Shown: one piece after another, positions 1 to 64,000 of the stretch
Position numbering within the stretch: the stretch's first letter is position 1
How the letters are laid out: every line of letters starts with the position of its first letter
DNA from: a virus
IMG/VR virus record: IMGVR_UViG_3300027859_000890
Coordinates: 1 to 64,000 of that record
Length of the DNA stretch: 64,000 bases
Reading direction: 5' to 3' (one strand)
The notes under the pieces: model-generated
Databases searched by the model: none
The model's input: only the letters and a program-made list of their open reading frames with translations
What the model was told of the DNA's origin: nothing
Made by a program: the position numbers and the translations under genes

Positions 1-85
1 TCCCTATGATTTCAAAGATTTGTAGCAGATTTTTAAACCTTTGGATGAGGGGCAGAGAGGCATAGTTAAAATACTTTCGCCTCCT

Positions 86-328
86 TTAGAACACTCCTTT
101 AGCGTTGCGTATTCTATATTCGTATACTGTATTCACATCAGCTGTATCTAGTATATACTCACTCAGTACAAGTTCTAACACAGTGGTATCACGTTGCCCA
201 CGGTATTCTATGATCCATTCCAATCCTTCCTCTCCGTAGTATCCGGTTACAGTATAGTCAGACTTCAACCATACATCTATGAGATTCTCAAGGTCATCAG
301 GATAATCTCTACAAACGATCACTCGCAT
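86..328 (-). CDS. hypothetical phage protein
   Basis: 80-aa ORF with ATG start; no recognised motif. Confidence 0.55.
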   Translation of the reverse strand: MRVIVCRDYPDDLENLIDVWLKSDYTVTGYYGEEGLEWIIEYRGQRDTTVLELVLSEYILDTADVNTVYEYRIRNAKGVF

Positions 329-333
329 TTGCG

Positions 334-440
334 TTCAACAGTGAGCTTTTGTATATTCAACAGTGAGCATTGTGTGTTATAACATACATAAGAATAGGCT
401 AAACAGTTTATTGCGAGTTGTGCAGTATTCAACAGTGAGC
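334..440. repeat. three direct copies of TTCAACAGTGAGC (334-346, 356-368, 428-440)
   Basis: exact 13-mer seen three times in a 180-nt intergenic region. Confidence 0.8.
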
Positions 441-511
441 AACGCAGTGTATATGCTAGAGATCTCAACCGTACAGTTACACAAAAATTTTTTTGCGTAC
501 ACTTCGTGCTT

Positions 512-835
512 TTAGGCATCATCAACCTCTATGCCTTCAAATGATCTTGGGTCTACTCCTGTAATATCCAGTATAAGATCGCATAAGTTAGCTTTAACAG
601 GGATCTTGTTGTTCGTGCATATAGCAACTACTTCTACGAGCACACGTGCCATTCTAGGAGCATTTTCAATCAGTTTCCTATTAGCAAGTATGGTTTCAGG
701 TTGTAGTCCTTCACTGCGTATAGTTCCTATAGGGGTTTGTTCTGAGTCTTGCACTATGTATACAGCTTCTCCGTTGGGTTTGTGTGATCCTTGTGTTCTC
801 CAAGGTGCTGGGCTGGGTTGATGTTTTTTTGCCAC
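512..835 (-). CDS. hypothetical phage protein
   Basis: ORF 512-976; GTG start at 835 preceded by AGGAG is the likely true start. Confidence 0.6.
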   Translation of the reverse strand: MAKKHQPSPAPWRTQGSHKPNGEAVYIVQDSEQTPIGTIRSEGLQPETILANRKLIENAPRMARVLVEVVAICTNNKIPVKANLCDLILDITGVDPRSFEGIEVDDA

Positions 836-887
836 TGTACTTCTCCTATATAAATAACTGCGTGTTTTATATTTAGCGAGGACTGAG

Positions 888-1073
888 ATGGCAGATGTAA
901 AGACTTTCACACTACAACTAGAAGTAGGACAGAAGATATTGGTGGGCAAGGATAGACAGCCCGCAGAAATAACCAAAATAGAATGGTATGAGCGTAGTGG
1001 AGAACTTCATCTACGTACAACATCAGGTAAACGAAAGGCACTGACATTTGCATTACCAGCCTCAGAGCATTGA
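888..1073 (+). CDS. hypothetical protein
   Basis: ATG with GAGGA RBS, TATAAATA upstream at about 849. Confidence 0.65.
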   Translation: MADVKTFTLQLEVGQKILVGKDRQPAEITKIEWYERSGELHLRTTSGKRKALTFALPASEH

Positions 1074-1800
1074 AGACGGTGGCGGTAAAGCTTGGGAACG
1101 TCGATGGCGTAGTTTGAACAAGGATTCAAAAATACATCAAGTTCACAGAGATTATCGTCCTCAACGAGACCACAGTTATGAATTCAACAGTCTAGGTTTT
1201 AGAGCACCTCAGTTTGATGTCGTAGACTGGGGCAACGCAGTGGTGTGGGTAGGAGATTCATTCACATTTGGTATAGGTGTTAGAGCAGAACATACCCTGC
1301 CAGGATTGTGCAACAACAGACACGGAGTCACACACATTAATCTGGGTCGTGGTGGTGCCAGCAATGGTAGGATTTCGTCAACGGCACACAGCATATTGGA
1401 GTACAGCCCTAGAGGGTTGATATGCAATTGGAGCAACCCCAGTAGATTGTTCTCCAATGGTGTAGACTGCACATATTGGAATATGGGCTTGAGGAAGTCA
1501 ACGTTTCCTGTGCCTGAACTGTTCAAAGTGTGCAGGGCAGAATATCGCGAGTGGATGGCAGCGGGTGTGGAACACCACAATCAAACCACACTGGAGTTTG
1601 TACGCGAACTCACTGAACTCTGCGGAGATAGGGTATTGCACATCAGCACAGGATTCCGTGAAACAGCTGAACTACTAGGACAGACTTGGTTTGAAAAGCC
1701 CAATCACATAATGGATTACAGTTATGATGGCACACACCACAGTGAACGTATGAACCGGAGACACCTTAGACACGTAAAGCCCTGGCTAAATACATTATGA
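1048..1800 (+). CDS. SGNH/GDSL-hydrolase-like protein
   Basis: VGDSFTFG, NLGRGGASN and DGTHH blocks; start uncertain. Confidence 0.65.
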   Translation: MHYQPQSIEDGGGKAWERRWRSLNKDSKIHQVHRDYRPQRDHSYEFNSLGFRAPQFDVVDWGNAVVWVGDSFTFGIGVRAEHTLPGLCNNRHGVTHINLGRGGASNGRISSTAHSILEYSPRGLICNWSNPSRLFSNGVDCTYWNMGLRKSTFPVPELFKVCRAEYREWMAAGVEHHNQTTLEFVRELTELCGDRVLHISTGFRETAELLGQTWFEKPNHIMDYSYDGTHHSERMNRRHLRHVKPWLNTL

Positions 1801-2030
1801 ACCTAAGAGAACTGTTTACTGGAACCAAACCCAGCACTTGTAAAAAATACGCAGGAAGCCCAGCTCAATTGGGAAAGTCAGCATTGGATAGTTGCAAAAG
1901 TCAAGGGCTGATACGTAGAGACAGCAAGCGTAAACACAGGGTAGGTAAAAAGGTTATCAAAGTAGGCGGCACAAAACTCAAGGGTAAGAAGTACGGCGGC
2001 GAGTTGCCAGATTACAACAAAAAAGGTTAG
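1797..2030 (+). CDS. small basic protein, probably late/virion-associated
   Basis: TAAATA 4 nt before ATG; MNLRELF N-terminus. Confidence 0.6.
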   Translation: MNLRELFTGTKPSTCKKYAGSPAQLGKSALDSCKSQGLIRRDSKRKHRVGKKVIKVGGTKLKGKKYGGELPDYNKKG

Positions 2031-2032
2031 TT

Positions 2033-2776
2033 ATGCGTTTTAAAGAGATATCAGAAGATACACCATCAAGTGGCAGCTCAGGATTAGGCAGTTTGTTTGG
2101 CAAAGGCTCAGACATAGGTACATTTTACAATCCAGGTATGGATGATGAATTACAAGGCATTATAAGTGACATAGAAAAAGCAGCCAAGTCAGGTGTTCGT
2201 GTACCTGGTAGGCCGCCAATGGCAGGTCCACCACAGAGTCAATGGGATGAAAAGTTTGCAAAGTATTACAACAAAGATGGTACTCCAAAAGCTCCTGCAA
2301 CAGGTGGTGGCAAGGGTAACGTAAGTTATGTAAGCAACTTCAAAAATAGAACACGCAACAAAGCAATCAATCCTAAACTAATGGGTATACTGCAAAATGC
2401 AAGTGCAGCCACAGGACTTCGAGTTGTGATATTTTCAGGTGGGCAGGATCCAAAGGGCAGAGGCTCAAGACGCACAGGATCAACACGCCACGACAATGGT
2501 AATGCAGCAGATGTTTATTTGTATGACAAAGAAGGCAAACAGCTAAACACTAGAGGTGATGACCCTAGGGTTGTAAACTTTGTAGCAGCCTGTAAACGTG
2601 CAGGTGCAAGAGGACTAGGCGCACACCCAGGTTATATGGGCGGCACTGGACTACACGTAGATATCATTGGTAGTTCACAAGGTGGCGGTAATATGTGGGG
2701 AGCAGGTGGCACAGGATCGCCTCCACAGAGAATAGCACAAGCATTTGCCACTGGTAAAGGCACAGCTGTCACATAA
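2033..2776 (+). CDS. peptidase M15-like (Zn peptidoglycan peptidase) domain protein
   Basis: RHDNGNAADV and LHVD zinc-ligand pattern. Confidence 0.6.
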   Translation: MRFKEISEDTPSSGSSGLGSLFGKGSDIGTFYNPGMDDELQGIISDIEKAAKSGVRVPGRPPMAGPPQSQWDEKFAKYYNKDGTPKAPATGGGKGNVSYVSNFKNRTRNKAINPKLMGILQNASAATGLRVVIFSGGQDPKGRGSRRTGSTRHDNGNAADVYLYDKEGKQLNTRGDDPRVVNFVAACKRAGARGLGAHPGYMGGTGLHVDIIGSSQGGGNMWGAGGTGSPPQRIAQAFATGKGTAVT

Positions 2777-3306
2777 TGGAAAATTACGTAGCAAAATGTT
2801 TGGTAGCCAGGCCAAGTGTGCAAGATCCTTTCTTTAAAAACTCTGTGGTGTTTGTGTTTGAACAAAATGACATACAAACCACAGGAGTAGTTGTAAATCG
2901 TAAAAGCAACTTCAATACACAGGATTTGTTAGCAAAAGTAGGTGCAGCCGTACCCAAGGGTGTAGAACCTGTGTATGCGGGTGGCCCTGTTAGTAAGAAT
3001 TCAATTATAATGTTGCACACCAAAGAATGGCACAGCACAAGCACTTTTAGAGTAGGCGGCAAGTATGCTGTAACATCAGATGATCTAATGCTAAAAAGAT
3101 TTGCTATGGGCGATGCACCTAAAGGATATAAGTTCTGTGCAGGTGTTGCTGTATGGCATAATCAACAGCTACAAAATGAAATCAAAGCTGCAAGTTGGTT
3201 GTGTGTAGAACTAAACAAACACACTGTATTTGACTACAATGGTATGACACAATGGGATCTAGCCATTGAACACGCTGCAAAACAGACCATAGATCAGTTC
3301 TTTTGA
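2776..3306 (+). CDS. YqgE/AlgH family protein
   Basis: LVARP..DPFFKNSVV, GVVVNR, VYAGGPV, W..QQLQNEI...SW. Confidence 0.85.
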   Translation: MENYVAKCLVARPSVQDPFFKNSVVFVFEQNDIQTTGVVVNRKSNFNTQDLLAKVGAAVPKGVEPVYAGGPVSKNSIIMLHTKEWHSTSTFRVGGKYAVTSDDLMLKRFAMGDAPKGYKFCAGVAVWHNQQLQNEIKAASWLCVELNKHTVFDYNGMTQWDLAIEHAAKQTIDQFF

Positions 3307-3382
3307 CCTGCGCTGTTTTGTTACAAGCCAATATTTGACTAATCAACAAAAATATGCTATAAATATTATATAGGAGATATAA

Positions 3383-3778
3383 ATGACAAGGTTCGCAGTA
3401 ACACTTGTGTTGGGTCTCGCAATAATAATTTTACTATCAAGCAAGTTCCCAGCATACAGTCAAGATCAAAAACTAGATAAATTCTTTATCACGACACAGT
3501 TTTGTGGCCCGTGGAAAGAAGTGATTAAGACTCCAAAGAAATACAAAGAAGGAATGCTGTTCACAGGCACTGGACAACAATTTGGCTCGCAGAATGGTCG
3601 AATGTTCACAGGAGGTATGTTTTTCTTTGTTAATCAAGAAACTGGAAGTTACAGTATTATAAATGTGTACAGTGATGGTATGGCTTGTATGATGCAAGCA
3701 GGTAGAGACTTTCAACCATACACTGGATCACAACCTTGGGATGAAAAAGCACCTAAACAAGAAGGAGACAACGGATGA
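3383..3778 (+). CDS. secreted hypothetical protein
   Basis: AGGAG RBS, signal-peptide-like N-terminus. Confidence 0.65.
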   Translation: MTRFAVTLVLGLAIIILLSSKFPAYSQDQKLDKFFITTQFCGPWKEVIKTPKKYKEGMLFTGTGQQFGSQNGRMFTGGMFFFVNQETGSYSIINVYSDGMACMMQAGRDFQPYTGSQPWDEKAPKQEGDNG

Positions 3779-4032
3779 ACTGGTTAGTTGTAGTTGTCTT
3801 TGCTACATTGGCTGGAGATGTATACATTTTCAATGACCCTGCTTGGGAAACAAAAGAAGAATGTATGGCAAGCTTGACTGATCCTGAAATGCAACCAAAC
3901 TACATTGCAAAGTTAGTGCTAGAGTATGGTAAAGCAATGCCAATACAATTTGTAAATTGTTTGAGCGAAGAGCAGATAGACGAAATACTAATGGGCTATA
4001 CTGGTAACGTCAAAAAGGGAACAAACACGTGA
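3775..4032 (+). CDS. hypothetical protein (similar to 38727-38951)
   Basis: ATGA overlap; hydrophobic N-terminus, KEEC motif. Confidence 0.6.
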   Translation: MNWLVVVVFATLAGDVYIFNDPAWETKEECMASLTDPEMQPNYIAKLVLEYGKAMPIQFVNCLSEEQIDEILMGYTGNVKKGTNT

Positions 4033-4238
4033 ATGTAGTTTGGACATTAGTCTATATAATGATACAAGGTCAGGATGTTTTTGCAGTCAACGCATATGGT
4101 CCTGGCCATACGTTTCCGGATATGTATGACTGCTTTCACGCTAGAGATATACTTGCTATTGACTTAGGCGGTACAGAAGGACGCTTTCCACAAGGCTCAC
4201 AAGCCGTTTGTATTCCAATGGAGAAAACTGAAACATAA
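4029..4238 (+). CDS. hypothetical protein
   Basis: GTGA overlap with upstream gene. Confidence 0.55.
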   Translation: MNVVWTLVYIMIQGQDVFAVNAYGPGHTFPDMYDCFHARDILAIDLGGTEGRFPQGSQAVCIPMEKTET

Positions 4239-4246
4239 ATATTGCT

Positions 4247-4777
4247 ATGAGTGATACGCTAGTTCTCAATGCCGATGCGCAACCCGTCTCATTTTTACCT
4301 TTATCAATAGTGCAGTGGAAAGAAGCTGTAATGTATATGTTTCACGACAAGTGTAGTGTATTGGAATGGTATGACGATTGGCTGGTCCGGAGTCCCAGTT
4401 GGGAAACACGGGTGCCCGCCGTGATTATGTTGAAGCAATATATGCACAAGACCCGCAAACCACGTTTTAGTAAATCTAACTTGTATTTGCGGGATTTGTA
4501 TGAGTGCGGTTACTGTGGTGATAGATTTAAGAAAGTTGATTTAACAACAGATCACGTTAAGCCACTGAGCAGAGGTGGTAAAACTAATTGGGAGAATTGT
4601 ATTACAGCTTGCAAACCTTGCAACTGGCGTAAAGGCAGCAAAGAAGGACCTGAATGGCGTCCTAGGTACAAACCATATGCGCCTGGTTATTATGAACTTG
4701 TAAGAAAACGTAAACTACTGCCTATTGAACTTAGGCATCCTAGTTGGAATCAATGGCTTGACTTAGATGTGCAATGA
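4247..4777 (+). CDS. HNH endonuclease (HNH_5/McrA-like)
   Basis: LVLNAD, RD..CGYCG, TTDHVKP..GG..NWENCITACKPCN.RK. Confidence 0.9.
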   Translation: MSDTLVLNADAQPVSFLPLSIVQWKEAVMYMFHDKCSVLEWYDDWLVRSPSWETRVPAVIMLKQYMHKTRKPRFSKSNLYLRDLYECGYCGDRFKKVDLTTDHVKPLSRGGKTNWENCITACKPCNWRKGSKEGPEWRPRYKPYAPGYYELVRKRKLLPIELRHPSWNQWLDLDVQ

Positions 4778-5390
4778 TACGTGTGGCAGCTTTTGTATGC
4801 CCAGCTTGGTTCATATGTCCACTGTCCATTCTCAGTAACACATCATTCAATATGTCCTCTAAGTTTACACCTGTTATTCTATGATCAGCATCATATTGAC
4901 TGTTTACATTTATAACTGTGATACCATTTAGTTTACACAAAGCAGCGAATGCAGCGTGTTGAGTTTCAAATATTTCTTTATTGTATTCATAATTTGTAAA
5001 TCTGTTGTGCAAATTACTATATTGTTTTTCGTGTACGTTTGCACTGTATTCTTCGCTGTGGGCAGTTAATCTAAATAGTTTACCATTACGCCAATAGTCA
5101 TCAAGCTCTTCGTAAGGACTATAATATCTTGTGGTGTCAGGGCTCCATACTTCACGTCTATCTAATATTGTGTATTGTAAAAGTATTATGTCATTTTCTT
5201 TTAATTGCTTATCTATTATAGCTCTAGTCAATACACGCCATATTCTTTGATTACTGCCAGCACACGCTGCCGCGTGAATATAATTACAATCAAAATGATC
5301 CGCAACTTGTCTGCCGTAAGGATGTATGTCATATCTGTAATCACTAAAACTACATCCTCCTACTGCTATAGTAATTTTATTTGCTTCCAT
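4740..5390 (-). CDS. SGNH-hydrolase-like protein
   Basis: GGCSFS, AGSN, DSGHMN. Confidence 0.6.
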   Translation of the reverse strand: MEANKITIAVGGCSFSDYRYDIHPYGRQVADHFDCNYIHAAACAGSNQRIWRVLTRAIIDKQLKENDIILLQYTILDRREVWSPDTTRYYSPYEELDDYWRNGKLFRLTAHSEEYSANVHEKQYSNLHNRFTNYEYNKEIFETQHAAFAALCKLNGITVINVNSQYDADHRITGVNLEDILNDVLLRMDSGHMNQAGHTKAATRIIAHLSQAIDSN

Positions 5391-5989
5391 ACAAAATCCG
5401 ATACTAATTTATGAGCATTAGGTCCTGGATGTAATCCATCGTCTGCTCTATCATTTTTAACTAATAAATTTTCTACATTGTGTAATTTTGTGTAAAGATT
5501 TGTAGGTATCTTTTCAATTGTGTATTGATCATATGAATCATCACAATGTAAATTCACAACCTTTATATTTTGTTGCTGTAGGTGTAAGTTGGCTGTTTTG
5601 ATATATGTATATTCATCTATCATTGCATCTCTTTGACTACGTAACACATTCCATTTATACCAAGCTTCTGCTGCCTGTTTTGTTTGAGAATCTACTTCAT
5701 CATAATACATTTTGTGTTTGTGTATTAATAACTGATGTTTCTCAGTTTCAGTGTAAAGTAATGTTCTTGTCTTTGTATAGGTCCAAAGTATAACTACAAT
5801 GTCTTTAGGTTTGAAATTCTTTGATAAGATATAGTGCATTATTTGTTTATTGCTTGCACCACAAACTCCATAGTTGATAGCCCCAACCAATGCTGGCCAC
5901 GCACGTCTAGCAGGCGAGTCTGTTGTTATAGTACCATCTAAACCTAAACCAAATGTATTACTGCAACCAAATGCTATTAGCCTAGACAT
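5366..5989 (-). CDS. SGNH-hydrolase-like protein
   Basis: [18 protein letters not shown]. Confidence 0.65.
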
Positions 5990-7170
5990 TTTTTAACTGC
6001 CATTACGCACTCTTCTATCATAGCGTCAGTGTGAAGTGGAGTTGGAGCAAAACGGAGACGCTCCTCTCCCACAGCAACCGTTGGATAGTTGATTGGTTGA
6101 ACATAGATGCCGTGGTCATCTAATAAACAATCACTGATTGCTTTGCATACTTTGGCATCACGGATCATCACAGGAACGATATGAGTACAGGCTTTATCTA
6201 ATACTTCGACGCCAGCTTCAATCAATTTAGTTTTTAACTTCAATGCTTGAGCCTGATGCTGTTCGCGAAGTTCGTTGTGGTCTTTTAAATACTTTATACT
6301 GGCCAACGCTCCAGCACAAAGCACGGGCGACAGTGACGTAGTGAAAATAAATCCACTAGCCACGCTCCGGATAGCGTCTATGACGATGCTCTTGCCGGCG
6401 ATATAACCACCTGTAACGCCAAATGCCTTGCCGAGTGTTCCGTTAACAATATCAACTTTATCTTGAATACCTAGTTTTTCTAAGTACCCTGCTCCAGTGT
6501 CACCATACAATCCAACAGCGTGGACTTCATCAATATAAGTTATAGCACCGTAACGGTCAGCAAGATCGCAAATTGCTTCAATTGGGCTAACATCACCGTC
6601 CATACTATACACGGACTCGAATACAATGCAAGGGACTTGATTCCTAGTGGAAACTTCAACCAATTGTTGCTCTAATTGCTCCATATCATTGTGCTGCCAA
6701 ATTAACTTGTCAGCACCACTGTGTCGGATACCCTGTATGAGGCTTGCGTGATTCTTACTATCACTCAAAAACACAATGTTGGGAATGATTTTGCTTAAGG
6801 CAATTAGACTCCATTCATTTGCGACATAAGCACTCGAATACAAAAGAGCTTGTTCTTTGCAATGCAACTTACCAAGTTCCCATTCTAATGCTACGTGATA
6901 ATGCGATGTACCTCCGATGTTTCGTGTACCACCTGAACCAGCACCCGTTTGATCCAAAGCAGTATGCATCGCATCTATCACAACTTTTTGTTGCCCCATT
7001 CCAAGATAATCATTGCTACACCAATTTACAATATTTTTGATATTGTATTTGCCGTACCAAATTGCCTTAGGAAAGTCTCCTCGTTCTCGAACTATATCGT
7101 TGAAAACTCTATACTTGCCTTCTTGTTTTAGTTGGTTGATTACTTGTTCAAACGGGGTGTTATCTATCAT
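5977..7170 (-). CDS. hemA: 5-aminolevulinate synthase (PLP-dependent, Shemin pathway)
   Basis: [43 protein letters not shown] (PLP Lys), INYPTV. Confidence 0.95.
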
Positions 7171-7315
7171 AAAGTGTGTGCTTTTCTAAAAAAATATTTA
7201 TCTTTTTGTACATTAACAGATAGTATTACGGTTCTGTTGGGTTTTAATTGTGTACTGAAGAATATTTAAATACTTCTGTTACAAATTGTAGCACTAAAGA
7301 AGGAGGTATTTTCAA

Positions 7316-7546
7316 ATGGAAATGCTTAATAAAGTAAAAGAGTGGGCAGGCGCATTAGCTAACGTTGGTGTGAGCATTGCAGCTCTTGCAATCATCCTAG
7401 AGGTTCTAGGTCTGGGCAATATGCCATTTATGCCAGAAATGAGTGTAGTGGCAAATGTAACAGCAATGTTATCATCTCTAGGTTCTGAAGGAATTATGGG
7501 TTTGATTGCTGTGTGGGTACTATGGGCCATTTGGCAACATAAGTGA
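7316..7546 (+). CDS. small membrane protein
   Basis: AGGAGG RBS; two hydrophobic segments. Confidence 0.7.
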   Translation: MEMLNKVKEWAGALANVGVSIAALAIILEVLGLGNMPFMPEMSVVANVTAMLSSLGSEGIMGLIAVWVLWAIWQHK

Positions 7547-7557
7547 TCTCACTAACT

Positions 7558-7590
7558 GGTAGAGGGAAAGCCCCCCTCTACCTTTTTTTT
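7558..7590 (+). terminator. rho-independent terminator
   Basis: GGTAGAGGG/CCCTCTACC stem followed by T-run. Confidence 0.8.
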
Positions 7591-7592
7591 CT

Positions 7593-8009
7593 TTATCTAA
7601 ACCAAGCTATCTTTTCACCAGCAGCTTTTCGTCTATCATATTCTTCTGTGGTACTTGGATATCTCCAACAGTAAATTGCAACAAGTATCATAAATCCACC
7701 TGTCCAAAGTGCTGCCTTTGTGTTTCCTGTTGCAAAGTATGTAAACGCTACAGTCGTTGCCATAGTTGCAATCATAAAGTATTTCAGCTTCAAAGGAAAT
7801 ACTTTCTTCTCACTCCAATTGGTGAGGAAAGGTCCAAACAATTTATGATTGTATAACCAGTTGTGCATTCTCGTTGAGCTTTTTGCAAAACAATATGCTG
7901 CCATTACAATAAAGATACTCCAAGGTAGTCCTGGAAGTATTACTCCTAAGTATGCGATGCCTAACAATATAAAGCCGCATCCAGCCCAAAATATTTTTTT
8001 AATGTTCAT
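7593..8009 (-). CDS. YbaN/DUF454 inner membrane protein
   Basis: LGVILPGLP...AAYCFAKSS.RMHNWL..H.LFGP; start set at MNIKKIFW behind AGGAG. Confidence 0.85.
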   Translation of the reverse strand: MNIKKIFWAGCGFILLGIAYLGVILPGLPWSIFIVMAAYCFAKSSTRMHNWLYNHKLFGPFLTNWSEKKVFPLKLKYFMIATMATTVAFTYFATGNTKAALWTGGFMILVAIYCWRYPSTTEEYDRRKAAGEKIAWFR

Positions 8010-8060
8010 ATGCACTCCTTTCACCCTATACTTAGCGATAAATAATATGTGGAGAATAAA

Positions 8061-8318
8061 ATGCGAGCACAAGATATAATTAGAGCTTTATTGGATGTAC
8101 TTGATCAAGAATCAAAAGTAATGGATGCACCAGGCGAACCACCAAGTAGATTCAAACAGATATTATCACAGTTAAATAGACAGCACAGCAATTCACCAAA
8201 TGAAAAGTATCTTAGTTCAACAGATGCAGCATATCCAGATGGTGATGATCTACACAAATCAAAACAAACTTACAAACCTGTTGCCGGAGGAGATAATCCA
8301 ATGGCACGTAAAGATTAG
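8061..8318 (+). CDS. hypothetical phage protein
   Basis: GGAG RBS, TAAATA upstream. Confidence 0.6.
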   Translation: MRAQDIIRALLDVLDQESKVMDAPGEPPSRFKQILSQLNRQHSNSPNEKYLSSTDAAYPDGDDLHKSKQTYKPVAGGDNPMARKD

Positions 8319-8454
8319 CCCCTACTAACTTTTGGAACGTTGACAGCCAATGGCAATGAATCTCTGTTCCGGTTTCGCTAGTAAGGGCGTATTATAATGT
8401 ACTTTGCTAAAAAGGGCTATGCCCGCCTACTTGAAATTAGTTGTTGCTATAATA
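8318..8454 (-). ncRNA. candidate structured RNA (two stem-closed domains)
   Basis: 8318-8329 pairs with 8377-8388 (12 bp including G-U on the minus strand); 8389-8397 pairs with 8446-8454; internal hairpins GGAAC/GTTCC and GGGC/GCCC. Confidence 0.4.
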
Positions 8455-8751
8455 CTATTTAGTTTTAGTACCGCTTACAAAGTCGTAGAACATATTAGCA
8501 GCCTCTAGCACTTTGTCAGCGCCTGGCACTTCTGGCATTGTAACTTCTGTTACAACTTCGTCACCATCTTTTTTCATAGTGGTTTCAAACTGACCCCACT
8601 TAGCGTGATAGTCTTGCCATACATTGTTCTGTGCGAACTCTAATACTTTTGTGCGGATTTCGTAACCGTTTTTATTTGTTTTAACAGTTGGCATTACGTT
8701 TTTCATCATATCTGCAAACTGCTCAAAGTTTCTGGTCATCTGTTCTGTCAT
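8455..8751 (-). CDS. hypothetical phage protein
   Basis: GGGAG RBS; sigma70-like promoter TTGACA-17-TAATAT at about 8794-8822. Confidence 0.7.
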   Translation of the reverse strand: MTEQMTRNFEQFADMMKNVMPTVKTNKNGYEIRTKVLEFAQNNVWQDYHAKWGQFETTMKKDGDEVVTEVTMPEVPGADKVLEAANMFYDFVSGTKTK

Positions 8752-8831
8752 TTTTTTGTCTCCCTGTGTGTGTGACTGTTGGCTAATACTTTCATATTAG
8801 CCTAACAATCTATTTATGTCAAGACTTTTTT

Positions 8832-9005
8832 TCAGTCACGAAGTTTGGTAAGCTCTATCATAGTGCGTTTCGCTTCCTCGTGATACCCCTGTCTTGATAG
8901 TTCCGCCGCCGCTCTGCTGTATCCTGCTATCATCATAGTACGTTCTATTGAAGACCACAAGCCCGACAATGGCGAAAAGACATAGTTTTTTACAATAGTT
9001 GTCAT
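8832..9005 (-). CDS. hypothetical protein (57 aa, MTTIVKNY...RAAAELSRQGYHEEAK...LRD)
   Basis: ATG overlaps the DUF1127 stop (TAATG); below the ORF-track cutoff. Confidence 0.65.
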   Translation of the reverse strand: MTTIVKNYVFSPLSGLWSSIERTMMIAGYSRAAAELSRQGYHEEAKRTMIELTKLRD

Positions 9006-9253
9006 TAAACCGATCCTTTAAGATTTGGATTAACCTCAAGACCTGGCCAAGCTGGACTTGGCAAAGACTTAAGATTCTCTCTTAGGATGTCTTCGGCATA
9101 TTGATTAGCTAGGTGACGTATTTCACCACGTGCAATGCCTATGTCATTTAGTTCGTGATTTGTAAGAGCAGATAGCTCTTTGATGGTTGATCTTGCAGCT
9201 TTTCTAGCTTGCATTCTTACTCGTAGAGTATGTAGCCAATTTAAAATTGTCAT
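9005..9253 (-). CDS. DUF1127 (YjiS-like) small protein
   Basis: RSTIKELSALTNHELNDIGIARGEI. Confidence 0.85.
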   Translation of the reverse strand: MTILNWLHTLRVRMQARKAARSTIKELSALTNHELNDIGIARGEIRHLANQYAEDILRENLKSLPSPAWPGLEVNPNLKGSV

Positions 9254-9425
9254 TTTTGTTTTCCTATCTATATGTATATGTGTGATCCGAGTCTAACACT
9301 TAACTGCTAGTTTTACTCCTTCTACAACTATACTTAGCATTGATACCTGACAAAATCAATCAATTTTAGTGCAAAGACGTTATGCGTGTACTGCATACCT
9401 ATGCGTTATATTAGCGCATACCAAA

Positions 9426-9443
9426 TTGTCATAAAACTGTTAC
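9426..9443 (+). promoter_or_regulatory. Pho box (PhoB binding site)
   Basis: TTGTCAT-AAAA-CTGTTAC matches the CTGTCAT-N4-CTGTCA(C/T) consensus; upstream of the transporter gene. Confidence 0.7.
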
Positions 9444-9532
9444 AATTTTTTCGTTGACAAAATAATAAGTAGTCGTGTAACATTCAGTTACTTGTGAGCG
9501 ACGGGGTAAAGCCGTCAAGCAAAGGAGACAAA

Positions 9533-10492
9533 ATGGAACTACTCACTATATGGATGCTCATTGGCTTTTTATTCGCAGCCTATGCAGTTATCGCAAACGA
9601 TTCAGTCCAGACGTTAGGAACGTGGATTGCATCAAACAACGATCGTTTTCACTGGAGAACAATGTGGGCAGCCGCTTCGGCTGTTTTATTATATACAATC
9701 TGGTATGGATGGTATATCAACGGAGGCGACATAAGTTATGGTCGTCTAAACAAAATCCCATTTCAAGAAATACAATGGTATCACGCAGCCGCACCTGGTG
9801 TGTTGTTAATCTTAACACGCATTGGTGTGCCAGTATCAACAAGTTTCTTGGTGCTATCAGCATTTGCAAGCACATTTATATTAGAAAAAATGCTGATGAA
9901 ATCTATGATGGGTTATGCTGTGGCAGCAGTGGCAGCTTATGCAATATGGATTGTGGTAAGCAAACTACTGGATGAAGCAAAGCCAGTCAAAGAAGAACAC
10001 AAACGCTATTGGCGTATAGGACAATGGGTAACAACAGGCTTCCTATGGTTCACTTGGTTGTCACACGATATGGCAAACATTGCAGTGTTCCTGCCTAGAC
10101 AACTACCTGTCGATCTTATGATACTGATTAGTGTTGTATTTGTAGGCGGACTATATTATATGTTCCGTGAAGGCGGCGGTAAGATACAGAACATCGTTAT
10201 TGAAAAGCACAACACAAGATATGTTCGTAGTGCTACAATAATTGATGCTGTCTACTGGTTGATACTTTGGTTCTTTAAAGAGCTCAACGACATTCCAATG
10301 TCAACAACTTGGGTATTCGTTGGTTTGCTATGTGGTAGAGAACTAGCAATGGCAACAGTAACAGGCAAGCACAAATTCAAAACAGTGTTTCCGCTTGTCA
10401 CTAGAGACTTTTTCAAAATGATGATAGGACTAGGAGCGTCAGTAGCTATTGTTCTTATGATCCATTATGTGATTGTGCCTAACGGACTATAA
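9533..10492 (+). CDS. PiT-like inorganic phosphate transporter
   Basis: multi-TM; paired signatures IANDSVQTLG / SHDMANIA and PVSTS / PMSTT; AGGAG RBS. Confidence 0.7.
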   Translation: MELLTIWMLIGFLFAAYAVIANDSVQTLGTWIASNNDRFHWRTMWAAASAVLLYTIWYGWYINGGDISYGRLNKIPFQEIQWYHAAAPGVLLILTRIGVPVSTSFLVLSAFASTFILEKMLMKSMMGYAVAAVAAYAIWIVVSKLLDEAKPVKEEHKRYWRIGQWVTTGFLWFTWLSHDMANIAVFLPRQLPVDLMILISVVFVGGLYYMFREGGGKIQNIVIEKHNTRYVRSATIIDAVYWLILWFFKELNDIPMSTTWVFVGLLCGRELAMATVTGKHKFKTVFPLVTRDFFKMMIGLGASVAIVLMIHYVIVPNGL

Positions 10493-10518
10493 ATAAATAT
10501 GTCACAGGAGACACACAT

Positions 10519-11052
10519 ATGATTGAAGGATTCAGACCACCAAACACGACATTTCAAACTCGTGTCAGAGACGAAAGCGTAGAAGGCAACAACCCTTATC
10601 GTTGGCAACAACTTACTAGCGATGAATTGTTTGCAAACAAGCGTGTGGTACTATTCAGTTTACCTGGAGCATTTACACCAACTTGTTCTGATTATCAATT
10701 ACCAGGCTTTGAAGAAAATTACGATAACATTCGTAATCAAGACATTGACGAAATATACTGTATAAGCGTCAATGATGCATTTGTTATGAATGCTTGGGCT
10801 AAAGTAATGGACATTCAAAATGTTAAAGTTATACCAGATGGTTCTGGTAACTTTACACGTTTTATGGGTATGCTAATTGGTAAGAACCATTTAGGCTTTG
10901 GTATGCGAAGTTGGAGGTATATGTGTGTCTTAAACAATGGTGTAGTTGAAAAATGGTGGCAGGAACCTGGCATCAACAACAACGGTGAGGATGAAGATCC
11001 TTACGAACAAACTACACCTGCAAATTGTATTGACTATTTAAGTAGAGACTGA
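10519..11052 (+). CDS. peroxiredoxin (Prx5 type)
   Basis: LPGAFTPTCS, SVNDAFVMNAW, GMRSWRY. Confidence 0.92.
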   Translation: MIEGFRPPNTTFQTRVRDESVEGNNPYRWQQLTSDELFANKRVVLFSLPGAFTPTCSDYQLPGFEENYDNIRNQDIDEIYCISVNDAFVMNAWAKVMDIQNVKVIPDGSGNFTRFMGMLIGKNHLGFGMRSWRYMCVLNNGVVEKWWQEPGINNNGEDEDPYEQTTPANCIDYLSRD

Positions 11053-11081
11053 TACAGTCGGGTTGTGCCGTAATACACACG

Positions 11082-11110
11082 TAGGGTGCCAAGGTTAGCA
11101 CCCTATTTTT
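11082..11110 (+). terminator. rho-independent terminator
   Basis: TAGGGTGC/GCACCCTA stem plus T-run. Confidence 0.75.
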
Positions 11111-11129
11111 ATATTTTAGATAATTAATA

Positions 11130-11669
11130 ATGAGTAGGAAGGAAAATATGCATCAAGGACCTTTTTGGTATGAACTAGATCATTGTATTACTGAAGACTT
11201 TAGAAAGAAAATGCTAAAAGTTGCAAAGAAAGTAACATACACTAGATACGGCCAGTACGCAAAAAAAGACAAAGAAAGAACTATGCACGGCATTAGTAGA
11301 AATGTTGGTTACCTTGATATAAAACCTTTGTTAAAATGTGTTAACATACTTCCTCACAATGTTTATCTATTACACAATCCTCCACACGATCCTGTTCCAA
11401 GGCATATTGACTTTGTGCAATATACAAAGAAGACCAGCAGTATCAGTTGGTATCTATCTCCTTCACTGGATTTGTTTGCACCAGTTGACTTCTTTGATGC
11501 AGATGAAAATAAGCATACATACTATTATAAAGAGAACGCTGTGATATTAAATACAGGAGAGTGGATTCATAGTGTAACCAACAACGAACACGATAGGTAT
11601 ATGCTTCAGTTTGCTTACGAAGAACCTATTGATTGGGTAATTGAGAACGTGAGGTTCTCACCAATGTAA
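11130..11669 (+). CDS. 2OG-Fe(II) oxygenase-like protein
   Basis: HID...HSV...R facial-triad pattern. Confidence 0.55.
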   Translation: MSRKENMHQGPFWYELDHCITEDFRKKMLKVAKKVTYTRYGQYAKKDKERTMHGISRNVGYLDIKPLLKCVNILPHNVYLLHNPPHDPVPRHIDFVQYTKKTSSISWYLSPSLDLFAPVDFFDADENKHTYYYKENAVILNTGEWIHSVTNNEHDRYMLQFAYEEPIDWVIENVRFSPM

Positions 11670-11688
11670 ATGTAATTAGGAGGGCAAA

Positions 11689-12447
11689 ATGATTACAGAA
11701 ATGAAATTTATGGAACGTAGTTTGTTATTTGCAAAGTTAGCAAGCATTGCTTACAATGACGATGTAAATCAAGTTAAGAAAGACGTAAAAAAATTAGGCT
11801 TTACAACTGTAGAGTTTTACAACAACGAAGGCGCACAGGCATATAGATTTATGAACAAAGAAGATTTGGTTATTGCTTGTAGAGGTACACAACCTAGCGA
11901 GTTCAATGATATCAAAGCAGATCTAAAAGCAACACCTGTAATAGCAGAAACTGTTAGCAGAGTACACAGAGGATTCAAAGCAGAAGTAGACGAACTTTGG
12001 CCTATGGTGCTAGAAGATATAAACCGCAAAGCAAATGAAAAAAAGAAACTGTGGTTTTGTGGACACAGTTTAGGTGCCGCTATGGCAACTATTATGTCAA
12101 GCCGTTGTCATCTGTATGCTGACATCAATCCTGTTGAAGAATTATATACATTTGGGTCGCCACGTGTAGGTTGGAGAGGATATTGCAACAGTTTAAGCGT
12201 ATCACATCACCGTTGGGTAAACAATAATGACATAGTTACAAGGGTACCACTAGCATTAATGGGCTACGTACATCACGGCACAGAGCATTATATGAATGCT
12301 TATGGCTTAGAGCGTAAACTTACAGCGTGGCAAAGAACAAAAGATCGCTGGAGAGGTATGTGGATGGGTATAAAACAAGGCGGTATTGACAGCTTCTCAG
12401 ATCACAGTATGGTCAACTACGTAGCCAACATAGAAAAAATGTTATAA
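11689..12447 (+). CDS. class 3 lipase
   Basis: CRGT, VHRGF, GHSLGAA, TFGSPRVG, DIVTRVP. Confidence 0.9.
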   Translation: MITEMKFMERSLLFAKLASIAYNDDVNQVKKDVKKLGFTTVEFYNNEGAQAYRFMNKEDLVIACRGTQPSEFNDIKADLKATPVIAETVSRVHRGFKAEVDELWPMVLEDINRKANEKKKLWFCGHSLGAAMATIMSSRCHLYADINPVEELYTFGSPRVGWRGYCNSLSVSHHRWVNNNDIVTRVPLALMGYVHHGTEHYMNAYGLERKLTAWQRTKDRWRGMWMGIKQGGIDSFSDHSMVNYVANIEKML

Positions 12448-12454
12448 ATACTAT

Positions 12455-12709
12455 ATGAGAAAACGCACTAGAAGTATATTAGAAGAATTAAGCAATTTCC
12501 GTGTTGAAGAACGCGGCGATGACTTTATCCAGACAACTGGCACTAACATAATTGATAGTGCGGTAAACTTGCTTGAGCAAGTACATAAACTTTATGACGC
12601 TGACCAAGCAATTGATCTTGAAAGAAGATTAATTAACAGCATAAAAGCAGGCAGTAGTAAAAAGTTTAAAGTTGGTGTAGAAAAAATCAAAGAGAGCAAA
12701 CGTAAATGA
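12455..12709 (+). CDS. hypothetical phage protein
   Basis: TATAAATA 4 nt before ATG. Confidence 0.7.
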   Translation: MRKRTRSILEELSNFRVEERGDDFIQTTGTNIIDSAVNLLEQVHKLYDADQAIDLERRLINSIKAGSSKKFKVGVEKIKESKRK

Positions 12710-13575
12710 ATTTCATAAAAGAGTTACAAGAGTCAAGAATGACTCGAGACGCAAGAAATCAACGTTTGCTTACCTACACTGACTGCAAAGAAAAAGCATA
12801 CCTAACTATATTGTGTTTACAAGCAATGCGTTACTATCGTAAACACAAAACAGATGCAATGAAGTATGCATACAAAACTGTGATGTTTAGAGAGTACAAC
12901 CGTTTTAGAATAGACAGCACTGATTTGTATAACTTATATCATTTTATTACTGGTGACGAATCTGCACTAAAGAAATTAAGAAATCCAGGTGCTGCCGCAA
13001 AAGAACGTAGAACTACTGTAATCAGCATTGGTAAGTTGAATGGCTTTCTAAGACGTATGGCTAGTGGTGACAGCGTTACACCAGAAGATATAAAAGCATT
13101 GGCTTTAATTGAATCTGATTTAGATATATCAAACCCACACTATAGAGAAATACGTAGAAGGCTCAACACGTTTGATACTGATACACAAGCAGAAAGAAAA
13201 ACAACAATCACTAGGTTACTGTTTGCCGCTAGAAGCAAATTAAGTGATAGTGATGTTATGCCAATGTTCAGTAAGTTTGCTGGCGATAATAACTTAGAAG
13301 ATTTCAGTGCTACTGACCCAGAGCCAAAAATAAGCACACCAGATAAAATGGGTATGGCAGATGTGCAAATGTATAGATTGATACTGCCTGTAAACAGTTT
13401 ACCTTTTGTAAGCCGTTTTTTGAATATGATAAGCAAAGGTAAGACAATTCCAGCAAATATTGCGGCAAGTTACTATCCTTTGGTAATGATTGTACACGAT
13501 ATAGTCAAAGCAGGGCCTGCATACATAGATCAGCTGAAAATATTGCATAATCGTGCAAAAAAAGCCCGTAAGTAA
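12706..13575 (+). CDS. hypothetical protein, possibly virion-internal
   Basis: 289-aa ORF; MNFIKELQE N-terminus. Confidence 0.7.
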   Translation: MNFIKELQESRMTRDARNQRLLTYTDCKEKAYLTILCLQAMRYYRKHKTDAMKYAYKTVMFREYNRFRIDSTDLYNLYHFITGDESALKKLRNPGAAAKERRTTVISIGKLNGFLRRMASGDSVTPEDIKALALIESDLDISNPHYREIRRRLNTFDTDTQAERKTTITRLLFAARSKLSDSDVMPMFSKFAGDNNLEDFSATDPEPKISTPDKMGMADVQMYRLILPVNSLPFVSRFLNMISKGKTIPANIAASYYPLVMIVHDIVKAGPAYIDQLKILHNRAKKARK

Positions 13576-13658
13576 CCATTTTTTACTTTTCCGACTAAAT
13601 ACAATATACAAAAGTCCACAGAGAGTGGGCAGTCATTTAGAGAAATAAGGAGAAAAAA

Positions 13659-13997
13659 ATGGCAACACCAGTAGGAGAAACAAGAGGCGGCACCGGCCAC
13701 ACTCACGGTACACAGGAAAGCGTAGCTAACCTAAAGTGTATGGAACTAGACGCAGCAGCGAACATCTCAGCAAAAGGCGGAGTAGGTTCAACTATCGAAG
13801 CAATGGTACAAGAAGCACAGCCTTTGATGTATGTATCAACAGGTTCAGCAGGTAAAATTTTTACCATCGTTGACGGACACTCAACATCAGCAGCAGATCT
13901 ACAAGTTAGACTACGTGCATTAGGAACAGTTGATTCAATCGACTTATCAAACGCACTTGTTGTAGAGCGTGATCTAGACGCATTTGACGCATCATAA
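13659..13997 (+). CDS. putative abundant virion protein
   Basis: late promoter, 5' hairpin, strong AAGGAG RBS, own terminator, Ala/Gly/Thr-rich. Confidence 0.55.
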   Translation: MATPVGETRGGTGHTHGTQESVANLKCMELDAAANISAKGGVGSTIEAMVQEAQPLMYVSTGSAGKIFTIVDGHSTSAADLQVRLRALGTVDSIDLSNALVVERDLDAFDAS

Positions 13998-14018
13998 GAT
14001 AGCGTTATAACAAAAAAG

Positions 14019-14048
14019 AAGCGTCACTTTTACAGTGGCGCTTTTTTT
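14019..14048 (+). terminator. rho-independent terminator
   Basis: AAGCGTCAC/GTGGCGCTT stem plus T-run. Confidence 0.75.
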
Positions 14049-14065
14049 GTGACTGTAAATAGAGT

Positions 14066-14620
14066 ATGCGACACTTACCTAAAGAGCAAGTCACATTCAT
14101 ACATAATCCTAAGACAGCTGGCACCAGTATATCAAATTGGCTAGATTCTAACTTTGTAACTATTGAAGGACGCAAGCACGGACATATTGTAGAAGTAAAT
14201 GAATACTTTCCACGTACACAGAAAACATTTGGTGTTGTACGTAATCCTTGGGCAAGGATGGCAAGTTGGTATATGTTCAGTGATGGCGGCAGAACAAACT
14301 TCAAGCAATGGTTGTTGAGTAGGGTGAGCAACTTTGAAACTAATTTAAGCTATCAGCCTTTTTTACTTTGGGCTCGTAATTGGTATAGATTGCATACTCC
14401 ACAGCACAGTTGGTTTGGAACACATACAATTATACTTAAATACGAAACACTTGAAGATGACTTTGTACAGATACAGGAACTATTAGGTTGCGATAAGCCT
14501 TTACCTATGTTAAACTTGTCTAGAGAATATGAATACAAAGATTTATATACACCAGAATTACGAGATTTGATTTGGGATATATTTCTAAAAGATATTATTG
14601 AGTACGGCTATGCATACTAA
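14066..14620 (+). CDS. sulfotransferase family 2 protein
   Basis: FIHNPKTAGTSI (5'-PSB loop), VRNPWARMASWY (3'-PB). Confidence 0.85.
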   Translation: MRHLPKEQVTFIHNPKTAGTSISNWLDSNFVTIEGRKHGHIVEVNEYFPRTQKTFGVVRNPWARMASWYMFSDGGRTNFKQWLLSRVSNFETNLSYQPFLLWARNWYRLHTPQHSWFGTHTIILKYETLEDDFVQIQELLGCDKPLPMLNLSREYEYKDLYTPELRDLIWDIFLKDIIEYGYAY

Positions 14621-14984
14621 GTTTGAATTATATACTTCGGTTGATATAACAAACCACGTAAGAGCCTCACGAGAAGATAAACTTGTATACGGACAAAAAC
14701 AAAACTTTCTTACAGTTATAAACACAATAGGGCTAAGAGCTAACCCAACTATAGAAGAGGACCCTATAGTTACCAAGCACAAGGCATTTGGCAACAATGA
14801 TGCTTGGAAGTTATATTTTATTATAGAAGCAGAAGGTGCAGTAAATACTGAAATGTTAGAGCAAGACTTTATGTTTGTTCCATTTATTGCTGGACTTAAC
14901 GAAACACAAACTTTTGAAGAAGCAGTTTTTATTACGTCAGGAGACAAAATAAATATTCTTTTTGATACTTTAGGTGATAAATAA
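14610..14984 (+). CDS. hypothetical phage protein
   Basis: ORF; start set at MHTKFELY. Confidence 0.6.
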   Translation: MHTKFELYTSVDITNHVRASREDKLVYGQKQNFLTVINTIGLRANPTIEEDPIVTKHKAFGNNDAWKLYFIIEAEGAVNTEMLEQDFMFVPFIAGLNETQTFEEAVFITSGDKINILFDTLGDK

Positions 14985-15063
14985 TATTACAGATGTGATC
15001 TGTAAGGCATTTATTTAGGTAACGAAAAGGCTATTTCCTGTCGTAGAGCAATTGGAGTAATAA

Positions 15064-15294
15064 ATGTCGACATCTCAAATTGAAAAAGAAAGTTTAGAAG
15101 CTCACGTGGACCTATGCGCTCTGCGTTACGAGCAGTTTGAGAAGCGACTAAGTACAGTTGAAGAAAAGCTTGACGGCATTGCAGATCAAATGGCAGCAGG
15201 ACAACAAAGTTTAGTTAAAGTTATTATAGGAGCAGCAGGAACGATTGTAGCAGGTTTGCTATCAACTATCGTAGTCATAATCTTGCAAATGTAA
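15064..15294 (+). CDS. coiled-coil plus C-terminal TM protein (hemolysin XhlA/holin-like architecture)
   Basis: GGAG RBS; heptads followed by a hydrophobic tail. Confidence 0.6.
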   Translation: MSTSQIEKESLEAHVDLCALRYEQFEKRLSTVEEKLDGIADQMAAGQQSLVKVIIGAAGTIVAGLLSTIVVIILQM

Positions 15295-15297
15295 AAA

Positions 15298-15558
15298 ATG
15301 TTATTGAGAGAACTTTTTGAAAGACAAGTTTATGCAAAAAGAGGAAATCGTGTTGTAAGGAAATACAGATGTACTTCCGGACCACGTAAAGGTAGAACAG
15401 TTACAAACGTAGCACAATGCTTCGCTCCACCAGATGTTAAAAAAAGGGTTAGGTTAGCTATAACCAAAGCAAGACTAGGAAGCAAGATGACTCGCAAAGC
15501 AAAACGTACTAAAAAGACAAATGCAGCGAGTATAAGAGTAAAGGCGATGAACAGATGA
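15298..15558 (+). CDS. basic hypothetical protein
   Basis: MLLRELFE N-terminus; Arg/Lys-rich. Confidence 0.65.
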   Translation: MLLRELFERQVYAKRGNRVVRKYRCTSGPRKGRTVTNVAQCFAPPDVKKRVRLAITKARLGSKMTRKAKRTKKTNAASIRVKAMNR

Positions 15559-15824
15559 AAATTTCTGATTTAGAAAAACTAAAAGAAGCACCAATGGGAG
15601 ATCCTATTATGCAAGCACAAGATGCATTGCAAAAGGCAAAAGATGGTGTGGTCGCTATACAAGATCAAATGCGTCAACTAGCATTGCAAAAGAAATCAGC
15701 AGATGAACAAGTGAGAGCAGCAACCCTAGCGGTAGCCGCAGCTCGCAAAACAAAAGCGCAACAAGCGCAACAACCAGGTACAATGGGTGCTACTAACACC
15801 GTTGGCGGCACAACAGCAGTCTAA
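15555..15824 (+). CDS. hypothetical coiled-coil protein
   Basis: ATGA overlap. Confidence 0.6.
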   Translation: MKISDLEKLKEAPMGDPIMQAQDALQKAKDGVVAIQDQMRQLALQKKSADEQVRAATLAVAAARKTKAQQAQQPGTMGATNTVGGTTAV

Positions 15825-16033
15825 TGAATTTCAAAGAAATCACACAAGGTATAAACGTACAAATTTCTTTAGAGGAAAAGAAGTTATTGGAAAAAATGAA
15901 TACTCTATGTGATTACGCAGAATTTACAGAAAGACAACAATATGTTCTTGACAATTTAATAAGAAAAGATATAATAAAAAAAGTATTGTATCAAGGAAAG
16001 ACATACCTGGTTAATAATGCAGCACCTAGTTAA
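15824..16033 (+). CDS. hypothetical protein
   Basis: TAATG overlap. Confidence 0.6.
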   Translation: MNFKEITQGINVQISLEEKKLLEKMNTLCDYAEFTERQQYVLDNLIRKDIIKKVLYQGKTYLVNNAAPS

Positions 16034-16430
16034 TGAATTAAAAACGCTTATTTCGCACGGAGTAAAGCAACATCCATTGCCTGTCAAGGTAGGTAATTCT
16101 ATACGTATTGGCCCTGTGGTTATACGTCAACTAAAGGATAAGAGTTTTATTTTATTTGACAGTAAAGAACAAATACAAATAGGTTCTGTATACAGCAAGC
16201 ACAGTGCTTTGGCACTTGCTAAACTATATACTGAACACAAAGATATAGATTTTGTTATAAGCTTAGATAAAAAATTACAGAAACACGATTTAGATGCTAG
16301 ATATTACCAACACAGTATGGATAAAACTGAAGATATTACAAAAAAAGACATACTTGATACCAGGTTGAGCGTTGCACACGACGAGTTGCGTATAATTACA
16401 AGTAAATTAGAACAAATTATCTTTAACTAG
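16017..16430 (+). CDS. hypothetical protein
   Basis: 137-aa ORF in the late cluster. Confidence 0.6.
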   Translation: MQHLVNELKTLISHGVKQHPLPVKVGNSIRIGPVVIRQLKDKSFILFDSKEQIQIGSVYSKHSALALAKLYTEHKDIDFVISLDKKLQKHDLDARYYQHSMDKTEDITKKDILDTRLSVAHDELRIITSKLEQIIFN

Positions 16431-16464
16431 AGATAAATACTTTTAATAAAATAGGATATTACCA

Positions 16465-17349
16465 ATGAATATTTCAGAGTTCGCAAAACCAGTAACTGCA
16501 AAAACATTAAACGAAAGCCTTGCAAGACGTTTCGGAAAACGCATTGCATTAGAATCATTTACACTAGCACAATTACATAATGCTCGTAACAAACTAAGAA
16601 CAAGACTCAGCCAAATCGAAGTCAGTGAAAGTTTTAGTGCTGTTGTTGAAAGCGATGAATATCAAAAATCAAAATTATTTTTAGATGTATTGAATGCTGA
16701 AATTTCTGAGCGTGGTGATATCGAAGAAGAAGCAATTGAAGAAAAAGCAAAGCCAGACTATATTGATCTTGATGGCGACGGCAACAAAAAAGAGCCAATG
16801 AAAAAGGCTGCAAAAGATGCTAAGAAAAAAGATGACAAAACAGACGAAGGCTCATACGGCAAGAAAAAGAAAAAGCCTATGAAAGAGGGTGCTGAAGATC
16901 AAGCAGAGATTGTTATGGCAGCTAAGGATATGGTTGACAGAGTAACAGGTTGGATGGAAGACACAGCAGAAATGAAAACAGAATCAATGTTGGATCTTGC
17001 TGATGCTATCCGTGACGAAATGGGTGTAGACTCAAGTAATCAATATGTTGAAACAATCAAAGCAAGTTTAGACGAACTATATGCTAGTTTAGAATCAACT
17101 AGAAGTGCATTGAGCAGTGGTGTTATGATGTTGACAGGCGAAGGTGAGCCTATGGACGCTATGGGTGCTGAAGACCCAGGTATGGAGCCAACTATTGATA
17201 TGGACGATGCTGAAGGTGTCGTACCACCAGCTGATGATGATTTTGCAGCAGCTCCTCCGGCAGCAGGCGGCGAAGAGCCAGCAGGTAGAGAAACACGTGA
17301 AAGTGTTGATCCACGCAAACTAGCACAAAAGCTTTCAAAAAAAAAGTAG
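16465..17349 (+). CDS. putative prohead core/scaffolding-like protein
   Basis: acidic helical protein with many x-x-E|A/S/G sites and a DLDGDG loop; late promoter upstream. Confidence 0.5.
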   Translation: MNISEFAKPVTAKTLNESLARRFGKRIALESFTLAQLHNARNKLRTRLSQIEVSESFSAVVESDEYQKSKLFLDVLNAEISERGDIEEEAIEEKAKPDYIDLDGDGNKKEPMKKAAKDAKKKDDKTDEGSYGKKKKKPMKEGAEDQAEIVMAAKDMVDRVTGWMEDTAEMKTESMLDLADAIRDEMGVDSSNQYVETIKASLDELYASLESTRSALSSGVMMLTGEGEPMDAMGAEDPGMEPTIDMDDAEGVVPPADDDFAAAPPAAGGEEPAGRETRESVDPRKLAQKLSKKK

Positions 17350-17366
17350 ATGAAGCTGTAAACAGC
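17340..17366 (+). other. candidate -1 ribosomal frameshift site A_AAA_AAG plus downstream hairpin
   Basis: A AAA AAG at 17340-17346 directly before TAG; -1 frame runs open into ORF 17373-17642; GCTG-TAAA-CAGC hairpin at 17355-17366. Confidence 0.5.
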
Positions 17367-17372
17367 GACAAC

Positions 17373-17642
17373 TTGTACAGATTACTAAGACTTCTTAAGT
17401 CAGAAGGTGTGCAAAGTATTTCATTTGAAGATTTAGATAAAATGATGGACAACAACGAAGTCCCACAGTTTAATTATGAAACATTTGATGCTGCCTTTCA
17501 AGCAGACGAAAGAATCAAAGGCTTGGTATCTAATTACACACAAGATGAAGTAAGTTTTGTTGACAAAGCACCAAAAGGCGGTGCTGATGGAGACAGCGTA
17601 GGAAAAATGGCAAAACGAGCCGTTGACTTATCTGACCTTTAA
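17373..17642 (+). CDS. hypothetical protein, possibly the frameshift extension of 16465
   Basis: TTG start without an RBS; frame open from 17310. Confidence 0.55.
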   Translation: MYRLLRLLKSEGVQSISFEDLDKMMDNNEVPQFNYETFDAAFQADERIKGLVSNYTQDEVSFVDKAPKGGADGDSVGKMAKRAVDLSDL

Positions 17643-17651
17643 TGTTATCAT
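17623..17651 (+). promoter_or_regulatory. sigma70-type early promoter
   Basis: TTGACT-17-TATCAT with TG extension, 5 nt before ATG. Confidence 0.6.
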
Positions 17652-17656
17652 AACGT

Positions 17657-18337
17657 ATGACATTAATCAAACCTAAGTATACATACGAAAAATTAAAACG
17701 TGTAGAAGTAAATGGCAAACGCCGTTACGCCGCACCAGGTGGAGCACCAGTAGCAAGTGTTACAACTATCCTTGGAGATACAAAAGATAAGACTCATTTA
17801 ATTGCGTGGAAGAAACGTGTAGGTGAGCAAAAAGCACAAGAGATTGTAACAGAAGCAAGCGGTGTAGGCACCAGGATGCACAAGTATCTTGAGGACTATA
17901 TTGATTATGCTGAATGGCCCACCGCTGGCAGCAATCCATATGCTCAACAAGCACATATGATGGCAACTACTATAAAAGTAAATGCTATGGATGATGTTGA
18001 AGAAATATGGGGCAGCGAAGTGCCATTGTATGTGCCTAATATATATGCAGGCACAACTGACTTAGTAGGAATATACAAAGGGCAACCTTGTATAATGGAT
18101 TTTAAACAAACTAATAAACCGAAAAAGTTAGAGTGGGTTGAAGACTATTTCCTACAACTAACAGCCTATGCTATTGCACACAATGAAGTACACGGCACAG
18201 ACATCAAAGAAGGACATATTTTTATGTGTAGCCGAGCTGGTGAATATCAGCAGTTTGATTTATGGCCAGATGAGTTTGACGAATGGGAGCAAGAATGGTG
18301 GCGTAGAGTTTATCAGTATTATGAAAAGATAGGATAA
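17657..18337 (+). CDS. PD-(D/E)XK exonuclease, T4-like phage family
   Basis: SVTTIL, GTRMH, SE, YAGTTDL, DFKQ, YFLQLTAYA. Confidence 0.85.
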   Translation: MTLIKPKYTYEKLKRVEVNGKRRYAAPGGAPVASVTTILGDTKDKTHLIAWKKRVGEQKAQEIVTEASGVGTRMHKYLEDYIDYAEWPTAGSNPYAQQAHMMATTIKVNAMDDVEEIWGSEVPLYVPNIYAGTTDLVGIYKGQPCIMDFKQTNKPKKLEWVEDYFLQLTAYAIAHNEVHGTDIKEGHIFMCSRAGEYQQFDLWPDEFDEWEQEWWRRVYQYYEKIG

Positions 18338-19300
18338 ATGGTACGAATAGGAATAAATGGATTTGGTAGGATAGGCAGATGTGTTGCACGGCATATCCTA
18401 GACGAAAGAAACGATTTAGAAATAGTTAAAATAAATGCTACAGGTGATTATGATTCAAACAGTCACCTTTTACATTATGATAGTATACACGGTAGATGGA
18501 AAGGCACACTCAACGGCAAGGTTGAATGGAGTCACACAAGAGATATAAATGAATGTGATTGGAGCAGTGTAGATGTAGTTCTAGAATGTACAGGAGCATT
18601 TAATGATGGCGATATAGCAAAAACACATTTAGATAACGGAGCAGGTAAAGTTGTAATAAGTGCGCCTGCAAAGAATGTAGATAGAACTGTTGTATACGGA
18701 GTTAATCATACAGATATACTACCAGAAGAAAGTATGATCAGCAATGCAAGTTGCACTACAAATTGTCTTGCACCAATGGTAAAAGTATTGCATCAAGAGT
18801 TTGGTATTAAACGTGGCGTTATGACAACAGTGCATAGTTACACAGGAGATCAAAGCACAGTGGATCGTAGACACAAAGATCCTTATCGTGCTAGAACAGC
18901 AGGTATGAGTATGATACCTACAAGCACAGGTGCAACAAAAAACATAGGTAAAATTATTCCTGACTTAGATGGCAAGTTAACCGGTAGTGCAATTAGAGTA
19001 CCTACTGCCAATGTAAGTTGTGTTGACTTTACATTTCAATCCGAAACTGAATTGAGTGTAGAAGATATTAATTTAGCATTTGCAAAGTATTCACATCATT
19101 ATATGAATGGTGTATTAGGATATGAAACACAACCACTCGTTAGTATTGATTACAATCACACATCTGAAAGTTGCATAGTTGCTACAGATCAAACACAGGT
19201 AATTGACAAACATATGGGTCGTGTACTAGGTTGGTATGACAACGAATGGGCATTTAGTTGTAGAATGGCTGACACAGCATCTTATATAGGATACCTATGA
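18338..19300 (+). CDS. gap: glyceraldehyde-3-phosphate dehydrogenase (type I)
   Basis: GINGFGRIGR, ECTG, NASCTTNCLAP, HSYTGDQ, STGA, RVPT, WYDNE. Confidence 0.92.
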   Translation: MVRIGINGFGRIGRCVARHILDERNDLEIVKINATGDYDSNSHLLHYDSIHGRWKGTLNGKVEWSHTRDINECDWSSVDVVLECTGAFNDGDIAKTHLDNGAGKVVISAPAKNVDRTVVYGVNHTDILPEESMISNASCTTNCLAPMVKVLHQEFGIKRGVMTTVHSYTGDQSTVDRRHKDPYRARTAGMSMIPTSTGATKNIGKIIPDLDGKLTGSAIRVPTANVSCVDFTFQSETELSVEDINLAFAKYSHHYMNGVLGYETQPLVSIDYNHTSESCIVATDQTQVIDKHMGRVLGWYDNEWAFSCRMADTASYIGYL

Positions 19301-19341
19301 TACACATTATGCAATAAATATATATATGTGAGGAGAATAGA

Positions 19342-19821
19342 ATGGCAACTTTAAGATGTAAAGGATTAACTGGCGTAGAATTTGACTTGACAGTTACAAT
19401 GGGATCAACTACAATGAATGGTTTGACTGCATTAGCACAGGCTGTAGAAGGCCAAGAGATAATAACTGCTATGTATGCAGAAATAATAGCACAAAAAGAT
19501 AAAACTATAAATCAAACAGATCACGGCGGTGATAATTTAACTGCCGCAGGTTTAGTTGACGGTGATAGAGTTTATTGCATTCCTAGATATTCGGGTGCAA
19601 CAGGATTCAAAAGGCAAAGGCAAGAAGAAAAACTTAGAATTGCTGTGAGCAAACGTAAAGGACTTGCGGCCGCAGATACCAATGCAACATACTATAGAGC
19701 ATTGAATACAAAAACTAAAAACAATTTGCCAACACTTTACACAGCAAGTAACAACGATACAAACACGCTTGTTGATAATACTAATAGTGGTGGCTTAGTA
19801 GAAGGAAGACCTTGGACATAA
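19342..19821 (+). CDS. putative virion structural protein
   Basis: late promoter plus AGGAG RBS; ends GRPW. Confidence 0.5.
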   Translation: MATLRCKGLTGVEFDLTVTMGSTTMNGLTALAQAVEGQEIITAMYAEIIAQKDKTINQTDHGGDNLTAAGLVDGDRVYCIPRYSGATGFKRQRQEEKLRIAVSKRKGLAAADTNATYYRALNTKTKNNLPTLYTASNNDTNTLVDNTNSGGLVEGRPWT

Positions 19822-19879
19822 AAGAGTTACAAAAACGTGATCCTTTTATCTACAAGTAGAAAGGTAGGGAAAACAATTG

Positions 19880-20167
19880 ATGACTGAAATAGCAAAAGGT
19901 ATGGTAAATGCTGTAAAGGACAAAATGGATGAAAGTTTATTACTTGCCATTATATTCTTTATAGGACACATTATAATTGCAATGGTAGTTGTAAGTGCTA
20001 TTACAGGTGCAAGTATCTGGGAAGCAGGAGCAGTTGCAATAGTAGAGCCAGCAGTAAACTCTGTATGGTTTTACGTATTACATAAACTATGGCTAAATAC
20101 TAACAACAATTCAGGAGTTAAGAATGGCCGTTGTACAGATTTCAAGGATACAAAATCGCAGAGGTAA
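19880..20167 (+). CDS. DUF2061-like small membrane protein
   Basis: GHIIIA...AIVEPAVNSVWFYVLHKLW. Confidence 0.65.
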   Translation: MTEIAKGMVNAVKDKMDESLLLAIIFFIGHIIIAMVVVSAITGASIWEAGAVAIVEPAVNSVWFYVLHKLWLNTNNNSGVKNGRCTDFKDTKSQR

Positions 20168-21737
20168 AGCAAGGGTAACCGGCGTACCGCAATTATCAAG
20201 TGGTGAATTAGGATGGGCAGTTGACCTACAAAAACTTTACATAGGTAATGGTTCAGTAAGTGAAGGTGCACCTGCTACAGGTAATACAGAAATACTTACA
20301 ACTAAAAGCAACATTCTTGATCTAGTAGGACAATACACTTATAGAACTAATGATAACGTGCAAACAGGTCTTACAGGCTCAACACCTGTACAAAGATCTA
20401 TAGCAGAGAAGCTAGACGATACAGTCAGTCTCAAAGATTTTTATAAAACTGCAGGGGATGGCTCTGATCAAACGGCAGCCATACAAAGAGCAGTTGATCA
20501 ATTGTTTTTAGGTCCTATAGGTGGTCAGTATAAAAATATTACATTGCGTATACCGGCAGGCGAATATCTAGTGACAAGTGCTATTTTCATTCCACCATTT
20601 GCAAATATTGTAGGCGATGGTATGGATAAAACATTAATTACCTGCACAGGTTCTAGTGCATTTTATACAAAGAATGGCGATAGTGTTGGCAGTGGCAACT
20701 ATGCAGATGATAGTACAAACAGCCAATCAAACCAACCAAGATACATCACTTTACGTGATATGACAATCACTCATAGCAGTTACGGCGGAACTATTATTTT
20801 ACAAAACTGTAGAGACAGTTTGTTTTCAAACATAAGAATTAAGGGACAATGGCTTTTTGGTAGTGGTACTGGTGTAGATTACGGAGCATTTAAGTTACGA
20901 AGTGGTAGCATAGGTAGTTTAGATTGCACACAAAACATATTTAAAAACATCCACGTAGAGAATATGGCCTATGCCTATTTTACAGATGACGATGCAAGCT
21001 TTAATCAGTTTGATGGCGGTAAGATTGATACCTGTGGTTTTGGTTATAAATTTGGTATTGACACAGTGATTGGCGCAGCAGGTCAACTTACTGGTCCACA
21101 ATTTAACACAATTGAAAACACAACATTTAATAATATCAACAACCAAGCAATTATTATAGACAATGGCTTTAACAATACAAGTAGAAACAATAAGTTTTTG
21201 TTTGTTGGTAATGATGCAGCCAACAGTCAAAATGCAACTGTAAGCGTCATAAGATTTGGCAAAGAAACTAATTTCAGCACTGATGATTTCTTTCAACGTA
21301 CAGCAGACCTTACAGTTAATCCATTATTCAATGCAGCAAGTTATCCACCTGAAGTAGAAGGACCAAACAATGTCCATATGTCGTTTCCAGTAAAAACAGA
21401 AATTGGTGGCAACCTAGTTTACACATACTTTATGGGATTACCAGCTCCTGTAATTAAAGGTAGAATCATAGTTGACTACAGATACACTGCAAACAATACG
21501 CCAGGACCTGTGAGTAGAAGAGGACAGTGGATATTAGATTGGAACAAAGATGTAAGCGGTACCGATCTTGACTTTGGAGATGACTTTACTTTTATTGGAA
21601 ACAGTTCACTACTAAATTCTTTAGATTTTAGAGGCACGCTATCTGGTAACAAGATTAGCATAGAAGTTAAAAACCTAACACTTGACGAAGGTGTTGGCAC
21701 AGACGAGTTTACTTTCAATATAACGTATCAATTCTAA
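20124..21737 (+). CDS. virion/tail protein with pectate-lyase-like beta-helix
   Basis: MAVVQISRIQNRRG..GELGW..LYIG head domain; VSLKDF..GDG..DQTAAIQRA..IPAGEY. Confidence 0.75.
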   Translation: MAVVQISRIQNRRGKARVTGVPQLSSGELGWAVDLQKLYIGNGSVSEGAPATGNTEILTTKSNILDLVGQYTYRTNDNVQTGLTGSTPVQRSIAEKLDDTVSLKDFYKTAGDGSDQTAAIQRAVDQLFLGPIGGQYKNITLRIPAGEYLVTSAIFIPPFANIVGDGMDKTLITCTGSSAFYTKNGDSVGSGNYADDSTNSQSNQPRYITLRDMTITHSSYGGTIILQNCRDSLFSNIRIKGQWLFGSGTGVDYGAFKLRSGSIGSLDCTQNIFKNIHVENMAYAYFTDDDASFNQFDGGKIDTCGFGYKFGIDTVIGAAGQLTGPQFNTIENTTFNNINNQAIIIDNGFNNTSRNNKFLFVGNDAANSQNATVSVIRFGKETNFSTDDFFQRTADLTVNPLFNAASYPPEVEGPNNVHMSFPVKTEIGGNLVYTYFMGLPAPVIKGRIIVDYRYTANNTPGPVSRRGQWILDWNKDVSGTDLDFGDDFTFIGNSSLLNSLDFRGTLSGNKISIEVKNLTLDEGVGTDEFTFNITYQF

Positions 21738-21738
21738 T

Positions 21739-22164
21739 ATGTTTCCACAGGATTTTTATAAACGCATAAGCGTTTGGCAAGACTTACGAAACGATTTAGA
21801 AACTAGCAAAGATCCATATAATTTGCTGTTCGATTTCTGGAACGCTGTACCTACCAGTGCGATAAGTACTGATCCATATGATGATAAAACTTGGCCTGAT
21901 CCTTGGGAGATGATACAGCAAAATGACTACTGTGAATTCAAAAAAATTCTTGCAATTTTTTACACTTTACAGTTAACAGACCGTTTTTCTGAGGCCGATT
22001 TTGAGATACATATTACACTAGACAGAGATAAAAGTAGATACGTGTATCTTCTTTCAGTTGACAATTTAACAATTGGAATTTATAATAATGGTAACGTTGG
22101 ATTTTACAAGCACAATAAATTGGTTTCACAAGTTCAATATTCTAAACTGCCTCAGTATAATTAA
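21739..22164 (+). CDS. hypothetical phage protein
   Basis: WPDPWE motif; 141 aa. Confidence 0.65.
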   Translation: MFPQDFYKRISVWQDLRNDLETSKDPYNLLFDFWNAVPTSAISTDPYDDKTWPDPWEMIQQNDYCEFKKILAIFYTLQLTDRFSEADFEIHITLDRDKSRYVYLLSVDNLTIGIYNNGNVGFYKHNKLVSQVQYSKLPQYN

Positions 22165-22185
22165 AATAAAGTAACAGGAGATAAT

Positions 22186-24486
22186 ATGAGTGACAATACC
22201 ATGATCGTCAAGCGTAGTGGCGAACAAGAACAACTAAACATAGAAAAAATACACAAAGTAGTAGAACACGCTTGTGAAGGTCTGGCAGGAGTTAGCAGTA
22301 GTTTGATTGAAATGAATGCTAACATTCAATTTTATAATGGTATGAGCTCAAAAGAAATTCAAGAAATTTTAGTCAGAAGTGCAAATGATTTGATCAGCTT
22401 GGAACATCCTAACTATCAATATGCGGCGGCAAGGTTACTTTCATACGGAACAAACAAAGAAGTATTTGGTGGATACGTTTGCTGTTCGCTACAAGAACTA
22501 ATAGATCTAAATATAGAACGTGGCGTTTATGATCCTGATATATTAAATTTATACACACCTGAGGAAATAGAAAGACTAGACAGTTACATTAATCACAAGC
22601 GTGATGAAAACTTTACATATGCTGGACTGAGACAAGTGGTAGACAAATACTTGTGTCAAGATCGTAGCAATGGGCAGTTATTTGAAACGCCACAATTTAT
22701 GTATATGATGATTGCCGCAACATTGTTTGCACAATATCCAAAAGAAACACGTATGCATTATGTAAGGAGATATTATGACGCAACATCACTCTTCAGAATC
22801 AACATCCCGACTCCAGTTATGGCAGGGGTTAGGACGCCTGTCCGGCAGTTCGCAAGTTGTGTGCTTGTTGACAGCGATGATACTCTTGATAGTATTTTTG
22901 CCAGTGATATGTCTATTGGTCGCTATACTGCTCAAAGAGCAGGCATTGGAATCAACGCAGGAAGAATCCGCGGAGTAAACAGCAAGATACGTGGCGGTGA
23001 AGTTGCACACACAGGTATTATTCCTTTCCTTAAGAAGTTTGAAAGCACAGTAAGATGTTGTACACAAAATGGTGTACGTGGCGGATCAGCAACAACACAC
23101 TTTCCTTTTTGGCATCAAGAGATTGAAGACATCCTTGTGCTAAAAAACAACAAAGGCACAGAAGATAATCGTGTGCGTAAGTTAGACTATTCAATCCAAC
23201 TGAACAAAACAATGTATGAAAGATTACTTTCGGGTGGTGAAATTACTTTATTCTCTCCACACGATGTACCTGGACTATATGAATCTTATTTTGGCGATCC
23301 AGATGCGTTCAAAGAAATGTATGAAATGTACGAACGCAAAACTAGCATTAAGAAAAAGAAAATTGATGCTATGGAATTGTTTTCAGCACTTATCAAAGAA
23401 CGTGCAGAAACAGGACGCATTTATATTATGAATGTTGATCATTCAAATACACACAGCTCATTCAAAGATCCTGTATATATGAGCAACCTATGTCAAGAAA
23501 TTACATTACCAACAAAACCATTACAACACATCGATGATGAGAATGGGGAAATAGCATTGTGTATTCTAAGTGCAATTAATGTTGGTGTAATTAAAGAACT
23601 TGACGACTTAGAAGAACTATGTGATCTAGCAGTTAGAGCACTAGAAGAAATTATAGATTATCAACGCTACCCAATTAAGGCAGCAGAAGTAAGCACAAAA
23701 GCAAGACGTAGTTTAGGTGTTGGTTATATAGGACTAGCACATTATCTTGCAAAAAATCACGTAAGCTATGAAGAAGATAGAGCTTGGAAACTTGTACACG
23801 ATTTGTCAGAAGCATTTCAATATTACTTGTTAAAAGCCAGCAACAAACTTGCACAAGAGCGTGGCGCCTGTGAATACTTTGACCGTACAAAATACAGTGA
23901 TGGAGTATTGCCTATTGATACATACAAAGCAGATGTTGATACAATAGTGGAGAATAAATTAAACTATGATTGGGATACTTTACGCACAGACATTCAACAA
24001 CACGGTCTTAGGCACAGCACATTGTCCGCACAAATGCCTTCAGAGAGCAGTTCCGTTGTGTCGAACGCCACCAATGGAATCGAGCCACCTAGAGGATACT
24101 TGTCCGTTAAGAAAAGCAAAAAAGGGCCTCTTAAGCAGATTGTTCCACAGTACCAAAGTCTAAAAAGTTATTATACTTTGTTGTGGGAAATGAGTGGCAA
24201 CCAAGGATATATTAATGTAGTTGCAGTAATGCAAAAATTCTTTGACCAAGCTATTTCAGGTAATTGGTCATACAATCCTACACAGTATGAAAACAATGAA
24301 GTGCCAATGAGTGTTATGATACAAGACTTGTTGCAAACATACAAGCTAGGATGGAAAACAAGTTATTATCAAAACACTTATGATTATAAAACAGATCCAA
24401 GTGAAATAGAAGATGAAAAGCCAGTAGAGCTTGCACAAGAAGAGTTGCCTGAGGATGACGAAATGTGCGATGCTTGCGCCATATAA
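22186..24486 (+). CDS. nrdA: ribonucleotide reductase class Ia alpha subunit with ATP cone
   Basis: VKRSG ATP cone, TPVMAG, ASCVL, SNLCQEI, KTSYYQ, C-terminal CDAC. Confidence 0.97.
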   Translation: MSDNTMIVKRSGEQEQLNIEKIHKVVEHACEGLAGVSSSLIEMNANIQFYNGMSSKEIQEILVRSANDLISLEHPNYQYAAARLLSYGTNKEVFGGYVCCSLQELIDLNIERGVYDPDILNLYTPEEIERLDSYINHKRDENFTYAGLRQVVDKYLCQDRSNGQLFETPQFMYMMIAATLFAQYPKETRMHYVRRYYDATSLFRINIPTPVMAGVRTPVRQFASCVLVDSDDTLDSIFASDMSIGRYTAQRAGIGINAGRIRGVNSKIRGGEVAHTGIIPFLKKFESTVRCCTQNGVRGGSATTHFPFWHQEIEDILVLKNNKGTEDNRVRKLDYSIQLNKTMYERLLSGGEITLFSPHDVPGLYESYFGDPDAFKEMYEMYERKTSIKKKKIDAMELFSALIKERAETGRIYIMNVDHSNTHSSFKDPVYMSNLCQEITLPTKPLQHIDDENGEIALCILSAINVGVIKELDDLEELCDLAVRALEEIIDYQRYPIKAAEVSTKARRSLGVGYIGLAHYLAKNHVSYEEDRAWKLVHDLSEAFQYYLLKASNKLAQERGACEYFDRTKYSDGVLPIDTYKADVDTIVENKLNYDWDTLRTDIQQHGLRHSTLSAQMPSESSSVVSNATNGIEPPRGYLSVKKSKKGPLKQIVPQYQSLKSYYTLLWEMSGNQGYINVVAVMQKFFDQAISGNWSYNPTQYENNEVPMSVMIQDLLQTYKLGWKTSYYQNTYDYKTDPSEIEDEKPVELAQEELPEDDEMCDACAI

Positions 24487-24498
24487 ATAATAAACTAG

Positions 24499-24527
24499 TT
24501 GACATACAGCCTAAATGGCTGTATAGT
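24499..24527 (+). promoter_or_regulatory. sigma70-type promoter
   Basis: TTGACA-17-TATAGT. Confidence 0.6.
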
Positions 24528-24558
24528 CGTCTATACAGACACAGAAAGAGGAAGAACG

Positions 24559-25662
24559 ATGTCGAAAACAGTTTTTAATAAAGAAAAAGTAGATTTTACA
24601 AAACAAAATATGTTTTTTGGCGAAGATCAGAATACACAACGTTACGATGTGTTTAAGTTTCCGGTCTTTGACAAACTCAACCAAACTATGCTAGGTTACT
24701 TTTGGCGACCAGAAGAAGTTAGTTTGCAAAAAGATAGAGCAGACTTTGCTGTATTTCGACCAGAACAAAAGCATATCTTTACTGCAAACTTAAAATATCA
24801 AACACTGTTAGACAGTGTTCAAGGACGTGGTCCTTGCTTGGCATTCTTGCCACACGTAAGTTTACCTGAGTTAGAGGGTTGTATTGTAACTTGGGATTTC
24901 TTTGAAACTATTCACTCACGTTCTTATACTCACATAATGAAAAATGTATATCCAGATCCAGCAGAAGTATTTGATACAATCTTAGATGATGAAAAAATTA
25001 TTGCTAGAGCTACAAGTGTTACAAAACATTACGATGCATTTAACGAAGCGGCAGATGCATACTTTCACAGAGGTGAAGGTTCAATGTATGATGTGAAGAA
25101 GAAAATGTATCTTGCTATGATGACAGTTAATATTTTAGAAGGCTTGCGTTTCTATGTAAGTTTTGCTTGTACATTTGGTTTTGGAGAACTAAAACTAATG
25201 GAAGGTAGTGCAAAGATTATCAGTCTTATTGCACGTGACGAAGCACAACACCTAGCATTGTCAACACACGTATTGAAACTATGGGCACAAGGCAAAGACG
25301 ATCCAGAAATGGCCAAAGTTGCAAAGGAATGCAAAGAAGAAGTGTATGACTTGTGGCGTGAATGTGTTGCAGAAGAAAAAGATTGGGCAGAGTATTTGTT
25401 CAAAGATGGTTCAATGATTGGTTTGAATACAACATTGCTAAATCAATACGTAGAATATATTGCAAACAGACGTTTGAAAGCATTGCAATTTGATGCTATC
25501 TTTGATGCACCAGTAAACACAAACCCACTACCTTGGACACAACATTGGTTATCAAGTTCAGGCTTGCAAGTTGCTCCACAAGAAACAGAAGTTGAAAGCT
25601 ATGTGATTGGTGGCATCAAGCAAGACGTGGATAAAGAAAGCTTAAAAGGATTTAGTTTATGA
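24559..25662 (+). CDS. nrdB: ribonucleotide reductase class Ia beta subunit
   Basis: FWRPEE, LDSVQGR, ETIHSRSY, EGLRFYVSF, DEAQH, APQETE; start set at MSKTVF. Confidence 0.97.
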   Translation: MSKTVFNKEKVDFTKQNMFFGEDQNTQRYDVFKFPVFDKLNQTMLGYFWRPEEVSLQKDRADFAVFRPEQKHIFTANLKYQTLLDSVQGRGPCLAFLPHVSLPELEGCIVTWDFFETIHSRSYTHIMKNVYPDPAEVFDTILDDEKIIARATSVTKHYDAFNEAADAYFHRGEGSMYDVKKKMYLAMMTVNILEGLRFYVSFACTFGFGELKLMEGSAKIISLIARDEAQHLALSTHVLKLWAQGKDDPEMAKVAKECKEEVYDLWRECVAEEKDWAEYLFKDGSMIGLNTTLLNQYVEYIANRRLKALQFDAIFDAPVNTNPLPWTQHWLSSSGLQVAPQETEVESYVIGGIKQDVDKESLKGFSL

Positions 25663-25910
25663 TTTACATTTGGGGTAAACCAGCTTGTCCAAGTTGCACC
25701 AAAGCAAAAATGTTTTGCGAAAATAACAACCTTCCATTTGAATACTTGGAAATGGGCAAAGACTTCTCAAGAGAAGCAATCCTTGCAGAGTTTCCTAATG
25801 CACGTACATTTCCACAGATTGTTATAAATGGAAATAAAATAGGTGGATACGAACAGATGCTCACCTATGTAGAAAGCACAAACTATAACGGAACAGGACA
25901 CACATTATAA
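25659..25910 (+). CDS. glutaredoxin
   Basis: CPSC, TFPQI, IGGY. Confidence 0.9.
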   Translation: MIYIWGKPACPSCTKAKMFCENNNLPFEYLEMGKDFSREAILAEFPNARTFPQIVINGNKIGGYEQMLTYVESTNYNGTGHTL

Positions 25911-26203
25911 TGTTAATAGACGTACCATATAATAAAAACGATACTATCACAATCAAAACAGCAGCCGGTGGCGATGAAATTGTTTGTAGATTTGTAGATG
26001 AAGATAATCACGCAATTACAGTTACGAAGCCTATGGCACTTGTTGCAACAGAAAATGGTATTGGATTAGGACCATACACATTTACTGTAGATCCTAAGAG
26101 TAATATAAAAATAAATAAAAGTAGTATAGTATTTGTGCATAAAACTGAAGACAGTATGGCAAAGCAATATGTACAAAGTACTACAGGAGTAGCGTTAGCT
26201 TAG
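25910..26203 (+). CDS. hypothetical protein (Sm/LSm-like fold, T4-like phages)
   Basis: IK...G.EIV..F, KPM, Y.QSTTG pattern. Confidence 0.55.
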   Translation: MLIDVPYNKNDTITIKTAAGGDEIVCRFVDEDNHAITVTKPMALVATENGIGLGPYTFTVDPKSNIKINKSSIVFVHKTEDSMAKQYVQSTTGVALA

Positions 26204-26211
26204 GAGTAGCA

Positions 26212-26559
26212 ATGCCATTAGTTGCAAGAAAAGACGGAGTAGATGTAGTCAATACTATCCACGTAAGTGTAGGAGATGCAGATCCTGATGACGGTATTGC
26301 TTGTGATGCAAACCCTCAAAATATTGCAACAGATGCCGGTAGTGGTAATGTATTTGTAGAAAATGTAGGAGTTGTACGCAAAGGTGATAATGAAGCAGTG
26401 CATACAATACCAGGATGTTCAACACATCAAACAGGATTAGCCACGCATAGCGATAATGTATTTGCAAATAACTTAAACATAGGACGCAAAGACGATACCT
26501 ATGGATGTGGCGCACAGATTACCGTAGTAAATCAATCATCAGTACACGCAAATAGTTAA
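26212..26559 (+). CDS. PAAR-like baseplate spike tip protein (gp5.4-like)
   Basis: VARKD, GSGNVFVE..GVVRKGD...H....C..H, GR.DD..GCG. Confidence 0.75.
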   Translation: MPLVARKDGVDVVNTIHVSVGDADPDDGIACDANPQNIATDAGSGNVFVENVGVVRKGDNEAVHTIPGCSTHQTGLATHSDNVFANNLNIGRKDDTYGCGAQITVVNQSSVHANS

Positions 26560-26562
26560 CAC

Positions 26563-26591
26563 TTGACAATTCAGTTATAATTTATTATACT
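26563..26591 (+). promoter_or_regulatory. sigma70-type early promoter
   Basis: TTGACA-17-TATACT. Confidence 0.7.
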
Positions 26592-26611
26592 AATATAGAA
26601 GAGAGAGTCCT

Positions 26612-27184
26612 ATGAAAAAAATAATTACAGATGTTGATGGCGTGTTGTTAGATTGGAATACAAAGTTTAACGAGTGGATGCAAGACGAAGGCTTTGCTAT
26701 CCAAAGTCCAGATAACTATGCAGTAAATTTACGTTACGATATCAATAGAGAACAAGCCGAAGGACTTATAAAAGACTTCAACGAAAGTACTTGGATATCA
26801 CATTTAGATTATCTACGTGATGCAAAAGAAGGTGTACAAAAACTTGTGGACAATGGTTTTAAGATTGATATTTGCACAGCAGTAGGCACAAATGAATACA
26901 CACAGGAAACACGCAATAGGCATTTAGGATATTGCTTTGGTAAAAAGACTTTTGACAAAATGCATTATGTAACTGGCAATGGTCCTAAAGATCATATACT
27001 AGAACAATATGATGGCACAGGATTGTATTGGTTAGAAGACAAACCAGAAAATGCAGTGACAGGATTGAAATTTGGTTTGAAACCTATATTAATATCACAT
27101 CCTTGGAACACCTGGTTCCATCACCCTGAAGTTGCAAGAGCAGATAATTGGAAAAAGGTTTGCGAGATAATATTGGATGAGTGA
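26612..27184 (+). CDS. HAD-family 5'(3')-deoxyribonucleotidase-like protein
   Basis: TDVDGVLLDW, WLEDKPEN, HPWN. Confidence 0.8.
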   Translation: MKKIITDVDGVLLDWNTKFNEWMQDEGFAIQSPDNYAVNLRYDINREQAEGLIKDFNESTWISHLDYLRDAKEGVQKLVDNGFKIDICTAVGTNEYTQETRNRHLGYCFGKKTFDKMHYVTGNGPKDHILEQYDGTGLYWLEDKPENAVTGLKFGLKPILISHPWNTWFHHPEVARADNWKKVCEIILDE

Positions 27185-27356
27185 TACACACGAACAACTT
27201 AAATTAGCATTTGCAACATACCTCAAAGAAATAGAAAACTTTGAAGAGAATGGTGTGAAAGTTAGTGCAGTTCGTGCTAGACAAGCTCTAAATGATTTAA
27301 AAAAACTTATTACAGAGCGCAGACAAGAAATACAGCAAATGAAGAATGACATATGA
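27177..27356 (+). CDS. small helical protein, Hc1/histone H1-like family
   Basis: 59 aa with FEENGVKVSAVRARQAL..LKKL..ERRQEIQ; below the ORF-track cutoff. Confidence 0.6.
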   Translation: MSDTHEQLKLAFATYLKEIENFEENGVKVSAVRARQALNDLKKLITERRQEIQQMKNDI

Positions 27357-27616
27357 TTACAGAATCCTTTGATTTAGATTACAACTTTGTAGAAACAACT
27401 GTAAAGATCTGTGAAGATACAGCAAGATGTGTTGTACAGTTTCCTCGATGGAACAACAAAGATAGAATTATAGAATTTATTGACAAAAATAATTATATCT
27501 GTGCAGGTGTTTATAGTACTGATGAAGAGCTACTTAAAGAAATGAATATATATTTAGGTGGCGAAATGATTACCACCTTAGAAGAATATAATCTCATAGA
27601 AAGACAGTTCACATAA
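27353..27616 (+). CDS. hypothetical protein
   Basis: ATGA overlap. Confidence 0.55.
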   Translation: MITESFDLDYNFVETTVKICEDTARCVVQFPRWNNKDRIIEFIDKNNYICAGVYSTDEELLKEMNIYLGGEMITTLEEYNLIERQFT

Positions 27617-27623
27617 ATACGCT

Positions 27624-28349
27624 ATGAGCAAATCTATACACCTGTGGATTTTGCACGTGCCGGTTTGTGTCACAGTGTTATATTCATTTTTTATTTTACC
27701 AATATGGTCAATACCGTTATTGATTATTTTTGGTGCAATTATGACAGGAATATTTGTTGAAGGTGGTTTGCACAAATACTTCACACATCAAACTGGAAGA
27801 TTAAAACATAAATTTTGGCATTATTTTTTTGTTATTGGTTGTTCATTAATGGCACAAGGACCAATTCCAATATGGGTTACATCACATAGAGTGCATCACA
27901 AATTCAGCGATACGCCAAGAGATACACATAGTCCTAAACAGCACGGCATCAGAGATACTTTTTTTGCTCATTGGTTCATTTGGAAAATGGATGACACTAC
28001 CCAAATTACTAGGACACTTGGATTATTATATCAAAAAGATAAATTAGTAAGATTTTTGACGAATCATTATATAAAAACTAATGTTGCATTTGCTGTAATT
28101 TTGTATCTTATATCTCCTTATTTTTTTATTTTTTGGTGTTATGCTGTTATAATGGGTTTACTAGGAGGCGCCATAACAAATACAATAGGACATATTTACG
28201 GAGAGTATAAAGATTTTCGTAGCTTAAATGCTGTGATGTGTTGGACTTCAACCGCATACCACGGCACACATCATAAACAACCTACTCGTGTTCACTACAA
28301 TGAATTTTTAGATCCAGTTGGTTGGGTTTTGAAAAAAATATTTGTATAA
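27624..28349 (+). CDS. membrane fatty acid desaturase (delta-9-like)
   Basis: His boxes HKYFTH, HRVHH..SDT..DTHSP, NTIGH, YHGTHH. Confidence 0.85.
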   Translation: MSKSIHLWILHVPVCVTVLYSFFILPIWSIPLLIIFGAIMTGIFVEGGLHKYFTHQTGRLKHKFWHYFFVIGCSLMAQGPIPIWVTSHRVHHKFSDTPRDTHSPKQHGIRDTFFAHWFIWKMDDTTQITRTLGLLYQKDKLVRFLTNHYIKTNVAFAVILYLISPYFFIFWCYAVIMGLLGGAITNTIGHIYGEYKDFRSLNAVMCWTSTAYHGTHHKQPTRVHYNEFLDPVGWVLKKIFV

Positions 28350-28423
28350 AAACCACTAATGTTAGCGCCTTAATAGTTTTTTTCTGTAAATACAATTGTT
28401 ATCACAGCAATGAAAGATAAACA

Positions 28424-28639
28424 ATGTTAAAACAGATCACCAAAAACGATCTCAAGGAAGAATACAGAGTATTTTTTATGGTCACGGGTCATCTAAACAC
28501 AACACCTCAAACAGTAATAGACGCCTATGACGAGTTTTTTACACGTCTATGGATTGACGGTAGCAATGGTGCACCGCTGTCTGATTATGAAGAACAGTTT
28601 GAAATAGCCTGGAAAGCAGAACACAATGATATCACGTAA
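28424..28639 (+). CDS. hypothetical protein
   Basis: ORF after TAAATA. Confidence 0.55.
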   Translation: MLKQITKNDLKEEYRVFFMVTGHLNTTPQTVIDAYDEFFTRLWIDGSNGAPLSDYEEQFEIAWKAEHNDIT

Positions 28640-28838
28640 GATAGGCGATTTGAGTTGGGAAGACCTAACTTATCTCGAAATGCTACTGAAGAATCAATAC
28701 AGTGCAGAATTAGAAAAAGATAAGACTTGGGAAAGTAAGAACCGGTATGACCGTATCGGTTCTCACAAGAATAAGATTAGACGTATAATGGAAGCTATTT
28801 CTAGCCAAAAAACTCTTTCTAAACTAGATAAGTGGTAG
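28626..28838 (+). CDS. hypothetical protein
   Basis: ORF overlapping upstream gene. Confidence 0.55.
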   Translation: MISRKIGDLSWEDLTYLEMLLKNQYSAELEKDKTWESKNRYDRIGSHKNKIRRIMEAISSQKTLSKLDKW

Positions 28839-29153
28839 CTAGAAATAATCCCCATACCCACTTCCATCATTAGAAGGGTAATAAGGATTATTAAAGTTTG
28901 GATCGTCCATTCCGTCTACAGCGGTAACTTCTGGAACAAAATGTTGAAGCATATTTTCAACACCCATTTTCAGTGTCATACTACTACTGGCACATCCACT
29001 GCAACCTCCTTGCAATAATACAAGCACACGACCTGATTCCATATCAAAGTCTTGTAGTTCAATCATACCACCGTGTCCTGCAACTGCTGGATTAATTTGT
29101 TCTTCGATTATACTGCTTATTTGTTTTACAATTTCTTCTTTAGTACGTTCCAT
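28839..29153 (-). CDS. NifU/NfuA C-terminal domain Fe-S carrier protein
   Basis: INPAVAGHGG, LQGGCSGCASSSMTLKMGVE; start MERTKEE 5 nt after TAAATA. Confidence 0.88.
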   Translation of the reverse strand: MERTKEEIVKQISSIIEEQINPAVAGHGGMIELQDFDMESGRVLVLLQGGCSGCASSSMTLKMGVENMLQHFVPEVTAVDGMDDPNFNNPYYPSNDGSGYGDYF

Positions 29154-29174
29154 ACTAATATTTATTATTAAATT

Positions 29175-29275
29175 TGGCTCCGGGGGGAGGATTCGAACCT
29201 CCACGGTAAATATATTGCAGTACATCTACCACACGATAAACAGTCGTGCGTGTCTACCATTTCCACCACCCCGGA
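29175..29275 (-). tRNA. tRNA-Asn(GUU), atypical: 101 nt, type II long variable arm, U37
   Basis: TCCGGGG/CCCCGGA acceptor stem, G73, encoded CCA; D-arm GTGGAAATGGTAGACAC; anticodon arm CACGA-CTGTTTA-TCGTG; V-arm GGTAGATGTA/TATATTTACC; T-arm GGAGG-TTCGAAT-CCTCC. Confidence 0.85.
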
Positions 29276-29279
29276 TCAT

Positions 29280-30122
29280 TTATGCTGCCTGGGCTAAATC
29301 CTTTTGTTTGTCCAATGCAGCAATCATTCTTGTCATACCAATACCACCGCCTACTCTTTCAAAAAAATCAAACTTTAGAAACTCTTCTAGCTCTGCTTCT
29401 ACACGTTCTTTGCCAAATAATTCAAATAGTAAGTTACTGTATCCTCCATCTGTAATTGTATGGAATGTATGACGCATCATATCTATATCACAACTACGTT
29501 CTGCTGAGCCAATAGTTTCCATACCTCCTAGAATAACATCCATTTTCTTTGCAGTTAAGCCGTCATTGTTTCTACTCATATTCCAAAATGGTGATGTAAT
29601 TTCAGGAAAGTTAGTTATTAGAGTGCTGCCAAATTGAGATTCCATATCTAATTCGTGTTGGGCATCAAGTTCTTGACTATACTTTACACCAAAGTGCTCC
29701 TGCCATTCAGTGTAAGTCTTTTCTGTAAGTGCATCAAAACCCAAGTATTCACATAGTTCATACTCCATTGCTTTTAGGTCATCAACGGTGCCAGGAAATT
29801 CAAATTCAAACATAGGAAATATTATATCGTGTCTACCTGGTATTGCATTTGGTTCTTGTCTATAGGAAGTGCTGACACAAAAAAACCCCTTACTATCGGG
29901 GCTACTTAGTAATTCGTGTTCTAGCCACATCTGGCCTGTTTGCGGCAGTGGCCATACTTGGCCTGCATAATTATACGTTGCTACATTGAATGGATCTTCA
30001 CAAGCGGCAAGTATGCTTAATCTATTTTGAGTATGTACTTCTTGGAAACCTTTGTCCAAAAAAAATGACCTTAAAAGGCCAACTGTTTTCGTAAATTTTT
30101 CGGGTGATATTAGTTGCGTCAT
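29280..30122 (-). CDS. class IIb aminoacyl-tRNA synthetase (Asn/Asp type) catalytic-domain-only protein
   Basis: motif 1 LRSFFLDKGFQEV, LPQTGQ, motif 2 SYRQE...RH..FPMFEFE, ETIGSAER, motif 3 GGGIGMTRM; 280 aa, no N-terminal OB-fold; AAGGAG RBS. Confidence 0.8.
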   Translation of the reverse strand: MTQLISPEKFTKTVGLLRSFFLDKGFQEVHTQNRLSILAACEDPFNVATYNYAGQVWPLPQTGQMWLEHELLSSPDSKGFFCVSTSYRQEPNAIPGRHDIIFPMFEFEFPGTVDDLKAMEYELCEYLGFDALTEKTYTEWQEHFGVKYSQELDAQHELDMESQFGSTLITNFPEITSPFWNMSRNNDGLTAKKMDVILGGMETIGSAERSCDIDMMRHTFHTITDGGYSNLLFELFGKERVEAELEEFLKFDFFERVGGGIGMTRMIAALDKQKDLAQAA

Positions 30123-30203
30123 CTTTTTCTCCTTTTTTGACCTAAAAAAAATATGTCCAGAAATTGCTGGATTCAATCTTAAACCAAGTTATTTATCAAA
30201 AGG

Positions 30204-30234
30204 TTGACAAAGTTTTATTTCAATGTTATAAATA
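30204..30234 (+). promoter_or_regulatory. tmRNA promoter: overlapping sigma70 and late (TATAAATA) elements
   Basis: TTGACA-17-TATAAA(TA). Confidence 0.65.
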
Positions 30235-30239
30235 GACTT

Positions 30240-30552
30240 GTTAGCGTTGAAGCAACGTGGACACATACTGGACCTCGGGGCGGTACCGAGCAGCTCCACC
30301 ATAAACATATGAGAGTAGATGCACCTACTTTCCTGTGCATAGGACAAGAGCTCGAAAGGCTACAAGTCGTATGTTTATGATGGGGCTGAACAAGGATCGA
30401 CAGGTGTGAAAGTGAAGTGGAGTTAGCCGGATGACTGCGTTATTGGTCAAATTACACAATTGCAAACGACAATCGTGCGCCAGCAATGGCACTTGCAGCC
30501 TAATTAGGTATGCGGGGTATTGAGTTCCACCTAGCAACAGAACGGGCTCACC
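30240..30552 (+). ncRNA. ssrA: circularly permuted two-piece tmRNA (alphaproteobacterial type)
   Basis: acceptor piece ends ...CTCGGGGCGGTACCGAGCAGCTCCACCA (30301); intervening segment; coding piece starts GGGGCTGAA..GGATCGAC (30382); tag ANDNRAPAMALAA* at 30462-30503; outer ends approximate. Confidence 0.92.
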
Positions 30553-30611
30553 ATAAAATATTGGTTGAAACATTTTTTAGTTAAAGAACAACCATTTTAG
30601 AAAGGAATCAA

Positions 30612-31712
30612 ATGAAACTATTTAAATTAATAGCCGCATCACTAGCAGTGGTGGGGTGCTTCGGTTTGAGCGCATTTGCAGGAGAACCTAAAGATAAAGT
30701 ATCTGTGGGATTTGTCTATGTAGGACCAACAGGTGACCACGGATGGACATACAGACACGATATTGGTCGTAAGCAAGTTGAAGAAGCTTTCGGCGACAGA
30801 GTGGAAACAAGATTTGTAGAGTCAGTTGCTTATGGAGCAGACGCTACTAGAGTTTTTACACAAATGGCTATGCAAGGTGTAGACATTATTTTCGGAACTA
30901 GCTTTGGATATATGGATCCAATGCTGGAAGTCGCGGCAAAGTTTCCAAACACAAAATTTGAACACGCTACAGGTTACAAAACCAATGGCACAAATATGGC
31001 TAACTATGGATTGCGCCTCTACCAAGCAAGACACGTTCAAGGTGTTATTGCTGGATTGATGACAAAAACTAATAAAATTTGTTATGTGGCTGCATACCCA
31101 ATTCCAGAAGTTGTGCGTGAAATCAACACATATTACTTGGGTGCAAAAAGTGTAAATCCAGATGTAGATATTGACATCGTTTGGGTATACACTTGGTATG
31201 ATCCAGGCAAAGAAAAAGATGCCGCTGATGCATTGTTTAATAATGGTTGTGATGTGATTGCACAACACACAGACTCACCTGCTCCATTACAAGCCGCTGA
31301 ACAAAGAGGACTTGTAGGTTTTGGACAGGCAAGTGACCAAATCAAGAATGCACCTAAATCACAGTTGACAGCGACTATTGATAACTGGGGACCATATTAC
31401 ATTGCAAAAGTTGGTGCAGTGTTAGACGGAACTTGGACTACAACTTGTGACGGACCAGATGGTTGTTACTTTGGACATATGAACGATGGATCAGTTGAAA
31501 TGGCTCCGTTTACAAATATGCCAGACGATGTAGCCGCAAAAGCACAAGCAGTCAAGGATGCTATCCGTGACGGTGAATACTTTGCATTTACAGGTCCAAT
31601 CTACGACAACAAAGGTAATCTACAGATTGCTGACGGTGAAATTGCAACCAGAGACCATCTAGATAGTATGATGTACTATGTTGAAGGTATTGACGCAGAG
31701 TTGCCTAACTAA
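30612..31712 (+). CDS. BMP-family ABC transporter substrate-binding protein (purine nucleoside type)
   Basis: signal peptide; GFVYVGP..DHGWTYRH, TSFGYM, IPEVVR, WYDP, QHTDS. Confidence 0.9.
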   Translation: MKLFKLIAASLAVVGCFGLSAFAGEPKDKVSVGFVYVGPTGDHGWTYRHDIGRKQVEEAFGDRVETRFVESVAYGADATRVFTQMAMQGVDIIFGTSFGYMDPMLEVAAKFPNTKFEHATGYKTNGTNMANYGLRLYQARHVQGVIAGLMTKTNKICYVAAYPIPEVVREINTYYLGAKSVNPDVDIDIVWVYTWYDPGKEKDAADALFNNGCDVIAQHTDSPAPLQAAEQRGLVGFGQASDQIKNAPKSQLTATIDNWGPYYIAKVGAVLDGTWTTTCDGPDGCYFGHMNDGSVEMAPFTNMPDDVAAKAQAVKDAIRDGEYFAFTGPIYDNKGNLQIADGEIATRDHLDSMMYYVEGIDAELPN

Positions 31713-32575
31713 TGATACCGGTAATAGATTTACAAGCACAAGACGCTTTAGATCGCATTGACGAAGCCTACACCACTGTGGGCTTCGCTGTGTTTACTAA
31801 TGCATTACCTGGCGTAGATAAAGCTGATATGAGTGCTTGGCAACATCAAATGAGAACATTTTTTGAGTTGCCTATGGAAGTAAAACAAAAGTATCCTTAC
31901 GAAGGAGACACTAATTTAGGTTACAGTATGGTAGGTGATGAAAACGTTGACCCTACTGCACCAAAAGATATAAAGGAATCATTTAATTATAATGACACAA
32001 GGATGCCAGAACACTTGTGGCCAACAGAACTTAAAGGCTTTAAAGGCAGTGCATTAGCAAGCATAAATATTGCTGATAGATTAACATTACGCATTTTGGA
32101 GAAGTTTGATACTATCTTAGATACAGGCACTACATTAGTAGATGCACATAAAGTTCCATTCAACACAACAAGAGTGATACATTATCCAGCATATGATGGA
32201 CCTATGTTAGACAAACAAATGCGTATAGGAGAACATAGTGACTACGGTACTATTACTTTACTTTGGCAAATTAATGATGTCCCCGGACTTCAAGTTCAAG
32301 ACCTTGCTGGCGACTGGCATCCAGTACCCTATGCGGACGACGGCGTTGTTGTTAACATTGGTGACTTACTACAGCGTTGGACTAATGATTATTTTAAAAG
32401 TACTAAACATAGAGTGGTGAACACTCACATACATCAACAGAGATATTCAATGCCACACTTTGTTGATCCTACACCTGGAACAATAGTGAAAAACTTGCGT
32501 AAAGGCGAAGAGGATAAGTATGACCCAATTGAATCCAAAGAATATTTGATGTGGCGACTAGCACAGAGTTATTGA
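31712..32575 (+). CDS. isopenicillin N synthase-family 2OG-Fe(II) oxygenase
   Basis: IPVIDL, GEHSDYGTITLL, NIGDLL..WTND..STKHRV, RYS. Confidence 0.9.
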   Translation: MIPVIDLQAQDALDRIDEAYTTVGFAVFTNALPGVDKADMSAWQHQMRTFFELPMEVKQKYPYEGDTNLGYSMVGDENVDPTAPKDIKESFNYNDTRMPEHLWPTELKGFKGSALASINIADRLTLRILEKFDTILDTGTTLVDAHKVPFNTTRVIHYPAYDGPMLDKQMRIGEHSDYGTITLLWQINDVPGLQVQDLAGDWHPVPYADDGVVVNIGDLLQRWTNDYFKSTKHRVVNTHIHQQRYSMPHFVDPTPGTIVKNLRKGEEDKYDPIESKEYLMWRLAQSY

Positions 32576-32576
32576 T

Positions 32577-33002
32577 ATGACATATAGAACTAATGCAGAT
32601 TTATTTGAAGTAGGAGATTTTATAAGCCACGCAGGGTTACCATTGCCTTGGAAGATTGAGTGTGATGCTATACGACCTGAATGGTGGGATGGACTTGCCC
32701 GTATGGTTATGGATTACCAAACAAGACCATTTTACAAAGCAGTAGGCATTCCACGAGGCGGTATTCCGTTTGCACAAGCAATGAACAAATATGCAAGTGG
32801 TGATCCTAATGATCAAGTTATGATTTGTGACGATGTGTTTACTACAGGTACAAGTATGAAAGAATTCATTGAACAAGAATATCCAGATTGGACAATGGGT
32901 CAAGGATATCGTTGGGTTGTGTTTGCAAGGCAACCTAGCAATGTACATCCATATCACGTAAGAGCATTATTCACTATGCCAACAAAGCCAAGGGAAGAAT
33001 AA
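32577..33002 (+). CDS. type I phosphoribosyltransferase (OPRT-like)
   Basis: F.SHAG..L.WKIECD, GIPRGG, CDDVFTTGTS PRPP loop. Confidence 0.8.
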   Translation: MTYRTNADLFEVGDFISHAGLPLPWKIECDAIRPEWWDGLARMVMDYQTRPFYKAVGIPRGGIPFAQAMNKYASGDPNDQVMICDDVFTTGTSMKEFIEQEYPDWTMGQGYRWVVFARQPSNVHPYHVRALFTMPTKPREE

Positions 33003-33910
33003 TGCAAGTAGAAAGTTTGAACGGTGTAGCAACACAAATTAACAATGTTGATATTACAAATCTAAGTGATAGTGATGCAGATAAAATCAAAAACATTTTA
33101 CGCAAAGATCTTATTGTAGTTTTAAAACATCAAGAAAGATTGCCTTTTTGGTTTGTTAATTTTGTTGAACGTATAGGCACCGTTGCTAACTACAGGCAAA
33201 TGATTTACACAAAAGAAGGGGAGTTTTATATTGGTAAGACTCCTCCAAATACAAATAGCTGGGATAAAGATAAAGAATTATATCCTATACAAAGAACAAC
33301 TGCAAAAAAGAATAAAAAGGGTATATCAACTGGTATATTCAGTTCGGGTATATTAGATTGGCACGCCAACTTAAATGGTTTAGATCGTGCTGATGGTGTA
33401 GCACTACAAGGTTATGAAGGCTGCGAAAACACAAGCACAAGTTATTTGAATACAAATTTAGCCTACAATGACTTAGATGGTGACTTTAAAAAAGAATTAG
33501 AAGGCGTGTATTGTGAATATGAATACACACCAGAAGTATGGGCAAAGGGCTTGCCCGAAACACAATATAAAATGATGAAAAAGGACGGACAAGAAGGTCC
33601 TTATAAAATGTGGCTGCTCCAACAAAATATTGCAGGTGTAAAGGGCATTTATTTTTACACTAATAATAAATGTAAGATTATCACAGAAGATGAAAAACTG
33701 TTCCAACGTTTGTACGATCATATGTTCCAAGACAAATATGTATATCAACATTGGTATGAACCAGGAGATATTGTGTTAATGGATCAACTTTTAACTTTAC
33801 ACAAGCGTGATCAAAATGATCCGGAAATACTTGCACAAAGAGTGCTCCATAGAATTACATTTCGGATAAGTAATTATAATAATTTCATAGCAGACAAAAA
33901 TAAGGTATAG
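33002..33910 (+). CDS. TauD/TfdA-family dioxygenase
   Basis: LDWHAN, HWYEPGDIVLMDQ..TLHKR, RVLHR. Confidence 0.75.
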   Translation: MQVESLNGVATQINNVDITNLSDSDADKIKNILRKDLIVVLKHQERLPFWFVNFVERIGTVANYRQMIYTKEGEFYIGKTPPNTNSWDKDKELYPIQRTTAKKNKKGISTGIFSSGILDWHANLNGLDRADGVALQGYEGCENTSTSYLNTNLAYNDLDGDFKKELEGVYCEYEYTPEVWAKGLPETQYKMMKKDGQEGPYKMWLLQQNIAGVKGIYFYTNNKCKIITEDEKLFQRLYDHMFQDKYVYQHWYEPGDIVLMDQLLTLHKRDQNDPEILAQRVLHRITFRISNYNNFIADKNKV

Positions 33911-33937
33911 TGCTACACTTTAGCGCATCTACAAAAC

Positions 33938-33965
33938 TTGACATACCTACAAAAAAACATATAAT
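33938..33965 (+). promoter_or_regulatory. consensus sigma70 promoter of the cox operon
   Basis: TTGACA-16-TATAAT. Confidence 0.75.
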
Positions 33966-33988
33966 TACTTAATAAGATAAGGAAAACA

Positions 33989-34729
33989 ATGCAAGAACTT
34001 GAAATAGTCGGTGCTCCAAGAAGCGGAGCAATGGGCTTCCAGCCAGCAGCCACTAGCCTAGCGGAAGGCATCTTTGCACTTGATGCAATGCTACTGGTTA
34101 TAATTACAGCAATTAGTATATTTGTTACAGCGTTAATGATATACACATTTATACGCTACAACCGCAAGCGTAATCCAACACCAGCAACGTTTACACATAA
34201 TAGTCCAATAGAAGTAGCGTGGACAATTGTACCTGTGTTTATATTGTTGTTCATAGGTATGCTTACATTACCTGAACTATTTAGGCAACAGATTATACCA
34301 GAAGCAGATGTAAGAATAAAAGTTACAGGCTATAGTTGGTATTGGGGATATGAATACACAGACCACGATTTTGGCTTTGACAGTTATATGCTTGAAAAAG
34401 AACAACTTGCAGAATATGGTTATGACGATGAATACTATTTGTTAGCAACAGATACAGCAGTGGTTGTACCTGTAAACAAAACTGTGGTAATGAATATCAC
34501 AGGAGGCGATGTTATACATAGTTGGAAGATACCTGCGTTTGGAGTAATGCAAGATGCAGTGCCCGGCAGACTAGCACAGTTATGGTTCAAGCCTGAACGT
34601 GAAGGCATTTACTTTGGACAGTGTTCAGAACTATGTGGTAAGAATCACGCATATATGCCTATCACTGTTAAAGTTGTAAGTGAAGTAGAATATAATAAAT
34701 GGCTTGAATGGGCTGCCAATGAATATTAA
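33989..34729 (+). CDS. coxB: aa3-type cytochrome c oxidase subunit II (no signal peptide)
   Basis: HNSPIEVAWT, WYWGYEY, DVIHSW, CuA motif CSELCGKNHAYM. Confidence 0.95.
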   Translation: MQELEIVGAPRSGAMGFQPAATSLAEGIFALDAMLLVIITAISIFVTALMIYTFIRYNRKRNPTPATFTHNSPIEVAWTIVPVFILLFIGMLTLPELFRQQIIPEADVRIKVTGYSWYWGYEYTDHDFGFDSYMLEKEQLAEYGYDDEYYLLATDTAVVVPVNKTVVMNITGGDVIHSWKIPAFGVMQDAVPGRLAQLWFKPEREGIYFGQCSELCGKNHAYMPITVKVVSEVEYNKWLEWAANEY

Positions 34730-35237
34730 ATTAGCATTGAAACTTGTTTTTATTGGAGTAGCAATGGGAGCATTGGCTTTTGCCAGTGTGCCATTTTATG
34801 ATTGGTTTTGTAGAACAACAGGATTTGGCGGAACACCACTTACAGCAGAAAGTGTAGAAGTAGAAGCATTGGATAAAACTATTACAGTTAGATTTGATGC
34901 AAACGTAGATTCAGACTTTCCTTGGTTGTTTTCACCAATGCAAAAGAAAATGGAAGTGCGTATAGGCGAATCAGAAATGGCTTTTTACCAAGTGCATAAT
35001 CCAACAGATGAAACAATGGCAGGCACTGCTACATTTAATGTAGTGCCTATGAGTGCAGGAGCATACTTTGTTAAGACAGAATGTTTTTGCTTTCAGCACC
35101 AAGAACTAGCACCTGGGCAGACAGAAGAAATGCCTGTTAGTTTTTATATAGATCCGGAGATATTAGAAGACAGAGAAACAGATTATCTTCAAACAATTAC
35201 ACTCAGTTACACATTTTATGAAAAGGATACACAATGA
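34719..35237 (+). CDS. ctaG: cytochrome c oxidase Cu chaperone Cox11/CtaG
   Basis: [33 protein letters not shown]. Confidence 0.93.
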
Positions 35238-36892
35238 CAGACGCAACACACGATGAATATCAGTCAGGATGGTTCACTAGATGGTTTATGAGTACAAACC
35301 ATAAAGATATTGGAATATTGTATTTGATTACTGCTGCCGTTATAGGTTTTATCAGTGTGGCATTGACAGTTTATATGCGTATGGAACTTATGCAACCTGG
35401 TGTACAATTTATGTGCGATGAAGGCGCTAGACTTATTATAGACAGCAGTGAATGTACACCAAACGGACACTTGTGGAATGTTGTAATTACATCACACGGT
35501 ATCCTTATGATGTTTTTTGTGTTGATACCTGCACTGTTTGGAGGCTTTGGTAACTATTTTATGCCGTTGCAAATTGGTGCACCTGATATGGCTTTTCCTA
35601 GAATGAATAATTTAAGTTATTGGTTGTATGTTGCAGGTGTTACACTTGCTATTTGTAGTTTGTTTGTGCCAGGAGGCAGTGGACAAAACGGTGCTGGTGT
35701 AGGTTGGGTAATGTATCCACCGCTAAGTAGCACTGAAGGTGGTATGAGTATGGACCTAGCTATCTTTGCGTTGCACGTATCGGGCGTCAGCAGTATACTT
35801 GGTGCAATCAATATTATTACTACATTTTTGAATATGCGAGCACCTGGAATGACACTACACAAAGTTCCTTTGTTTGCTTGGAGTATATTTGTAACAGGTT
35901 GGTTAATACTGTTGAGTCTACCTGTGCTGGCAGGTGCAATTACAATGTTGCTTACAGATAGAAACTTTGGTACAACATTCTTTGATCCTGCAGGTGGCGG
36001 TGATCCTATATTGTATCAACACATATTTTGGTTCTTTGGACACCCAGAAGTTTACATTATTATTTTACCAGGCTTTGGATTGATATCACATATTGTTGCA
36101 ACGTTTTCACGTAAGCCTATTTTTGGTTACTTGCCAATGGTATATGCAATGGTTGCAATTGGTGCATTAGGTTTTGTTGTATGGGCTCACCATATGTATA
36201 CAGTTGGTTTGTCAGTTACACAACAATCATATTTTATGTTGGCAACAATGGTAATTGCTATACCAACAGGTATAAAAATCTTCAGCTGGGTAGCAACACT
36301 TTGGGGTGGTAGTATAGAATTTAAAACACCAATGCTATGGGCTTTAGGATTTATATTTTTGTTTACAGTAGGAGGCGTAACAGGTATTGTGCTTTCACAA
36401 TCACCAGTTGATAGAGCATATCACGACACTTATTATGTTGTGGCACACTTTCATTACGTTATGTCGCTAGGTGCTGCCTTCTCAGTGTTTGCTGGAATAT
36501 ATTATTATTGGGGTAAAATGACTGGTAGGATGTACAGTGAATGGATGGGCAAGTTACATTTTTGGATGATGTTTATTGGTTCAAACGTAACATTCTTTCC
36601 ACAGCATTTTTTAGGACGCCAAGGTATGCCAAGACGTTATATTGATTATCCAGAAGCATTTGCATTGTGGAACTATGTAAGCAGTTTGGGTGCGTTCTTA
36701 GCATTTGCAAGTTTCATATTGTTCTTTTGGATAATGGCACATAGTTTCTTTTTTGGCAGACGTATTACAGAAACTAATTATTGGAACGAGTATGCAGATA
36801 CATTAGAATGGACACTACCTTGCCCACCACCAGAACACACTTTTGAAATATTGCCAAAAAGAGAGGATTGGGACAAAAGTGCTACACATTAA
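35234..36892 (+). CDS. coxA: aa3-type (A1) cytochrome c oxidase subunit I
   Basis: [60 protein letters not shown]. Confidence 0.98.
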
Positions 36893-36906
36893 CGCAGGCA
36901 ATAAGG

Positions 36907-36935
36907 TTGACTTTTACTTAAAAATTTGCTATATA
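36907..36935 (+). promoter_or_regulatory. sigma70-type promoter
   Basis: TTGACT-17-TATATA with TG extension. Confidence 0.55.
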
Positions 36936-36967
36936 TAATATAAGAATAACACACACACGGAGTTAGT

Positions 36968-37396
36968 ATGAATCAAAAACCAAACCCAATTGGTTGGGCA
37001 AACACCATCTCTTCAATACAAAACGAATTTAAATCTATGTGGTCAATAATAATGACCATCGAAAACTCGCCACTGAAGAAACTTGATCCTAGAGTAGCTC
37101 ATATGTTGTTTCTAATTTTGGCTTTTATGTGGAGCGGAATCTTTGCAGTAATGATTGGCAGTGTAACTGCTTTTGGTATTAGTGCAATAGCACACATTAT
37201 CTTAGTTTCAGGAACAGCAATTACTATTATGGTATTTAATGAAGCAGACAAAAGACCAGACAGTCTAAATAAAACTGTTGAATCTTTTAAACTAGTAAGT
37301 GGCTATCATAGCTTTCCGCGAGCCAGGCAGAATTTGTGGGTAAACGGACAAAAAGTACAATTAGATGATAAAGATCCAGGAGGCGAACACGAATGA
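36968..37396 (+). CDS. membrane protein
   Basis: two TM segments with His residues; GGAG RBS. Confidence 0.65.
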   Translation: MNQKPNPIGWANTISSIQNEFKSMWSIIMTIENSPLKKLDPRVAHMLFLILAFMWSGIFAVMIGSVTAFGISAIAHIILVSGTAITIMVFNEADKRPDSLNKTVESFKLVSGYHSFPRARQNLWVNGQKVQLDDKDPGGEHE

Positions 37397-37584
37397 CTTA
37401 TAATTTTTTTAACAAGAACAATGGTGACGCTTTTTCTATGCAGTTTGATAATGAGCATAAGAAAGATGTGTACGTAAGTAGTAACCCCAATTTGGTTTGT
37501 TTAGGCGAGCAAGAATTTACCTTGCCTACTCGTCACGTAAGAATGCAAAACAAAGAAGAGGAGTTTGCCGGATGGGGAAGCTAA
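37393..37584 (+). CDS. hypothetical protein
   Basis: ATGA overlap. Confidence 0.55.
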   Translation: MTYNFFNKNNGDAFSMQFDNEHKKDVYVSSNPNLVCLGEQEFTLPTRHVRMQNKEEEFAGWGS

Positions 37585-37642
37585 TTAGAAAAATTAAAGT
37601 TGAATTTCCTTGGACAAAAAATTTACCTGAGGTTACTGGTAG

Positions 37643-37858
37643 GTGACTGATCCAAGAGTAGAAGCCCAAGCAGAAGCTGAACGTACATTTGATCAGTTTA
37701 TGGTTTGGACAAAAAGGGTTGTAATATATAGTATAATATTTTTAATGATTGTGCTATTTGGTTGCAACAATGGTGTAGAAGTAGGCCCTAATGCTACAGG
37801 GTCAAAATATAATGGAGAACAATATGCTCCGTCTAATATTAATGTTAAGGATTATTAA
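37643..37858 (+). CDS. possible aa3 oxidase subunit IV (CtaH-like)
   Basis: ERTFDQFMVWTKRVVIYSIIFL single-TM pattern resembles the bacterial COX IV E.TF..F motif; near the cox genes. Confidence 0.45.
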   Translation: MTDPRVEAQAEAERTFDQFMVWTKRVVIYSIIFLMIVLFGCNNGVEVGPNATGSKYNGEQYAPSNINVKDY

Positions 37859-38271
37859 TGAGTAGACTAAAAAATATTGTAAATCGTATACCAGAATTTT
37901 GTATGAGTCACTGGTTAATAAGAATACCTCTTGCTATTGTATTCTTACAACAAGGTTTTAGTAAACTTCCTGTTACTATAGAAGGAGCAGAGTCTTTTGA
38001 CTTGCCTTATATTGTTTGGTGGTTTGCGGCATATGGTGAAATTGGTGCAGGTATAGGTTTACTAGTTGGTGGTTTAGTTTTTTATAAAGCAATAGCTGAA
38101 CTGCAAGATATTATCACAAGATTTTCAGGTATTACTATTTGTAGTATTATGACAGGAGTAATATGGATAGGAGAGCCAGAAAGTCTTTGGGACGTTATTT
38201 GGTACGATAACTTACACGTATTTTTATGGGTAGGAGGTTTGTTCTTTGCTTTGCGAGGCAATAGAACTTGA
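37858..38271 (+). CDS. DoxX-family membrane protein
   Basis: LIRIPLAIVFLQQG..K, GEIGAGIGLL. Confidence 0.75.
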   Translation: MSRLKNIVNRIPEFCMSHWLIRIPLAIVFLQQGFSKLPVTIEGAESFDLPYIVWWFAAYGEIGAGIGLLVGGLVFYKAIAELQDIITRFSGITICSIMTGVIWIGEPESLWDVIWYDNLHVFLWVGGLFFALRGNRT

Positions 38272-38477
38272 GCGGACAAAGACGTATGCTCAAATGGTGG
38301 GCAAGAACAGTTGGTATGCCTATTGGTATCACCGACGATGATAAACCAGAGTTCTTGCCTATATCACAAACAGATGTCAAACGTGCTTTATGGGCAAGGA
38401 CATTTTGGATTGTGTTACATATATTAACTTGTTGCTTCATTATAGCAGGCAACGGAAAAACACTAGGAGTTTGGTAG
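38268..38477 (+). CDS. small membrane protein
   Basis: TTGA overlap; C-terminal TM. Confidence 0.6.
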   Translation: MSGQRRMLKWWARTVGMPIGITDDDKPEFLPISQTDVKRALWARTFWIVLHILTCCFIIAGNGKTLGVW

Positions 38478-38605
38478 TGATTAAAATAATTGGATATTTC
38501 AAAGACAGTGTTGTTTCACGTGTGTTTGACAATGAATGGGACGCAATGGATTATAGAGATACATTAGATGCACATTATGCAAAAGTAGAATGGGTGTATC
38601 TATAA
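38477..38605 (+). CDS. hypothetical protein (42 aa)
   Basis: GTG overlapping the upstream TAG; AGGAG RBS. Confidence 0.5.
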   Translation: MIKIIGYFKDSVVSRVFDNEWDAMDYRDTLDAHYAKVEWVYL

Positions 38606-38730
38606 TGTGGGACGCAATAATATTTTTTGGTGTAGTTTATGGTTATACATTTGGTATGATTGCATTTGCATATATAAGCCACAATATACATACAAGAGAT
38701 CCTTTTGGTAATAGTGGAATGAGATTATGA
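38605..38730 (+). CDS. small membrane peptide (41 aa)
   Basis: TAATG and ATGA couplings on both sides. Confidence 0.45.
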   Translation: MWDAIIFFGVVYGYTFGMIAFAYISHNIHTRDPFGNSGMRL

Positions 38731-38951
38731 AGTTTTTAATTATAGTTATGTTAACAATAGGTGATCCTTTTATTATAAAAACACTGAAGTTTGATAGTAA
38801 AGAAGAATGTGTAAAATATGTAATGAATCCAGCGAATGCAGATGTACTTGCAATCGAAACAATAGCAGTGGCAGGTTTCAATGATCCTATGACAGCTATA
38901 CTGTGTTTACCAGAAAATCAAAATGTAGTGGAGGTGCCTAATGAAGCCTAA
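38727..38951 (+). CDS. hypothetical protein (similar to 3775-4032)
   Basis: FDSKEEC motif. Confidence 0.6.
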   Translation: MKFLIIVMLTIGDPFIIKTLKFDSKEECVKYVMNPANADVLAIETIAVAGFNDPMTAILCLPENQNVVEVPNEA

Positions 38952-39162
38952 TAATAAATTTGAATTATCAGTTGAGGATATTGATATTATAGAGACTGCT
39001 CTTAGAGCAAAAGCCGGACGTAGAGGTATGAAAATACTTACAGGTGAAGGCGATGTGAATAAGTATAAGAAAGAAGCAGAAGAAATTACCAACCTTCTAG
39101 GACGTATACACGATCAAAAAGTATGGTTTCGTTCTAGAGATAAAGTCTATGTAGGAGGATAA
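38941..39162 (+). CDS. hypothetical protein
   Basis: GGAGG RBS. Confidence 0.65.
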   Translation: MKPNNKFELSVEDIDIIETALRAKAGRRGMKILTGEGDVNKYKKEAEEITNLLGRIHDQKVWFRSRDKVYVGG

Positions 39163-39163
39163 T

Positions 39164-39601
39164 ATGATTAGACTATTGACTACTCTAGCAATGCTAGTAG
39201 CAATGGCAATTCCTGCCGTTGCAGAAGATGTTACACTTGAAATGTGGAACAAAGACCCAGAAGATAAGAAACGCAAAATGGTTTTCTCAGAAGAGATTGT
39301 AACTATTGAACCAGGACAATCTATTACTTGGTTAGCATCAGATAAAGGACACAATGTTCAAATGATTGCAGGACCAAAAGGCGTAGACTTACCAGGTAAA
39401 TCAAAAATATCAAAAGATGTTACTTTGTCATTTGATGACCCAGGTGTGTACGTTTATGTTTGTACACCACACGCAACAATGGGTATGATTGGCGTAGTTG
39501 TTGTAGGTGAAGCAACTGAAGAAGCTATTAAAGCAGTTGAAAAAGCAAAAGTACGTGGCAAGTCAAAGAAGAAGCTACAGAAACTATTAAAAGAACTTTG
39601 A
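39164..39601 (+). CDS. pseudoazurin (type 1 blue copper protein)
   Basis: signal peptide; KGHNV, GVYVYVCTPHATMGM. Confidence 0.88.
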   Translation: MIRLLTTLAMLVAMAIPAVAEDVTLEMWNKDPEDKKRKMVFSEEIVTIEPGQSITWLASDKGHNVQMIAGPKGVDLPGKSKISKDVTLSFDDPGVYVYVCTPHATMGMIGVVVVGEATEEAIKAVEKAKVRGKSKKKLQKLLKEL

Positions 39602-39756
39602 TACTAAAATTGTTGTTTTTAAGCAACACCTATTGCAAATCTGTTACAAAATAGCGCACCTAGTTTCACAAAGTGCATAAATAATACTGCGAAAGGGCAA
39701 GCGTTGAAAAACTTGCCCTTTGCCATATCCACATAATAAAAAGAAGGAAATATATT

Positions 39757-40548
39757 ATGCGCAAGGTATTTACCACAATGGCAGCAATGATGGTCGCGGG
39801 TGCGGCATTTGCTGAAGCACCAGCAGTATCAGGTCCGATGCTGTCAGGTGAAGTGGAACTAAAGTTCACACAAGATGCAACCACTGACAAATGGGGTGGT
39901 GCAATGGGTCTAGACTTAGGTATAGATGCAAACGGAGTAGCAAGTGTTGATCTTGATCTATCTGCACAAGACGGCGGATCAGTTACATTAGACAACTGGA
40001 CAGTTGGCACAAATGTAGCAGGTGTAGGCGTTGCAGTTGGTGACGACAATGGTGTGTTTGTTGGAGCAGAAGGCGAGCAAACAATCGCAGCCCCAGCAAT
40101 GACTGAGTCAGTAAAAGTAACTGTAGGCGATGCAGCCGTAGCAGTTGGTTTGACAGACTGGACAACTGATGCATTTGATATCAGCAACATTCAAGGTTCG
40201 TATGCAATTGGTGACGTAGCTGGTTTATCAGTTACGGCATCAGGTGACTATAACTTGGACAGTGAAAACATTGTACTAGGTGGTGCAGTAGGCGGACTAG
40301 AAGCAGGACCAGCAGGCATTAGCAGTACTGTAACATATGATGTTGATGCAGAACTATGGGGATTCGAAGGCGTTGCAACAATGGGTGCTATTACAGCATA
40401 TGCAAACGGTGACGATACAGATCTACTACAAAACGTAGGTGGTGACTATGAATACAATTTAGGTGGAGCAACATTGAACACCGGAATGGTATACAACTTA
40501 GATTCAGAAGAATTTACACCATCAGCAAGTGTTAGTTTTAACTTCTAA
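39757..40548 (+). CDS. porin (Rhodobacterales type)
   Basis: signal peptide AAFA; acidic amphipathic beta-strands; C-terminal VSFNF. Confidence 0.75.
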   Translation: MRKVFTTMAAMMVAGAAFAEAPAVSGPMLSGEVELKFTQDATTDKWGGAMGLDLGIDANGVASVDLDLSAQDGGSVTLDNWTVGTNVAGVGVAVGDDNGVFVGAEGEQTIAAPAMTESVKVTVGDAAVAVGLTDWTTDAFDISNIQGSYAIGDVAGLSVTASGDYNLDSENIVLGGAVGGLEAGPAGISSTVTYDVDAELWGFEGVATMGAITAYANGDDTDLLQNVGGDYEYNLGGATLNTGMVYNLDSEEFTPSASVSFNF

Positions 40549-40567
40549 TCACTGCAAACACAAGATT

Positions 40568-40592
40568 AAAAAGAGCCTCCGGGCTCTTTTTT
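40568..40592 (+). terminator. rho-independent terminator
   Basis: AAAAAGAGCC/GGCTCTTTTT. Confidence 0.8.
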
Positions 40593-40657
40593 CATTTATA
40601 AATACTTGCACAAAATAATATGTTGTGTTATTATAAAGTATTAGCTAAAAGGTTACT

Positions 40658-42346
40658 ATGAGAAAGAACAGAATTATTCTACTCAATGATATCTTTGATA
40701 ATGATATTAGTGGGCAGACGCAGGACTCTTTGCAAGATTTAGATGACGATACGTTCAATAATTTACATATTGAGCAACAAGAAAAGTCAAATAAAAAGTA
40801 TGAAGTCAAAATGATTTCTACTAATAACAAGTATACCTTTTGGAGTAGGTATATGGGTCCTTATGCAGTGGCCAGTGCTGTACATCAAAACTGTCCTGAT
40901 TGGGAAGTTGTTGTTATTGATTGGTTTACAAAAATTGATCATTTTCACGACTACATAGCAAACTTTATAAATGAGGACACTTACTATATTGGACTAAGCA
41001 CAACATTTTTATTGAATACATTTAATCCAAGAGCACAGGATTTTAATTTATGGTTTACTAGACAACGTCAAGTTGATGACTGGTTCAATAAGATTAAAGA
41101 AATAAATCCTGATATTGAATTTATATTAGGTGGTGCTATTACTGATTTATTTTACAAAATACATTTTAAAACAAGACCAGAAGCAAAGTTTCCTGTTGCG
41201 TTTCAAAATCATATTAACTATGTTTTCAATGGTTACGCAGAAGATACAATGGTAGAGTTTCTTAATGGAGAACTAGAACCTCAAAAAGTACACGAAAAGA
41301 ATGGTATCTTTTTTATCAACGAAACAAAAATGGCATCCACTGGTGCAAAAGTATTACAAAGCAATTATCAACACTCAATGGCTATTAAGAATGGCGAGTG
41401 GTTGCCGCTTGAAGTTAGCAAAGGTTGTAGGTTTGGTTGTAAGTTTTGTTTCTATGATATTAGAGGCACACTAATCAAAGACGCAGATTGTTTACGTGAA
41501 GAACTTATGTACAACTATGAAAACTTTGGCGTAACAGGATATATGCTAACAGATGATACAGTTAACGATAGTCCTGCAAAAATAGATATGTTACACAAAG
41601 TCATTAAGAGTTTGCCATTTAAAATGGAATGGATTAGTTATTGTAGGCCAGATATGTTTAGTAAGTATCCTGAAATGTGGCGTAAAATGATTGATATGGG
41701 TTGTAAAGGTGTTTTCTTAGGTGTTGAAACATTAGATCATACAGCAGGTAAACTTGCAGGCAAAGGACTTGATCCAGAACGTATGAAAGAAATATTAACT
41801 TGGATGCGTGAAGTTGCACAAGACGATGTTTTTATTCTTGCTAGTATGATTATTGGACTGCCTGGAGAAACAAAAGAAAGTTTATACAAAACAGCAGAGT
41901 GGTTCAAAGAGCAAACAGTATTAGACAAGATACAATATGAACTATTCTTTGTAAGTGATGGCAACGATAGTAAGTCTCCTGCATTTACAGGTAAGCCAGA
42001 CAATCCATACGGAATACATTTAGAATATTATCCAAACTATTATTGGAAACACAACAGTATGGATTTACACGATGCACAATTTATGGCGTTGGAATGGGAA
42101 AAGATGCTGATTGATCATCCTAAGACAGCATTTGAAAGACACTTTAGTTACAACACAAATTTTTGGGCTTATCCAAGACTGCGTAGTTTAGGATATGATC
42201 ATTTAGAGTCTGTTGGTATATTGACAGCAAAAGTTGTACCACAAGAAGTTTACGAAAAGAATAGACGTTGGATTGATAATTATCACACAGAATTAAAATT
42301 AATTAACCACGTCAAATCATTACAACAAGAAGAAATGTTAGCGTGA
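40658..42346 (+). CDS. B12-binding-like radical SAM protein
   Basis: SKGCRFGCKFC, DDT, GVET, IIGLPGET. Confidence 0.85.
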   Translation: MRKNRIILLNDIFDNDISGQTQDSLQDLDDDTFNNLHIEQQEKSNKKYEVKMISTNNKYTFWSRYMGPYAVASAVHQNCPDWEVVVIDWFTKIDHFHDYIANFINEDTYYIGLSTTFLLNTFNPRAQDFNLWFTRQRQVDDWFNKIKEINPDIEFILGGAITDLFYKIHFKTRPEAKFPVAFQNHINYVFNGYAEDTMVEFLNGELEPQKVHEKNGIFFINETKMASTGAKVLQSNYQHSMAIKNGEWLPLEVSKGCRFGCKFCFYDIRGTLIKDADCLREELMYNYENFGVTGYMLTDDTVNDSPAKIDMLHKVIKSLPFKMEWISYCRPDMFSKYPEMWRKMIDMGCKGVFLGVETLDHTAGKLAGKGLDPERMKEILTWMREVAQDDVFILASMIIGLPGETKESLYKTAEWFKEQTVLDKIQYELFFVSDGNDSKSPAFTGKPDNPYGIHLEYYPNYYWKHNSMDLHDAQFMALEWEKMLIDHPKTAFERHFSYNTNFWAYPRLRSLGYDHLESVGILTAKVVPQEVYEKNRRWIDNYHTELKLINHVKSLQQEEMLA

Positions 42347-42903
42347 AGATTGCATTGACAGGCCATACTAGAGGTATTGGCAATGCGTGTAAACAATTGC
42401 TAGAACCTGAACACGAAATTATTGGCTTTAGTAGAACAAATGGTTACAATATAAACGAACCTAAAGTAATATATGAACTTGCAAAAGATGCAGATGTTTT
42501 TATAAACAATGCACAGTTTCAAGATTATCAAACAAAATTATTTGATTTGTTTTGGGATGATTGGAAATACAAACACAAGACTATTATTAATATTCAAAGT
42601 TCAAGTAAATATCCAGAAACACAAGCACGTTTCGGTAACTATGTAAAATATAAACAAGAGTTAGACGCAAATGTAAAAGCAAAAACATTACGTATGAGAG
42701 CTGGTGTTAGTACATTCAATTGCAGAGTAACAAATTTAATTGTTGGCTGGACTGATACAGATATGATAAAATTTTTAAGACACGTTAAAAAGATGCCGCC
42801 TAGTAAAGTTGCAGAAACACTTAAATGGGTGCTGGATCAACCACAAGATTTACAAATTTTTGAATTAGCAGTTTGGCATCAGAATACCAAGCCTGATAAA
42901 TAA
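42343..42903 (+). CDS. short-chain dehydrogenase/reductase
   Basis: TGHTRGIG, FINNA, Y...K, TDM. Confidence 0.8.
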   Translation: MKIALTGHTRGIGNACKQLLEPEHEIIGFSRTNGYNINEPKVIYELAKDADVFINNAQFQDYQTKLFDLFWDDWKYKHKTIINIQSSSKYPETQARFGNYVKYKQELDANVKAKTLRMRAGVSTFNCRVTNLIVGWTDTDMIKFLRHVKKMPPSKVAETLKWVLDQPQDLQIFELAVWHQNTKPDK

Positions 42904-42933
42904 TATGGGCATATTATTTAGAGAGGGCGAACA

Positions 42934-43407
42934 ATGCAAAATAATGAATACGATGTTAAGGTTGTCAAAGTTGTAGACGGAGACACAGTAGACGTAGATA
43001 TCAACTTAGGCTTTGGTGTTTGGTTATCAGACGAGCGTGTGAGGATAATGGGTATAGACACTCCTGAATCACGCACAAGCGATAAAGTAGAAAAAGTTTT
43101 TGGCTTGGCTGCAAAAGACAGATTGTATCAACTTATGGAGAAAGATGCAAAACTAATTACTACAGAAAACAAAAAAGGCGAAGATATGAAAGGCAAGTTT
43201 GGACGTATCTTAGGTGATTTTCTTACAGCAGATGGACGCAAAGTAACAGACATAATGATTGAAGAAGGACATTGTGTAGCATACTTTGGTGGATCAAAAG
43301 AAGAAATACAAATGAAGCATATGGCCAATAGAGAGAAACTATTGCGTGAAGGTGTGGTAAGTAAAGAAGCAGTAGACGAAGCAAAGAAACTTATGGAAGG
43401 AAAGTAA
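42934..43407 (+). CDS. thermonuclease (SNase-like)
   Basis: VVDGDTVD, RIMGIDTPE, GKFGRIL. Confidence 0.9.
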   Translation: MQNNEYDVKVVKVVDGDTVDVDINLGFGVWLSDERVRIMGIDTPESRTSDKVEKVFGLAAKDRLYQLMEKDAKLITTENKKGEDMKGKFGRILGDFLTADGRKVTDIMIEEGHCVAYFGGSKEEIQMKHMANREKLLREGVVSKEAVDEAKKLMEGK

Positions 43408-43646
43408 TGAACACAAATTACTCTACCATTGCTGAAATACAGAGTTGGATTAATCGTGCAGTTTCTAATGTTGAAGATCAACTTAGACGCATTGACGAAA
43501 CTGATCCAAATTATCAGTGGCTTGTGGATAGAAGAGCATATCTCAAGGAGTACAGTGCAAAATACGGAAGTATGATTGGCAAAGAATTGCCAAAAAAGCG
43601 TGATAGAAGTAATATGCGCCATTACAATAGGCCAAGAACGTTTTAG
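43407..43646 (+). CDS. hypothetical protein
   Basis: TAATG overlap. Confidence 0.55.
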   Translation: MNTNYSTIAEIQSWINRAVSNVEDQLRRIDETDPNYQWLVDRRAYLKEYSAKYGSMIGKELPKKRDRSNMRHYNRPRTF

Positions 43647-43647
43647 G

Positions 43648-43675
43648 TTGACAGCATAATAACTCCTGCTATACT
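43648..43675 (+). promoter_or_regulatory. sigma70-type early promoter
   Basis: TTGACA-16-TATACT with TG extension. Confidence 0.65.
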
Positions 43676-43705
43676 AAGTGTGTAGTAACAAAACAGGAGT
43701 TTATT

Positions 43706-44068
43706 ATGAGTATGCATCTTGTAGGTCCTTATATGACCACAACTAATTACAAGAAACGCAAACAAAAAGGTCTTACAAAGAAAGATCGACAAGCACAAGT
43801 AGAACACGAAAAGTTCCTTGCTAAGATGGGTGTCAAGAAACCCACAACAGATTATCGTGCGCCAATGCCAGATTATAGGTCACACAGTGGTAACACTGTT
43901 CCTACTAGCGACCGCATTGATGGACACGCACCACAGATAGAACGCAATGTGTATTCAGGCGAAAGACAACTATTAGGTATCGCTACAATGCACAAAAGCA
44001 ATATGGTTCCTGTGTTTGCAGACAAGAAAGAAGATGCAAAAGACATTGCCAATATGAGGAGAGGATGA
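43706..44068 (+). CDS. conserved hypothetical phage protein
   Basis: GIATMHKSNMVPVF; AGGAG RBS. Confidence 0.7.
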   Translation: MSMHLVGPYMTTTNYKKRKQKGLTKKDRQAQVEHEKFLAKMGVKKPTTDYRAPMPDYRSHSGNTVPTSDRIDGHAPQIERNVYSGERQLLGIATMHKSNMVPVFADKKEDAKDIANMRRG

Positions 44069-44301
44069 AAAAACTTATTTTAGTTGTAGCCAGTGTATTA
44101 CTATCTAATGTTGCACAAGCAAATGAAACAATAGACGAGTATATCACAGACAACTATATTAAGATGCCTGTACATATTCAAAAAGAAATAGACAAACTTA
44201 TGGAGTATGGAGATAGATACAAAGAAGCAATATTTGCAATAATCCATACTCAGTTAGTATATGATGGCAACCCAAGTTGTCACGATTCAGAAGATGTCTA
44301 A
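44065..44301 (+). CDS. secreted hypothetical protein
   Basis: signal peptide AQA. Confidence 0.55.
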   Translation: MKKLILVVASVLLSNVAQANETIDEYITDNYIKMPVHIQKEIDKLMEYGDRYKEAIFAIIHTQLVYDGNPSCHDSEDV

Positions 44302-44333
44302 ACGAAAGTAAATACTGTAACAGAGGAGCAGTT

Positions 44334-44813
44334 ATGAAACACTTTATTATGGCGGCTATTCTATTAGTCGCGGCTAAGGCCGCTGATGCGTCAGAGAGCC
44401 TTTTTAATCCTGAAAGTTATCCACAAATACATTGCTTGGCTTTGAATGTTTATTTTGAAGCAAGAGGCAGCAACCTAGCAGATAAGGCAGCAGTAGCAGA
44501 TGTAGTTTTGAACAGGAAAAATGATACACGTTATCCACAAACTATTTGCGAAGTTGTACACGATGGTTACAAGAAAGGTCGCAGAGATTGTCAATTCAGT
44601 TGGTTCTGTGATGGTAAAGCAGATGTACCTAAGGAATATGATCGATGGGCCGAAGCACAAATGATTGCTTGGGGTATGGTCAAGTTTGACAAGTACCGCG
44701 GTATCACAGAAGGTGCAACACATTATCACGCAACTTATGTCAGTCCAAGATGGGCAAAATCGTTGCAAATGGTGGGTAGAATAGGTGCGCATATATTCTA
44801 CCGTTGGGAGTGA
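44334..44813 (+). CDS. cell wall hydrolase (SleB/Hydrolase_2)
   Basis: CLALNVYFEARG, VVLNR, CQFSW, GATHYHA, IGAHIFY. Confidence 0.92.
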   Translation: MKHFIMAAILLVAAKAADASESLFNPESYPQIHCLALNVYFEARGSNLADKAAVADVVLNRKNDTRYPQTICEVVHDGYKKGRRDCQFSWFCDGKADVPKEYDRWAEAQMIAWGMVKFDKYRGITEGATHYHATYVSPRWAKSLQMVGRIGAHIFYRWE

Positions 44814-44825
44814 TTAAATAATATA

Positions 44826-47072
44826 ATGATATTTGGTATTTTTGTTATGATAACGGCGCTAACAATAAGCGCCGTTGCTATCTATTACTCGGTAAGCGGG
44901 CTTGTGGCTATTTTTGCCGCCGCCGCTATACCTATAATCATAATGGGTACTGCTCTTGAAGTAGGCAAGTTAGTTACAGCAGTTTGGTTACACTGGTATT
45001 GGGATAAAGCCAAATGGTGGCTTAAAACATATTTGAGTATTAGTGTCCTTGTGTTGATGTTTATTACGTCAATGGGTATATTTGGCTTTTTAAGTAAAGC
45101 ACATATTGAACAAACTAGTGCCGCTGAAGAAGGCATTGCACAAATTGAACGTATAGAACAAGAAGTGCTAAGAGTACAAGATTTAATTGTAAGAGCTGAA
45201 TCACGCATAGCAGATGCAGAAGCAAGTGTAGGCGAAGGCAATGAAGATACACAAGCACAAATAGACAAAGAACAAACACGTATTGATACAGCGTATGATA
45301 GAGCTCAACCTGCTATTGATGAACAAAACGCTATAATTTCAGGACAACTCGATAGTTTAGAAGATAGAGTTGCAGTCTATGTAGAAGAAATAAAAAGTTT
45401 AGATCAAGAACTTAGTAGACTGAAATCTCTCATAGAAGAATATAGAAGTGAAATAGCAAATACAAGTGTAGCAAGTATTGAAGCACAAGTGCAACCCTAT
45501 AACGACCAAATTGCACAACTAGATGCAGATTTACAACGTATAAACACACAAGCAAATGAATACGAAAAACGTATTAGTGAATTACAAATAGACAACAGTG
45601 CAATTGAAGCACTCAAAACTAGAGTTGCTGCTGTTGAAGAAAAAATTGTTTTAGTAACAAACAAGTTACAAAGCAACGAACGTGCTAAAGTTAAAGAAGG
45701 TCAAGCAGTAATAGGTGTAACCAGTGATGGACTTTTTGGTGGTAACACTACTAGAGCATATAATGCTTGGCTAGAAGCACAGAGAGCTCGTATAAGCGAG
45801 CTACAAGCACAGGAAACAGATTTACGTATACAAGCACAAGCAACACTTGATGCTGAAAGAACACGATTGACAGATCTTGTAAAAGATTTGCGTGGGGCAC
45901 AGACCGAGACAATACTACAACGCAAACAAAGTTTATTAGATGCTATAGATAAAGTAAGAACAAACAGCATTGACGAAGCTAAAATTGCAAAAGCTGACAT
46001 ACAGTTAAAGATTGATACAGTCTTGAACACAGACATTCCTGCTAATAGGAGCGCAAGGCAAACTGCTCAAGAGCAAATCACTGCCTTGCGTCAAGCAGAC
46101 GATCCACGTATCAATGCAGCCAGACAGACAATAAAAGATTTAAGATCAAGTGCAGATGCACAAATTGCGGCAAGCAATGATCTTATACAGAGATTGCGTA
46201 ACAGCCTTACAGTAGGCAAAGACGCAGACGTTGAAGCACTAGTAGATGCTCAACAAAAAAAGATTGTAGAGTTTAATAATACTATTGACAAATTAACTGA
46301 AAACAAGTATGCTCTACAAGCTGATTATAGAAAACTAGAAGCAGAAGTAGGACCAATAAAGTACCTAGCAGAATTTATATATGGTGAAACAAACGAAGAT
46401 ATACTCGAAGAAGCAGTAAGATGGGTAATAATAGTAATCATATTTGTATTCGATCCTTTAGCAGTTCTCCTGCTCATTGCGAGCCAAGCCACATTCGAGA
46501 TGCGCAGACAGGAGCGACATCGGCTAGCCGCGGAGGGAAAAGACAATGACAATACAAGCAATGATCATCAGTATGATGAATATGCACAATCCGGAAGCGA
46601 AGACACACCACCTAGTGGAACCACAAGTACCGATACCAGAGGAAGCGACAGTGAAAGTAGCGCAGAAGAAAAAAATATCGCCTATGCCAGCTTGTATGCA
46701 GAAACTGGAACCAGATCTGATAGAGGAAGCACTGCCCCAGTCGTTTTGGAACAACACCAACAACAAGGTATAATGTTCGGAGAAGATAATCTCAAATCAA
46801 AAGAGATTAAAGAAAGAGTTACTGAAGTTGCAAAACACGCAGACGATCCAGTATGGATAGAAGCAAGACGTAAATGGAAAGATGAAAATCCAGATCAGAA
46901 TGTAAAGGATTATCAACAGGCATATATATCTGGTAGAATACACGAACTACCGTGGGACGTATCTTATATTGCCAAAGACGAAAAAGGCAAACAGTTTACA
47001 GGTTACGTTCAAAACAACGAACAAGATGAAAACAGTATATGGCAAAAAATAGGTAAAAATGACAAAAATTAA
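44826..47072 (+). CDS. large membrane-anchored coiled-coil protein with internal peptidoglycan-binding-like motif
   Basis: three N-terminal TMs, long heptads, QAVIGVTSDGLFGGNT, VGPIKY..VFDPLAV TM. Confidence 0.7.
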   Translation: MIFGIFVMITALTISAVAIYYSVSGLVAIFAAAAIPIIIMGTALEVGKLVTAVWLHWYWDKAKWWLKTYLSISVLVLMFITSMGIFGFLSKAHIEQTSAAEEGIAQIERIEQEVLRVQDLIVRAESRIADAEASVGEGNEDTQAQIDKEQTRIDTAYDRAQPAIDEQNAIISGQLDSLEDRVAVYVEEIKSLDQELSRLKSLIEEYRSEIANTSVASIEAQVQPYNDQIAQLDADLQRINTQANEYEKRISELQIDNSAIEALKTRVAAVEEKIVLVTNKLQSNERAKVKEGQAVIGVTSDGLFGGNTTRAYNAWLEAQRARISELQAQETDLRIQAQATLDAERTRLTDLVKDLRGAQTETILQRKQSLLDAIDKVRTNSIDEAKIAKADIQLKIDTVLNTDIPANRSARQTAQEQITALRQADDPRINAARQTIKDLRSSADAQIAASNDLIQRLRNSLTVGKDADVEALVDAQQKKIVEFNNTIDKLTENKYALQADYRKLEAEVGPIKYLAEFIYGETNEDILEEAVRWVIIVIIFVFDPLAVLLLIASQATFEMRRQERHRLAAEGKDNDNTSNDHQYDEYAQSGSEDTPPSGTTSTDTRGSDSESSAEEKNIAYASLYAETGTRSDRGSTAPVVLEQHQQQGIMFGEDNLKSKEIKERVTEVAKHADDPVWIEARRKWKDENPDQNVKDYQQAYISGRIHELPWDVSYIAKDEKGKQFTGYVQNNEQDENSIWQKIGKNDKN

Positions 47073-47454
47073 TGTAATTACTCCACCGGATATTTTACAT
47101 AATCAAAACCAAAGCATCTTATTAATATATCCAAGCACTGAGTTGCGACAAGAATTTCAAACGTATTTAGAAGTTGTTGGCAAATCAATCAATGTATATT
47201 TATACGATCCAACTGATGAAGATGTAGATGTTGCTTGGTTGTTGGCTTTGGCCAAAGTATGTGAAACTGTAATATTAGATTTAGATCAAATGCAACCGCT
47301 AGAAAAAAAGTTTGCAAGTTATTTAATTAGTTTGCCAAATACTTTTTACTTGACAAAAGACGATGTTACACCTTATAATAAACTTAGCCTTAATAGAGTT
47401 TATGACTTGAAATGGCTCATTGAAACTGATGAAGGACAAAATGAAAAACAATAG
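47059..47454 (+). CDS. hypothetical protein
   Basis: ITPPD N-terminus. Confidence 0.6.
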   Translation: MTKINVITPPDILHNQNQSILLIYPSTELRQEFQTYLEVVGKSINVYLYDPTDEDVDVAWLLALAKVCETVILDLDQMQPLEKKFASYLISLPNTFYLTKDDVTPYNKLSLNRVYDLKWLIETDEGQNEKQ

Positions 47455-47692
47455 AAGAAAACATAACGACGATTGGAATAGAACAGGCTTGCAAGTAAAT
47501 GTTGTTAACAACGATGTTACTAAGGCAATGCGTAAACTTAAAAAGAAAATTTCAGAAGATGGTTTGATGCAAGAACTAAGAAAGCGTGAATACTTTGAAA
47601 GCAAAGGCACACGCAAAAGACTTGCTAAAAAAGCAGCCATTAGACGTTACAAAAGAAATCAAGCAAAACTAAAAGAACAGTTAGGTTATTAA
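47441..47692 (+). CDS. rpsU: ribosomal protein bS21
   Basis: VNVVNNDVTKAMRKLKKK...GLMQELRKREYFES...KR..KKAAIRR. Confidence 0.85.
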   Translation: MKNNRRKHNDDWNRTGLQVNVVNNDVTKAMRKLKKKISEDGLMQELRKREYFESKGTRKRLAKKAAIRRYKRNQAKLKEQLGY

Positions 47693-48841
47693 ATGCGTTT
47701 AGAAGAAGATTTAAAACTTGATTACAAAGATGTGCTAATACGTCCTAAGCGTAGCACATTACAAAGTCGTAAGCAAGTTAGATTAAATCGTAAATTTCAA
47801 TTTCGTAATTACGATCACGACATTGCAGAACCTTTGCCAGACGAATATCATTATATTGGTATTCCTATTATGGCAAGTAATATGGATGGTGTTGGTACTA
47901 TGCGAATGGCTGATAAGTTAGCAGAAGGTGAAATGTTTACCTGTCTTGTAAAAACTTATACAGCAGAAGAACTTATAGATTTTTACAATTATGATGTTGG
48001 ATTAGAACGCACAGAAAATGTTGCTATGAGCATAGGTACTGGCGACAGTGATTACAATAAATTATACAAAGTAAAAAAAGAATGTGAACACAGACTAAAA
48101 TATGTTTGTATGGATATTGCAAATGGTTACAGTGACCATTTTGCCGCTCACGTTCGCAAAGTTAGAGCAGAATTTCCAGACTTGGTTATCATTGCTGGAA
48201 ATGTTGTTACTAGAGAAATGACAGAGGAGTTGATACTTGCAGGAGCAGACATCGTCAAAGTCGGAATCGGACCAGGGTCGGTTTGCACGACTCGCATACA
48301 AACTGGGGTGGGCTATCCCCAACTTAGTGCGGTTATTGAGTGTGCCGATGCGGCGCACGGGTTGGGCGGACATATTATTGCTGACGGGGGCTGTACTACT
48401 CCTGGTGATGTGGCAAAAGCTTTTGCTGCCGGTGCTGACTTCGTAATGCTTGGCGGTATGCTTGCTGGACACAATGAAGGTGGTGGTGATATTGTTACTG
48501 AACATATTGCTACAGGAGGAGCATATAAAACACCTGAAGGAACATATGTTCCTTATTTCAAAGAAAAAAAGTTTGTGCAGTTCTACGGTATGAGTAGTGA
48601 AAGCGCAAATGATAAGCATTTTGGTGGATTGAAAAACTATCGTTCATCAGAAGGACGCACAGTGCTTGTGCCTTATAAAGGTCCTGTGGCTATGTCAGTA
48701 CAGGAAATTTTAGGAGGTGTGCGTAGTGCTTGTACTTACACAGGCGCATTAAAACTCAAGCAACTAAGTAAGTGTGCAACGTTTATTCGTTGTTCACAAA
48801 CCCATAATCCGGTGTATGAATCATCGACAATTGGTAAATAA
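47693..48841 (+). CDS. guaC: GMP reductase
   Basis: [40 protein letters not shown]. Confidence 0.93.
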
Positions 48842-48845
48842 CTAT

Positions 48846-48898
48846 GAGCGCCGAAAGGGCTCTTTAACATATCTTGCTTAATAAGGAGAAATGAAATG
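48846..48898 (+). promoter_or_regulatory. ROSE-like RNA thermometer
   Basis: TCTTGCTT (48872-48879) pairs with the SD AAGGAGA (48883-48889) leaving a bulged G; upstream hairpin GAGC..GCTC. Confidence 0.7.
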
Positions 48899-49342
48899 AC
48901 AAGATTTACAACACTAAACCTACCTGACTTCCACAGAGCAACTATTGGCTTTGATAGAATGTTTAATCAACTAAACCAAGAGTTTGCAAATAGTAAGTCA
49001 CAAGGGTATCCACCATACAATGTAGTACAAGAGAATGACGATGAGTATACAATCTCATTGGCTATTGCAGGTTTTGCAATGGATGATCTAGACATTACAT
49101 TGGAGAAAAATGTCCTAACAATTGAAGGCACTTCGCCAGACGTTCCCGAAGATAGAAACTTTCTACACAAGGGTATTGGCAACCGTAACTTCCGTAGAGA
49201 CTTTACATTAGCTGAACATATTGAAGTTGATTCAGCTGAACTAGAAAACGGTATGCTCCATATCAATTTGGTTAGAAATGTGCCAGAAGCACAAAAACCA
49301 AAGAAGATTGAGATCCGTGAAGTTGGAACTATCGACGGCTAA
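48896..49342 (+). CDS. small heat shock protein Hsp20 (IbpA-like)
   Basis: IGFDRMF, YPPYN, AIAGF, HKGIGNRNF, LENGMLHI. Confidence 0.93.
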   Translation: MTRFTTLNLPDFHRATIGFDRMFNQLNQEFANSKSQGYPPYNVVQENDDEYTISLAIAGFAMDDLDITLEKNVLTIEGTSPDVPEDRNFLHKGIGNRNFRRDFTLAEHIEVDSAELENGMLHINLVRNVPEAQKPKKIEIREVGTIDG

Positions 49343-49348
49343 TAGTTA

Positions 49349-49376
49349 GGGGGAGTGAAATATCTCCCCCATTTTT
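49349..49376 (+). terminator. rho-independent terminator
   Basis: GGGGGAG/CTCCCCC stem plus T-run. Confidence 0.7.
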
Positions 49377-49387
49377 AGGGAAAAGAA

Positions 49388-49690
49388 ATGAGTAAGACAG
49401 ACGTTGTAATTGACGAAAAAATTGAAATAGAAATCAGAGAGCCAAAAGATTGTAAAGTTATTTTCTTAAATGACGATACAACTCCTATGGATTTTGTAGT
49501 AAACATTCTACAAACAATATTCAAACATTCATTGGACAATGCAACAGCATTGACTGTCCAGATCCACGAAGAAGGCAGCGGAATAGCAGGTATATATAGT
49601 TACGAAATAGCTGAACAGAAAGCCACCGAAACAGTAAATTTATCTAGACAAAACGGCTTTCAGCTTAAAGTAAAAATAGAGGAAGAATGA
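49388..49690 (+). CDS. clpS: ATP-dependent Clp protease adaptor ClpS
   Basis: VIFLNDDTTPMDFV, IHEEG, EIAEQK. Confidence 0.92.
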   Translation: MSKTDVVIDEKIEIEIREPKDCKVIFLNDDTTPMDFVVNILQTIFKHSLDNATALTVQIHEEGSGIAGIYSYEIAEQKATETVNLSRQNGFQLKVKIEEE

Positions 49691-50004
49691 TAGTTTTTAT
49701 AATTGGTTACCTAATAATGTTTTTTAATGAAGGATTCGTGATTATGCGTCACGTTAGTCCTTGGTTTGCAAAAAAACGCAGCCTGTTGCATCTAAAATTT
49801 GGTAGAGAAAGAGTAAAACGTATCCACGGACTTACAGATTGGACTTGGATAATTTTACTTGTGATAGGAGTATATTTAGATTTTGAGAATTGGAAAGTGT
49901 ACGCAGTGCTTGTGTTTGCTTTCTGGATAGTAGTAGCAGTAGGAGTGTATCTTCCTATGCTATATAGAAAAATAAGAAAACAGCCAACGGGATATGTAAA
50001 ATGA
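49687..50004 (+). CDS. membrane protein
   Basis: three hydrophobic segments. Confidence 0.6.
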   Translation: MIVFIIGYLIMFFNEGFVIMRHVSPWFAKKRSLLHLKFGRERVKRIHGLTDWTWIILLVIGVYLDFENWKVYAVLVFAFWIVVAVGVYLPMLYRKIRKQPTGYVK

Positions 50005-50534
50005 GTAAATTAAAAGAGCTTACCTGGGAAAATCACCAAAATGCAGAACGTACTGCATTCGCTAGAAGATTAATGGGAGGTATTACACCAGAAGAATATC
50101 ACACATATCTTTATAATCAGTTTTTGATTTATGGTTCACTTGAATCATTAACTAATCTTGAAGGCATAGAAGATATACGTAGAACAAAGCGTATTGGTAT
50201 TGACTTAAAAGAGTTAGAAAAAACACAAGGACTTAAACGTACCAAAGAACAGTTACAACCTAGTGCATTAGATTATATAAATTATTTGCCAACACTTGAT
50301 AACGATGAATTAATGGCACACATATATGTAAGACACTTTGGCGATATGTATGGCGGGCAAATGATTAAAAAACGTTTAGACTTTACCAGCGGCACAATGT
50401 ATGACTTTGACAATGTTGAAGATCTTAAAACGAAAGTCCGTTCAATGGTAGGTGAAGATATGGCAGACGAAGCAAACATTTGTTTTAAGTATGCCGCAAA
50501 GTTATTCGAAGAGCTCAATAACGTGTATGCCTAA
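50001..50534 (+). CDS. heme oxygenase (biliverdin-producing, HemO/Ho1-like)
   Basis: LKELT..H..AE, AHIYVRHFGDMYGGQMI, EA..CF. Confidence 0.9.
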   Translation: MSKLKELTWENHQNAERTAFARRLMGGITPEEYHTYLYNQFLIYGSLESLTNLEGIEDIRRTKRIGIDLKELEKTQGLKRTKEQLQPSALDYINYLPTLDNDELMAHIYVRHFGDMYGGQMIKKRLDFTSGTMYDFDNVEDLKTKVRSMVGEDMADEANICFKYAAKLFEELNNVYA

Positions 50535-51222
50535 GACTGTTGTTGCAATTGGTTGTAGTCACACAGCTGGATCCGAAATAGACGGAGAATTTACCAGTGA
50601 TTACAATCGCCAAAACAGTTATGCAGGACAAATAGCAAAACATTTAGATTGTGATATTATAAACTTAGGTTTCAATGGCGGCAGTAATCAATATATTTGC
50701 AGAGCCGCAACACAATTTGTTACAGAAAATCATTACAAAATAAACGAATATTTTTTTGTTATAGGCTGGACCAGTCCATCTAGGATGGAACTACGTTATG
50801 ATGGCAGAAGCACACAAGAGTTTGATCCTACACCTCCGGGTATGGATCCAAAATATGTGCCATTTAGTTTAGGACAAAAAGACAATATAAAGTTACCTCT
50901 TGGCAAGGTTACACCTTATGCAGTTGATATATTCGAAACGTCAATGATGTTTGATCATTGGGCAATGTATATTATGAGTTTACAAAATTTATTTTTACAC
51001 TACAAAGTTCCATATATAATGTGTAATACTTGTGTGCCATTAGAATATACAAAAAACAGCAAAGCAACATCTGCACATATAGATAGGCGATATTATTATT
51101 TAGGTGATAATTTTTACGACTATAGCACTAGCAAGGCACATACATCATCCCAACATAATCATTTTGGGGAGCAGGCTCATATTGATTGGGCAAACAAATT
51201 AACAAAGGAGTTAAAACTATGA
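50527..51222 (+). CDS. SGNH-hydrolase-like protein
   Basis: IGCSHTAG, NLGFNGGSN, GWT, HF..AH; start set at MPKTV. Confidence 0.65.
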   Translation: MPKTVVAIGCSHTAGSEIDGEFTSDYNRQNSYAGQIAKHLDCDIINLGFNGGSNQYICRAATQFVTENHYKINEYFFVIGWTSPSRMELRYDGRSTQEFDPTPPGMDPKYVPFSLGQKDNIKLPLGKVTPYAVDIFETSMMFDHWAMYIMSLQNLFLHYKVPYIMCNTCVPLEYTKNSKATSAHIDRRYYYLGDNFYDYSTSKAHTSSQHNHFGEQAHIDWANKLTKELKL

Positions 51223-51905
51223 GCGAAGTTTGGGAAACATTAATCGAAATACAGGATAGACTAATTGATGCATTTGAAGAAACAGGAGTAGAAATACAAG
51301 AACCTGGAATGGATAGATTCAATCAGCCTGGTTGGATAAACAGAGTATGGCAAAGTGATAGTTATCGTAGAGCACACATTGATGTTGTAGACGCACGTGA
51401 GTCAAAAGGCTTATGGATGATGCATTGTTGTGTTTTTCCAAGACTTGATAACAATGGACCTATATTTGGATTAGATGTTATTGCTGGCAAAAGAAAGATT
51501 ACAGGATTTTTCCACGACTATAGTAGAACAATTGAACCTAACCACGCAATGATAAGTGCATTTGGAGAAGAAGTAGGCAAACTTGAATGGCGGAAAGAAC
51601 GTGAACTTCCTGAGTGGGCGCAAGCAATTTTTTCACCACATATGGTAGCGGCTGGTAATGTTAGCAAACGTGAAGAACTAGATCAGTTATTAGAGCTAAG
51701 TTTAGATAGTGTAGATGCATACCTTACTGATATTGGAAATTACAATAACGAAGCAGATTCAGATGAAGTTAAGGCAGCACAAAATCGCTATGCACATTAT
51801 CAAAAACAAAATCCACATACACCTAAAACAATGACCAGTTTAGGATTAGATGAAGAAGATGTGCGTGTGTTCGTACAAGAATGTTTATTCCCTGATATCG
51901 ACTAA
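51219..51905 (+). CDS. ferredoxin-dependent bilin reductase (PcyX/PcyA family)
   Basis: RRAHIDVVD, MMHCCVFP, PIFGLDVIAG, FHDYS, RELPEWA..IFS, Q..Y...QKQNPHT. Confidence 0.85.
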   Translation: MSEVWETLIEIQDRLIDAFEETGVEIQEPGMDRFNQPGWINRVWQSDSYRRAHIDVVDARESKGLWMMHCCVFPRLDNNGPIFGLDVIAGKRKITGFFHDYSRTIEPNHAMISAFGEEVGKLEWRKERELPEWAQAIFSPHMVAAGNVSKREELDQLLELSLDSVDAYLTDIGNYNNEADSDEVKAAQNRYAHYQKQNPHTPKTMTSLGLDEEDVRVFVQECLFPDID

Positions 51906-51926
51906 ATACTATATCAGGAGTTCAAA

Positions 51927-52997
51927 ATGCGTTATAAAGATATATTAGAGTATACAGATCTAAGTAAAGAAAAAGAACAAATTATATCAACTATATCTGG
52001 CTTATCTGCAGATAATCAAGACGAAGCAAATTTGCTAGATAGGATTTGGAAAATACTTAACAGTGGAACTATTTCACAGAATATTGACACAGCATTTGGT
52101 ATTCCGTTACAAGACGAAAATATGGGTGATAAAGAAAAACTTATTATTCGTCAAGATATGACTAAAATTTTCAGTACCATTGACAGTGACTACAAAACAA
52201 TGGATGCCTTGTTAAAAAGATTAGAAGCAGGAGGCATTGTAGATATTGCAGCTCTTTCTAAGCCAATGAATACTTTCAATGCAGTATTTGGTGACGAAGC
52301 TTCAGGTGCAGCATTTAGAAAATTAGCAGCATATGGCGTGGGTAAAAAACAAAAAGGTCCAGGAGAATACGGACTAGCCTGTTTGTCAAACAAAATTAGA
52401 CTAGCAGCAGGTGAAGGCGACTTAGAAATAGATGGTATTGGTAAAGTAGAACTCAAAGCAGCAATGAGTTCAAGTGGCGGACGTATTGGCTACGGTGGTG
52501 GCAGTCAAAAAGCTAAACGTGCAGTGCTACAAAAGTATGAACAAAAAATACCTTCAGTAATAGGTGCTATAGGAGCAAAAGGTGGTAGCCTTGGGCTAGG
52601 ACCTTTTATGGCAAACTTAAATCAGGATCTTCCTACAAACGTTCCAGAAAATCAACAAGTAAGAAAAGCACTAATGATTGATTTACTAGAAATGGATATG
52701 GAAGGTTATGCAGGACCTGTTGCAGATAAAATTGCAACTACTGAAGATACAATGCAAGTTGAACTTGCATACTTACAAGCAAACTTTGAATGGTATAAAA
52801 ACAGAGATGACTTTGATGCATTGTTGTTAATGAGTATACCTAATCAAAAAACCGCAATGTTAAAAAATGCAGCAGATTTACAAGCATTTAGACAGGGCGG
52901 ACACGCAGGCGGACTATCAATAAGTATTATACCAACGCAAGCTGGTGCCGGCAGAGAACAATGGGCACAACTAACATTGAATAAGGCGAAGATATAA
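51927..52997 (+). CDS. hypothetical protein with PD-(D/E)XK-like motif
   Basis: GPGE...GDLEIDG..VELK; late promoter; MRYKDILE N-terminus. Confidence 0.55.
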   Translation: MRYKDILEYTDLSKEKEQIISTISGLSADNQDEANLLDRIWKILNSGTISQNIDTAFGIPLQDENMGDKEKLIIRQDMTKIFSTIDSDYKTMDALLKRLEAGGIVDIAALSKPMNTFNAVFGDEASGAAFRKLAAYGVGKKQKGPGEYGLACLSNKIRLAAGEGDLEIDGIGKVELKAAMSSSGGRIGYGGGSQKAKRAVLQKYEQKIPSVIGAIGAKGGSLGLGPFMANLNQDLPTNVPENQQVRKALMIDLLEMDMEGYAGPVADKIATTEDTMQVELAYLQANFEWYKNRDDFDALLLMSIPNQKTAMLKNAADLQAFRQGGHAGGLSISIIPTQAGAGREQWAQLTLNKAKI

Positions 52998-53012
52998 TAC
53001 TACGGAGAATGG

Positions 53013-53480
53013 ATGAAACATTTATTACTAGTAGGGTTAATATTATTACCAACAATCGCAAACGCTGATCTTGTACACAAGTTCAGAAATCCAGCCTTTA
53101 ATGGCGGCGGTGGTTATAGTGCTCACGTTTTAGCATTAGAGCAACTACAAAAACAACGTAAAGAAGAAATGGAAAAAGAAGCAGAACGTCTTGCAGATGA
53201 ACTTGAACGTGAAGCAGATAACACAGTGCTTGCAAAATTTACCAGAAACTTAGAGTCACGTATCTATGCGACACTAAGTAAACAGCTAGTGGACAGTATG
53301 TTTGCAACTTGCGGTGACGGCACTGATCTTGAATGTGCAACAAGTGGCACAACTGAAATAGAAGGTGCAGAGATTGCTTGGACAAAAGATACAACCACAG
53401 GCAGCATAACACTTGTAGTTGACGGGCCAGATGGCTATACAGAAGTAACAATACCAGGACCAGGAGAATTTAACTTTTGA
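53013..53480 (+). CDS. csgF: curli assembly protein CsgF-like
   Basis: signal peptide; mature DLVHKFRNPAFNGG; F..NLESRI. Confidence 0.8.
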   Translation: MKHLLLVGLILLPTIANADLVHKFRNPAFNGGGGYSAHVLALEQLQKQRKEEMEKEAERLADELEREADNTVLAKFTRNLESRIYATLSKQLVDSMFATCGDGTDLECATSGTTEIEGAEIAWTKDTTTGSITLVVDGPDGYTEVTIPGPGEFNF

Positions 53481-54283
53481 AACATTTAGTAGCGATATTA
53501 TTAGCAGCCACTTTAGCAGGATGCAGTTGGATACCAAAAAACGTTCCAGATTCTATAAAAGCGCCTCCTAGAGTACAAGAGAATCCAGAAGTAAGAAGTT
53601 TGCATAAATTGCCAGCACTAAACGGTCCTAAGATGACCATAGGCGTTTATGGTTTTACAGATAAAACAGGACAACGTAAACCAGCAGACAATATGGCAAG
53701 CTTGAGCAGTGCAGTTACACAAGGCGCAGAAGTATGGGTAATTGATGCACTATTAGAAGCAGGTGGTGGTGAATGGTTTGAAGTTGTTGAACGCACAGGA
53801 ATGGACAACGTAATCAAAGAACGCCAACTAATTCGCAGCACTAGAGAAAACTATGAAAATGGTGTAGATAGAAATCTAGCACCTATGAAGTTTGCAGGAA
53901 TATTATTAGAAGGTGGTATTGTAGGATATGACAGCAATATTACCACAGGTGGTGCTGGAGCAAGATATATGAACATTGGTACAAGTACAGAGTACCGTGT
54001 AGACACAGTCACAGTCGCAATGCGTCTCGTAAGCGTTAGCACAGGTCGTGTGCTTATGAGCGTAGCAACACAAAAAACCATAGCTAGTTTTAGGCAAAGT
54101 GCAGATGCATTTCAATTCCTAGATATGGGCACCAAGGCATTGGAACTTGAAGCCGGTTACAGTGCAAATGAGCCAACTAATTACGCTGTAAGGGCAGTTA
54201 TTGACGCAGCAATCGTAGAATTAGTGTATGAAGGTGTAAGAAAAGGGCTTTGGAACTTCAAAGACGGTGAATTACAACCATAA
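53477..54283 (+). CDS. csgG: curli secretion channel CsgG lipoprotein
   Basis: lipobox LAGC; VYGFTDKTGQRK, S.AVTQG, WFEVVER, EGGIVGYDSN, NEP. Confidence 0.9.
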   Translation: MKHLVAILLAATLAGCSWIPKNVPDSIKAPPRVQENPEVRSLHKLPALNGPKMTIGVYGFTDKTGQRKPADNMASLSSAVTQGAEVWVIDALLEAGGGEWFEVVERTGMDNVIKERQLIRSTRENYENGVDRNLAPMKFAGILLEGGIVGYDSNITTGGAGARYMNIGTSTEYRVDTVTVAMRLVSVSTGRVLMSVATQKTIASFRQSADAFQFLDMGTKALELEAGYSANEPTNYAVRAVIDAAIVELVYEGVRKGLWNFKDGELQP

Positions 54284-54351
54284 AGAAGAAAACTAAAAGG
54301 TAAATACCTGGACGACCGACGGGTTGTCATAAAATGAAATGAGGGCAAATA

Positions 54352-55107
54352 ATGAAAAGATCGATCATAACATTGGTCGCTTTCCTTTGGGCAACCGCGA
54401 GCGTTGCTAACGAAATCTATATAGATCAAGTTGGTGACAATTTAGACTTGACCATTTCTCAAACAGGAAGCGGCAACGAAGTAGGTGACTCAACAACCGA
54501 CCTAACTTTGGACGGTGCAAATATGACCTTCAGCATAACGCAAACAGGTGACAACAACAAAATTGACGCAGTCATTAAAGGCGCAACGTACACAGGTACT
54601 TGGGCATTTACTGGTGACGACAATACTGTTGATTTGAAATGTAGTAGCGCAAGCACAGGCAACTGTGATACTGTAACAGTTAACATTACAGTAGGTGCTA
54701 ATACCACTGGCGGCGCAGACGATAACGTATTCCAAATCTATATGGGAGAAGCATCTGGACAAGATGTAGACAATATGGTGGCAGCTTTCACAGTCGACGG
54801 TGATGGCAACGTTGTTGATGTAGCAAGCGGCAGTGGAGCAAGTGATATCACTGTTACAGTTGATAACACTGCAACTAATAGTACTGAGCAGTATACAGAT
54901 TCAAACACAAGTTTAGCAACAACAGCTGGTGGTAACTATGTTGACATCGACCAAACAGAAGGCGGTGTTGCAGGACACAGCATAGTATTAGACATTACCG
55001 GAGGTGGTGGACACTTTGACATTGATCAAGCCGGATTAAATGACAGCAAAATAAATGCTACATTTGACGGTGACGATGCAGATGTATCCATATCACAGAA
55101 CGACTAA
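54352..55107 (+). CDS. curlin-repeat-like secreted protein
   Basis: signal peptide; NEIYIDQVG and I.QTG..N repeats. Confidence 0.7.
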   Translation: MKRSIITLVAFLWATASVANEIYIDQVGDNLDLTISQTGSGNEVGDSTTDLTLDGANMTFSITQTGDNNKIDAVIKGATYTGTWAFTGDDNTVDLKCSSASTGNCDTVTVNITVGANTTGGADDNVFQIYMGEASGQDVDNMVAAFTVDGDGNVVDVASGSGASDITVTVDNTATNSTEQYTDSNTSLATTAGGNYVDIDQTEGGVAGHSIVLDITGGGGHFDIDQAGLNDSKINATFDGDDADVSISQND

Positions 55108-56210
55108 TGTTTAGGATATTGTTAGTTGCCTTGTTGGCAGCGAATACAGCTTGGGGCAGTGTAGGCGAAATTACTGCAAGCACTGGCCCAGGCCAAATCA
55201 AAAGACAATCAGAGAAATTTGATGGTAATGTAGGTACTGACCTCCAAATGCAGGACACCATTACTACTCAAAACGGTGCGTGGCAACTTGAGTTTATAGA
55301 TGAAACTCGTGTAGATGTAACCGAACATAGCCGTATGGTTATAGATGAATTTATATATGATCCTGAAACAAAAACAGGAGCATTGAGTATGAAAGCTACA
55401 CTAGGTGCTGTGCGTTACGCTAGTGGGCAAATAGCAAAGAATAGTAGACAACGTGTAAACATAAGAACTCCAAGTGCAACAATCAGTGTTCGTGGTACAG
55501 ACTTTATGATGATTGTAGACGAAGTAGGCGGTTCTATGATTACATTATTACCAAGTTGTGACAACACTGGTGCTTGTGTAGTAGGAGAGATTGCAGTTGA
55601 AAGCGAAGTGGGACAGGTTATTATGAATCAAGCATTTCAAACAACTGTTGTAGCAAATCCTTACAGCAAGCCTGCAAATCCGCTTGTTATAGACTTACCA
55701 GGTCACTTGCTTCGTGCAATGTTAATTGTACGTAAAAAGCAACCTTATGACGAAATATTAGAAACTGTACGACCACGTACAGACATATTAGAAGTTGACT
55801 TCTTAGCGTTTGACGAGTTAGATGATGATCCGCTTGTTGAAAGCATTAAACGTATATGGCTAACAGATTTGGATAATATGACATACTTGAAAGAAGTATG
55901 GACAGATGAAATGGAAGAACAGTTACGTGAAATCTTAGCAAAATGGATTAATGAACTGAATAGACAAGATACTGAAATATTTGTAAGTAAAACTATGGGT
56001 TTGGATCCAGACACTGGTATTGTTTATGAAGAATTTCCTCCAAAATTTATTATTGAAAGACGAGAACAAGACTTACACTTTTTTAGATTAACGCTAGATG
56101 ACGGGGAGGGTTACACTATTGATATGCACCAAGACTACTTCAGTGAGTTTGGCTATCGTGTTGGTATGGGCGGCTACAGCACTATTACCATCAATCAGCA
56201 AAGCCAATGA
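55107..56210 (+). CDS. FecR-domain secreted protein
   Basis: signal peptide; D.I.T..G, F.DET, TPSATISVRGTDF. Confidence 0.8.
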   Translation: MFRILLVALLAANTAWGSVGEITASTGPGQIKRQSEKFDGNVGTDLQMQDTITTQNGAWQLEFIDETRVDVTEHSRMVIDEFIYDPETKTGALSMKATLGAVRYASGQIAKNSRQRVNIRTPSATISVRGTDFMMIVDEVGGSMITLLPSCDNTGACVVGEIAVESEVGQVIMNQAFQTTVVANPYSKPANPLVIDLPGHLLRAMLIVRKKQPYDEILETVRPRTDILEVDFLAFDELDDDPLVESIKRIWLTDLDNMTYLKEVWTDEMEEQLREILAKWINELNRQDTEIFVSKTMGLDPDTGIVYEEFPPKFIIERREQDLHFFRLTLDDGEGYTIDMHQDYFSEFGYRVGMGGYSTITINQQSQ

Positions 56211-56964
56211 AATATACTTAGAGCAAGTTGGTAACGATGCAACTGTGACTATTATCCAAGAAGGAGCAGATAATTATGTTGGTCCTAAGGATGCTAATAG
56301 TACCTTTCACGGTGATGGAAATACTGTAATTGTAAAACAATGGGGAGAAGATCATTCTGCAAAAGCAAATGTAGATGGAGATAACAATTATTTAAAAGCA
56401 CTACAAGGTAATGGTTCTACTACAAACAATGAGTGTATTGGAGATATTGTAGGCGATGACAATAGAGCAGTTTGCACACAAGATAGAACAGATAATGGTA
56501 ATTCAGATACTCACGCATACGGTCATCATTATTCAAGTATTACTTTACTTGGCGATGATAATATTGTTAATACAATTCAACGTAACAACGTAAATGCTAC
56601 AGATGGACATAACGTAACAGTAGACATAGCTGGTGACAACGCAGATATAGATGTAAAACAAACAGCAGACTATGATAAGACTGCAAATGTAGATATAGAC
56701 GCAGACAATGTAACAGTAGACATATACCAGAATGGACACGGAGATCATAACGTAGATTTAACAGTAAGCAACGACAACAGTACGTTTGATATAGATCAAG
56801 GATACAATCCAGGAACTACAGGACACGATATAGACATTACAACATCAGGATCATACGCAAGCGATGTTACAGTGTCACAACAAAGCAACACTCCTAAATC
56901 TTATTCATTAACGCAAATCTGCACTAACCCTGCAGGTTGTTCAGTTTCTATATTACAACAATAA
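56119..56964 (+). CDS. second curlin-repeat-like secreted protein
   Basis: TTG start 9 nt after GGAGG (ATG 56098 is the alternative); signal peptide then NEIYLEQVG; GD.N/Q repeats. Confidence 0.7.
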   Translation: MICTKTTSVSLAIVLVWAATALLPSISKANEIYLEQVGNDATVTIIQEGADNYVGPKDANSTFHGDGNTVIVKQWGEDHSAKANVDGDNNYLKALQGNGSTTNNECIGDIVGDDNRAVCTQDRTDNGNSDTHAYGHHYSSITLLGDDNIVNTIQRNNVNATDGHNVTVDIAGDNADIDVKQTADYDKTANVDIDADNVTVDIYQNGHGDHNVDLTVSNDNSTFDIDQGYNPGTTGHDIDITTSGSYASDVTVSQQSNTPKSYSLTQICTNPAGCSVSILQQ

Positions 56965-56983
56965 ATACCGTTGGAGGGCAACA

Positions 56984-57334
56984 ATGGATTTTATTTGGGC
57001 TTTAGCACTTAGCAGCCATTTAGGTATGGCAGGTGACTATAATGAAATTCATCCGCACGTTAGATTTATAGAGGATGAATATATAGCAGGAGCATATCAC
57101 AACAGCGTTGATAACATTAGTTTATACGCTGGTAAACGTTTCGAAATGGGTAGTAGCATAGGTATTGAACTAGCTGCTGTAACAGGATACGAATTGGAAT
57201 ATCCTGTAACACCATATGTAAGAGGAACATATGATTTAGGTGATTTTCGCTTGTTTGTAGCACCATCTGGTGAACAAATTGACGGTGAAACGAATATTGG
57301 TGTAGTATTAGGCATAGAATTACGATTTAACTAG
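56984..57334 (+). CDS. small outer-membrane beta-barrel-like protein
   Basis: S.H, YNE.HP, GAY.NS, VTGY, C-terminal IELRFN. Confidence 0.55.
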   Translation: MDFIWALALSSHLGMAGDYNEIHPHVRFIEDEYIAGAYHNSVDNISLYAGKRFEMGSSIGIELAAVTGYELEYPVTPYVRGTYDLGDFRLFVAPSGEQIDGETNIGVVLGIELRFN

Positions 57335-57378
57335 TAGTTTTATAATCTCAATGATAAATACCATTGAGGGCTATTATT

Positions 57379-57777
57379 ATGAAATATTTTTTACTATTTG
57401 TCGTGCTGGCATTCCCAGCGATGGCAGACGTTAACGAGGGCTCAAAGTTATGTCTTGCAAAATATGGTTACACACAAGAAAATTTTGATACCTTTGACTG
57501 GGGCAAAGCGGCGGCTTGTGCCAGTAAACTAAGACTACAAAAATCAGCAGTGGATCTTGCAGAAATGCGTGACTTCCTGAAACACAATCCAAGATACAGA
57601 GTACCTGGGCAAAGCAACAATAAATGTTGGGGCAAGCCAAGAGAAATGCCTTTTGAAAGTGTAACAGCAAGTGCGAGTTCAGATGGCAGTTGGTATGTCG
57701 GTGTAAATTATAAAGACAAATTACCAGCAGGATGCTACGAAAACGGTCCGTGGGATAACCGCGATGCTAAAAAATAG
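57379..57777 (+). CDS. secreted Cys-containing protein
   Basis: signal peptide AMA; four Cys. Confidence 0.6.
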   Translation: MKYFLLFVVLAFPAMADVNEGSKLCLAKYGYTQENFDTFDWGKAAACASKLRLQKSAVDLAEMRDFLKHNPRYRVPGQSNNKCWGKPREMPFESVTASASSDGSWYVGVNYKDKLPAGCYENGPWDNRDAKK

Positions 57778-57916
57778 TTTAGCAGTGCTATTTGTAATAT
57801 TTCTTGTGGTTTGTATTGTAATGTGGTACAAACCAAGTAGCGAGGAATATTGGCAAAGCATAGGACCTAGTTGGGACAAGATGTTGAATCCAAATAAATA
57901 CTCACAACAGGAGTAG
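57764..57916 (+). CDS. small membrane-anchored peptide (50 aa)
   Basis: fills the gap between neighbours; N-terminal TM. Confidence 0.45.
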   Translation: MLKNSLAVLFVIFLVVCIVMWYKPSSEEYWQSIGPSWDKMLNPNKYSQQE

Positions 57917-57919
57917 TTT

Positions 57920-59965
57920 ATGAGGAAAATATTGTTTTCGCCGTTATGGAGCCTTTTGGTGTTAGGTGTCCTATCGTATTTGTTTTATCTAAATCCAGCA
58001 TTTATTGAAAGCATTAGATTAAGATACTTTGACCAGCTAATTGTAAACCAAGAACCAGTAGAAAATAATATATATGCAGTAAACATTGACGAAGCTACTA
58101 TAGACAAATACGGACAATGGCCTTTTCCAAGAGCCGACTACGGAGACTTAATTATAGACCTGTACAATCGTGGTGCAGGTTTAGTTGTTTTTAATGTCCT
58201 AATGAGCGAAACAGATCGCAGTGGAGAAGATGAAATACTTGCATTGACAATGCAGCAACTACCAGTTATAATTACAATGTTAGGTGCAGAGGAGAATAAA
58301 AATGAACCAATTAATCCAGGTGCTACTATCGTTAACAGCGATTACATTTATCTTATACCTAGTGTTCCGGGTATTATTGCAAACGTTCCGGATATCGAAA
58401 ATAACGCCGTTGGATCAGGCATCACGAACAGCTGGCCGGAAATCGACGGAGTTACTAGACGCATACCGTTGGTGGTAGAAAGTGGAGGCACATTATATCC
58501 AAATGTTACTATGGAAGTTCTGCGTGTCATAGCAGGAGACCCTAGTTTTCAAATAAAACTATCACCACTAGGCGTTGATAAATTACGAATACCACAATTT
58601 GGCACAATACAAACATCACCCACAGGCGAAGTATGGGTTGATTGGAGTCAAAAATTTAAGAATGTAAGTGCAGTAGATTTGCCAGATGACTTTGCTGGCG
58701 GCATAGTTTTTGTAGGACCTACAGCCGCTGGTGTAACACAACCGCTTGCAACAGCAACAGGCAGTGTGTTTCCTCATCAAATACAGGCAGCAATGCTTGG
58801 TACAGTTTTTAATGAATCAAATATAAGCAGACATCCTGATGCAGAACAGTGGGCTGAATTAGCAGCTCTTATCACAGCAGGTATATTGTTAATCGTACTC
58901 GCCCGTTGGACTTATGTAGGCATAGCCTTTTTTGTATTGTCCGTGGGCGGGTTTACAGGAGTTAGCATTTATGTTTTCAATACACAAAATATTCTTATTG
59001 ATGGTGCTACTATAAGTGCTTTTCTATTACTTGTTGGCTTACAAAGATACGTCCTTAAATTCATAGATGAGTTTTTACAAAAGCAAGCAATCAAAAAACA
59101 ATTTGAAGGATATGCATCACCAACTGTCGTTAAACTATTACAAGAGTCTCCAGAGCTTGTTAAACAAGGTATAAAGAAAGATGTAAGTATTGTTTTTTCA
59201 GACTTGCGTGGCTTTACACCATTAGGTGAATCATTTGGCGATGATGTGCAAGGGCTAACAAGAATAATGAATGGCTATATGGATGCAATAACAAAACCTG
59301 TGCTAGATGCAGATGGTATGATTATAAAGTATATAGGCGATGCTAGTATGCACATACACAATGCGCCAATAGATGATGTTAAACACGCACATACTGCCGT
59401 AGAAACAGGGCTAAATATGTTGCGAGCAGTAGAGGACTTCAATAAAAATGTTATTATACCAGAGGGACGGCCGGCAGTTGGTATGGGCGCTGGGATCAAT
59501 ACTGGTCTTGGCTACATTGGTGAAATGGGTAGCACTAAGCGTCATAGTTATGACGTCCTTGGAGATGCTGTCAGCACAGCGGCAAGAGTCGAAAGTAAAT
59601 GTAAAGAATATGGATGCCTCTTACTTGTTGGAGAAAACACATATGAAGCAACCAAAGATGATTTCTTCTACCTTAAAGTAGACGACTTACAAGTTAAAGG
59701 TAAATCAGTAGGATTAGGCATTTACACAGTTTTAGATCGTACTGTGCCTGCTTGGAAAGTACCGCAACGCAAACATCAACAAATGCACATAGCATACCAA
59801 GCACAAGATTTTGACGAAGCTATACGTTTGTGTAAAACAGTTTACACAAGTTTTGATCATAGAATGGAAAAATACTATGATATGTGGATTGAACGCTGTG
59901 AGTATATGAAAACACAAGATTTGCCTCAAGATTGGAATGGTGTATTCATAGCAACAAGTAAGTAA
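57920..59965 (+). CDS. CHASE2-domain class III adenylate/guanylate cyclase
   Basis: VNIDE..GQWPFPR, DGVTRR (CHASE2), three TMs, FSDLRGFT, KYIGDA, GINTG, GDAVSTAARVES, VKGK. Confidence 0.92.
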   Translation: MRKILFSPLWSLLVLGVLSYLFYLNPAFIESIRLRYFDQLIVNQEPVENNIYAVNIDEATIDKYGQWPFPRADYGDLIIDLYNRGAGLVVFNVLMSETDRSGEDEILALTMQQLPVIITMLGAEENKNEPINPGATIVNSDYIYLIPSVPGIIANVPDIENNAVGSGITNSWPEIDGVTRRIPLVVESGGTLYPNVTMEVLRVIAGDPSFQIKLSPLGVDKLRIPQFGTIQTSPTGEVWVDWSQKFKNVSAVDLPDDFAGGIVFVGPTAAGVTQPLATATGSVFPHQIQAAMLGTVFNESNISRHPDAEQWAELAALITAGILLIVLARWTYVGIAFFVLSVGGFTGVSIYVFNTQNILIDGATISAFLLLVGLQRYVLKFIDEFLQKQAIKKQFEGYASPTVVKLLQESPELVKQGIKKDVSIVFSDLRGFTPLGESFGDDVQGLTRIMNGYMDAITKPVLDADGMIIKYIGDASMHIHNAPIDDVKHAHTAVETGLNMLRAVEDFNKNVIIPEGRPAVGMGAGINTGLGYIGEMGSTKRHSYDVLGDAVSTAARVESKCKEYGCLLLVGENTYEATKDDFFYLKVDDLQVKGKSVGLGIYTVLDRTVPAWKVPQRKHQQMHIAYQAQDFDEAIRLCKTVYTSFDHRMEKYYDMWIERCEYMKTQDLPQDWNGVFIATSK

Positions 59966-59969
59966 TGTT

Positions 59970-60632
59970 ATGCAACCATTAAAAGAATATTTTGCAAATT
60001 GGTTTGGCATACAACAAACTGAAGAAATCCGTACAACGGAGGATGATCTCAATGTTATTTGGATACACGGAGCAAATCAAACTAGTTTAAGTTTTAATTA
60101 TTTACGTGAACATACAAACTTCAAAAATGAAATACTTGTAAATTACAGCAGTGCAGATAAATTTGATTATAATTTAGATAAAATAAGCGAACAAATACAA
60201 AATAAAGGACCACACTTTATAATAGGACACAGTATGGGCGGCTTATATGCACTACACCTAACGCAGTTACATAGGATTGTTGCAGGTGTAAGTATAAGCA
60301 CTCCTTATGCAGGAAGCTGGACAGCAGATTGGGCAAAGTATATTGTGCCTAGTTATCCACTTTTCAAAGACATAGGACGTAGGAGTGTACCTGTTAAAAC
60401 TGGTTTAAATATTGATTTAAGTATTCCTTGGACACAGATTGTTACTACAAGTGGGATGGTTCCATATCACGGAGGTCCGAATGATGGTGTTGTTACAATA
60501 GAAAGTATGAAAGCAAGAACTGATATGTTGCAAATAGAACTGCCGCATACACATTATGAAACTATGGTATCAGACAGAGTTGCCGATGTTATTCAGACTT
60601 GTTACTCTCGTGCTTTAGCAATAGAGCATTAA
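59970..60632 (+). CDS. alpha/beta hydrolase
   Basis: IHG, GHSMGG, STPYAGS, NDGVV, H. Confidence 0.85.
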   Translation: MQPLKEYFANWFGIQQTEEIRTTEDDLNVIWIHGANQTSLSFNYLREHTNFKNEILVNYSSADKFDYNLDKISEQIQNKGPHFIIGHSMGGLYALHLTQLHRIVAGVSISTPYAGSWTADWAKYIVPSYPLFKDIGRRSVPVKTGLNIDLSIPWTQIVTTSGMVPYHGGPNDGVVTIESMKARTDMLQIELPHTHYETMVSDRVADVIQTCYSRALAIEH

Positions 60633-60810
60633 CTTCATCAGTTTTACGTAGCCAGCCTGAATCATCTACTATGAACACATCACCAGGTTTGTATAGGAAA
60701 TTGTCTTTCCTAGTTCCATCTTCTGCAACGCCCATTACTTCACCAGGCCAATCACCTTCTACTTTAAAATGAGGACCTGCTTGGTGTATACTATAGTCCA
60801 TCCAAATCAT
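60589..60810 (-). CDS. hypothetical protein
   Basis: ATGA overlap; GGAG RBS. Confidence 0.6.
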   Translation of the reverse strand: MIWMDYSIHQAGPHFKVEGDWPGEVMGVAEDGTRKDNFLYKPGDVFIVDDSGWLRKTDEVNALLLKHESNKSE

Positions 60811-61079
60811 AATGCTTTCTCCACTAGTTGTGCTTGCGGATACTTTAACATAAACCAAGTACCCTTTGTGCTATTAGGTATTTCTACGTAGATGTCACAA
60901 CGGCAATATGTATCGCCAGGTAGAGTTTGACTATTTGAATGTATCCAAACCCAATGCCAGTCATTTTCTTCTACAGTTTTGAAAATATCATCGCCAATTG
61001 CTCGTCTTATCCATAACACTTCCATTGGCTTGTTGACGTGCGACCATTTATATTCGCATTGTCCAATATAATATCTCAT
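60807..61079 (-). CDS. hypothetical protein
   Basis: TAAGTA 5 nt before ATG. Confidence 0.6.
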   Translation of the reverse strand: MRYYIGQCEYKWSHVNKPMEVLWIRRAIGDDIFKTVEENDWHWVWIHSNSQTLPGDTYCRCDIYVEIPNSTKGTWFMLKYPQAQLVEKAL

Positions 61080-61087
61080 ACTATTAC

Positions 61088-61213
61088 TTATTGTTCGATT
61101 TTGTCTTCACAATCACATCTGAAACATACATCATTTACACATTCAGGACAATCAGGTTTCTCACAATGGCAGTCGTGTCCGCACGTTTTACACTTGCGAA
61201 CAGGACCACTCAT
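61088..61213 (-). CDS. Cys-rich metallothionein-like peptide (41 aa)
   Basis: MSGPVRKCKTCGHDCHCEKPDCPECVNDVCFRCDCEDKIEQ: 9 Cys, 2 His; ATGA coupling to upstream gene. Confidence 0.65.
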   Translation of the reverse strand: MSGPVRKCKTCGHDCHCEKPDCPECVNDVCFRCDCEDKIEQ

Positions 61214-61581
61214 CTAGCCGTCCTTTTCTTTAATGGCTGCTTTTCAGGCTTGTTACCCGTACTATCAAATTGTTCATTACTGCTTTGATACTTGCCTACA
61301 ATTTCTTTCAACTCTTCTTTTTGCTCATCGTCTAAATTTTTATCGATTTTTGCACGGTTTTCTAGCACCATACTGAGTTTACTGTTTAATCGTATCATAT
61401 CATTATCTAGCATACGCACACGATCAACAAGTTTGATCAGTGTCCCCATAGTTTCACCTAGCACTGGATCTATTACTGTGGTTACCCATTTCCATATAAA
61501 ATATATAAAGTAGCCCATACCCATAGCGGCAATGATAGGGAATCCATATTCGCTTACTGCCTTTGCTAGATCAAACTCCAT
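61210..61581 (-). CDS. TM plus coiled-coil protein (GFPI motif; paralog of 61760-62038)
   Basis: YGFPIIAA, LVDRVRMLDND. Confidence 0.7.
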   Translation of the reverse strand: MEFDLAKAVSEYGFPIIAAMGMGYFIYFIWKWVTTVIDPVLGETMGTLIKLVDRVRMLDNDMIRLNSKLSMVLENRAKIDKNLDDEQKEELKEIVGKYQSSNEQFDSTGNKPEKQPLKKRTAR

Positions 61582-61776
61582 TTATTCTCCGAACATATTA
61601 ATAAGTTCTGGTCCAAAATTACCAGCAGCCCAACCTAGTGCTACAATGGCTACAACTCCCATTACTAACCATTTCATTTTGAAATCGTCTACGTCCATTC
61701 TTAGTGCTACTAGTTCATTGCCTAGTATTCTTACACTTACTTCTAGTTTACCTTTATCATCAGTCGCGTCTGGCAT
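61582..61776 (-). CDS. small membrane protein
   Basis: start set at MPDATDD; C-terminal TM. Confidence 0.6.
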   Translation of the reverse strand: MPDATDDKGKLEVSVRILGNELVALRMDVDDFKMKWLVMGVVAIVALGWAAGNFGPELINMFGE

Positions 61777-62038
61777 CTTCTTTTCCTTCATTTGCTGCTA
61801 TACGATCTATGTTTGGTCTTACATTAAGTGCATAACTTAGTAATGCATCTATTTTAACAAGATCGTTATTCATAGTTTGAACCCTATTATCTAGTGAACC
61901 AATTATGTTCTTTAATGTAGTTACATTTCCTGTAACACCAGCGAGAATGAATTTGAGTGTTAAAAAAACAAATCCACCTGCTGCTAGTGCTCCAGCTATT
62001 GGAAATCCTACATCACCTACTAACGTCAAAAAATCCAT
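61760..62038 (-). CDS. TM plus coiled-coil protein (GFPI motif)
   Basis: VGFPIAGA, LDNRVQTMNND. Confidence 0.7.
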   Translation of the reverse strand: MDFLTLVGDVGFPIAGALAAGGFVFLTLKFILAGVTGNVTTLKNIIGSLDNRVQTMNNDLVKIDALLSYALNVRPNIDRIAANEGKEDARRD

Positions 62039-62078
62039 ATTTGTGCGCCCTCACGCTCTGCTATACTTCTATTTAGCA

Positions 62079-63005
62079 TTACAAAACCTTTTTGAAGGGG
62101 CAGCCACGCTCAGGCCAACAGTCGTCCATATTAAAATAAGATAAGAATGATTTTACATCATCTGGACTTAACATTTTTCTTGTATGCGTGTGTAATCCTG
62201 CTACAAAATATTTGTAGCCCATACATTCAGCGGCGTGTTGTAAACTTTTGACGTAAAAGTCAAGTCCTTTTAGTGTTCGTGGATCTTTAAAACAATGTTC
62301 CCAAATAGTAAGTGTGTTTCCTGGTACTTCTCCTGGATCTTGTATATCTTTTGCAATACAAAATATTTCGTATAGATAAAATTCTGCCATATTAGAATAT
62401 TCACCGCACCAACTTAACATCCATTTGTGCAGTTCTTTCTTACCTTTGAAATGTTTTATAAGTTTTTGCACTGATTTTTTCTTCATTATAAACGGTGTAA
62501 TATTTGTACTAAGTTGTAAATGTTGTACACCTCTAAATCTTACATCAAGTTTTGCACAACAAACCATACACCAAGTTCTTAAATAATGATCAGCATAAGA
62601 TATATCTTCTGGGTGTGTTTGTTTTATATCATTAATTCTGCAAGGTTCAACAAAGAAATTTTTACAATCAAACACTGTATAATTTTCTGTAACCACAACA
62701 TCTGCAACAAATAGTTTTAGCATTTGTTGATTATAAATTGGCTCAGTATGTAACCTATGTTCCATATCGTTCAAATCATAATCGTTAAAAAACAATTCCT
62801 TGTGATAAAGTTTTACATCAAACTTTTGCAACAATGGCTCACAGGTATCTTTATACCATTTTCTAAAATGCGGGTATCTTTCTGCATCTTCGTTGTAAAT
62901 GAATATTAATCTACAAGGTTGCAAAAACTTATGTATTGATCTTACAAGTAATTCAAAGTTCCATAAATCTCTGTCACAAACTACACAAACTAATGTTGTA
63001 TTCAT
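62079..63005 (-). CDS. putative glycosyltransferase-like protein
   Basis: RDL..F.LL..SI, QQMLKL, VFDCKNFF (DxD-like). Confidence 0.5.
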   Translation of the reverse strand: MNTTLVCVVCDRDLWNFELLVRSIHKFLQPCRLIFIYNEDAERYPHFRKWYKDTCEPLLQKFDVKLYHKELFFNDYDLNDMEHRLHTEPIYNQQMLKLFVADVVVTENYTVFDCKNFFVEPCRINDIKQTHPEDISYADHYLRTWCMVCCAKLDVRFRGVQHLQLSTNITPFIMKKKSVQKLIKHFKGKKELHKWMLSWCGEYSNMAEFYLYEIFCIAKDIQDPGEVPGNTLTIWEHCFKDPRTLKGLDFYVKSLQHAAECMGYKYFVAGLHTHTRKMLSPDDVKSFLSYFNMDDCWPERGCPFKKVL

Positions 63006-63012
63006 AAAAAGG

Positions 63013-63041
63013 TTGACCTCCGTGAATATTTATGTTACACT
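63013..63041 (+). promoter_or_regulatory. sigma70-type promoter, overlapping a divergent late promoter
   Basis: TTGACC-17-TACACT with TG extension. Confidence 0.55.
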
Positions 63042-63071
63042 ATGCGTGACTGAATATAGAATGGAAAGACA

Positions 63072-63791
63072 ATGGCAACCAGTGAAGAAAAACAAGAATT
63101 AGTTGAAGAACTAAAAGGTCCGCGATTCTACCACGTTACAATTAGTGGGTATGGCGGTGAGTCAGCTTATATGAGTATTAACAAAGAAGCATTTGAATTT
63201 TGGAATCCTATTACAGAAGAAAATGGCGATAGTGATTTAACAAACTATATGGTTAATGCTGAAGATGGCGATTTTGAGTTTGAAGATATCGAACAAGTAC
63301 CTGACAGCGCAGACTTTTTGAAAAGCGCAGATGCTGATGGAGAAGTATGGCGTAGTCCTTGGTACGAAGCACCTACAGAGTTTGAACACAGTTGGGGTGT
63401 TGAATACAACAGTGCAAATATAACTGTTGATGAAGTAGCATCAGATGACTACAGTGCAAAATGGGTTGCAGATGTTATAGAAAATGTAAACATATGCGAT
63501 AGTATCGATAATGAAGAACTTGATATTGAAGTTGAAATGGATGTATGTAGTGAAGCACCAGACGGCACTGAATATATTGCACAAATGTACAGCAGTGAAA
63601 AAGGTCAATTCTTTGATGGCGTTATAGAAACTGTTGGTGACTTTGACATAAACAAACTGAAAATATATACAATGGAATATATGAACGGCGAAGATACTAT
63701 CACTAGTGTAGAATACAACGGTGTTGAAATTGACAACCAAGGCGGTGATACTAATGGCAAGGGCTACTATGGTGCAGTTTGGAAAGCATAA
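63072..63791 (+). CDS. acidic hypothetical phage protein
   Basis: 239 aa; GYGGE, SSEKG, TNGKG. Confidence 0.7.
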   Translation: MATSEEKQELVEELKGPRFYHVTISGYGGESAYMSINKEAFEFWNPITEENGDSDLTNYMVNAEDGDFEFEDIEQVPDSADFLKSADADGEVWRSPWYEAPTEFEHSWGVEYNSANITVDEVASDDYSAKWVADVIENVNICDSIDNEELDIEVEMDVCSEAPDGTEYIAQMYSSEKGQFFDGVIETVGDFDINKLKIYTMEYMNGEDTITSVEYNGVEIDNQGGDTNGKGYYGAVWKA

Positions 63792-63798
63792 ATAGCAT

Positions 63799-63975
63799 AT
63801 GATAGAATATAAAGTAGAAGAAATATTTGAAGACGATCCAAATAATCCTGATAATGTTCTAATGAAAATTCCAGACGAAATTAGTGAAAAAATGGGCTGG
63901 AAGCCTGGAGATGTGTTGAAGATTACACAAGATAAGGAAGGAAACATCTCCATTACAAAATCCAAAGATGGCTAA
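63799..63975 (+). CDS. AbrB/MazE-like small DNA-binding protein (58 aa)
   Basis: MKIPDEISEKMGWKPGDVLKI; TAAATA 4 nt before ATG. Confidence 0.65.
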   Translation: MIEYKVEEIFEDDPNNPDNVLMKIPDEISEKMGWKPGDVLKITQDKEGNISITKSKDG

Positions 63976-64000
63976 AAATAGTGATATAATAGAAGTAGAA
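63968..64000 (+). CDS. partial ORF, possibly translation initiation factor IF-1
   Basis: only MAKNSDIIEVE is visible, resembling the IF-1 N-terminus MAKEDxIExEG; truncated by the window edge. Confidence 0.4.
   Translation, partial: MAKNSDIIEVE

Follow-up and report, generated by a model that had tools for sequence, protein, structure and literature searches.

In a large marine phage, a gene for a stand-alone class IIb catalytic core related to AsnRS and, directly downstream of it, a gene for a tRNA with the anticodon GUU and a long variable arm constitute a real, co-inherited module that is specific to phages. The module was studied in a window of 64,000 nucleotides (positions 1 to 64,000 of the virus record IMGVR_UViG_3300027859_000890), and the positions of its parts are given in Table 1. 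In bacteria, relatives of the enzyme take the place of absent entry steps of pyrimidine synthesis, and hence, the pair probably feeds nucleotide production. Our preferred reading, which is tentative and falls short of being probable as a whole, is that the protein is an undescribed pyrimidine-precursor enzyme, presumably acting on asparagine to give dihydroorotate, and that the tRNA is its dedicated carrier of asparagine; the pair would then belong to nucleotide supply and not to a translation kit.

Table 1. Positions within the 64,000-nucleotide window of the enzyme gene, the tRNA and the parts of the tRNA.
Feature	Coordinates	Strand	Details
AsnRS-like class IIb catalytic core gene	30122..29280	-	ATG start; 280 aa; stop codon 29282-29280
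Spacer, stop codon to tRNA base 1	29276..29279	-	4 nt, read off the sequence
Class-II tRNA(GUU), 101 nt	29275..29175	-	Rfam tRNA, 48.1 bits (gathering score 29)
Anticodon GUU	29239..29241	-	tRNA bases 35-37 of 101; Rfam alignment
Canonical position 37, U	29238	-	First base 3' of the anticodon
Variable region, 29 nt	29203..29231	-	10-bp stem; 6-nt loop CUGCAA; RNAfold -9.7 kcal/mol

Linkage and structure of the tRNA

Pfam, Rfam and a parse of the sequence recovered, each in its place, all of the enzyme and tRNA features that had been described in an earlier note on this DNA. The same note had proposed to look for a linked long-arm GUU tRNA downstream of each homolog, and in the marine phage clade this was found. 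Linkage was counted over the best 80 loci per query, from a total of roughly 1200 viral loci (about 600 or more per clade): the tRNA lies 3' of the gene in 78 of the best 80 loci of the clade to which this enzyme belongs and, in the clade of P-SSM7, in 75/75 of those among the best 80 with downstream DNA, the other five ending at a contig edge. The reverse search, starting from the best 80 loci with the tRNA pattern, placed the gene directly upstream in all 76 that could be assessed (the other four had too little upstream DNA), and none of these 76 carried the tRNA without the enzyme gene. The gap between the end of the protein match and the tRNA was mostly 6-20 nt in 76 relatives. Other neighbouring genes vary around the conserved pair, and the linked clades are just 61-66% identical; in P-SSM2, where the enzyme is PSSM2_198, the module tRNA is the sole tRNA found. 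A NifU-like gene downstream was considered as a further part of the module and rejected, since only 4 of 83 loci have it. A scan for promoters and terminators around the pair gave nothing above chance, and no terminator was seen between gene and tRNA.

Beyond the marine phage clade, the linkage expected of the homologs does not extend to cellular and huge-phage members of the family. Hundreds of cellular genomes were found to carry the family (searched with a 10-row family alignment) with no such tRNA adjoining, a long-arm tRNA(GUU) was not found in the huge phages LR756501 and LR756508, and two phage loci have lost the tRNA. Given the cellular homologs with no dedicated tRNA and two phage loci likewise without one, the enzyme does not strictly need the tRNA. 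The genes next to the LR756501 homolog encode an ATP-grasp protein resembling RimK and a protein of 669 aa whose PRTase motif is weak, and they give no clue to function.

Alignment to the Rfam model placed 26 inserted nucleotides in the variable region and took CUGUUUA as the anticodon loop, which makes GUU the anticodon and U the base at position 37. The parse of the sequence further gave U1-A72, G73, a D stem of 3 bp and a CCA end that is encoded in the gene; the body of the tRNA resembles that of tRNA-Leu. ARAGORN misassigns its anticodon as Asp(atc), and calls relatives with shorter arms Asn(gtt). Across 47 distinct homologous tRNAs, 99.8% of cells were paired and compensatory changes were observed at 18 of 24 pairs; none of 500 shuffles matched these values and structures shifted by 1-3 columns gave at most seven such pairs, which places the cloverleaf beyond chance. 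The covariation in the arm for which the earlier note had called was confirmed at its three basal pairs, and acceptor pairs 2-7 also covary freely. The length of the arm is not conserved: the variable region spans 13-32 nt among relatives and its stem 3 to 12 bp.

In a set of 99 distinct tRNAs, U1-A72, G73 and GUU are each invariant, whereas position 37 varies (U in 89, A in nine, and C in one); C33 occurs in eight and CCA is encoded in 45. The phage tRNA thereby shares GUU, U1-A72 and G73 with canonical type I tRNA-Asn but differs from it in a variable region of 13-32 nt, a 3-bp D stem and, mostly, U37, canonical tRNA-Asn having a variable loop of 4-5 nt, a 4-bp D stem and a purine at position 37 (A, as t6A). 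With tRNA-Leu and the class-II tRNAs in general (Leu, Ser, Tyr, Sec), it has in common the long variable arm, the 3-bp D stem and a D loop of the GG..GGUAGAC type, and a covariance model built from it found tRNA-Leu as the best match in 8/8 cellular loci inspected. It departs from tRNA-Leu in its GUU anticodon, its invariant U1-A72, its pyrimidine at position 37 and its G73, the discriminator of bacterial tRNA-Leu being A73. Both U37 and C33 are poor for decoding, and a pyrimidine at position 37 is unexpected in a working tRNA that reads ANN codons. The A37 of nine of the 99 tRNAs is compatible with normal decoding and was counted against a carrier function.

The enzyme family and its ties to pyrimidine synthesis

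The sole Pfam match of the 280-aa protein was to tRNA-synt_2 (PF00152; E 2.6e-15), protein residues 12-276 aligning with profile positions 27-298 of 308; the Pfam scan found no OB-fold anticodon-binding domain in it, and there is no hinge either. Its AlphaFold2 model has a mean pLDDT of 96.1, and the top Foldseek matches of this model in the PDB are the catalytic domains of AsnRS (e.g., 9sh8, 1x54, 2xti, and 8tc8), with TM-scores of 0.71-0.77 (query-normalised) at sequence identities of 18-20%. Comparison of the family profile with the PDB likewise placed it nearest to AsnRS (E 3e-15), with weaker matches to 3p8t (E 7e-7) and to chains of the EpmA type (about 1e-4). Class II motifs 1, 2 and 3 are all present, the arginines of motifs 2 and 3 are conserved across the family alignment, and the QTGQMxLE segment of the family aligns with QSSQLYLE of AsnRS, suggesting that the substrate pocket resembles that of AsnRS. 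The phage enzyme thus shares with AsnRS its fold, its best profile match, motifs 1-3 and the QxxQxxLE segment, but it comprises 280 aa only, has neither the OB-fold domain nor the hinge, and belongs to a pyrimidine-linked family. The NCBIfam scan returned no asnS match; the best was to an ND-AspRS model at 26.1 bits vs. a cut-off of 353, and the asparagine synthetase A models NF005055 and NF005053 scored 17.6 bits (cut-off 389) and 12.7 bits (cut-off 322), respectively. Unlike the family, a true class IIb enzyme encoded near the locus of one relative shows both PF01336 and PF00152.

At 90% identity, the proteins that match the phage enzyme form more than 8000 clusters, and the domain-less family comprises 688 clusters at 50% identity, the listed relatives being nearly all 260-300 aa in length; a distant family representative used as query found no viral relatives. 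In the phylogenetic tree, the protein of the window falls within a clade of support 99 that also has pyrimidine-linked genes, the phage clade sits on no long branch, a very long branch parts the family from canonical AsnRS, and the sequences of two complete Patescibacteria genomes form separate basal clades. The domain-less family is older than its pairing with the tRNA and is widespread in bacteria. The course of events in the earlier note, with loss of the anticodon reader from the enzyme as the tRNA gained its arm, is therefore not supported, the family being old, widespread and tRNA-less in cells. In two candidate-phyla lineages, the gene is located directly 3' of gatC-gatA. AsnRS was missing from four of the five cellular carriers first tested. 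In a set of 24 carrier genomes, canonical AsnRS was detected above the cut-off alongside the family gene in six, so that the family does not hold the one-per-genome role of a cellular AsnRS, and AsnB was present in 12.

With respect to RNA binding, the phage enzymes are strongly acidic, with a median net charge of -20, and have gained no basic residues relative to their tRNA-less relatives, both of which argue against tight binding of a tRNA. The 280-aa enzyme has no appended domain able to reach the variable arm; a SerRS-like reading of the arm was considered and is unlikely, given the lack of an extra domain and the varying length of the arm.

Gene fusions and neighbourhoods tie the family to pyrimidine synthesis. 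Among 12 longer relatives, eight are fusions of the family domain with dihydroorotate dehydrogenase (DHO_dh), one such fusion being seen on seven contigs, and one relative is fused to OMP decarboxylase (PyrF). In the clade that holds the phage enzymes, pyrD, pyrE or pyrF lies within the two nearest ORFs on either side at 11 of 22 cellular loci. The family also displaces aspartate carbamoyltransferase (ATCase): above the respective family cut-offs, the 24 cellular carriers have PyrB in two, CarB in five, PyrD in 16 and PyrF in 17, and PyrC in two by the multimeric model and in none by the dimeric model. One carrier, an Aureispira genome, was compared with 80 class-level relatives; the carrier has no PyrB, and among the relatives the family gene was found in 0/80 and PyrB in 76/80 at E <= 1e-50 (74/80 above the cut-off). 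As judged by phyletic pattern and gene context, the family takes the same place in the pathway as the canonical entry enzymes (CarAB, PyrB, and PyrC), upstream of PyrD. It has no homology to them, however, having the class II adenylate-forming fold and not that of a transcarbamoylase or amidohydrolase, and its presumed source of nitrogen and carbon is asparagine and CO2, with no carbamoyl phosphate. Two complete carriers from the Patescibacteria have no PyrD, PyrF, PyrB, CarB, AsnRS or AsnB, and consequently, a pyrimidine role cannot be the only role of the family.

In phages, PyrE is encoded by P-SSM2 (129.7 bits) and P-SSM7 (131.1 bits; cut-off 106.8), and within the phage collection this PyrE was confined, apart from one huge phage and six partial records of marine viruses, to P-SSM2, P-SSM5 and P-SSM7. 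No pyrD, pyrE or pyrF was found in the 134 kb of the phage studied here, nor was PyrD found in five other phage records. A 141-aa protein with a PRPP motif (32577-33002) was considered as a candidate PyrE and rejected, scoring 13.9 bits vs. the cut-off of 106.8, with a BLASTP E of 0.023 to the PyrE of P-SSM2.

Proposed role and competing explanations

As a pyrimidine-precursor enzyme, the AsnRS-derived class II adenylate-forming protein would replace the carbamoyl-phosphate/ATCase entry and often dihydroorotase too. The reaction is a guess from chemistry: dihydroorotate is equivalent to asparagine plus one carbonyl bridging the alpha-amino nitrogen and the side-chain amide nitrogen, and the putative enzyme would activate N-carboxy-asparagine at the expense of ATP, with ring closure following. 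Its product would pass to PyrD and PyrF of the host and, in P-SSM2 and P-SSM7, to the PyrE of the phage. Likely hosts are Prochlorococcus and SAR11-like Alphaproteobacteria. The tRNA(GUU) is envisaged as the dedicated partner of this enzyme, most likely delivering asparagine. The invariant GUU and G73 would fit loading with Asp by a non-discriminating AspRS of the host (or with Asn by a host AsnRS), the invariant U1-A72 would fit amidation by host GatCAB, and U37 together with the class-II body would be expected to bar the tRNA from ordinary decoding.

According to the review PMC2330236, bacterial GatCAB reads U1-A72 as a positive element, and many bacteria obtain Asn by the indirect route alone; tRNA(GUU) with U1-A72 serves there as the scaffold on which Asn is built, and the phage tRNA keeps those elements. 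It differs in its class-II body with U37, and neither ND-AspRS nor GatCAB is encoded in the 134 kb of this phage. The same review states that GatCAB rejects tRNAs with an extra base in the D loop (PMC2330236). The phage tRNA has a large Leu-like D loop and a long arm, which were counted against the amidation step. Taken to its full extent, the scheme would be a tRNA-dependent pyrimidine route in which host ND-AspRS and GatCAB build Asn on a non-translating tRNA(GUU) and the enzyme removes this Asn from the 3' end, using CO2 and ATP to cyclise it to dihydroorotate; in this complete form, we regard it as improbable.

The earlier note had proposed instead a co-evolved private charging pair, in which an AsnRS core blind to the anticodon would attach Asn to the long-arm tRNA(GUU) for the decoding of AAY codons. 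Its basis in the linkage and in the nearness to AsnRS stands, but the family proved to be older than the pairing, tied to pyrimidine genes, acidic, and accompanied by AsnRS in 6/24 carriers, and we consider such a pair unlikely. The benefits envisaged for it, either direct formation of Asn-tRNA in hosts dependent on ND-AspRS and GatCAB or evasion of anticodon nucleases by the tRNA, are doubtful to the same degree. The tight reciprocal linkage of gene and tRNA, the proximity to AsnRS in both fold and profile with all three class II motifs in place, the invariant GUU, G73 and U1-A72 with CCA encoded in 45/99, the failure to find a canonical tRNA-Asn in the 134 kb of this phage, and the lack of AsnRS in 4/5 of the carriers first tested would each be accommodated by a charging role. 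Such a role, however, leaves the pyrimidine fusions and adjacency and the anticorrelation with ATCase unexplained, in a family that is older than the tRNA and whose cellular members function with no such tRNA, at times next to a canonical AsnRS. The phage clade shows neither a long branch nor an adaptation to RNA binding (net charge about -20), no domain is available to read an arm whose stem ranges from 3 to 12 bp, and U37 (89/99) and C33 (8/99) are poorly suited to decoding. An anticodon-blind enzyme that read just U1-A72 and G73 would, moreover, risk charging tRNA-Gln.

The physical partnership might be dispensed with altogether if a metabolic enzyme merely shared its transcript with a plain decoding tRNA-Asn that had been remoulded from a phage tRNA-Leu; we think this explanation improbable, as is the corollary that the tRNA sustains AAY decoding, or raises tRNA-dependent synthesis of Asn, while the enzyme drains asparagine. 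It would agree with the tRNA-Leu-like body (tRNA-Leu being the best covariance-model match at 8/8 cellular loci), with the lack of tRNA-binding adaptation in the enzyme, with the A37 of some lineages (9/99) and the loss of the tRNA at two loci, and with the tRNA-Trp of this phage (85 nt), whose variable region is enlarged as well. But it offers no reason for a decoding tRNA to stay about 4-20 nt from one gene across clades of 61-66% identity while the other neighbours change, to be found away from that gene in 0/76 loci, and to be the sole tRNA kept by P-SSM2; the pyrimidine at position 37 in 90/99 is also unexpected for a reader of ANN codons.

It is very unlikely that the enzyme acts as an asparagine synthetase (Asp + NH3 + ATP -> Asn) in the manner of the archaeal AsnRS paralog, or as a different amino-acid ligase such as a protein modifier like EpmA, with the tRNA using or signalling the Asn made. 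The archaeal asparagine synthetase A (3p8t/1nnh) and bacterial AsnA are, like the phage enzyme, stand-alone class IIb cores, the archaeal one of about 290 aa and similarly devoid of an anticodon domain. The archaeal enzyme is a charging core turned to small-molecule synthesis and, as such, sets a precedent for the same pocket taking its substrate in flipped or altered form. The profile match to 3p8t, those of about 1e-4 to EpmA-type chains and the weak NCBIfam asparagine synthetase A matches point in the same direction. The sequence relation is nevertheless weaker (E 7e-7 and 2.8e-5) than that to AsnRS (3e-15), the scores of 17.6 and 12.7 bits fall far short of the cut-offs (389 and 322), and the archaeal enzyme differs in gene context and lacks a dedicated tRNA. 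Production of Asn alone would duplicate the AsnB already present in 12/24 carriers and would leave unexplained the missing ATCase, CPSase and DHOase as well as the PyrD fusions. EpmA/PoxA is a paralog of LysRS that modifies EF-P, and neither an EF-P gene nor another protein target recurs among the neighbours scanned; membership of the EpmA-like and AsnA-like groups was rejected on scores.

Wider context

The GenBank label of the gene is just "tRNA ligase," as is its entry in a table row of PMC3037559; the available portion of that article, the one found to list the gene, does not discuss it and mentions neither phosphoribosyl, pyrE, nor pyrimidine. No description of the enzyme-tRNA pair or of an AsnRS-like pyrimidine enzyme was found in the literature searched, subscription journals lying outside the search.

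If the family truly replaces the carbamoyl-phosphate/ATCase entry, there is a so far undescribed alternative to the first step of the textbook pathway, and it would be used by Bacteroidota, Alphaproteobacteria, bacteria of the candidate phyla, and giant-virus-like and phage genomes, including those of some of the most abundant ocean phages. For the phages, it would represent a new auxiliary metabolic gene that evades the feedback-controlled pyrimidine entry of the host. Were the tRNA-dependent route to hold as well, it would be a new first step of pyrimidine synthesis in place of carbamoyl-phosphate synthetase, ATCase and dihydroorotase, and would involve the first phage tRNA to act as a metabolic cofactor and not as a decoder. 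Tied to one gene, this class-II tRNA(GUU) with its U37 would either form with the enzyme the first anticodon-blind AsnRS pair from nature, which if true would be useful as an orthogonal pair, or be a metabolic-carrier tRNA. Cultured systems in which the module can be studied exist in Prochlorococcus NATL1A and NATL2A with the phages P-SSM2, P-SSM5 and P-SSM7.

Structure and conservation of the gene pair

The virus record, an IMG/VR contig of 134,166 bases (37% complete by CheckV) whose first 64 kb make up the window, encodes an AsnRS-like protein followed by a tRNA (table). The sole Pfam match to the protein was tRNA-synt_2 (E 2.6e-15), with residues 12-276 aligned to profile positions 27-298 of 308; on this alignment, the N-terminal OB-fold of the Asp/Asn/Lys synthetases is missing. 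NCBIfam returned only weak scraps, led by the ND-AspRS model at 26.1 bits (cut-off 353). The top Foldseek matches to an AlphaFold2 model (pLDDT 96.1) were the catalytic domains of AsnRS. In the family alignment, QSSQLYLE of AsnRS corresponds to QTGQMxLE, and the arginines of motifs 2 and 3, which hold ATP, are retained; the pocket resembles that of AsnRS.

Features of the virus record (window coordinates unless the whole record, G000, is named; L275 and L276 are loci within it)
Feature	Position	Strand	Remarks
AsnRS-like ORF, 280 aa	30122 (ATG) to 29282-29280 (stop)	-	From sequence
tRNA(GUU), 101 nt	29275-29175	-	Starts 4 bases past enzyme stop; Rfam tRNA
tmRNA, permuted alphaproteobacterial type	30189-30594	+	Adjoins the pair; Rfam alpha_tmRNA, 125.4 bits; tag peptide ANDNRAPAMALAA
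PRPP-binding-motif protein (type I phosphoribosyltransferase), 141 aa	32577-33002	+	2.4 kb from the pair
Cytochrome c oxidase subunit II, CtaG/Cox11 assembly protein, subunit I, plastocyanin/azurin-like copper protein	33989-36892; 39164-39601	+	COX1 E 9e-159
GAPDH, class I ribonucleotide reductase (large and small subunits), IMPDH/GMP-reductase family protein	18338-19300; 22186-25662; 47693-48841	+	Host-like metabolic genes
Heme oxygenase near ferredoxin-dependent bilin reductase	50001-51902	+	Overlapping DUF6071 ORF in between
CsgF, CsgG with curlin-repeat protein, then CHASE2-adenylate/guanylate cyclase	53013-55104; 57920-59962	+	Curli secretion
Radical SAM and/or SPASM-domain proteins	G000 ~69.3-89.3 kb (L275 5316-19640, L276 1765-5283)		At least 8 in a run
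tRNA-Trp(CCA), 85 nt	G000 75392-75476 (L275 11392-11476)	+	In tRNA array

Rfam recognized the tRNA at 48.1 bits, with 26 nt inserted in the variable region and CUGUUUA as the anticodon loop, which makes the anticodon GUU and position 37 a U. Parsing of the sequence revealed U1-A72, G73, an encoded CCA, a D stem of 3 bp and, within the 29-nt variable region, a stem of 10 bp. Everything that the earlier note had observed of the enzyme and the tRNA was borne out by the ORF, Pfam, Rfam and this parse. ARAGORN misread the gene as tRNA-Asp(atc), and the long-armed members as a group (L008-L087 and the window's tRNA) were called Asp(atc), Glu(ctc), Gly(acc), a 4-base anticodon or 'Stop', or were missed. 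As miscalling occurs whenever the arm is long, this tRNA family will be mislabelled widely in automated annotation.

Covariation in the arm, raised as a check in the earlier note, was found at the base of the arm with an alignment of 47 distinct homologs: RNAalifold recovered the cloverleaf and the base of the extra arm, with compensatory changes at 18 of 24 pairs and pairing in 99.8% of cells. These values were reached in 0 of 500 shuffles, and control structures displaced by 1-3 columns had at most 7 pairs with compensatory changes. This is a genuine tRNA that selection maintains. Two phage clades supplied 99 distinct sequences, in all of which U1-A72, G73 and GUU were present. At position 37, 89 had U, 9 had A and 1 had C; at position 33, 91 had U and 8 had C. 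The extra arm was present throughout (variable region 13 to 32 nt, stems 3 to 12 bp), and the sequences with an encoded CCA (45/99) all belonged to the window's clade. With a covariance model of the 47 tRNAs, tRNA-Leu was the top cellular-genome match in all eight loci inspected; the tRNA body is therefore Leu-like and the acceptor end and anticodon Asn-like, the whole matching neither canonical tRNA-Asn nor tRNA-Leu. The enlarged variable region of the phage's tRNA-Trp(CCA) indicates that its odd tRNA bodies are not confined to tRNA(GUU).

Distribution in phages and cells

Enzyme and tRNA constitute a module in marine phages. The tRNA lay directly 3' of the enzyme gene in 78 of the best 80 (81-90% identity) of 594 relatives on viral contigs; at loci L014 and L017 the enzyme is followed by a hairpin and the next gene, and their nesting within the tRNA-bearing clade of the tree marks them as losses of the tRNA. 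The cultured cyanophages P-SSM7, P-SSM2 and P-SSM5 encode a homolog of 61-66% identity, labelled 'tRNA ligase' in GenBank, followed by an 85-88-nt tRNA-Asn. When the P-SSM7 protein was used as seed, the tRNA was present in 75 of the best 80 of at least 599 loci, and in the other five the contig runs out at the gene itself or no more than 34 nt past it. The converse search, with a 29-nt tRNA-core pattern, retrieved 96 viral stretches; among 80 of these, the enzyme gene was immediately 5' in 76, the upstream DNA was too short in 4, and none had the tRNA without the enzyme gene. The linked tRNA that the earlier note had proposed to seek in homologs is thus the rule at these phage loci. Gene surroundings vary from phage to phage, the NifU-like gene 3' of the window's tRNA recurring at just 4/83 loci. 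The whole genome of P-SSM2 has one match to the tRNA model, the paired tRNA. In its RefSeq record (NC_006883.2) the tRNA-Asn feature, PSSM2_199, falls within a CDS at 164094-164179; the true position is ~162083-162171, directly after PSSM2_198, and the annotation is off by ~2 kb.

A full scan of 1.8 billion representatives yielded 688 relatives of the enzyme (E <= 0.001), most of the 150 listed being 260-300 aa long. Compared with the PDB, a 48-member family profile was nearest to eukaryotic/archaeal-type AsnRS (E 3e-15), followed by AspRS (~1e-12), archaeal asparagine synthetase A (7e-7) and EpmA-type chains (~1e-4). The family is distinct, consistently domain-less and far from ordinary synthetases. 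In species-representative prokaryote genomes, 394 stretches encode relatives; the best 80 included marine contigs that resemble mis-binned phage, the others being from Patescibacteria, Midichloriaceae and other Alphaproteobacteria, Aureispira, Chitinophagales and Weeksellaceae (55-63% identity). Only seven of these 80 had the long-arm tRNA, all marine and phage-like. Rooting the tree on canonical AsnRS placed the tRNA-associated enzymes in one starred clade (25 with the tRNA, 2 losses) nested within a 99-supported clade with Bacteroidota, alphaproteobacterial and fused forms, candidate-phyla sequences falling outside; no long branch leads to the phage enzymes. The family predates its pairing with the tRNA and leads a separate existence in cells.

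Association with pyrimidine synthesis

Eight of 12 longer relatives join DHO_dh (PyrD) to the enzyme domain, one such fusion occurring on 7 contigs; a ninth has DHO_dh and is matched by the window's protein across 63% of its length. Another relative is fused with OMP decarboxylase. In the clade holding the phage enzymes, pyrD, pyrE or pyrF lay within the two nearest ORFs per side at 11/22 cellular loci. Counted over each family's own cut-off, the 24 carriers (cellular genomes encoding a homolog) had PyrD in 16, PyrF in 17, CarB in 5, PyrB in 2 and PyrC in 2 (multimeric model) or 0 (dimeric model), with PyrB present in 14/14 control genomes. In one Aureispira carrier (6.7-Mb genome), PyrD and PyrF adjoin the enzyme gene and PyrB is absent; among 80 class-level relatives of this genome, none had the enzyme gene and PyrB was found in 76 at E <= 1e-50 (74 above cut-off). 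This is how a genome looks when a non-orthologous enzyme has taken over the entry steps ahead of PyrD.

PyrE is bona fide in P-SSM2 (129.7 bits) and P-SSM7 (131.1 bits; cut-off 106.8), and among 50,697 phage records this type occurred only in P-SSM2, P-SSM5, P-SSM7, six partial marine virus records and one huge phage. PyrD was found neither in five phage records nor in the 134 kb of this phage. The PRPP-motif protein near the pair was rejected as PyrE, being too divergent (13.9 bits against 106.8).

Two complete Patescibacteria genomes with the enzyme gene lack PyrD, PyrF, PyrB, CarB, AsnRS and AsnB, and retention of the gene there argues against one single role for the family. A DusB-type dihydrouridine synthase was the neighbour at 8/27 candidate-phyla loci of a first batch, with gatC-gatA the other recurrent neighbour. 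In Patescibacteria (L101, L102, L106, L109, L111, L121, L125, L130) the homolog repeatedly lies between the DusB-type tRNA dihydrouridine synthase and a following dnaX; the homologs of Peribacteria and Gracilibacteria (L124, L158) stand immediately after gatC-gatA. Both contexts are tRNA-related, and a pyrimidine role leaves them unexplained.

Candidate roles and accompanying genes

Judged by their structures, dihydroorotate would correspond, atom for atom, to asparagine with a carbonyl linking the alpha-amino and side-chain amide nitrogens. This likeness, the AsnRS-like pocket and the absence of carbamoyl-phosphate synthetase from many carriers together suggest conversion of asparagine to dihydroorotate, most simply from asparagine, CO2/bicarbonate and ATP via an adenylated N-carboxy-asparagine. 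Threonylcarbamoyl-AMP synthesis is a precedent for adenylating an N-carboxy amino acid. Alternatively, the beta-carboxyl of aspartate or carbamoyl-aspartate might be activated, as in archaeal asparagine synthetase.

The invariant GUU, G73 and U1-A72 of the tRNA contrast with an enzyme devoid of any part to read an anticodon. AsnRS or ND-AspRS reads the anticodon and G73. According to passages of PMC2330236, bacterial GatCAB reads U1-A72, and in numerous bacteria the indirect route is the sole source of asparagine. The conserved elements are those read by AsnRS/ND-AspRS and bacterial GatCAB. In the leading idea, the host would load tRNA(GUU) and build asparagine on it, and the loaded tRNA, poorly used by the ribosome, would be a private asparagine supply for the enzyme. 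A pyrimidine-precursor enzyme with a dedicated asparagine-carrying tRNA is the reading we favour, if tentatively.

The interpretation in the earlier note is supported in part. The direct charging for translation by a private AsnRS/tRNA pair that it put forward is rather unlikely: the linkage in marine phages stands in its favour, but the family is older and its cellular homologs lack that tRNA. The phage enzymes are strongly acidic, with a median net charge of -20 compared with -15 and -10 for the two tRNA-less groups, and none of nine substitutions specific to the phage clade gained a basic residue. Membership of AsnRS itself fails on the absent anticodon domain, the score below the family cut-off and co-occurrence with a true AsnRS. 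A similarly doubtful reading combines a metabolic enzyme with an ordinary decoding tRNA, remoulded from tRNA-Leu and merely sharing its transcript; the Leu-like body is consistent with this, whereas the two-way linkage and the prevalence of a pyrimidine at position 37 count against it. An asparagine synthetase or another ligase is less probable still; such enzymes appear among the PDB matches, and membership of AsnA or EpmA was ruled out by score. Whichever of the surviving readings holds, no described system resembles the module. The gene is a single table row in PMC3037559, and a literature search, with subscription journals outside its coverage, found no paper on the pair or on an AsnRS-like pyrimidine enzyme.

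The tmRNA hints at an alphaproteobacterial host, whereas the heme oxygenase and bilin reductase set is typical of cyanophages. The respiratory-chain genes, unusual in a phage, could be a striking set of auxiliary functions or could mean that the contig includes host DNA. Host-like metabolic and curli secretion genes also lie in the window, and the radical SAM run lies beyond it.

What the first reader, a model, noticed from the sequence alone, without database searches (positions are those of the whole stretch)
33938..36892. Phage-encoded aa3 cytochrome c oxidase operon (coxB-ctaG-coxA) under a consensus early promoter
Seen: intact subunit II (CuA ligands), Cox11 (CFCF) and subunit I (heme a/a3 and CuB His ligands, HPEVY, D-channel [11 protein letters not shown]-channel PTGIK). 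The three overlap, use the same AT-rich codon style as neighbouring phage genes, and follow TTGACA-16-TATAAT. Known: cyanophages carry psbA/psbD and PTOX to sustain host energy supply. I do not know a characterised phage carrying a heme-copper terminal oxidase core. Inference: a respiratory counterpart of viral photosynthesis genes that keeps the proton-motive force up during infection of a heterotrophic alphaproteobacterium.
Basis: partly seen in the sequence, partly recalled or inferred. Interest (0 to 1): 0.88.

Follow-up and report, generated by a model that had tools for sequence, protein, structure and literature searches.

The report
Phage-borne cytochrome c oxidase core genes
A large marine phage carries intact, selection-maintained genes for the two catalytic subunits of the oxygen-reducing respiratory enzyme and its copper chaperone, taken from a roseobacter-type host, which suggests that some phages rebuild host respiration much as cyanophages rebuild photosynthesis.

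Summary
coxB (33989-34729), ctaG (34704-35237) and coxA (35234-36892) are intact and overlapping. They lie behind the only 12-of-12 TTGACA-16-TATAAT site in the 12.5 kb scanned. All metal and heme ligands and proton-channel residues checked are present.

The 134-kb record is a phage fragment (CheckV 37 %), not a chimera. Two independent viral contigs repeat the same junctions at 94-97 % DNA identity. Against one of them the three genes show 35 synonymous and 0 non-synonymous codon differences.

All three proteins are closest to Rhodobacterales (CoxA 76-84 %, CoxB 62-74 %, CtaG 55-59 %), yet GC3 is 0.24-0.29, as in the phage's own genes.

The cassette is phage-specific:
- The order coxB-ctaG-coxA was found in none of 105 cellular loci.
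- CoxB lacks the cellular leader and C-terminal tail.
- Subunit III and ctaA, ctaB and sco genes are absent from the 134 kb.

Four related phage fragments carry coxA of gammaproteobacterial type, so capture was repeated.

Most likely the phage makes a new catalytic core that uses host heme a and host assembly factors. Expression is only hinted at by short metatranscriptome contigs; function is untested. I found only bulk listings in print. The scan had noted this same stretch before, in another window.

The parts
33938..33965 (+). sigma-70-type promoter-like site, TTGACA-16-TATAAT, 23 nt upstream of the coxB start; an AAGGA ribosome-binding site lies at about 33979
   Evidence: 12-of-12 match, the only one in 30000-42500. 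Five perfect sites in the window, all on +, against 0.21 expected; seven in the 134 kb, all on +. Sequence read. Activity and timing were not tested.
33989..34729 (+). coxB (ctaC), cytochrome c oxidase subunit II, 246 aa. It is a 'mature-form' gene without the N-terminal leader or the C-terminal tail.
   Evidence: Pfam COX2 and COX2_TM; TIGR02866 above its cut-off; CuA ligands H177, C212, E214, C216, H220, M223. It starts and ends within a few residues of the chains deposited for mature R. sphaeroides and P. denitrificans subunit II. It lacks the 21-28 N-terminal and about 12 C-terminal residues of cellular Rhodobacteraceae CoxB.
34704..35237 (+). ctaG (Cox11), the membrane-anchored copper chaperone for the CuB site, 177 aa (172 aa from the ATG at 34719)
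   Evidence: PF04442, 190.9 bits over profile positions 1-148 of 148; NF003465 219.6 against 162; C36, C127 and C129 (CFCF) present; 55-58 % identical to CtaG of five Rhodobacterales genomes.
35234..36892 (+). coxA (ctaD), cytochrome c oxidase subunit I, 552 aa, A1-type
   Evidence: PF00115 529.4 bits; TIGR02891 694.9 against 670.75; 1029 bits, end to end, to P. denitrificans subunit I chain 1ar1_A; 19 of 19 functional residues kept; inside the Rhodobacterales clade; 28 synonymous and 0 non-synonymous codon differences against L006.
39164..39601 (+). possibly associated: a pseudoazurin-like cupredoxin with a signal peptide, a candidate periplasmic electron carrier
   Evidence: PF00127 55 bits. 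TIGR02375 pseudoazurin 100 bits, just under its cut-off of 109.85. No cupredoxin in the five other viral records. The link to the oxidase is inference only.
5977..7170 (-). possibly associated: 5-aminolevulinate synthase (valaS), the first step of heme synthesis
   Evidence: TIGR01821 562.8 bits against a cut-off of 338.55. The first ORF fetched from L007 is 68 % identical to it and lies about 2.9 kb upstream of that contig's coxB-coxA-ctaG cluster.
30189..30552 (+). host clue, not part of the cassette: a permuted alphaproteobacterial-type tmRNA
   Evidence: Rfam RF01849 alpha_tmRNA 125.4 bits (gathering score 50) and RF04321 116.1 bits. ARAGORN calls a permuted tmRNA with the tag ANDNRAPAMALAA.

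Best explanation
What it is: a genuine auxiliary metabolic cassette of a large marine phage, a T4-related myovirus by its replication and baseplate genes. CheckV's completeness estimate implies a full genome of about 360 kb. The phage captured coxB, ctaG and coxA from a Rhodobacterales (roseobacter-type) bacterium and has kept them long enough for them to take on phage base composition.

How the phage reshaped it:
- Genes from two separate host loci were fused into one overlapping three-gene unit behind a phage-typical sigma-70 promoter.
- ctaB was dropped.
- CoxB was trimmed to the mature form.

Proposed mechanism (inferred):
1. During infection the host RNA polymerase transcribes the unit.
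2. Newly made subunit I receives host-made heme a and a3, and receives CuB from the phage's own Cox11.
3. The leaderless subunit II receives CuA from host Sco or PCuAC-type factors.
4. The I+II core, alone or joined to host subunit III, takes electrons from host cytochrome c, or possibly from the phage pseudoazurin. It reduces O2 and pumps protons.
5. Respiration and ATP supply therefore continue after host gene expression has been shut down.

This would make subunit I the respiratory counterpart of cyanophage psbA (D1).

Shown: identity, intactness, viral location, source lineage, purifying selection, phage-specific remodelling, and recurrence in related phages.

Inferred: expression timing, assembly with host factors, activity, and benefit to the phage.
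For: Viral context:
- PHROG and Pfam hits on both sides include RNR nrdA and nrdB, clamp loader, tail fibres, baseplate hub and wedge, virion proteins, PhoH, MazG, ThyX, endolysins and Hsp20.
- nrdAB DNA is 72 % identical to Synechococcus myovirus S-PM2.
- The record is classed as a virus, 37 % complete.

Not a chimera:
- Contig L006 is colinear with window 24507-38195 at 95-97 % DNA identity.
- Contig L192 is colinear with 25300-34881 at 94-96.5 %.

Selection: codon differences against L006 are 3 synonymous and 0 non-synonymous in coxB, 4 and 0 in ctaG, and 28 and 0 in coxA. The neighbouring TauD gene shows 51 and 9, and bmp 20 and 5.

Source lineage:
- The best named CoxA hits, at 80-83 %, are Rhodobacteraceae.
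- CoxA lies inside the Rhodobacterales clade, SH-aLRT 100.
- CoxB is 62-67 % and CtaG 55-58 % identical to those of Rhodobacterales genomes.

Adaptation to the phage: GC3 is 0.24-0.29, against 0.58-0.97 in 50 of 51 Rhodobacterales coxA genes.

Remodelling:
- 0 of 51 Rhodobacterales loci have coxB or ctaG near coxA.
- 28 of 29 other alphaproteobacterial loci have coxB-coxA, with ctaG further downstream where found (25 of the 28).
- Among the 25 best metagenome loci, coxB lies about 1.2 kb upstream of ctaG wherever it was found, and none has coxA.
- CoxB lacks the leader and the tail.

Catalytic residues are intact.

Recurrence:
- Four related phage fragments share several phage genes with this genome.
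- They carry intact coxA of gammaproteobacterial type; two of them also carry ctaG, and one of those two coxB as well.

Heme supply: 5-ALA synthase is encoded in the same genome.

Expression hint: contigs of 156-230 nt from two RNA libraries of one sample lie on coxB, ctaG and coxA with 1-3 mismatches each.
Against: - No direct evidence of transcription timing, protein, assembly or activity.
- The RNA-library contigs are short, come from one sample, and could derive from DNA carried into the library.
- Subunit III, heme O and heme A synthases and Sco are absent from the 134 kb held. The enzyme would therefore depend on host factors. Only about 37 % of the genome is in hand, so their true absence is unproven.
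- No capsid (Gp23) or large terminase match lies in the fragment. The viral call rests on other phage genes.
- The relative with the longest fragment (194 kb) has coxA without coxB, so a complete phage-made core is not general.
- aa3-type oxidases have modest O2 affinity, so a benefit in low-oxygen water is doubtful (established knowledge, not tested here).
Confidence: 0.6

Rival explanations
1. Oxygen or redox management rather than energy supply. The extra oxidase lowers intracellular O2 and drains over-reduced carriers. This would protect the phage's many oxygen-labile iron-sulfur and radical SAM enzymes and limit reactive oxygen species, a form of 'respiratory protection'.
For: - The genome encodes at least nine radical SAM, SPASM or B12-binding radical SAM proteins, plus NifU and IscA-type Fe-S assembly proteins and a peroxiredoxin.
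- Related cox-bearing contigs carry alternative oxidase, Fe/Mn superoxide dismutase, a redoxin and a di-heme cytochrome c peroxidase next to or near coxA.
Against: - D-channel and K-channel residues are all kept. These include the Asn whose replacement is known to uncouple pumping, so nothing suggests an uncoupled enzyme (the uncoupling mutant is recalled).
- aa3-type enzymes are not high-affinity O2 scavengers (established knowledge).
- This reading does not exclude the energy role.
Confidence: 0.15
2. Retained but not working as an oxidase. The products act as decoys or modulators, for example by titrating host assembly factors, heme a or copper, or by altering host membrane physiology. Alternatively the cassette is a neutral passenger on its way to decay.
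For: - Subunit III and the heme a synthesis genes are missing.
- One relative has coxA alone in 194 kb.
- No activity data exist.
Against: - A passenger would not show 35 synonymous and 0 non-synonymous differences.
- It would not keep 19 of 19 catalytic residues, nor keep them in five viral CoxAs wherever sequence is present.
- The ten phage-specific changes at otherwise conserved CoxA sites are all conservative.
- Co-carriage of the CuB chaperone in this phage and in two gamma-type relatives points to metallated, active subunit I.
Confidence: 0.1
3. Assembly artefact or cellular DNA. The cox region is host chromosome joined to phage DNA by the assembler, or the whole contig is cellular.
For: - CoxA is 80-84 % identical to cellular proteins.
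- Low-GC Rhodobacterales exist: the loci L037, L104, L108, L114 and L117 have GC 0.36-0.39.
- GenBank 'phage' records with oxidase genes can be mislabelled host contigs.
Against: - Three separately assembled viral contigs share both junctions.
- The gene order and the truncated CoxB were not seen in any cellular locus examined.
- The low-GC genome G004, which holds L037, is less similar than high-GC relatives: CoxA 76 % and CoxB 62 %.
- Composition is flat across 30-42 kb.
- Phage genes flank the region on both sides.
Confidence: 0.03

Closest known systems
aa3-type cytochrome c oxidase of Paracoccus denitrificans and Rhodobacter sphaeroides (PDB 1AR1, 1QLE, 1M56)
   Same: - Subunit I aligns end to end (1029 bits) with all checked ligands and channel residues kept.
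- Subunit II aligns over the whole mature chain with the CuA site.
- From recall: 1AR1 is the two-subunit (I+II) enzyme, which is catalytically competent.
   Different: - It is encoded by a phage at GC3 of about 0.27.
- The gene order is coxB-ctaG-coxA, not ctaD alone plus ctaC-ctaB-ctaG-ctaE.
- CoxB has no leader or tail.
- No subunit III or IV and no ctaA or ctaB were found.
Cyanophage photosynthetic and electron-transport auxiliary genes (psbA, psbD, PTOX, petE)
   Same: - These are host-derived membrane energy-conversion subunits in T4-like marine phages, at phage composition, and are thought to keep energy flowing after host shut-off (general knowledge; PMC5082946, abstract seen).
- This phage also carries a cupredoxin.
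- A related contig carries an alternative oxidase.
   Different: - It targets aerobic respiration in heterotrophs rather than photosynthesis.
- It includes a metallochaperone.
- No expression or activity data exist yet.
Viral members of the heme-copper superfamily and other respiratory genes reported from metagenomes: norB (Gazitua et al. 2020, PMC8115048), cbb3 subunit I reads in viral fractions (Williamson et al. 2012, PMC3474794), and a bulk listing of coxA and coxB among viral AMGs (bioRxiv 10.64898/2026.04.10.717577)
   Same: These are heme-copper superfamily or oxidase genes attributed to viruses of marine bacteria (passages read).
   Different: - Those reports concern NO reductase, read-level cbb3 annotations, or uncurated lists without gene context.
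- Here there is an A-type oxidase core plus Cox11, with resolved context, evidence of selection, a source lineage and phage-specific remodelling.
Phages carrying 5-aminolevulinate synthase with hemO and a bilin reductase (Shemin-pathway phages, PMC11480375)
   Same: - This genome carries valaS, heme oxygenase and a bilin reductase.
- That paper proposes that valaS helps to keep heme enzymes such as cytochrome c oxidase working (passage read).
   Different: The paper does not report phage-borne oxidase genes. The phrase 'cytochrome c oxidase' occurs once, in the discussion. A search of its 11 held supplementary files found no such annotation.

Membership tests
A-type (A1) heme-copper cytochrome c oxidase, subunit I | Full-length COX1 fold scoring above the curated family cut-offs | tested here: met
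   PF00115 529.4 bits over profile positions 1-436 of 436; TIGR02891 694.9 against 670.75; 1029 bits to 1ar1_A over residues 10-552.
A-type (A1) heme-copper cytochrome c oxidase, subunit I | Six His ligands (heme a twice, heme a3, CuB three times) and the cross-linked Tyr | tested here: met
   H88, H407, H405, H270, H319, H320 and Y274 are present. The residue numbering of the reference enzyme is recalled; it was mapped through the alignment.
A-type (A1) heme-copper cytochrome c oxidase, subunit I | D-channel (Asp entry, Asn residues, Glu of GHPEV) and K-channel (Thr, Lys) | tested here: met
   D118, N107, N125, N193, E272, T345 and K348 are present.
A-type (A1) heme-copper cytochrome c oxidase, subunit I | Hemes are of the a type ('aa3'), and the enzyme has oxidase activity with proton pumping | not testable with these tools
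   This needs spectra and activity assays. The genome holds no ctaA or ctaB, so heme a would have to come from the host.
Cytochrome c oxidase subunit II (cytochrome c-oxidising, CuA type) | Two N-terminal membrane helices plus a cupredoxin domain with the CuA ligands H...CxExCxxxHxxM | tested here: met
   COX2_TM and COX2; H177 and C212-M223; TIGR02866 above its cut-off, while the quinol-oxidase models score far below theirs.
Cox11/CtaG copper chaperone | Membrane anchor, soluble domain, and three Cys (one next to the anchor, plus CFCF) | tested here: met
   PF04442 over profile positions 1-148 of 148; C36, C127 and C129; NF003465 above its cut-off.
Complete bacterial aa3 oxidase gene set (ctaC, ctaD, ctaE with ctaA, ctaB, ctaG, sco) | Subunit III and the heme O and heme A synthases encoded alongside | tested here: not met
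   No COX3, UbiA, COX15 or SCO1 match in the 134 kb. No COX3 in five further viral records. All these records are fragments.
Phage auxiliary metabolic gene | A host-derived metabolic gene inside a viral genome, flanked by viral genes, and reproducible across assemblies | tested here: met
   Flanking phage genes; colinear independent contigs; Rhodobacterales origin.
Phage auxiliary metabolic gene | Maintained by selection in the virus | tested here: met
   35 synonymous and 0 non-synonymous codon differences between two phage variants. GC3 matches the phage.
Phage auxiliary metabolic gene | Expressed during infection, with an effect on host metabolism | tested here: inconclusive
   Short near-identical contigs from two RNA libraries of one sample lie on the three genes. 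Contigs cannot show strand, level or timing, and DNA carry-over is possible.

The most novel reading that the evidence does not exclude
A lineage of marine jumbo phages of roughly 200-360 kb (sizes computed by me from CheckV completeness) practises 'viral respiration'.
- Its members have repeatedly captured the catalytic subunit I of the aerobic terminal oxidase from whichever host group they infect: Rhodobacterales here, Cellvibrionales-like Gammaproteobacteria in relatives.
- Often they have also captured the CuB chaperone and subunit II.
- They have streamlined these genes: a leaderless, mature-form CoxB, no subunit III, and a fused operon.
- They pair them with their own heme-precursor synthase.

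Subunit I would then be the respiratory equivalent of psbA (D1): the component that limits energy supply once host expression stops.
Probability: 0.4. Interest if true: 0.85.

Novelty: new variant of a known kind. Interest (0 to 1): 0.74.

Why it matters
Phage auxiliary genes for photosynthesis changed how marine carbon and energy budgets are read. An equivalent for aerobic respiration in phages of abundant heterotrophs (roseobacters, and marine Gammaproteobacteria of Cellvibrionales type) would mean that part of ocean oxygen consumption runs through virus-encoded enzyme cores.

The cassette also gives a compact, naturally minimised oxidase module: mature-form subunit II, subunit I and Cox11. 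It could be used to study which assembly steps limit oxidase biogenesis.

The idea is directly testable by complementation in Paracoccus or Rhodobacter oxidase mutants.

Tried and rejected
- Chimera or host contamination: rejected on the colinear independent contigs, the composition and the unique architecture.
- GenBank phage collection: tblastn with CoxA matched 12 records, all at 42 % identity or less. I opened two of the 12. H3 is a bacterial contig labelled as phage, with cyoABCDE beside ribosomal genes and dnaB. Flavobacterium phage 6H has only a 151-aa C-terminal CoxA-like ORF. The other ten were not opened.
- L011, a 'giant virus MAG' hit, is a mitochondrial fragment carrying nad and cob genes, a LAGLIDADG ORF and ribosomal proteins. 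It was set aside.
- A profile scan of IMG/VR with five viral CoxAs found only the five contigs already known.
- Scans with the short CoxB homologues P0243 and P0242 found no further viral contigs. Their context, and that of P0003 and P0319, stays unknown.
- The one metagenome scan, with CtaG, gave nothing above 59 % identity. The 25 best of its 80 loci, which were the only ones I examined, all look cellular.
- ORF 36968-37396, downstream of coxA, is not an oxidase subunit. It has no Pfam, NCBIfam or PHROG match. By language-model features it resembles viral hypothetical membrane proteins. It has its own promoter-like TTGACT...TATAAT site.
- Pseudoazurin as a conserved partner: no cupredoxin in five other viral records, and only 35 % identity to two of six Rhodobacterales genomes. 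This remains a weak idea.
- RNA-library contigs: bins 32272-33873 and 40816-42951 had no cover in any of the four runs laid. The very high depths at 35476-37077 come from short 90-95 % matches of other organisms' coxA. Neither is used as evidence.
- No structure prediction or complex prediction was run. At this similarity to solved structures (1029 bits end to end for subunit I) a pass would only reflect likeness to them.
- Literature searches for a described phage aa3 oxidase gave only the three partial precedents named above.
- The global-ocean AMG catalogue (PMC11360552) does not mention cytochromes or respiration in its main text. Its large tables are not held. Table S26 of the sandy-beach preprint is closed. 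Either could hold listings that I could not see.
Full report
**1. Observation**

- coxB 33989-34729, 246 aa.
- ctaG 34704-35237, 177 aa from a TTG start, or 172 aa from the ATG at 34719.
- coxA 35234-36892, 552 aa.

Family scores support the names.
- Pfam gives COX2 and COX2_TM, CtaG_Cox11, and COX1 over the whole model.
- All three pass NCBI's equivalog cut-offs for cytochrome c oxidase subunit II, the assembly protein and subunit I. The quinol-oxidase models fall far short of theirs.

CoxA aligns end to end with P. denitrificans subunit I (1ar1_A, 1029 bits). Through that alignment, 19 of 19 residues that I checked are kept (the reference numbering is recalled). They are:
- the heme a and a3 His ligands, the three CuB His and the cross-link Tyr;
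- the Glu of GHPEV, the D-channel Asp and three Asn;
- the K-channel Thr and Lys, the Mg-site His and Asp, and the Arg pair.

CoxB has the CuA ligands, and CtaG has all three Cys.

The genes overlap: by 26 or 11 nt for coxB and ctaG, and by 4 nt for ctaG and coxA.

TTGACA-16-TATAAT at 33938-33965 is the only perfect site in 12.5 kb. The perfect consensus occurs five times in the window, all on the + strand, against 0.21 expected. It occurs seven times in the 134 kb, including upstream of nrdA. An AAGGA ribosome-binding site precedes coxB.

**2. Is it viral, and is the join real?**

The window is the first 64 kb of a 134,166-bp IMG/VR virus record that CheckV rates 37 % complete. That implies about 360 kb (my arithmetic).

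Phage genes flank the cassette on both sides.
- In the window, out of 68 ORFs scanned: HNH endonuclease, exonuclease, RNR large and small subunits, a PAAR protein, endolysins and Hsp20.
- Beyond it, out of 64 ORFs: DNA methylase, ClpP, tail fibres, baseplate wedge connector, baseplate hub with lysozyme, clamp loader, a gp31-like co-chaperonin, MazG, ThyX, PhoH, virion proteins and a spanin.
- nrdAB DNA is about 72 % identical to cyanomyovirus S-PM2.

No Gp23 capsid or Terminase_6N match lies in the fragment. The Gp23 search rang in no control genome, so it says little.

Composition is flat across the region. GC3 of the cox genes (0.24-0.29) equals that of nrdA and nrdB.

Two separately assembled viral contigs repeat the arrangement.
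- L006 matches window 24507-38195 at 95-97 %.
- L192 matches window 25300-34881 at 94-96.5 %.
- Both lack only the ORF at 27624-28349.

A chimera or a cellular contig is therefore very unlikely.

**3. Selection**

Codon differences between the window and L006:

| Gene | Synonymous | Non-synonymous |
|---|---|---|
| coxB | 3 | 0 |
| ctaG | 4 | 0 |
| coxA | 28 | 0 |
| TauD-like neighbour | 51 | 9 |
| bmp | 20 | 5 |

The 35-to-0 total shows strong purifying selection on the phage copies.

Against 117 cellular-type homologues, the phage CoxA differs at ten sites that are conserved in at least 97 % of them. All ten changes are conservative. Eight control sequences gave 0-7 such sites.

**4. Where the genes came from**

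- Apart from the window's own protein, the best 120 CoxA hits are 80-84 % identical. Those that carry a name are almost all Rhodobacteraceae, Paracoccaceae or Roseobacteraceae.
- In a tree of 84 rows (two rows dropped: L085 and L009, because of a stop in the matched stretch), the phage CoxA sits inside the Rhodobacterales clade, SH-aLRT 100. Its end branch is longer than the median (0.34 against 0.14), and its place within the clade is not firm.
- In a second tree of 61 rows that I selected, it pairs with the metagenome protein P0003 (84 % identical, support 99). P0003's context could not be fetched.
- CoxB is 62-67 % and CtaG 55-58 % identical to those of five Rhodobacterales genomes. Identities to other Alphaproteobacteria are lower: 40-52 % and 39-52 %.
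- Rhodobacterales coxA genes have GC3 of 0.58-0.97 in 50 of 51 loci. The one low-GC locus (L037, GC3 0.35) is less similar, at 76 %.
- A permuted alphaproteobacterial-type tmRNA lies 3.4 kb upstream. That fits an alphaproteobacterial host.

**5. What the phage changed**

*Gene order.*
- In 0 of 51 Rhodobacterales loci is coxB or ctaG within the fetched flanks of coxA.
- In 28 of 29 other alphaproteobacterial loci the order is coxB-coxA. ctaG, where found (25 of the 28), lies 1.1-1.5 kb further downstream.
- In the Rhodobacterales genome G001, coxB and ctaG lie about 1.2 kb apart on one strand.
- The 25 best metagenome loci show the same spacing wherever coxB was found, and none has coxA.
- The phage order coxB-ctaG-coxA, with overlaps and no ctaB, was seen in none of these 105 loci.

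*Trimmed subunit II.*
- Of 119 listed CoxB homologues, 115 are 274-292 aa, one is 260 aa, and three are 247-248 aa.
- The alignment shows that the phage protein and those three lack both the 21-28-residue leader and the roughly 12-residue C-terminal tail.
- These four form a clade, SH-aLRT 99.8, in a tree of 44 rows. The rows were the phage, the four short proteins and every third of the others.
- The phage ORF begins and ends within a few residues of the chains deposited for mature subunit II (1m56_B, 1qle_B).
- That the cellular protein is processed at both ends is recalled from the Paracoccus literature.

*Missing parts.* No COX3, UbiA (ctaB), COX15 (ctaA) or SCO1 match occurs in the 134 kb.

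**6. It is not alone**

Scans of the viral contig collection found:
- two more contigs of this same phage;
- four contigs of other phages with CoxA 49-60 % identical;
- one 'giant virus' record that is really mitochondrial.

The four phage contigs are fragments rated 8-56 % complete. They share several phage genes with this genome, including lipase, cell-wall hydrolase, peroxiredoxin, DUF6267, ALA synthase and DUF454.

| Contig | Oxidase genes | Nearby genes |
|---|---|---|
| L007 | coxB-coxA-ctaG | alternative oxidase, ClpP, an SdhB-like Fe-S protein |
| L010 | coxA-ctaG | redoxin, a di-heme cytochrome c peroxidase |
| L008 (194 kb) | DUF2244-coxA; no coxB anywhere in the record | superoxide dismutase, heme oxygenase |
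| L009 | coxA at the contig end | – |

Their CoxAs are of gammaproteobacterial type.
- L007's best named hits are Halieaceae, Dasania, the BD1-7 clade and Oceanicoccus, at 82-83 %.
- In the 61-row tree, L007 and L010 (with four metagenome proteins) form a clade inside that gamma group. L008 and L009 form a pair beside it.

All viral CoxAs keep the key residues wherever sequence is present. No COX3 is found in any of the six records. So related phages captured oxidase genes more than once, from different host groups, and subunit I is the constant element.

**7. Mechanism**

*Shown.* An intact, selected, phage-adapted catalytic core (I+II) with the CuB chaperone lies behind a host-type promoter. 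A 5-aminolevulinate synthase (TIGR01821, above its cut-off), a heme oxygenase and a bilin reductase are encoded in the same genome.

*Inferred.*
- Host RNA polymerase transcribes the unit.
- Heme a comes from host CtaA and CtaB, possibly boosted by the phage ALA synthase.
- CuB comes from the phage Cox11, and CuA from host factors.
- The core works alone or with host subunit III. The two-subunit Paracoccus enzyme is active (recalled).
- The result is continued O2 reduction and proton pumping while host expression is off.

The pseudoazurin-like protein at 39164-39601 could feed electrons, but nothing ties it to the oxidase.

A rival or additional role is oxygen and redox protection of the phage's many radical SAM and Fe-S proteins.

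*Expression.* Two metatranscriptomic runs of one sample hold short contigs (156-230 nt) with 1-3 mismatches on coxB (34364-34593), ctaG (35005-35170) and coxA (36366-36531). They also hold contigs on bmp, ORF 36968-37396, the pseudoazurin gene and the ORF at 39757-40548. This is a hint only: contigs show neither strand nor level, and DNA can be present in RNA libraries.

**8. Comparison with what is known, and novelty**

The proteins are ordinary members of the A1-type oxidase, CoxB and Cox11 families. The setting is what is unusual.

In print I found:
- read-level 'viral cbb3 oxidase' annotations (PMC3474794, passages);
- a viral norB (PMC8115048, figure legend);
- one 2026 preprint that lists coxA and coxB among viral auxiliary genes without detail.

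The Shemin-pathway phage paper argues that viral ALA synthase supports enzymes such as cytochrome c oxidase. It reports no phage oxidase genes, either in its text or in its 11 held supplementary files. Eight literature searches found no description of a phage aa3 core. Supplementary tables of two catalogues could not be seen (bioRxiv supplements are closed).

I therefore rate it a new variant of a known kind, phage auxiliary energy-metabolism genes. It has features that I did not find described: the fused order, the mature-form CoxB, the co-carried chaperone, and repeated host-matched capture.

This scan had noted the same stretch before, in another window (e1-6161939).

**9. Verdict**

- The viral origin, the source lineage and selection are well supported.
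- The physiological role is a reasoned inference that awaits expression and complementation tests.

Noticed in passing
window 30189-30552 (+): The phage encodes a permuted, alphaproteobacterial-type tmRNA: Rfam RF01849 at 125 bits, with the tag peptide ANDNRAPAMALAA. It is a useful clue to the host and unusual cargo in its own right.
   Followed up: partly
window 29175-29275 (-) and 29280-30176 (-): An over-long tRNA-like gene lies next to a 298-aa class II aminoacyl-tRNA-synthetase-like ORF. ARAGORN calls the tRNA-like gene Asp with anticodon ATC, about 100 nt long; Rfam scores it as tRNA at 48 bits. The ORF matches PF00152 and PHROG 29758, a family of unknown function. Neither is explained.
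   Followed up: no
window 5977-7170 (-), 7593-8072 (-), 50001-50534 (+), 51186-51905 (+): A tetrapyrrole set: 5-aminolevulinate synthase (TIGR01821, 563 bits), a DUF454 protein, heme oxygenase and a ferredoxin-dependent bilin reductase. The same combination is described for Shemin-pathway phages in PMC11480375.
   Followed up: partly
window 53013-55107 (+): Curli-type secretion genes in a phage: CsgF, CsgG and a protein with curlin repeats. They are followed by a FecR-domain protein.
   Followed up: no
window 57920-59965 (+): A 681-aa protein with a CHASE2 sensor domain and an adenylate/guanylate cyclase domain, matching PHROG 35576 over its full length.
   Followed up: no
genome 69316-89286 (L002 7316-12777 and L003 1234-9286): A run of radical SAM, SPASM and B12-binding radical SAM genes, about eight in number. 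Another lies at window 40658-42346. NifU (window 28839-29225) and an IscA-type protein (L003 18485-18844) are also encoded. The product of this set is unknown.
   Followed up: no
window 27624-28349 (+): A fatty-acid-desaturase-like ORF is present in the window but absent from both other contigs of the same phage, so it is an indel between variants.
   Followed up: partly
window 18338-19300 (+) and 47693-48841 (+): Further metabolic cargo: a glyceraldehyde-3-phosphate dehydrogenase and an enzyme of the IMP dehydrogenase / GMP reductase family.
   Followed up: no
L007 642-1211, 13233-13952; L010 7358-8794; L008 15147-16273: Related cox-bearing phage contigs carry other redox genes near coxA: alternative oxidase, an SdhB-like 2Fe-2S/4Fe-4S protein, a di-heme cytochrome c peroxidase, Fe/Mn superoxide dismutase and heme oxygenase.
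   Followed up: partly
L008 9536-9991: In the 194-kb relative, a DUF2244 membrane protein directly precedes coxA, and no coxB is found in the record. DUF2244 may be an oxidase-linked factor.
   Followed up: no
L011 (IMG/VR 'GVMAG' record) and GenBank record under H3: Two database labels look wrong. The giant-virus MAG contig is a mitochondrial fragment with nad and cob genes, a LAGLIDADG ORF and ribosomal proteins. 'Acinetobacter phage MD-2021a' contig 4 is bacterial chromosome, with cyoABCDE, rpsF, rpsR, rplI and dnaB.
   Followed up: partly
L031 1703-4044: In one Rhodobacterales MAG the CoxA match spans 2.3 kb instead of 1.66 kb. This suggests an insertion, such as an intron, an intein or an assembly fault, inside coxA.
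   Followed up: no
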